Counted from the first letter of the stretch, positions 1 through 20,000 are shown. The stretch is DNA of 20,000 nt from an uncultured virus (IMG/VR IMGVR_UViG_3300024500_000031) (IMGVR_UViG_3300024500_000031); one strand, 5' to 3'. The notes: generated by a model not told the origin, from the letters alone. Program-made: numbers and translations.

Positions 1-565
1 TTCTGTAAAGGAAAGAAGGAATGTTTACGTCATTATCAATGTACGACCCAGCTGGACGGCCAACGGAATATGGCCTACGCATGAAAGGATATGTATTATT
101 CCAACCAGTTCGTACAGTTAATGAATCATTACCAGTAGCCCATGTTCCTGCAACGGCATCAAGAGCTATACCAAATGCTGTGCCTCTAGTAATGGTAACA
201 GATGTAGTCAAAGTCGCTATCAGCATCTGTCCAGTTGTAACTAGATCAGCATTGAAATCTTGATAAGCTGTACCTGCCGTCCCGCTAAATGTTGCATTTG
301 CCCATACAGGAGGGTTAGCTGGGAAACCATTAGTTGCATCAACATAACACACGCCAAGCCGTAAAGAACCTGCTTGATCTCCGGGCCTACCAGTTTTTCC
401 ACTTATGTAACAGCCAACCTGCGTAATAGTCATATCTTCAGCAGCTTGACAAATCCAACCTTGTACATCACCAGTGCTGTCAAATTCGACAGTTGCTTGT
501 GTTACAAGCCCGTTATTAGGCATTATGACTTTTGGATATAAAAAGTCAATTTCGGTCATTGGCAT
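1..565 (-). CDS. Putative virion structural protein (tail/fibre-like, beta-rich); runs off the window end
   Basis: Not in the ORF track because it has no stop in the window. Read by hand: ATG at 565 directly after the upstream TAA (566-568), SD AAGGTGG at 575-581. Open frame MPMTEIDFLYPKVIMPNNGLVTQATVEFDSTGDVQGWICQAAEDMTITQVGCY... to position 1, rich in Thr/Gly/Ala/aromatics. Confidence 0.7.
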   Translation of the reverse strand, partial: MPMTEIDFLYPKVIMPNNGLVTQATVEFDSTGDVQGWICQAAEDMTITQVGCYISGKTGRPGDQAGSLRLGVCYVDATNGFPANPPVWANATFSGTAGTAYQDFNADLVTTGQMLIATLTTSVTITRGTAFGIALDAVAGTWATGNDSLTVRTGWNNTYPFMRRPYSVGRPAGSYIDNDVNIPSFLYR

Positions 566-847
566 TTAAATACGCCACCTTCGTTTATGCCAGAAAAAAG
601 CCCACGAGAACATATTGGCGACACCAATATTTGTTATAATCTCACTCCATCGTGGATTACTTAATGCCATTGCACTGTACAAACTACCTGCTGCAATAAA
701 ACCTAGTGAGCAACGTATCCACGTTTTAATTACAAATGGCATGTGCTCTATCGGAGATTTAGGATGACGCAATAAAGCAATAAAACCAGATACCGACAAT
801 GCAATAAAACAATTAGATACGCAGTTAATTATTAACTTCGGGTCCAT
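566..847 (-). CDS. Small multi-pass membrane protein (possible holin-associated)
   Basis: About three hydrophobic segments and a basic C-terminus (HKRRWRI). Likely start MDPKLII at 847; the ORF track extends it to 868. Confidence 0.6.
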   Translation of the reverse strand: MDPKLIINCVSNCFIALSVSGFIALLRHPKSPIEHMPFVIKTWIRCSLGFIAAGSLYSAMALSNPRWSEIITNIGVANMFSWAFFWHKRRWRI

Positions 848-1139
848 TAGTTTTATCCTTGCCACCATGAAGATTTAGTTTTGCCGTAACAATTTCAACG
901 CCACGTAAACCTAACGTCCCCATCAAAAACGATAAACCTAACATGTATTTTGGATCTTTGATATGCAAAGGAGCAGCTATAACTGGAGTCAAATATGTTG
1001 CACTAGCAGTTCCACTTATAACTGAAAGAACAAGTGCTCCAAAATTTAGGTGGGATTGTTTGCTTACGCCAACAATACTTCCAAAAAAACCAGCCACAAT
1101 TTGTTGAATATCATCCACGGACAGACCTACTTTATTCAT
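825..1139 (-). CDS. Putative holin (about 3 TM segments)
   Basis: AGFFGSIVGV...SVISGTASATYLTP...LSFLMGTLGLRGVE is a pattern typical of small phage holin-like proteins, with a charged C-tail. GAGGG SD at 1146-1150 supports a start at 1139 (MNKVGL). Confidence 0.6.
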   Translation of the reverse strand: MNKVGLSVDDIQQIVAGFFGSIVGVSKQSHLNFGALVLSVISGTASATYLTPVIAAPLHIKDPKYMLGLSFLMGTLGLRGVEIVTAKLNLHGGKDKTNGPEVNN

Positions 1140-1431
1140 TGACATCCCTCGTTGCTTCACTGACTTTTGCTACTTCTGGTAGTTTCATAGAAAAAACTGG
1201 AAGTGTACTATCCTGTCGCATAAAAAAAGCAATGAGCGCGGTAGTCATTGCCGGAACACCTGCGCGTATACCTTCTATGCTTGCCATCAATAGTGCGCGA
1301 GTAACAGTGCCAAACGAGGCATTGTCCGCAATGTGCTGCGCTTTCCACGCAGCATCAAATTCTGGAGCAGCGCTGGCAGTAAAAGCTCCTAATACAATTA
1401 GAATTAATCTACCCCACGCTATTTTCATCAT
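1132..1431 (-). CDS. Small membrane protein of unknown function
   Basis: N-terminal hydrophobic segment (WGRLILIVLGAFTASAA) and a second one (VPAMTTALIAFF). Start overlaps the stop of the upstream gene. Confidence 0.6.
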   Translation of the reverse strand: MMKIAWGRLILIVLGAFTASAAPEFDAAWKAQHIADNASFGTVTRALLMASIEGIRAGVPAMTTALIAFFMRQDSTLPVFSMKLPEVAKVSEATRDVNE

Positions 1432-2126
1432 TTACCACCAGCACTCATTACGGGTGGAACACTAAATATTCCATTAGGAGCTTTGTATGACGCATCGAGT
1501 CGCATCCACAACTGCATGCGCACTTGATCATACCAATCACCCCAGAATGCACGGCCGACAATTGATGGGTCATCATAATTCTTGAGTGCTATTTTACGCG
1601 CTGCATATGCTGGTAATGCTTGCATCAATAAATCATCACTAATAAAACTGAACGTACCGGATCCTTCAGTTATTGCCGTAGGTAGTCCAGCTCCTCTAGC
1701 AATAAATGTAGTGTTTGTTGATGGCACAGGATAAAAGCCAATGTTGTTATAGCCAGCCTCGTACCAATGCGTGGGCGTACCAGCTGTTGCTGTGTACCCT
1801 AAATCATATGACCGTAGTTCATTTTCACCACAATGTAATATTGGAGTTGATCCACCGTTTACGTGCACTGTTAGCGGAAATGCTAATGCGGATGCTCCAA
1901 AATCGTAAGTACGACCAGTATGGGTAGAGACACTTAATGTAGTAGGTAAATATACGCACGTGCGACATAAGTCAAACGCAGCATCGTTTAAATATTGAAG
2001 AATACCAGCGTTATTTGTAGCAGTAACTCCACCGACACCATCTGGGATTTCAGCTACAACAGTATCGGCTGTCTCGTTTAATAATCGTATAACTTCGTTT
2101 TTTAAATCAGTAAAGCCTTTAGCCAT
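1428..2126 (-). CDS. Head-tail adaptor/connector-like protein (paralogue 2)
   Basis: FTDLKNEVIRLLNE...ILQYLNDAAFDLCR...GTPTHWY...IGFYPVPS...ALPAYAA layout typical of podovirus adaptor proteins; located after the capsid genes. Confidence 0.65.
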   Translation of the reverse strand: MAKGFTDLKNEVIRLLNETADTVVAEIPDGVGGVTATNNAGILQYLNDAAFDLCRTCVYLPTTLSVSTHTGRTYDFGASALAFPLTVHVNGGSTPILHCGENELRSYDLGYTATAGTPTHWYEAGYNNIGFYPVPSTNTTFIARGAGLPTAITEGSGTFSFISDDLLMQALPAYAARKIALKNYDDPSIVGRAFWGDWYDQVRMQLWMRLDASYKAPNGIFSVPPVMSAGGK

Positions 2127-2773
2127 TATTTTGCTCTCCGGCCATATGTACTGGCATAATTGTCAACCATAGAAAGCCTATCTATGTATTCATTTTTAAA
2201 AATCTGATAGCCATTCATATCGCCCATTTGCATAGAACGAGCTTGCAATACTGCATATACTAGGCAGTCATGCGCAACTTCGGGCAATGGACATTCTGTT
2301 GCGTCCGTATTTGGTAAAGCATTACCAGCACTGTCATAAGCCCAGTTATCACCGGGTTGCGCATAACCCTCCAGAAGCAAGCCATTGTTAATAGTTGCAT
2401 TGGTTGCTGGGTAAACAGAGATATTATTCATTCCGCGCAACACAACTATCTCTGGTCTTTGATCATCTGGCTGATTGCGCCAATAATCTATGTATTGATC
2501 TTGATAATCAAACACGCGCACTTTTTGATATTCATTATTTGTGTCCAAAATTTTAATTACCTTAATTCGATAAATATCTGGAGCACAATAATCTTTTACG
2601 CTGACCGTTAAGTCTAAAAACCGACGACCAACCAGACAGTCGGTTTGCCGAGCTATCTGATTGGCCTGTTCAATAATTAAATAATCTAGGCCAAATGGAT
2701 CACGATCTGCGTCCGTGCCAAAGTAATTTCTACCGAGCATTCGCACATTACGTTTAATTTGACCTAGATTCAT
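2126..2773 (-). CDS. Head-tail adaptor/connector-like protein (paralogue 1)
   Basis: MNLGQIKRNVR...LIIEQANQIARQTDCL...ISVYPA...LPEVAHDCLVYAVL has the same layout as the neighbouring gene; located right after the cement protein. Confidence 0.65.
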   Translation of the reverse strand: MNLGQIKRNVRMLGRNYFGTDADRDPFGLDYLIIEQANQIARQTDCLVGRRFLDLTVSVKDYCAPDIYRIKVIKILDTNNEYQKVRVFDYQDQYIDYWRNQPDDQRPEIVVLRGMNNISVYPATNATINNGLLLEGYAQPGDNWAYDSAGNALPNTDATECPLPEVAHDCLVYAVLQARSMQMGDMNGYQIFKNEYIDRLSMVDNYASTYGRRAK

Positions 2774-2775
2774 AA

Positions 2776-3327
2776 TTAGAGGTTACCCTCACGTCCATTC
2801 TGGATGTGCATCTGGGTTACGTTGACCTGTGCTGGGTTGCGTCCTTGCGAGCTAATAAATCTTAACCTCAAGAACTTTGCATATGACTGCAATGGCAACA
2901 CCAACTGATCAGCACCAGTTGCTGCAGCTGCCGTATACACAGCAGATGACAACAGCGTCGAAGCAGCTGGGGTAAACCCACTAGTATCAGAACCGTGCAA
3001 CTCAACAGTCACTGTGTCAGCAGCAGTTACACCTGTATGGTTAAATGCAACCTTGACATACAGCGGGTTAATAATCTGACCACGGACATAATCAGCCGCA
3101 GTAACTGATCCGTCTTGGTTGGCATCCATAACCGCGCCAGATACGCCATTTGTTACAAGCCCACCATAGTTAAGTTCTACGGATGTGGCTGCAACGTTAG
3201 CGCCACTAGTTGTTGCGTTCATAATTAACGAAACAACACCATTAACTGACCCCGGTGAGTTTACAAGATAGGCAGATGCTGTAGCACTCTGTGCTGCAAT
3301 GCTAAATGTAAGTTTTGCGTCTCTCAC
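2776..3327 (-). CDS. Capsid cement/decoration protein (BPP-1 Bbp16-like)
   Basis: GTG start at 3327 with SD AAGGAG spanning the MCP stop. MRDAKLTFS...PLYVKVAF...VTVELHGSDTSGF...KFLRLRF resembles the Bbp16-type jelly-roll cement protein. Immediately downstream of the MCP. The ORF-track start at 3390 overlaps the MCP and is probably wrong. Confidence 0.65.
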   Translation of the reverse strand: MRDAKLTFSIAAQSATASAYLVNSPGSVNGVVSLIMNATTSGANVAATSVELNYGGLVTNGVSGAVMDANQDGSVTAADYVRGQIINPLYVKVAFNHTGVTAADTVTVELHGSDTSGFTPAASTLLSSAVYTAAAATGADQLVLPLQSYAKFLRLRFISSQGRNPAQVNVTQMHIQNGREGNL

Positions 3328-3338
3328 GTTAATTCTCC

Positions 3339-4352
3339 TTAGTTGGTCGCAATGCGTAAACGAGCAATTGACCGTGTATTTGGCATCCAAAGACCCATGC
3401 CCCAGTCAAACAGTACGTTATGCATAATGCCGTTTTCCTTAGACTTTCCTAAGTACTCTGGCTTAAATGGACCAGACTGCCAACCCTGAACATAGCCAGT
3501 GCCATAGCGTACAGCATAGATGTCTGCAAAGTTAGATGGAGCAGATATAACAGGTGTAGTACCGTCTAACTTACGTCCAACTGTGCGAATCTTGGCACCC
3601 TTATAGCTGTCTACTGATCGATCAAATGCATCGTTATCGGTGTTAAAACCAGTACCAGCGCCTAGTAAACGAATGACAGATTCAAAGCGACGCTTTGTGT
3701 CTTCATTCATATATAGGACAATGCCGTTGCCATCTGGTGCATTTAAGTTGTCAAACAACTCCTGCATTGCAGATAAAGCACCGTTAGCCTCAACAGCTAA
3801 GAAGGTACTAGACGTGTCCAGTGATGCCGATGTCGATGCAGGTGCAATCAAACAGTCGGATGGAATGTCATAATCTGCACGGTTTTCTAAACGGAATTTA
3901 AGACCGGGGAAACAATCCGGACTGTTACCAGCAGCAGAAGACGTTGGGTCGTTATTAATGAACTTATCATTAAAGTCGTATGCAAAACCCTCCATGAAGA
4001 TCTTGATCTGAGCTTCTACAGGATCAATGATATTGTTTGGCTGGTCAAGCAAACGGCAGTCAACCGTAATCTTATTGCGGATTAAATACATCTGCTCTTC
4101 GTACGACTTTGGTTTACCTTTAACTGCGTTTGGCTCACCATTGATAGATGACCAAGTTGGAGTTGGGATAGTACCAGCCTCGTTCGTATAGCGTACACCA
4201 ACCTGTCGTAAAGAAGGCGATGTGTAGAATGGAATGTCCTTGATAGCGTTCCATGTCTGGTGCAACGACATAGTGATTTCTTTTACAAGAGGATCATTAG
4301 AAAGGACAGCTTGATCTGCGAGTGTAAGTGCACCGTTAAAATCGATAGCCAT
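3339..4352 (-). CDS. Major capsid protein (HK97 fold, epsilon15 gp7/BPP-1-like)
   Basis: 337 aa. N-terminal LTLADQAVLSNDPL...IKDIPF, FPGLKFRL, IYAVRYG and C-terminal SIARL. Follows portal and scaffold; SD GGAG. Confidence 0.85.
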   Translation of the reverse strand: MAIDFNGALTLADQAVLSNDPLVKEITMSLHQTWNAIKDIPFYTSPSLRQVGVRYTNEAGTIPTPTWSSINGEPNAVKGKPKSYEEQMYLIRNKITVDCRLLDQPNNIIDPVEAQIKIFMEGFAYDFNDKFINNDPTSSAAGNSPDCFPGLKFRLENRADYDIPSDCLIAPASTSASLDTSSTFLAVEANGALSAMQELFDNLNAPDGNGIVLYMNEDTKRRFESVIRLLGAGTGFNTDNDAFDRSVDSYKGAKIRTVGRKLDGTTPVISAPSNFADIYAVRYGTGYVQGWQSGPFKPEYLGKSKENGIMHNVLFDWGMGLWMPNTRSIARLRIATN

Positions 4353-4361
4353 TGGTTACTC

Positions 4362-5222
4362 CTACCGAATGCCTAGTAATCTACTAAGACCTGACATACG
4401 GTTTTGCGTTGATGTTGATTGCGGTGGAACCATTGCTTGCGCAGAGTCACCACCACCAATAGGTGTCGGCGTTGTCTGTTGATTTGTCACCATATCCACT
4501 AATTGCGGTACGAGTGATTCAACTAAACCCGTCACTTGACGATGTACGGCTGCTGCTGCATCCATTGGATTCATGCCTTGTTGTATAAGGCTATCCATCA
4601 CGTCTTGTGCGCGACTTGCATATGGAAATTGCTGCAACGCCTGTTCACGTTGTTGGGCCACCATATAGGAGTTCATTTGACCTACAACTTGGTCATATCT
4701 AAACTTCTGTATTTCAGCCTCGGCTTGTACGCGAGCAAGTTCCGGATCCATGTAGTTGCTTGCAACTTCATGTTGCCACCGCTCGCGTATTTGATCTTCT
4801 TGGCTTTGCATCTGCTGTTGTTCATAAGCTTTTTGAACATCAGCTGCTGATTGAAAACCAGATTCCTCAAACTGCCGAATCACATCAGCCCACTTTGAGT
4901 ACGCTTCCTGCGCAGCTCGGAGCTGTTTGGCTTCATCGTTAACTTCTTTGAAGCGCTCATATGGCACATTCCCCGGTTGTTTATCCGGTAATGCACTGTC
5001 CAGTAAATGTTTCTTTACTCGTTCTTGTATAGAACTCTGATCAAAAACACCATCTGTTTGCACTTGTGATGCGGTATTGCTATCAGTGGAGTTATTTAAC
5101 GCCATGTCTCCACTTTCGCTAGGTCCGGCGGACTCCCTAACGAAATCAATTAACGCACCACCAACATTGCCCGTTGCCGCTGCTGGCGAATCAGCGGTTC
5201 GTGTCACCATCTCTTCGGACAT
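4362..5222 (-). CDS. Capsid scaffolding protein
   Basis: Lies between portal and MCP. Acidic disordered N-terminus, VPYERFKEVN motif common in phage scaffolds, and Q/E-rich coiled coil. Confidence 0.75.
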   Translation of the reverse strand: MSEEMVTRTADSPAAATGNVGGALIDFVRESAGPSESGDMALNNSTDSNTASQVQTDGVFDQSSIQERVKKHLLDSALPDKQPGNVPYERFKEVNDEAKQLRAAQEAYSKWADVIRQFEESGFQSAADVQKAYEQQQMQSQEDQIRERWQHEVASNYMDPELARVQAEAEIQKFRYDQVVGQMNSYMVAQQREQALQQFPYASRAQDVMDSLIQQGMNPMDAAAAVHRQVTGLVESLVPQLVDMVTNQQTTPTPIGGGDSAQAMVPPQSTSTQNRMSGLSRLLGIR

Positions 5223-5243
5223 CTATATCATACCTTTACTTTT

Positions 5244-7523
5244 TTAAAACATGCCACCCATTTGAGGTGGTTGTTGCACACCCGATTGTGGCAACATTTG
5301 CTGGGGCTGCGATTGTGCCTGTTGTGGCATTGACGGCATTGCTCCCAAATCGTTTGACGGCAGTAACTGTTCTTTACCTATTTCCGTCATTGCGTAATCT
5401 TCATTTTGTTGTGCGTCTATTCCAGCCTTAGCAGCAGCCAATGAAATATCTGCCTCTAATTTTGCCTGAATAATCGCTTGTTGTTTCTGCACTTCTAACT
5501 GCATCTTCATCTGTTCGACTTCAGGATTAAATTGCTCCTGTTTAGCCTGAGCCTCAATCATGGCTTGTTGTTGCATCATGGCAGCTTGTTGCTGTTGCAT
5601 CTGTGCCATCTTTTCTGCCTGTTGATCTAAATGTTGATATATGCGAGATGCATGTGGAATATTAGCCAGCTCAATAAATAGGCGGTTAGTTTCCGGATCC
5701 ATTGGATCACCAAATACGCCCATCTGTCGTAATGCTGCCAATTTCTGTAACTTTTGATCAGGACTATCTTCCATTGACGAACCCGGAATGTAAACAATCC
5801 GGTATTGCCCACCAGCTCGCAATGCATCAAATCGCATAACGCCTTGACGTATTTGATCCTGTGGGAGCATCTTCCCCTGAATGTTTCCTACAAAAGGAAC
5901 AATGGCAAACTGTTCGATTAGTGAGACTTCCCACTCTTTAATTTTTGATGCACTAATTTCGATGTCAGCTCGAATAAACGAATGTTGTGTGTTGTCCGAG
6001 CGTTGCAACAATCTTACAGATTCTGCTGGTGTACCAGCACTCGCCTGCCCTTGACTTACGTCATGCAACCCTGCAACATCCATCATGTCTTTTTCTAACA
6101 TTTGCAACAAAGGAAATAGATCTGATCCAATTCCGGGTGCGCGTTGTATTGCGGGTGGATGACTACCGCGTTTGTAATTAATGCGACGATAAACACGGTT
6201 TTTATCATCTACGCTATCGCCAGTATTGTCGTATGCGTCAGCTCCTACGCCACTTAAATTTTCAACCAAGATGTAGTCTTTTTGATTTTCAAACTGCTCA
6301 ATAAGACGCGAATACACACGGTTGTATGTTAGTTGGAGAGAACATAAATCCCAACCTAAACTATATCCATAAGGCGTACCGCTGCGTGGTTGCCAACGTA
6401 ATGGAATAAAGGGGAATGAATCCTTCTTTTTATATGGCCATGGGCCAGCATATAGCAAACAACTATTTGTGCTAACGATATACCTACCAGATGGATACAG
6501 CGCTGTTGGTTTTTCCCAATACTCGTAAACAATCGCAGCTTGCTTTTTTGTGTCAGTGTTACCTAAATTACTTGGAGATGGCGGAACCCAGCCACGACCA
6601 TTACCATTAGTTCCATCTAAATATGTCTCTACATATCCAGCATTTGTGCCAGTTTGTCCATCAGGTTTAACCAATTTGCCTTGTTCACCATACTTGTCAA
6701 TGAACCATGATAGTGGCTTAACCATTGCGTGGATCATCCACCGCAGATCTGCATCTCGTTTTGCAGTAGGGTCGAAATACACATCAAACGCTGGCAAAAT
6801 TTGCTCAACAATATCGCCTACACGCATTGACGTGTGACCTATGACTTCTGATGCAGTAGCATCCATTTGCGGAACAATCTGCTCTAAGCTTGCGTCCCAA
6901 AAGATTTTTAAAAATGACGTACCGCAGACACATGCCCAGCGAACGCGTTCTTTTGTCTGTGTCTCTCTGTCAAACTTGCGATTGTAGTGATTGACAATAT
7001 AGTTCGCCTCATCGGAAGCCATTAGATCAACTGGGTTGTTACTAATAGGCACAGCGCTTGAATCAGGCGCACATTGCGTTAATTTACCAACTACGCCATC
7101 AATCAGCGGTCGCATCTTATTAACAGTCATATATCTGTTTGGCTCGTCCTCGTTTTGTAAACTTTCTAGATTACGCGCCTGACTATTAATCCTAAACCAC
7201 TGCCGTCCTTCAAAAAAGGCAGTAGCCATTACCCACTCTAATTCCATTTCCTGTCGTGCGCGATACGCTAAATCAAACTGTTGTTTGACAAACGTCATAA
7301 CTCGCTTTGCTTCGTCTGGTTGATCTTTTGGGACGACTTTCCATTCTTTGGCAGTTAAATCAATATTTAAATTCTCTTTATTATCTTTTGCTCCATTTAG
7401 TAACTCAAAGCTACCCGGTGCTCCCACGTCACTTGGCTTGGAAAATGCTGACACTTTCGGCTGCTGCCCCATAACACTTTTAGTCAAAGCGCTACGCATT
7501 AAGTTACTAATATCAATGGACAT
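5244..7523 (-). CDS. Portal protein (P22-like, long Q-rich C-terminal barrel)
   Basis: FFEGRQW...TVNKMRPLIDGVVGK...CGTSFLKIFWD...FDVYFDP...FPFIPL...DVAGLHDVSQG and a Gln/Met-rich coiled-coil C-terminus. Follows the terminase. SD AAGGTGG (7532-7538) supports ATG 7523 over GTG 7535. Confidence 0.88.
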   Translation of the reverse strand: MSIDISNLMRSALTKSVMGQQPKVSAFSKPSDVGAPGSFELLNGAKDNKENLNIDLTAKEWKVVPKDQPDEAKRVMTFVKQQFDLAYRARQEMELEWVMATAFFEGRQWFRINSQARNLESLQNEDEPNRYMTVNKMRPLIDGVVGKLTQCAPDSSAVPISNNPVDLMASDEANYIVNHYNRKFDRETQTKERVRWACVCGTSFLKIFWDASLEQIVPQMDATASEVIGHTSMRVGDIVEQILPAFDVYFDPTAKRDADLRWMIHAMVKPLSWFIDKYGEQGKLVKPDGQTGTNAGYVETYLDGTNGNGRGWVPPSPSNLGNTDTKKQAAIVYEYWEKPTALYPSGRYIVSTNSCLLYAGPWPYKKKDSFPFIPLRWQPRSGTPYGYSLGWDLCSLQLTYNRVYSRLIEQFENQKDYILVENLSGVGADAYDNTGDSVDDKNRVYRRINYKRGSHPPAIQRAPGIGSDLFPLLQMLEKDMMDVAGLHDVSQGQASAGTPAESVRLLQRSDNTQHSFIRADIEISASKIKEWEVSLIEQFAIVPFVGNIQGKMLPQDQIRQGVMRFDALRAGGQYRIVYIPGSSMEDSPDQKLQKLAALRQMGVFGDPMDPETNRLFIELANIPHASRIYQHLDQQAEKMAQMQQQQAAMMQQQAMIEAQAKQEQFNPEVEQMKMQLEVQKQQAIIQAKLEADISLAAAKAGIDAQQNEDYAMTEIGKEQLLPSNDLGAMPSMPQQAQSQPQQMLPQSGVQQPPQMGGMF

Positions 7524-7525
7524 GT

Positions 7526-7678
7526 CTAAATCCACCTTTCATTTGAAATAACACGTTGTACAAGCAGGCGCTCTTCTTTAATTTGCCGTAAATGATTGAC
7601 AAGCCCATACATCAACAATGTTTGCAATGCAACACAAATGGTAATGATTACAGCACAAATGCAAAGAAACACACTCAT
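7526..7678 (-). CDS. 50-aa single-pass membrane protein
   Basis: Read by hand: MSVFLCICAVIITICVALQTLLMYGLVNHLRQIKEERLLVQRVISNERWI*. ATGA overlap with the terL stop; fills the terL-portal gap exactly. Confidence 0.7.
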   Translation of the reverse strand: MSVFLCICAVIITICVALQTLLMYGLVNHLRQIKEERLLVQRVISNERWI

Positions 7679-9420
7679 AGCCAACGTTTTTCATCCTTCT
7701 TTTTAAGCCAAGACGGAACGTATCTTTCGTTCATAGGAATTTTATCTTCTAACTCCGGACATTTAACTGGGTATTCTCGCCACATTACACCGTAACGAAA
7801 ACTATCAATTGCGTGATCATTTTTAGTGCCACTGTCAATATCTTCTGGATCACGTGGATGAGACATAGTAACAGAGAGTTGCTTAATTAAATTAGGACAT
7901 GCACCACGAACAATCTGTAATTTTGGTTTTGGTACACCATTGACTACATCGGTTGCACTAATCCATTCTTTTACTCTTCTCCAACCAGCCTTCCTGTCCT
8001 TTACCGCTCGTACAGCGGGAAGACCTCTTTCCCACCACACTTCAACTGGATACTCACCAATTCTTTCCTCTGTTTTCATTGGAGGAAATGTGTTTGCCCA
8101 GTCAAAAGCAATAGCCTCTAACTTTGTGTTCCATAGCCCGTCGCGGACTTTTGTATTAACAGGAGAAGCCAACTGTCTCTGTTCTAGCAACTCAAGACAT
8201 TTTTCAGCTTGTTTACTACTTACAAGTCCGGCCTCGTACATTTCTCCAATGACATATATGTTTTCGCGATCGTCACTGGCATACAGTAAAAAACACGCAG
8301 GAGCACCAGTACCAAAGTCGTGACTAGCCCACATGCGCCACCACGGTTGAACATCGACATGATCAACAACATGCCATGGCTTACCATCTGGGGAATATTC
8401 TCTAAACTCAGGAAAAAATAATCCACCTACGCCGACCTCGTGTTGACACTCACGTAAGAATGACAGCAATCCATAAGTGTCTATTTCGTGTTGGCAAACT
8501 TCCAACGTCTTATGTTGCCAAGTAGGTTTTCCATTTGTTATACGGTAACCCATGCGTCCATCATCGCGCTCATATGTCGTATATTCAAGATCCTCTATGG
8601 CTGGAACTATTGGTGACTGTATTCTGTCTTGCAACATATCTAAATCACCACTGAGAACTTGCGACATCACTGAATTGGCATGAATGCGGTTTTGGACAAA
8701 TACGACTGCACAATCTGTACTTTTTGCTGGAAGAATAGTTTGAGTAATGGTGCGTATTTTTTTATCAACACCATTTACAGAGTCATCGAGTTCATCAATG
8801 TCGTCCAAAATTATCATGTCTGGTCTGAGGTGATCTAATTTAACACCACGAGCACCAGTGTCTAATCCAAATGCTAATACATTAAAGCCATTAGCCGTAC
8901 GCAACTTGGATGCACTCCAACCCTTTGAAAACCCGTATTTATTAACAGCACGTTCAATACCGCAACGCTCCATTGCTGTAGCAATATCCTGCACGTGCCT
9001 ATCTGCCATGTCTTGCGTAGCACATACATATACAGCAAAACGTCGCGTAGCCTTAACTGCTAGACGACTAACAATCAATTCCATGGTTGTAGATTTACCA
9101 CCACCACGGAACCAACACTCAATCAACGCTGGGCAAAACTTACCGGGAGTAATATCCTCGGCCCATTGCCATGCTCTGTGGTGATGCTGTGCCAGTGTTG
9201 ATGAAGCAGCATGAGGAGCATATATGCGCAACCATTCTTCGTAATTTAATTCATGTCCGGGCAGGGCACTAGCCATACCGCTATCATAATCACCTAGCTC
9301 AATAGCCGAGCCTAATTCATCTTGCAACGCCTCTAGCAAAGCAACCGTTAAAGGTTTTGTTGGTCGTACAAATTTCTTAAATGCTCGCGGCGTTGAACGT
9401 GTCGTTACTTGATTCTTCAT
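7675..9420 (-). CDS. terL: Terminase large subunit
   Basis: Walker A FRGGGKST, GVK...RPDMIILDDID (Walker B), RNase H-like nuclease motifs SHDFG and NDHAIDSFRY; adjacent to the portal. Confidence 0.92.
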   Translation of the reverse strand: MKNQVTTRSTPRAFKKFVRPTKPLTVALLEALQDELGSAIELGDYDSGMASALPGHELNYEEWLRIYAPHAASSTLAQHHHRAWQWAEDITPGKFCPALIECWFRGGGKSTTMELIVSRLAVKATRRFAVYVCATQDMADRHVQDIATAMERCGIERAVNKYGFSKGWSASKLRTANGFNVLAFGLDTGARGVKLDHLRPDMIILDDIDELDDSVNGVDKKIRTITQTILPAKSTDCAVVFVQNRIHANSVMSQVLSGDLDMLQDRIQSPIVPAIEDLEYTTYERDDGRMGYRITNGKPTWQHKTLEVCQHEIDTYGLLSFLRECQHEVGVGGLFFPEFREYSPDGKPWHVVDHVDVQPWWRMWASHDFGTGAPACFLLYASDDRENIYVIGEMYEAGLVSSKQAEKCLELLEQRQLASPVNTKVRDGLWNTKLEAIAFDWANTFPPMKTEERIGEYPVEVWWERGLPAVRAVKDRKAGWRRVKEWISATDVVNGVPKPKLQIVRGACPNLIKQLSVTMSHPRDPEDIDSGTKNDHAIDSFRYGVMWREYPVKCPELEDKIPMNERYVPSWLKKKDEKRWL

Positions 9421-10129
9421 TTACTATTTCTGCGTCCATAATTTCATCTTGTTGATACTGCCTAAGTAATTTTCCAAATCCAACTTTGATTTGCTCTAAT
9501 TGCCCTGCATCTCTTACGCAATCTTTTACTACCTTCAAAATCTGCATTGCCAGACTATACGCTTGATCAACCTCTAACGTGTAGGCCTTAGTGTGCAACA
9601 TTCGCGCTTCGGCCTCGACGATGTCAGTGCGTTTTTCAATTAGTTGAACAACATCCTGACTGGCACGATATACATCAATGCCTTCAGTGACCATGGACTC
9701 TAATTTCTTAAACGACTTTGCAAACTCATCTGTGCCGATTGATGTTTTACATACATACAGCTGATCTTTTATAGATTCATAGTGTTCGACAGATATGCCA
9801 TTACTAGCAGCTTCAGCACGTACATCCATCAATGCCGTTAAATACGCGGCATCATCTTTTAAACTAAATAGGTCTGGGTCTTCTCGTAATTCTTCTATAC
9901 GCCTTAACAACTTTGGTGCTACTGAGGCAAAACGTTTACGCTGCTTTGACCATAAGCCTGTTTTAAATGCCGGACTGTCTGGTCCAACTAATGCTTTGCC
10001 ACCATGATGCTTGCAATAGTCACGTCCTTTAATGGCTACATTCCTGCACAATTCACCTGATGCGTTTTTAGATGAACATAATTTAACGTGACTGCCGTTA
10101 GGCATTTCCCGAATATGTTCTGTCGTCAC
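9377..10129 (-). CDS. Putative terminase small subunit with HGGxSTG-type Cys/His domain
   Basis: CSSKNASGELCRNVAIKGRDYCKHHGG...FKTGLWSK followed by a helical region. Directly upstream of terL and overlapping it; GTGA start/stop overlap with the upstream gene. Confidence 0.7.
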   Translation of the reverse strand: MTTEHIREMPNGSHVKLCSSKNASGELCRNVAIKGRDYCKHHGGKALVGPDSPAFKTGLWSKQRKRFASVAPKLLRRIEELREDPDLFSLKDDAAYLTALMDVRAEAASNGISVEHYESIKDQLYVCKTSIGTDEFAKSFKKLESMVTEGIDVYRASQDVVQLIEKRTDIVEAEARMLHTKAYTLEVDQAYSLAMQILKVVKDCVRDAGQLEQIKVGFGKLLRQYQQDEIMDAEIVNEESSNDTFNAASI

Positions 10130-11148
10130 TGTACATTCCTTATTGTAGTAGGTGACGGCGCAGCAAAGCCCAATAGCGGTGGTTTATTTGGTCCGGTATA
10201 TGGCTTTCCAGCGGATGGAGATGGTTTATTTATTTTAGCTGCCCATTTTGGAACCGCTTTGTCGAGGTTTTGTAAATCATTTAAAATTTCAATAGTTGTT
10301 CGAGCCTGTGGAGTTCGTAATACATCAAGAAACTTTTGCTTATTGACGTCAGCGGTTTCCATTTTACCTGCGTTTCGTTTTTGTAATGGCGTCATTGGTT
10401 TACTGCGATCAATACGTAACTTGCCACTATTGTCTATTTTTGTAGGTGGTACATTTTTTGGGTCAGCAAGTTTCATTAATTGAAATAAAACTTCATCATC
10501 GCCTAAATAATAATCACCTGTTTCTGATGGATCTCCTAACGATTTAAGCCCATCTTTAAACAGGTAGCTATCTCCGATTCTAGATTTTGCAGCACTGTTT
10601 AGGATTTCCGTTAAATATGGTATTTTGTCAAACCGTGTTTTACCTTGAGCGTCTGGCTCTAACATGTATTCATTTAGTTTATTTACGCCTGAAGCTAAAA
10701 ATGGATCTGTAATAGCATTAGCTACACCTTCAAATTTTTCTGACGCAACTTGACCGATTAAACTTTTGTTAGCCAATTTTTTTAGAGCAAGTGTCATCAA
10801 TGCATCTTTAATAGCGTTTCCAGCAACTAACGTCATGTTTGACCCAAATACATTGGTTCTTGTCTGTGGATCTACATCTGGCGTCATTGTTCGCCCTATA
10901 GATAACACTGGATCGTAATACATTGGCGCTTCCTGCATTACGCGCCCTAATGTTTTAGACGCACCTCCTCTTGTTGTCAATAAGGTCCCAGCAGCATCAA
11001 ATGGTAAACGGAATCGCACATCATTGCTATATAGCGATTGCATGTGCCTACCAACCGATTTTGCTGGATTTCTACTTAAGCGATCTTCTGTTTTAGCTCG
11101 TTCTGTTTTTGGGCCAAGCCCTTTTAATCCTTCTAGTTCTTGTGGCAT
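10126..11148 (-). CDS. Hypothetical protein, 340 aa (last member of the Cys-free array; possible internal virion protein)
   Basis: Long ORF starting MPQE immediately after the upstream stop. No recognisable domain. Confidence 0.75.
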   Translation of the reverse strand: MPQELEGLKGLGPKTERAKTEDRLSRNPAKSVGRHMQSLYSNDVRFRLPFDAAGTLLTTRGGASKTLGRVMQEAPMYYDPVLSIGRTMTPDVDPQTRTNVFGSNMTLVAGNAIKDALMTLALKKLANKSLIGQVASEKFEGVANAITDPFLASGVNKLNEYMLEPDAQGKTRFDKIPYLTEILNSAAKSRIGDSYLFKDGLKSLGDPSETGDYYLGDDEVLFQLMKLADPKNVPPTKIDNSGKLRIDRSKPMTPLQKRNAGKMETADVNKQKFLDVLRTPQARTTIEILNDLQNLDKAVPKWAAKINKPSPSAGKPYTGPNKPPLLGFAAPSPTTIRNVQ

Positions 11149-14100
11149 TTATCTATTCCTTTCAGACATAGCTCCAGTAGTTACACCAAGACCACCTAAT
11201 ACGCCGAGCGTCTTATTAAATTTAAATTTAGATTTAGGTTTATTAGGTTGATACAACCCTGCTAATGGAATTGGAGTTGGATCTTTAGAAACAGTAGTTC
11301 GTTCACCTTGAGGTAGTTTGGGTTTAATTTTCTCACCACCACTTGCAACACGAGTCCCACGATTTTTATTAGCAATGTCAATTTCTCGTTTATTTGCTGG
11401 CTTGACATCTAAACCAGCAATACTGTTTTCAATATTGGTACCACGAACTGTTCCGCGTGCTTTTGTTCTTTTTTCCAGAGCCATAAATTCTTTTACGAGT
11501 TGCTCTGGACCTGTTGCAGTCATCCAACCAAGTTCCGGGAAGAATGCTGTATAGAAATATCTTGCTGCAGCTCTACGAGCCTTGCTTTCTTCCGCACTCT
11601 TTGCTCTGGCACGCGCTAATATTTCTTGTGTAGTTGGTTTGTCAGCCTCTTCAATTGGTCTGACAATATTCATTGGTGGTGTTTTAATGTTTTCTCGTAC
11701 TTGAGTGTCTATTTCTTCCTGTGTTGGTTGGAAAGACGATATCGTTTTTGATAATTTAGAACTTGCTTGTTGTTGTGCTTTCACATCATCAGACAATACT
11801 GCATCAATATAATCTCGCAACCCATCACGTATAAGTGCTGTTTCCGTATTATTTGCCCCAACTTCTGGAACTGATGTGATTAGACCTTTCATTATTCTGT
11901 CTGCTGCAAATGCTTTTTGCTGATCATCCATTAGACCGACGCCAGCATCCATAAATTGATCAGCCATATTCCGAATAGTTTGTTTAGCTGTTGTTGACAA
12001 TGTGAACATTGTAGTTCGTTTCTGTTCAAGTACAGTGTTGCCAGCTTCGCGTTCCAATCCGGATAATGCAATCCCTTCAGTACCAGCCGACTGTCCTCGA
12101 CTGTTACTTGCGTTCATCGTCCAGTTAACTCGTGGGTTAGGTCTTAACACATCGCTTTGACCATACATATCCAAGAATGTTAATAGGTCGCGTTGCTGTA
12201 CTTTGTTTGCTGATTGTAGAAATTTCTCAACATCAGTATTTAAAATACGACCAGTAGTATTTCCTTGACTATCTATCTCTGGGGAAATACCAGTTTTTTC
12301 ACGCAACCAGTTAATGCGTTCCTGAGTCTCAGCACCGCCTAAAGACTGTGCGTCTGCATAAATAATTTTTTCAAGGTGGCGTGTAACTTCATGCACCTGC
12401 GATCGTATATACCGTGCATCAACCGAATCACCACGTCCAGTGTCATTAACGGCTCGTTGCAATAAACCAGCTCTTGCTTGTTCGGCAGATGCTTGTGTTT
12501 GCGTAGTGAATCGATTATTACCAAATGGGTCTAATGCTCGCTGGTATTTACCATCAACTAATTCAAAAACTGGAACACGTAGATTACCTTTTGAATCTGG
12601 CTTAACAGCCACAGGTTGCATGTTTGGAACAGGACGCCCACGCGTATCCACAGGAACAACTAATACACTACCTATTTTTGTTGTTGTAGATGTACCAGCA
12701 GCGCCTTTAAAGTATCTGTTTATATTTACGCCGGGCGTATTTGTGACAGATGCATATAGCATGTCAACAAACTGACTAACTTTACTTGCTGATCCGGTAG
12801 CCCGAATTGGTTCACTATAATCTGGGCCATCTTCTGTCATTCTAAACAGTAAATGACGACCAGCTCCTGCGCGAACAACATCATCTACATTACCTAAAGC
12901 ACGTTCACGTACGCCTTCTAACGATTCTAGTAATGCCTGTGATCCAGCAACTTTCTCCGGTGGGAGACGATCATTGTCAAGATTAAACCGCAATTTACTA
13001 ATTGCGTCATCAACACTTCGCAGCGTTTCATCGAACAATGGATCAGCTGATTTTTTATCTGGCCCACTAGTAATACTAGGGCTAAGGTATTTTTCTATAT
13101 CGCTAATAACAGTTGCAATTTTTTGATCATCACCAGCCTCGGCAACGAATCCAATTTGATATTCATTTTGATTATCGCGTGTGGTAAGACCAAGTATTCC
13201 TGCATCAGCTTTATATTGACCAGCTAATCGTGCAACAAGTGACGGTCCACGCAATTTAAGTGTAGAATTATCAAACTTATCCGCTGCCCTGTTAAATGCA
13301 CCCCGCTGCGCTAAATAAGCGTCTATAGCTTGCCGACGCGAACCACCAGCTCCCGTAATGTCTTCGATATCTAATGGTAATACGTTTCGTGGTTTACCTT
13401 GACCATTAATACCTTCTACATTTTTTGCACCAAATAATGTCCGTAATTGATCTGTGTCTGAAAATGGAGCAAGTAATTCAGCTGCTTTTCTATTATCACC
13501 AGCATTTAATGCAGAATTGAGATCATTCTGTATTGCATCAAATGCTTCTTCTTTGCCAGCAGTATCAAATGTAAACAACTCGCGTAATGCACGTTTAATA
13601 CCAAATGGAGCAGAAATAGCATCAAGCAACGGCTTTCGAGATGGATCGTCTGGTGCTCCGGCAAAATCAATAATCTGACTAAACATGTTTTGTGTATCAG
13701 TAACTGACATACTTGCTTGCAACGGTCGAATAAATGCTCGACCCCATGGTGTTTTTTCCAAAGCTGCAAATCCAGCTACCGACCCGTTCTGGAATCCATC
13801 GTAGAAAGGCATAATAAATCTATTCATCAACCTAACGGTTGCTTGCCTAGCTGTTCTTGATCCCTCTGCGCCACGAACCATGTCGTTTGAAACACTATCT
13901 AAACTGTGTTTTACAACTTCTGCTAAAGCGCTATTTAAACCTTGTGCTCGCTGATTTGATTTGGCAATAGTACCTTCAGCACCACGCTTAAACATATATC
14001 CTAGATCTGGGTCTTCGCTAAGTTGTGACTCAATACCGTCGCGATACATTTCCATTGTAGGATCACCACTTATAGCCATATTGAAATAACTACGTGCTGT

Positions 14101-15393
14101 ATCCAAATCGTATTCATCTGAACGTCCAACGGCTGTTAAATATCCTAATCCAGCTTTTGCTAATCTGTCTGCTGCACCTGAGTTTAATCCTAATTCGTTT
14201 TTACTTCGTAATGTCGTATCTAGAATTTTGTATCCCGTGCTGGATGTAATAGCAGATGCATCAGACAGGAATTCACTACTCTTTTTTGCCATAACATCTT
14301 TAATTATCTTTACATTAGCTGCACTCAATAACGGCTTGCCGTATGTGCGTTGATATTCCGACAACACTTGATCTAAAGGCTTGTTATAACTGGTTGCTGC
14401 AATGCGTTGAAATTCTGGTTGTTTTGTTGCATCCAAACCAACTGCTGCAATTTCGCCAATTAATCCTTTTTGCAGTCCAATACCACGCTGTCGCAATAAT
14501 GCAACTTCGCGATCTAATTGACTTTTTGTTGCTTGCATTAATGTAAACGGATTGTTTGAACCAGAACCTTTACGTATAGTGGTTCGTATTAATTCATCAA
14601 CACGTCGTGTTGCGCTTACGTTTTTTGGACCAAGAGATAATGGGTCGTCTTCTACACGTAAACCTTTAATTTGTTGATAACGCGCCTCTGCATCTGACAT
14701 TGTTGGTGGCGCTTCAGTAGTAAAACCCTGCGAAAAATTAGCGCGTGTACTTGCACCCAAATCACGATTTAGATCTGATTGCGTTATTTCGCCAGCTTCA
14801 TATGCACGCTGTAAATCAGCATCTGCTCTTGCACCAGCCATTAGATCATCAGCTGATGTTGTTGGTGATAAACCAGTGTTAGTTACTCTGACGTCACGAA
14901 TACGTGTTTGTGCATTTTCATTGATTGGCATACCAGCAGCTTCTTGCTCTTGTAATACAAGATCCCTGCCTTTACGCTTTACAATCTTATTTCCTTGCGC
15001 ATCAAGTGTTGGTTTAAATTCTCTAAATCCAGAAACTGGATTTACTTCGTAAGTTCCCTCATATTCTGTATATGCAGGTAATTGACTTCCAGCATCTGAT
15101 CGCCAGTCGTATTCTGGTAATTGTTTCTGGGTCGCTGGATTTACTGGTCCACGTCCACCTTTTAGTAACCCAAGTAGCTGTTGTGCTGCTTGCTGGGTAC
15201 TAGTACCTTGTGTTGGTGGTTGTGCTCCAGCGCCACCAGCTCCTTGTTGTGCTGGTGTTACTGCAGATTGAGATGCTGGCATCTGCGGTGTAGGTGGTGA
15301 TGAAGGCGCAGGTGTTCCACTAGGCGGTCCTGCTGGAGCACCTTTCTTTTTCTTGTCTTCATCCATCATCATATTCATTAACGCAGATGCCAT
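11149..15393 (-). CDS. Large 1414-aa protein with conserved C-terminal motif; putative internal virion/ejection protein
   Basis: SD GAGGT. Pro/Gln/Ala-rich N-terminus, helical composition, no Cys. Ends KTLGVLGGLGVTTGAMSERNR*. Function is inferred. Confidence 0.8.
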   Translation of the reverse strand: MASALMNMMMDEDKKKKGAPAGPPSGTPAPSSPPTPQMPASQSAVTPAQQGAGGAGAQPPTQGTSTQQAAQQLLGLLKGGRGPVNPATQKQLPEYDWRSDAGSQLPAYTEYEGTYEVNPVSGFREFKPTLDAQGNKIVKRKGRDLVLQEQEAAGMPINENAQTRIRDVRVTNTGLSPTTSADDLMAGARADADLQRAYEAGEITQSDLNRDLGASTRANFSQGFTTEAPPTMSDAEARYQQIKGLRVEDDPLSLGPKNVSATRRVDELIRTTIRKGSGSNNPFTLMQATKSQLDREVALLRQRGIGLQKGLIGEIAAVGLDATKQPEFQRIAATSYNKPLDQVLSEYQRTYGKPLLSAANVKIIKDVMAKKSSEFLSDASAITSSTGYKILDTTLRSKNELGLNSGAADRLAKAGLGYLTAVGRSDEYDLDTARSYFNMAISGDPTMEMYRDGIESQLSEDPDLGYMFKRGAEGTIAKSNQRAQGLNSALAEVVKHSLDSVSNDMVRGAEGSRTARQATVRLMNRFIMPFYDGFQNGSVAGFAALEKTPWGRAFIRPLQASMSVTDTQNMFSQIIDFAGAPDDPSRKPLLDAISAPFGIKRALRELFTFDTAGKEEAFDAIQNDLNSALNAGDNRKAAELLAPFSDTDQLRTLFGAKNVEGINGQGKPRNVLPLDIEDITGAGGSRRQAIDAYLAQRGAFNRAADKFDNSTLKLRGPSLVARLAGQYKADAGILGLTTRDNQNEYQIGFVAEAGDDQKIATVISDIEKYLSPSITSGPDKKSADPLFDETLRSVDDAISKLRFNLDNDRLPPEKVAGSQALLESLEGVRERALGNVDDVVRAGAGRHLLFRMTEDGPDYSEPIRATGSASKVSQFVDMLYASVTNTPGVNINRYFKGAAGTSTTTKIGSVLVVPVDTRGRPVPNMQPVAVKPDSKGNLRVPVFELVDGKYQRALDPFGNNRFTTQTQASAEQARAGLLQRAVNDTGRGDSVDARYIRSQVHEVTRHLEKIIYADAQSLGGAETQERINWLREKTGISPEIDSQGNTTGRILNTDVEKFLQSANKVQQRDLLTFLDMYGQSDVLRPNPRVNWTMNASNSRGQSAGTEGIALSGLEREAGNTVLEQKRTTMFTLSTTAKQTIRNMADQFMDAGVGLMDDQQKAFAADRIMKGLITSVPEVGANNTETALIRDGLRDYIDAVLSDDVKAQQQASSKLSKTISSFQPTQEEIDTQVRENIKTPPMNIVRPIEEADKPTTQEILARARAKSAEESKARRAAARYFYTAFFPELGWMTATGPEQLVKEFMALEKRTKARGTVRGTNIENSIAGLDVKPANKREIDIANKNRGTRVASGGEKIKPKLPQGERTTVSKDPTPIPLAGLYQPNKPKSKFKFNKTLGVLGGLGVTTGAMSERNR

Positions 15394-15401
15394 ATCTACC
15401 T

Positions 15402-15710
15402 CTACTTATTGCTATTAGAATTGAACAACGCTTTTGTCATTTTACCTGCGCTTGCTGGAGCAGCACTCTTCGACTTACCGCTTGGCGTTGGTTTTCCACT
15501 ACTGTCGTAACGTCGTCCGTCAACCTTACCTTTTTGATAGGCTTGCATTTCTTTATTACTAGACGCTGTCTTCTTTGCATCTTCACGTGCAAGCATTGCA
15601 CCAGCAGCAGTACCTGCTCCTATCAACATACCTTGTGCACGTCCAACACTTCGACTATTACGTGGCCAGTTCTGTTGAAACCTAGCCGATCTTCCCGGTC
15701 CTTGTGGCAT
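15402..15710 (-). CDS. Basic 102-aa protein with an internal copy of the array motif
   Basis: Contains RAQGMLIGAGTAAGAMLARED; tightly packed with its neighbours; starts MPQG. Confidence 0.75.
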   Translation of the reverse strand: MPQGPGRSARFQQNWPRNSRSVGRAQGMLIGAGTAAGAMLAREDAKKTASSNKEMQAYQKGKVDGRRYDSSGKPTPSGKSKSAAPASAGKMTKALFNSNSNK

Positions 15711-15711
15711 T

Positions 15712-16938
15712 TTATCTATTCCTTCCTGTCATTACTCCACCAGTTACCCCTGCACCACCCAGTAAGCCAAACCACTTTCTTCTAGCTGGCTTAGTATGCT
15801 TCAAATCATCATCCATTAATGCAGCTTCAGTTTCTGCTAAACGAGCATATCGCCGTTTGTCACGCGCACTTGGCAATGTAGATTTACGTATACTTTGATT
15901 TTGTTGTTCTATTTGTTTAACGATTGGATCATTTTTTGATAGCCTTGGCCTCATTGTATGATCCTCTGTGAATCCGGGCAGTGTTAAACGTGGATCCATT
16001 ATTATTCCAGCTGCTGTTTCTGGTGCTAAAAATCTAGCAAGCCAAGGAGTTGACTCTTTTCTAGCAGCCATACGTTCTTTTATCACCGCAGTATTTTGCT
16101 GGTTAATAGCGCTACGAGCAAGTGGATTACCACCAGCAATGCTAGGATCAATTGTTCCTGCTTGAAAATCTGGCTCAATATTTCCACTTAAAGACTGTAG
16201 TATTTTGGTTACTAGGTTATCTGTTGAAACTTGATCGGTGGCAAGATTTTTAGTTCTAGACTCCTCCCAGTCAACACGTTTTGGCTTAAATGGTTCTCGT
16301 GGTGGAGGCGCAGGAGTAATAACGTCTTTCATTTCAGGCGTTAATTGATTATATAAAGTATGTCTGTAACTCATTATTTTTCTTAGTTGTTCAGGTAGCG
16401 CTTCCCATTTCTTTTCAAAGTTAGCGTCCCTTAAAACTTGTTGTAATTCTGGGTTATCCTCATACCGTCGTCTACGTGACTCTAATAACCCACCATCTAA
16501 TTCTTCTAACTCTTGCCGTTTACGTTCAGCACTATCTAAACGCCTGTTAAACATGTCTTGATCTGCTAGTTCATACCACTTTGGGTTAGCTAAGACATCT
16601 TCGTCATACTTTGGGTCATAAAACATTGCTGGTGGCTGTGTTCTTAATATGTCGTTGTATGTTAGTGCTGTTTTTTCTGTCGTTCGATTTGGCCTAGGAG
16701 TTTCGCCGTATAGCGCAATGTCAGGCCTGCCATACATTTCTTCAACATCCCACGCAGGTTTATTGAAAAAACTCAACGGTAATTGAGTCCGTAACTGATG
16801 CACCTCAAATGGCTCAGTTTCTTTACCAAAAAATAATTTGTTTAACTTTTTTTGGTCCGAGTAATTTAAATTTTGTCGCATGGCCTGATAAAAATCGAAC
16901 CACGTTTGGTTAGGCAGGCGTTCTGTTTCTTGAGCCAT
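15712..16938 (-). CDS. Hypothetical 408-aa protein with conserved C-terminal motif
   Basis: Ends RRKWFGLLGGAGVTGGVMTGRNR*; starts MAQE. Confidence 0.8.
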   Translation of the reverse strand: MAQETERLPNQTWFDFYQAMRQNLNYSDQKKLNKLFFGKETEPFEVHQLRTQLPLSFFNKPAWDVEEMYGRPDIALYGETPRPNRTTEKTALTYNDILRTQPPAMFYDPKYDEDVLANPKWYELADQDMFNRRLDSAERKRQELEELDGGLLESRRRRYEDNPELQQVLRDANFEKKWEALPEQLRKIMSYRHTLYNQLTPEMKDVITPAPPPREPFKPKRVDWEESRTKNLATDQVSTDNLVTKILQSLSGNIEPDFQAGTIDPSIAGGNPLARSAINQQNTAVIKERMAARKESTPWLARFLAPETAAGIIMDPRLTLPGFTEDHTMRPRLSKNDPIVKQIEQQNQSIRKSTLPSARDKRRYARLAETEAALMDDDLKHTKPARRKWFGLLGGAGVTGGVMTGRNR

Positions 16939-16944
16939 AATTGA

Positions 16945-17337
16945 TTACCTGTTCTTATTACTCATCGCACTACCTGCAGTACCTATACCTAGTAACATAC
17001 CCAATGTTTTTCGCGGGCTTGCACGTAAAGACACCATGCCTTTAGCTAACGAGCTAGGCCCACGCGCAGCATTATTTCTACCCTCACGCGACAATGGTGG
17101 GTTTTCTCGCGGATCAATACGTCCATACGTTTGTTTTTCCTCACCACCGTAGTAACCACGCTTCCTGTTCTCTAACTGGTTAGTTATTCGTAATAAATAA
17201 CCTTCTTGTGATTCGTTTGGACGAACAGGAGGCGGTTCTATTCCATAGGATCTCCACTTGTCTAAAGTAGCTTGAGTCCTTAATGAAATTTTTTGGGGCC
17301 TTCCAGATGGAGACGTAAATTTAAATTCTTGGTCCAT
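16945..17337 (-). CDS. Hypothetical 130-aa protein with conserved C-terminal motif
   Basis: Ends RKTLGMLLGIGTAGSAMSNKNR*; starts MDQE. Confidence 0.8.
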   Translation of the reverse strand: MDQEFKFTSPSGRPQKISLRTQATLDKWRSYGIEPPPVRPNESQEGYLLRITNQLENRKRGYYGGEEKQTYGRIDPRENPPLSREGRNNAARGPSSLAKGMVSLRASPRKTLGMLLGIGTAGSAMSNKNR

Positions 17338-17341
17338 ACAG

Positions 17342-18112
17342 CTACCTGTTCTTTTTACTCATAGCTCCAGCTGCTGTTGCAATTCCAAGTAATGCTCCAA
17401 ATGTTTTACGTTTTACTGGTGCCTTTGGTGCACTTGCTGCTGATTTACGAGCCGCAAGCTGTCCACGCATTTTACCTGTTTGGTCACTTAGGTAATCATT
17501 CATATAGTCACGTGATCTTGCTCGTCCAATATTTTCACTTTCTCGTGCACGTTGTGAATATGCGTTCGCGTAACTGCGTTCGCCTTCATTCATTTTTAAG
17601 CCACGCTCAGCAATGTCTTTTGTATACATACGACGCTTTGTGCGTTCTGTTTTTGCACCAGTAAAATGAATGTCACCCCTTGGGCTAGTGGTTTCTGTAC
17701 TGCCTTTTACTGTACCAATAGTGCGTACTCGTGGTCGTGTTGGTCTGCGACCACTATCAGGCATATCTTCATCTCTAACTTTAGATGCTTCTGTTGCTAC
17801 ACCCGGTAAGTTCAATCCTGCTAGATTTGGAGTAACAACAAAATTTGCTGGTAGACCACTAATCGACTTTGTAGGTTCTAACGGCCTTTCTGGTATAAAA
17901 CTCGAATTAGAAATTGCAGAACGACTTAATCCCATTGATGGTACATCTGATTGAAAGCCGACAGGTTTCATTCCACCTTTTTTGCTTGATTTAGAACCGG
18001 ACGTTGTTGTTCCACGACTAGTTCCTACATCTCTCGTGATAACACCTTTTCGTCGAGCTTCAACTGCATCTGCACGTCGTTTATCTCCGGGTCGATTTCT
18101 ATTTTCAGCCAT
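17342..18112 (-). CDS. Highly basic 256-aa protein with conserved C-terminal motif
   Basis: Strong SD AAGGAGG. Arg/Lys/Ser-rich and probably disordered. Ends RKTFGALLGIATAAGAMSKKNR*. Confidence 0.8.
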   Translation of the reverse strand: MAENRNRPGDKRRADAVEARRKGVITRDVGTSRGTTTSGSKSSKKGGMKPVGFQSDVPSMGLSRSAISNSSFIPERPLEPTKSISGLPANFVVTPNLAGLNLPGVATEASKVRDEDMPDSGRRPTRPRVRTIGTVKGSTETTSPRGDIHFTGAKTERTKRRMYTKDIAERGLKMNEGERSYANAYSQRARESENIGRARSRDYMNDYLSDQTGKMRGQLAARKSAASAPKAPVKRKTFGALLGIATAAGAMSKKNR

Positions 18113-18143
18113 AACTATTCCTCCTTAATACTTGCACCCACAA

Positions 18144-18392
18144 TTAACAGTCCCACGCTCTCAATGATTTGTTAATACGGCTGTTTGGATTGTTAGCCGT
18201 TTTTGAAGACGTAAGTTTCTTTTTCATGCCAGACATACGGGCACAAAAAGAGGCACGACGCCCAGCGTCTGCCTTAGTTTTAGGATTAGGAGCTGGCGGT
18301 TTTAAATTTGCGCCAGTTGTGCGTTTGTAATACGCTCTACCAGCGGCATTTAATCCTCCCGCTGGATTTTGATGTTTCTTTGTAACTCCCAT
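18144..18392 (-). CDS. Conserved small basic phage protein (DUF6321-like)
   Basis: NPAGGLNAAGRAYY...NLKPPAPNPKT...RRASFCARMSGMKKKLTS...PNSRINKSLRAWDC matches, from memory, a widespread phage family. SD GAGGTG. Confidence 0.75.
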   Translation of the reverse strand: MGVTKKHQNPAGGLNAAGRAYYKRTTGANLKPPAPNPKTKADAGRRASFCARMSGMKKKLTSSKTANNPNSRINKSLRAWDC

Positions 18393-18394
18393 TG

Positions 18395-18414
18395 ATGCAC
18401 CTCAGTGCATTATA
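18395..18414 (-). promoter_or_regulatory. Candidate -10 box (TATAAT) plus RBS-occluding hairpin at the start of the late/morphogenesis operon
   Basis: Minus strand reads TATAAT at 18414-18409. ATGCAC-TGAG-GTGCAT inverted repeat (18410-18395) contains the SD GAGGTG. No consensus -35. Confidence 0.45.
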
Positions 18415-18417
18415 CAT

Positions 18418-18442
18418 AAAAAAGACCCGCATATCGCGGGTC
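18418..18442 (-). terminator. Rho-independent terminator downstream of ssb
   Basis: GACCCGC-GATAT-GCGGGTC stem-loop followed by TTTTTT on the minus strand, a few bases after the ssb stop. Confidence 0.85.
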
Positions 18443-18449
18443 ATAGTTA

Positions 18450-18839
18450 TTAGTCTGCAAACGGATCGTCTATATCATCCGTATGAATTTGACCAGCTGG
18501 TTTTGGATTAGGAGGATTACTATCATTATCACGCCGTGAATCCAATAATTGCCAGTTATCAATCATTATTTTTACAGATTGTTGCTTTACGCCTTCTTTA
18601 TTTGTGTATTGGTCTAATTGAATTTTACCTACAATGCCAATAAGGCGACCTTTTTGTGCATATTCCGCTAATGCATCACCCTGTTGTCCAAATGCCGTAC
18701 AACTGAAAAAATCAGTCTCTTTCTCACGTCCTTTACGATCAACTGCTACACGGATATTACAAACGGACTTACCGTTTGGTGTTTGGCGAGACTCTGGATC
18801 GGCTACTAACCTACCAACTATGGTGCATTGATTAATCAT
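18450..18839 (-). CDS. ssb: Single-stranded DNA-binding protein
   Basis: MINQCTIVGRLVADPESRQTPNGKSVCNIRVAVDR...TDFF...KGRLIGIVGKIQ OB-fold signature; acidic tail DDIDDPFAD. Confidence 0.95.
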   Translation of the reverse strand: MINQCTIVGRLVADPESRQTPNGKSVCNIRVAVDRKGREKETDFFSCTAFGQQGDALAEYAQKGRLIGIVGKIQLDQYTNKEGVKQQSVKIMIDNWQLLDSRRDNDSNPPNPKPAGQIHTDDIDDPFAD

Positions 18840-18848
18840 GATAATATG

Positions 18849-18870
18849 ATTATATCAGATGTATTACATG
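18849..18870 (-). promoter_or_regulatory. Extended -10 promoter (TGATATAAT) for ssb with upstream palindrome CATGTAATACAT
   Basis: Minus strand reads CATGTAATACAT-C-TGA-TATAAT, then 9 nt, then the ssb ATG. No SD is evident. Confidence 0.65.
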
Positions 18871-18888
18871 AATATGGAGGTTGGGTAA

Positions 18889-19083
18889 ATGAGTTGGTTT
18901 AGCAAAACGTTGAAAAAGTTTAGTGGTAATCGCGTTCCGGAAATTGACTTTTCCGAGTCTTTCATTGCTAAAAATGTAACAATTATGACTGTACAGCGGT
19001 TATTATTAGAGTTGGGTGATGAGGATCTTCGCAGACTCTGGCACATGATTGGAAATGAGCTGGCAAAACGCAAGAACCAATAA
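18889..19083 (+). CDS. Hypothetical 64-aa protein (only + strand gene)
   Basis: SD GGAGG at 18876-18880; fills the ssb-thyX gap; followed by a terminator-like hairpin. Confidence 0.7.
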   Translation: MSWFSKTLKKFSGNRVPEIDFSESFIAKNVTIMTVQRLLLELGDEDLRRLWHMIGNELAKRKNQ

Positions 19084-19091
19084 CAAAACTA

Positions 19092-19126
19092 AGAGCACTG
19101 ATTCACTCAGTGCTCTCTTCTTTTTT
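19092..19126. terminator. Probable bidirectional terminator between the convergent 64-aa ORF and thyX
   Basis: AGAGCACTGA-TTCAC-TCAGTGCTCT 10-bp stem followed by CTTCTTTTTT on +. On the minus strand it is followed by TAGTTTTGTT. The loop contains the thyX stop. Confidence 0.65.
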
Positions 19127-19756
19127 CATCCAATACTTTTTAAATGCTTCTGTTGTATTTGGTAGAACTTTTGTTAGTACATTCCAGCAATCAGTAGCAA
19201 CTTCTCTATGTTCTAGTTGCGTGTGGCTATCCATTCGCACCCTGCAATAGTGCAGCCAGTCACGGACAGTGCCTTTCATGTATAAACGAGTGCCTACGCA
19301 CAGTGGAAGCACCATACGCGCGGATTCTAATGCAACACCAGACTCTACTAGATCGTTATAAGCTCGTATAGCAACCAAAATTGGAGCGAGCGCTTTATTA
19401 TCCATCTGAAATTGAGTTTCTTGATCTTCATAAACAACACTTCCTTGGCGATTAGAGCTACCTTTTCGTCTCATTTTTGGTAAATCTAGCTCAATTTTGC
19501 TAACATCAGCGTATCGTTGGCTAAATTCTTGAAAATGAAAGCTTCTGTGGCGTAACATTTGCGCTGACACAGCCCTAGAAGTGTAGATTTCCATGACAAC
19601 ATCAACCATTTCAAACACAGACCAGTGCCCATCTCGCATACATTTATTTAATAATCGTATGTATTCTGGATTATCTTCATAATTAGACGATACGCGAGCC
19701 AAATGAATCATAAATTGCTCTGCGTCGGGTTGAATATACTTGAGTGTTGCTGCCAT
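19103..19756 (-). CDS. thyX: FAD-dependent thymidylate synthase
   Basis: GHWSVFE, ThyX motif RHRSFHFQEFSQRY, ESARMVLP, RDWLHY...HTQLEHR. Real start ATG 19756 (MAATLKY) with SD GGAGG. The ORF-track extension to 19933 runs through the tRNA. Confidence 0.95.
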   Translation of the reverse strand: MAATLKYIQPDAEQFMIHLARVSSNYEDNPEYIRLLNKCMRDGHWSVFEMVDVVMEIYTSRAVSAQMLRHRSFHFQEFSQRYADVSKIELDLPKMRRKGSSNRQGSVVYEDQETQFQMDNKALAPILVAIRAYNDLVESGVALESARMVLPLCVGTRLYMKGTVRDWLHYCRVRMDSHTQLEHREVATDCWNVLTKVLPNTTEAFKKYWMKKEESTE

Positions 19757-19766
19757 CTTTCCTCCA

Positions 19767-19847
19767 TGCCTCAGACGGGACTCGAACCCGTACGTCTTGC
19801 GACAACAGATTTTAAGTCTGTCGTGTCTACCATTCCACCACCGAGGC
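19767..19847 (-). tRNA. tRNA-Leu(UAA), CCA not encoded
   Basis: GCCTCGG/CTGAGGC acceptor stem, D arm GTGGAATGGTAGACAC, anticodon arm ACAGA-CTTAAAA-TCTGT, long variable arm GTCGCAAGAC, T arm ACGGG-TTCGAGT-CCCGT, discriminator A followed by TGG. Confidence 0.95.
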
Positions 19848-19856
19848 TTATGGCAC

Positions 19857-19886
19857 ATTGTATCACCATGTAATACATGATAGTAT
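19857..19886. promoter_or_regulatory. Overlapping divergent promoters around palindrome CATGTAATACATG
   Basis: Minus strand: CATGTATTACAT-GG-TGA-TACAAT, then 9 nt, then the tRNA 5' end. Plus strand: TTGTAT(19858-63)-17 bp-TAGTAT(19881-86) with TGn extension. Confidence 0.6.
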
Positions 19887-19956
19887 ACAAACAAGACGCG
19901 ATGAAAGTTTAAAAGTCCGCCCATCATGCCCAATCGACAATTAAACCGAGCGAATT

Positions 19957-19987
19957 AAAGCCCCTATTACAGGGGCTTTTTTATTTT
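19957..19987. terminator. Rho-independent terminator (strong on +, plausible on -)
   Basis: AAAGCCCCT-ATTAC-AGGGGCTTT followed by TTTATTTT on +. On the minus strand the stem is followed by TTTAATT. Confidence 0.75.
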
Positions 19988-20000
19988 ACGGATCTATCGC

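Follow-up and report, generated by a model that had tools for sequence, protein, structure and literature searches.

A C-terminal tail common to unrelated proteins of an uncultured podovirus: a candidate assembly or delivery tag

In a fragment of an uncultured podovirus (IMG/VR IMGVR_UViG_3300024500_000031; here "the window," the whole analyzed stretch of 20,000 nucleotides), four co-directional genes for proteins of 256, 130, 408, and 1414 aa share one 21-residue tail that ends exactly at the stop codon, which raises the question of what such a tail is for. To our knowledge, little is known of how short-tailed phages choose the proteins that are packed into the head and injected, apart from a few N-terminal labels (T4, P1). 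The initial annotation had reported four ORFs of these lengths with the motif directly before the stop, and all four were confirmed, on the minus strand, within the following block:

17342..18112, minus strand: p256, 256 aa, very basic (net +26), low-complexity
17342-17407, minus strand: p256 tail at the C-terminal end, KTFGALLGIATAAGAMSKKNR + stop
16945..17337, minus strand: p130, 130 aa, small folded N-domain (about aa 7-60), then disordered linker and tail
16945-17010, minus strand: p130 tail at the C-terminal end, KTLGMLLGIGTAGSAMSNKNR + stop
15712..16938, minus strand: p408, 408 aa, orphan
15712-15777, minus strand: p408 tail at the C-terminal end, KWFGLLGGAGVTGGVMTGRNR + stop
15402..15710, minus strand: p102, 102 aa, basic (repeat D2)
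15594-15632, minus strand: internal copy of the apolar tail segment in p102 (aa 27-39), tail profile E 0.0071
15402-15446, minus strand: second kind of C-terminal ending, on p102, ..GKMTKALFNSNSNK
11149..15393, minus strand: p1414, 1414 aa, giant protein
15346-15393, minus strand: first 16 residues of p1414, MASALMNMMMDEDKKK, nearly invariant across 13 distinct giants
11149-11214, minus strand: p1414 tail at the C-terminal end, KTLGVLGGLGVTTGAMSERNR + stop
10126..11148, minus strand: p340, closes the variable block, no tail (ends ..TTIRNVQ)

A profile built from the four tails recovered its own members at E values of 2.1e-12 to 1.1e-10 in a database of 8241 six-frame ORFs from the window and 80 related loci. 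The "fifth copy" mentioned in the initial annotation was present, but as the internal segment of p102. The layout comprised four parts: a basic linker, rich in Pro, Lys, and Arg and found ahead of each tail as previously described; an 8- to 9-residue core, [ST]-h-[GS]-x-L-L-G-h; an uncharged Gly/Ala/Ser-rich extension specific to each genome; and a basic end at the stop. The GxxxG zipper-like spacing that had been proposed was seen, as small-xxx-small, in three of the four window tails, but across the clade in only 15 of 25, with two glycines in 9 of 25.

Outside the tails, the proteins appeared unrelated, as had been claimed: with tails removed, blastp gave no convincing similarity (best pair p256/p408, E 0.002 in a six-sequence database), and full-length paralogy was not seen. 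p130 and p256 were 38% identical across their last 65 residues, tail counted. The block proteins were largely disordered orphans with net charges of +8 to +26, except for p408 (+3). No family was found for p256, or for the other tagged proteins searched at full length, in Pfam, PHROGs, or NCBIfam. In the AF2 model of p130, pLDDT was about 80 for the N-domain and <50 for the tail; this model gave weak generic helical matches only in Foldseek, and a profile of the N-domain showed no link to the proteins with the second kind of ending. The Atlas model of p408 had a pLDDT of 0.44, and the ESM Atlas held no match for p1414 or p408. Residues 600 to 1150 of p1414 were predicted by AF2 to be mostly helical (mean pLDDT 71), with no Foldseek match at E 0.001 or better and only generic helical repeats at VIA Z scores of ≤6.3. 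Sequence profiles of the PDB gave nothing significant for the giant or the tails. A virion RNA polymerase was considered as the identity of the giant and found no support from Pfam or fold searches.

The tagged block is hypervariable. It is flanked by replication genes on one side and by the terminase, portal, scaffold, and capsid genes on the other, lying directly upstream of the latter group and on the same strand:

9377..10129, minus strand: probable terminase small subunit, from position and a weak PHROG 10899 match (E 0.006)
7675..9420, minus strand: terminase large subunit (TerL; PHROG 38, E 9e-29)
5244..7535, minus strand: portal protein, P22-like (Pfam PF16510, E 6e-23; PHROG 156), with a long Gln-rich C-terminal helical region
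4362..5222, minus strand: putative scaffold protein, from its position between the portal and capsid genes
4362-4403, minus strand: scaffold C-terminal motif ..NRMSGLSRLLGIR + stop, kept in 21 of 22 distinct scaffold ends
3339..4352, minus strand: major capsid protein (PHROG 212, E 4e-28)
825-1160: holin (PHROGs search)

The putative scaffold matched no family in Pfam, PHROGs, or NCBIfam. The 22 window proteins (the window genome being about 31% complete) matched no head maturation protease family, and the stretch from portal to capsid gene in a relative showed none either. Lysis genes lay elsewhere in the operon, the holin in the window and an endolysin in the relative. The phage collection contained no cultured relatives: TerL and portal were at most 31% and 25% identical to its members, and p408 and p1414 were without match.

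The exact 21-residue motif was found in three IMG/VR records, which represent two phages, and did not form a broad family: among 1.84 billion representatives, the tail profile had six matches, of which three were true and three were repeat artifacts. Besides the two known relatives, a degenerate DNA pattern of the tail matched only once, by chance and out of frame, within a portal gene. The tail was rightly said to belong to no described family, as searches of Pfam, PHROGs, NCBIfam, PDB sequences, and the ESM Atlas came back empty; searched alone against Pfam (E up to 10), the tails matched no family, including no glycine-zipper family.

Among related phages, L008 carried five tails and one internal copy, and all six profile matches of this 52-kb record fell within the block; its orthologues of p256 and p408 were 55% and 54% identical, and that of p102 had 104 aa. 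Other tail types stood on syntenic proteins of L006, L011, L014, L098, and L099. Orthologues of p130 (28 to 92% identity) carried other tails, and the p408 orthologue of L014 was 40% identical. The expectation that orthologues in related phages keep the motif was thus correct for its layout, but not for its sequence. All 13 distinct giants, 17 to 71% identical outside their near-invariant first 16 residues, terminated with an uncharged stretch and then a basic end. Since the giant was tailed also in L015, L017, L018, L020, and L021, where no small tailed protein was seen, the tail probably has a role of its own. Altogether, tails at the exact C terminus comprised six types in seven genomes, on bodies diverged beyond recognition.

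Tails of different proteins in the same genome were far more similar to each other (mean similarity score 52.4, n=30) than tails of orthologues in different genomes (24.9, n=46), and when genome labels were shuffled within orthologue families, the observed value was reached in 0 of 5000 trials. Most within-genome pairs kept 14 to 18 of 21 residues with randomized codons. For example, the p256 and p130 tails of L008 were identical at 18 of 21 residues, with the same codon at 8 of these 18 (chance 8.4), and the p408 and giant tails of L014 at 15 of 21, with the same codon at 5 of 15 (chance 6.9). In five of the six window pairs, codon sharing at identical residues was likewise about chance (3 to 9 of 9 to 15), in agreement with the earlier statement that the DNA differs at synonymous positions. 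This statement did not apply to p408 and p1414, whose tails shared 11 of 13 codons (chance 5.5). Because of this sharing, and because the DNA similarity continued past the stop into the next gene, this pair looks like a DNA-level copy:

11127..11214: DNA repeat covering tail, stop, and start of the next gene; partner 15689-15777; repeats D1 and D7, 73-79% identity

A plain DNA repeat behind all tails was rejected, as it fits the p408/p1414 pair only. Since synonymous sites were mostly randomized, the tails, as judged from their codons, are products of concerted evolution at the protein level and mostly not of recent gene conversion; the tails of one genome are kept alike by selection on the protein.

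The head genes behaved differently. Between the window and L006, identity was 93% for TerL, 87% for the portal, 87% for the scaffold, and 91% for the capsid protein, versus 27% for the giant. In L004, the capsid protein was ∼100%, the scaffold 95%, and the portal 92% identical to that of the window; the giant was 26% identical and had an L006-type tail. The C-terminal region of the portal was 82 to 85% identical in seven close relatives across tail types and 69 to 70% in three more distant ones, and co-variation of tail type with this region was rejected, as none was seen. Since the tails differ while capsid, scaffold, and portal are nearly constant, the partner that fixes the tail sequence is not one of those head proteins. 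Of the initially suggested common address label, there remained a shared tail under protein-level selection on unrelated proteins beside head genes, but the head proteins did not vary with it.

The shared tails point to a shared assembly or delivery tag. Our preferred reading, which we hold tentatively, is that the tail may be an association and packaging tag joining internal, probably ejected, proteins into one assembly. The tagged proteins resemble internal head proteins, being basic, disordered orphans beside head genes, and from sequence and gene context we infer a location inside the virion: the block would encode head-internal, ejected proteins (internal, pilot, or ejection proteins). 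Through the tail peptide, these proteins, small and giant, would bind one another or a partner from the same block; they would be packaged together and would later leave together, after which the apolar segment with its basic flanks may come to rest on or within the host membrane. Precedents for this reading are the terminal helices of the cyanophage A4 ejection proteins (PMC12002296) and the C terminus of T7 gp16 (PMC8954989), both described below. Points against it are the low AF2 pLDDT of the tail (<50), the zipper spacing, seen in only 15 of 25 tails, and the tailed giants of genomes in which small tailed proteins were not seen. Moreover, a single bundle comprising all tails would not suit every genome: small-protein tails differed strongly from the tail of the giant in L006 and, to some extent, in L014 (scores 14 to 43), and two pairings, p130 with a second small protein and p408 with the giant, would fit better. 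Concerted evolution would arise just as readily if all tails bound not each other but one fast-evolving receptor, encoded by the block or by the host. Finally, the resemblance between the core and the scaffold end is better explained by capsid docking than by an association tag.

According to this docking alternative, which we regard as rather doubtful, the tail core copies a capsid-docking C-terminal peptide of the scaffold and thereby draws the tagged proteins into the procapsid as cargo. The putative scaffold ends in ..MSGLSRLLGIR, and of 22 distinct scaffold ends, which share down to 36% identity, 21 had [ST]-h-[STG]-x-L-[LM]-G-I plus a basic end. The LLGI core is common to p256, p130, and the scaffold, but is missing from the tails of p408 and p1414. 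In a profile-profile alignment (hhalign), KRKTFGALLGI of the tails aligned on NRMSGLSRLLGI of the scaffold with a P value of 0.0021, but a probability of only 13%. An 8-residue scaffold-derived pattern occurred 13 times in 1200 distinct non-scaffold ORFs versus 0.29 expected (at most 2 in 200 shuffles), always 2 to 9 kb upstream of TerL (5 of the 13 being window or L008 tails), and L[LM]G[IVM] lay ≤20 residues from a protein end in 35 of 61 occurrences versus 4.5 expected per end; both enrichment tests were devised only after the likeness had been noticed, with the scaffold assigned by position. The proteins with this motif near an end had bodies of 17 unrelated families, each of them encoded upstream of TerL (P 1.4e-4), and similar ends were found on an L098 tail (..TMSSLLGIGTAISTQGKR) and on the L020 giant (..VITQLLGIAPALYTTQKKEK). 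There is also a precedent in the scaffold and CpmB of 80alpha and SaPI1 (PMC5644958). The scaffold-like core is a new point in favor of the capsid-loading idea of the initial annotation. On the other hand, the scaffold end is nearly invariant, and the tails are very different at capsid identities of ∼100% or 87 to 91%, so that docking could use the short core at most, and the within-genome likeness of the genome-specific extensions would be left unexplained. A predicted complex of the capsid protein (34-row alignment) with the last 43 residues of p130 (score 0.00, mark 0.32) spoke neither for nor against binding.

Association and docking could also be combined in a two-level code, which we consider somewhat improbable. 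A private, co-evolving C-terminal "zip code" would join exchangeable cargo to the giant as a hub, and invariant scaffold-like peptides (the scaffold end, the LLG core, and possibly the N terminus of the giant) would dock the set in the conserved head. If so, whole cargo sets would be swappable between phages with identical capsids, and encapsulin-like cargo loading would take place inside a true virus.

It is distinctly unlikely that the tail is a membrane-active peptide only, i.e., a segment resembling a fusion peptide or glycine-zipper pore that puts ejected proteins into the host cytoplasmic membrane, where they anchor or build a DNA conduit, with no part in packaging. All 25 tails contained Lys/Arg-flanked uncharged runs of 12 to 19 residues, rich in Gly, Ala, Ser, and Thr, and the best 15-residue hydropathy was much higher for tails than for scaffold ends (1.26 versus 0.25). 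The closest PDB sequence (E 0.69, not significant) was the furin site and fusion peptide of a paramyxovirus-type F protein. Infectivity of T7 depends on a C-terminal hydrophobic region of gp16 and on five basic residues at the C terminus of this protein (PMC8954989), and helices packing together in the membrane would co-evolve as well. However, on the Kyte-Doolittle scale over 19 residues, 24 of 25 tails were below the classical threshold of 1.6 (mean 0.77), and the best 19-residue values of the window tails (0.49 to 0.79) compared with 1.5 to 1.9 for the phage's own membrane proteins. Several orthologous tails (L014, L017, L018, L021) also had Lys, Glu, or Asp after 10 to 13 apolar residues, and no membrane or zipper family matched in Pfam or NCBIfam. 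A standard membrane anchor was rejected, as the tails are too polar.

This polarity bears equally on a very unlikely alternative, in which the tagged proteins are not virion components but late tail-anchored or peripheral membrane proteins of the infected cell, sharing an anchor and acting, e.g., in exclusion, lysis timing, or at the assembly site. The basic-apolar-basic layout at the extreme C terminus would suit such proteins, the block adjoins replication genes as well as head genes, and the presence of the tagged proteins in the virion is deduced from their sequences and gene neighborhood. Yet a mostly helical giant of 1300 to 1800 aa, accompanied by disordered proteins of high basic charge, is what one typically finds among head-internal proteins, and the lysis genes lie elsewhere in the operon. 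That the tails have no special function, as leftovers of tandem duplication or low-complexity ends copied by recombination, is scarcely credible: the p408/p1414 repeat and the similar C-terminal 65 residues of p130 and p256 would fit, but most within-genome pairs kept their residues despite randomized codons, and exact-C-terminal tails recurred across six types and seven genomes on unrecognizable bodies.

New here is a C-terminal label common within a genome, the copies of which are kept alike by selection, and which is exchanged with its cargo block between phages of ∼100% identical capsid proteins. If the label is an address, the rules of cargo choice could be tested with simple fusions, the swapping of injected protein sets as units would be explained, and there would be a natural handle to load foreign proteins into phage heads. 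The comparative pattern itself, in which short tails evolve in concert at the protein level, is also a general approach to detecting labels of this kind in phages from metagenomes.

Several known systems resemble the tails in part. LPXTG, PEP-CTERM, and GlyGly-CTERM are tripartite C-terminal signals on unrelated proteins, with an apolar stretch and then a basic cluster, and the tails of unrelated proteins described here likewise have an apolar stretch and then a basic cluster at the very end. The analogy to bacterial sorting drawn in the initial annotation nevertheless broke down, and a bacterial sorting signal was rejected: the N termini of the tagged proteins are charged and polar, without signal peptides, the apolar stretch is too polar, no NCBIfam (E up to 1) or Pfam model matched, and the proteins are cytoplasmic phage proteins. 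Encapsulin cargo-loading peptides are short, Gly- and hydrophobic-rich C-terminal peptides after a flexible linker, common to the cargo of a system with an HK97-fold shell, and they follow their shell protein. By this description, the tails are similar in being C-terminal, short, Gly- and hydrophobic-rich, placed after a flexible linker, and common to the proteins of one genome, with a shell of the HK97 fold; unlike those peptides, they change while the shell protein stays the same.

In T4 (IPI-III, Alt) and P1 (DarB), N-terminal capsid-targeting sequences mark proteins that are packed into the head and injected, and those of T4 are cut by the head protease (PMC9024508). Both there and here, one short label marks several unrelated, partly very basic proteins encoded in variable regions. 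Packing and injection would be shared features as well. Unlike the T4 and P1 sequences, however, the label described here forms the last 21 residues of four proteins and is internal in one, and, in contrast to T4, a head protease gene was not found in the interval from portal to capsid gene, either in the window or in the relative.

Podovirus ejection sets, whose protein families diverge beyond recognition (PMC8954989), also combine a giant, mostly helical protein with smaller partners and diverge rapidly. Ejection proteins of the T7 gp14-16 and P22 gp7/16/20 type gave no match in Pfam, PHROGs, phage records, PDB sequences, or Foldseek (aa 600-1150 model). In cyanophage A4, terminal helices link the ejection proteins with one another and with the portal barrel (PMC12002296). 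The sections of PMC8954989 and PMC12002296 on T7 and A4 describe no shared tail, and unlike in those phages, the genes here stand before the terminase and not after the tail genes.

The scaffold-mimic reading has parallels in the HK97 protease tail, in encapsulin cargo peptides, and in 80alpha and SaPI1. In the latter two, scaffold and CpmB have in common a C-terminal helix-and-hook (RIIK motif), seen by cryo-EM to bind the capsid protein (PMC5644958). There, the match to the scaffold is almost letter for letter and binding was seen; here, only an 8- to 9-residue core resembles a putative scaffold end, and the tails carry a long extra extension and vary at a ∼100% identical capsid protein. Common to both is a short peptide with a basic end at the extreme C terminus of unrelated proteins in a phage with an HK97-fold head.

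The window corresponds to a 19,650-base IMG/VR virus record, from which it differs at a single base and in short additional ends; the estimated completeness of this record is 31%. Every plausible gene of the window is carried on the minus strand, in the following order:

thyX, SSB and a DUF6321 protein (- strand)
six orphan genes of 256, 130, 408, 102, 1414 and 340 aa (- strand), here p256, p130, p408, p102, p1414 (the giant) and p340
probable small terminase, then large terminase (TerL) (- strand)
P22-like portal, 286-aa protein in scaffold position, major capsid protein (- strand)
two SU10-type adaptor proteins, holin (- strand)

The closest deposited phages were distant (TerL ≤31% and portal ≤25% identity); p408 and p1414 had no match among them, and this comparison yielded no near cultured relative. 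The thyX ORF as listed (19103-19933, - strand) opens with a TTG codon 68 residues ahead of the Pfam match, and its real start probably lies further downstream (MAATLKYIQ.., like relatives). The DUF6321 gene (18144-18392, - strand), immediately upstream of the orphan block, is the best conserved of the neighborhood (73-90% throughout the clade); PHROGs entries show the domain as the C-terminal part of far larger phage proteins. The portal C-terminus (5244-5700, - strand) is a long Gln/Ala/Met-rich helical region with a conserved ..G-MF at its end, possibly a P22-like barrel.

The initial annotation had described one 21-residue motif at the C-termini of p256, p130, p408 and p1414, and this observation was borne out: all four tails were present, each immediately ahead of the stop codon. 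Searched against 8241 ORFs, a profile of the four recovered its own tails at E values of 2e-12 to 1e-10 and also matched an internal copy within p102. With the tails removed, the protein bodies were unrelated by blastp; they were of low complexity and basic, with net charges of +8 to +26 except for p408 (+3). An AF2 model of p130 contained a small N-terminal domain and a tail without structure, and the Atlas model of p408 had a pLDDT of 0.44.

A TerL scan of IMG/VR gave 268 relatives, and 80 loci were kept. Only two of these carry the exact tail: L023, which represents the same phage, and L008 (TerL 92%). L008 encodes five tailed proteins, and a further copy is internal; none of the six matches in its 52-kb record fell outside the block, i.e., the hypervariable genes between the replication genes and the terminase, portal, scaffold and capsid genes. 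Of the six matches that a nine-tail profile returned from 1.84 billion representatives, three were repeat artefacts; the real ones were a 256-aa protein, the giant of L008 and an orthologue of p130 (132 aa) with a near-identical tail. A DNA pattern scan for the tail found nothing real beyond the known relatives. Since these wider searches added little, the 21-residue motif itself is restricted to a very narrow lineage. In L023, otherwise 100% identical, the giant gene is broken in two (ORFs of 372 aa and 1049 aa; L023:3106-7351), the cause being a frameshift or else an error of assembly. The record of L008 (G001) also contains a second giant ORF of 1830 aa, with no family and no tail, and after it a CHAP-domain endolysin; the two close the late operon (reverse-complement coordinates 79-6372). 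Taken with the distant resemblance of the portal and terminase to those of Arthrobacter and Microbacterium phages, this CHAP enzyme gives a hint of a Gram-positive (actinobacterial) host.

Quite different tails were found on the syntenic proteins of L006/L007, L011/L012, L014, L098 and L099 (TerL 88-93% where measured). They share one layout: a basic linker is followed by an uncharged run of 12 to 19 residues, rich in Gly, Ala, Ser, Thr, Leu and Met, and basic residues then close the protein at the stop. All 13 distinct giants (1296-1795 aa) end in this way. Among distinct ORF ends, a simple rule for the layout selected 20 of 414 in the 9 kb upstream of TerL versus 4 of 446 elsewhere. At the other end of these giants, the first 16 residues (p1414, 15346-15393, - strand; MASALMNMMMDE.KK) are nearly invariant in the 13 proteins, the remainder being only 17-71% identical. 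This N-terminus is a candidate peptide for docking to some conserved partner; its likeness to the scaffold-like S-x-L-M-G-h motif is loose, and the scaffold profile did not score it. Another C-terminal ending, ..[ST]-[LM]-[ST]-K-x-[LIM]-[ML].. with a Lys-rich stretch after it, also recurs, on small basic block proteins across the whole clade; it was seen in p102 and at many related loci, for example:

window 15402-15446 (- strand), second ending
L006:2159-2638, second ending
L037:5469-6140, second ending
L040:6560-7042, second ending

Across seven genomes with six tail types, tails of different proteins from one genome had a mean similarity score of 52.4 (n=30) and those of orthologous proteins from different genomes 24.9 (n=46); when genome labels were shuffled within orthologue families, the observed value was reached in 0 of 5000 trials. 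Two tail subgroups recurred: in one, p130 groups with a second small protein, and in the other, p408 groups with the giant. Because most of the alike tails have randomised codons, their likeness within a genome is kept by protein-level selection and not by recent gene conversion. The block is hypervariable and its neighboring genes are not: L004 and the window share ∼100% identity in the capsid protein, 95% in the scaffold and 92% in the portal, while the L004 giant is 26% identical to p1414 and bears an L006-type tail. Variation in the portal C-terminal helical region likewise did not track tail type. Near-constant head proteins alongside changing tails argue that the partner fixing the tail is not a conserved head protein; judged from these comparisons, tail sequence must be fixed by other tails, another block protein or something in the host. 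The reading that we favor, at somewhat below even confidence, is that the tail would be a tag for association and packaging that co-evolves among the head-internal proteins of a swappable gene block.

The initial annotation had interpreted the tails as an address label for procapsid loading, passage through the portal or membrane insertion, an interpretation that found partial support. Capsid docking is kept in play for the tail core, an LLGI-type segment, by its likeness to the end of the putative scaffold; the genome-specific extensions, uncharged stretches after the core, are not explained by docking. The 286-aa scaffold, assigned solely by its gene position between portal and capsid genes, ends in ..MSGLSRLLGIR, a motif that 21 of 22 distinct scaffold ends retain at identities down to 36%. 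In the window and L008, the tails of the small proteins contain the pattern T-h-G-h-L-L-G-I in the same register. In tests framed post hoc, once the likeness had been noticed, hhalign of tails versus scaffold end gave a P of 0.0021 but a probability of only 13%; a scaffold-derived 8-residue pattern had 13 occurrences among 1200 further distinct ORFs (0.29 expected), each in a gene situated 2-9 kb upstream of TerL; and 61 occurrences of L[LM]G[IVM] included 19 C-terminal and 16 N-terminal ones (4.5 expected at each end), the terminal ones representing 17 unrelated families, all upstream of TerL. This likeness keeps docking alive at least for the core; for the tails as a whole, scaffold mimicry is a less likely reading than the association tag. 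Scaffold-like motifs (..LSKLMGIK.., ..LSDLLGIS..) also stand N-terminally in products of genes 1.5-4.5 kb upstream of TerL at related loci, namely on several small proteins and, in more distant relatives, on a ∼343-aa protein ahead of the small terminase, for example:

L025:6460-6651, N-terminal scaffold-like motif
L031:1037-1309, N-terminal scaffold-like motif
L050:7966-8997, N-terminal scaffold-like motif

The tails were more apolar than the scaffold ends, and a post-ejection interfacial or fusion-peptide-like role is possible; the nearest PDB sequence was a viral F protein cleavage site plus fusion peptide, at a non-significant E of 0.69. A purely membrane-active role is unlikely, as the best 19-residue hydropathy averaged 0.77 and 24 of 25 tails remained below 1.6 (a second, approximate scale was also used). 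Membrane proteins of the same phage reached 1.5-1.9, and it is very unlikely that the tailed proteins are membrane proteins outside the virion. A classical membrane anchor was ruled out, the tails falling short of membrane-helix hydropathy, and so was a classical C-terminal sorting signal.

That the tails are duplication leftovers is hardly credible. Between tails, 30-47 of 63 bases were identical, five tail pairs shared codons at chance rate, and the p408/p1414 pair alone is a DNA-level copy, with 11 of 13 codons in common and a DNA likeness that runs over the stop into the start of the next gene. These two tails are the most alike, and the gene starts directly behind them, those of p340 and p102 (window 11127-11150 and 15689-15712; both MPQ..), are 79% identical in DNA; it seems that tail, stop and next start were copied as a single unit.

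Terminal labels on phage internal proteins are already known as a kind, and encapsulin cargo peptides offer a further comparison. The 80alpha scaffold and SaPI1 CpmB have a common C-terminal helix-and-hook that binds capsid protein (PMC5644958), the labels of T4 internal proteins and P1 DarB are N-terminal (PMC9024508), T7 gp16 has a hydrophobic C-terminal region and, at its C-terminus, five basic residues that are essential (PMC8954989), and four ejection proteins of cyanophage A4 are locked together and to the portal barrel by terminal helices (PMC12002296). Among the matches listed in a full-text literature search, no paper dealt with a glycine zipper in phage ejection proteins or with a C-terminal label shared by them. 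The unusual and well-supported property of the tails is their concerted evolution within genomes, uncoupled from the capsid.
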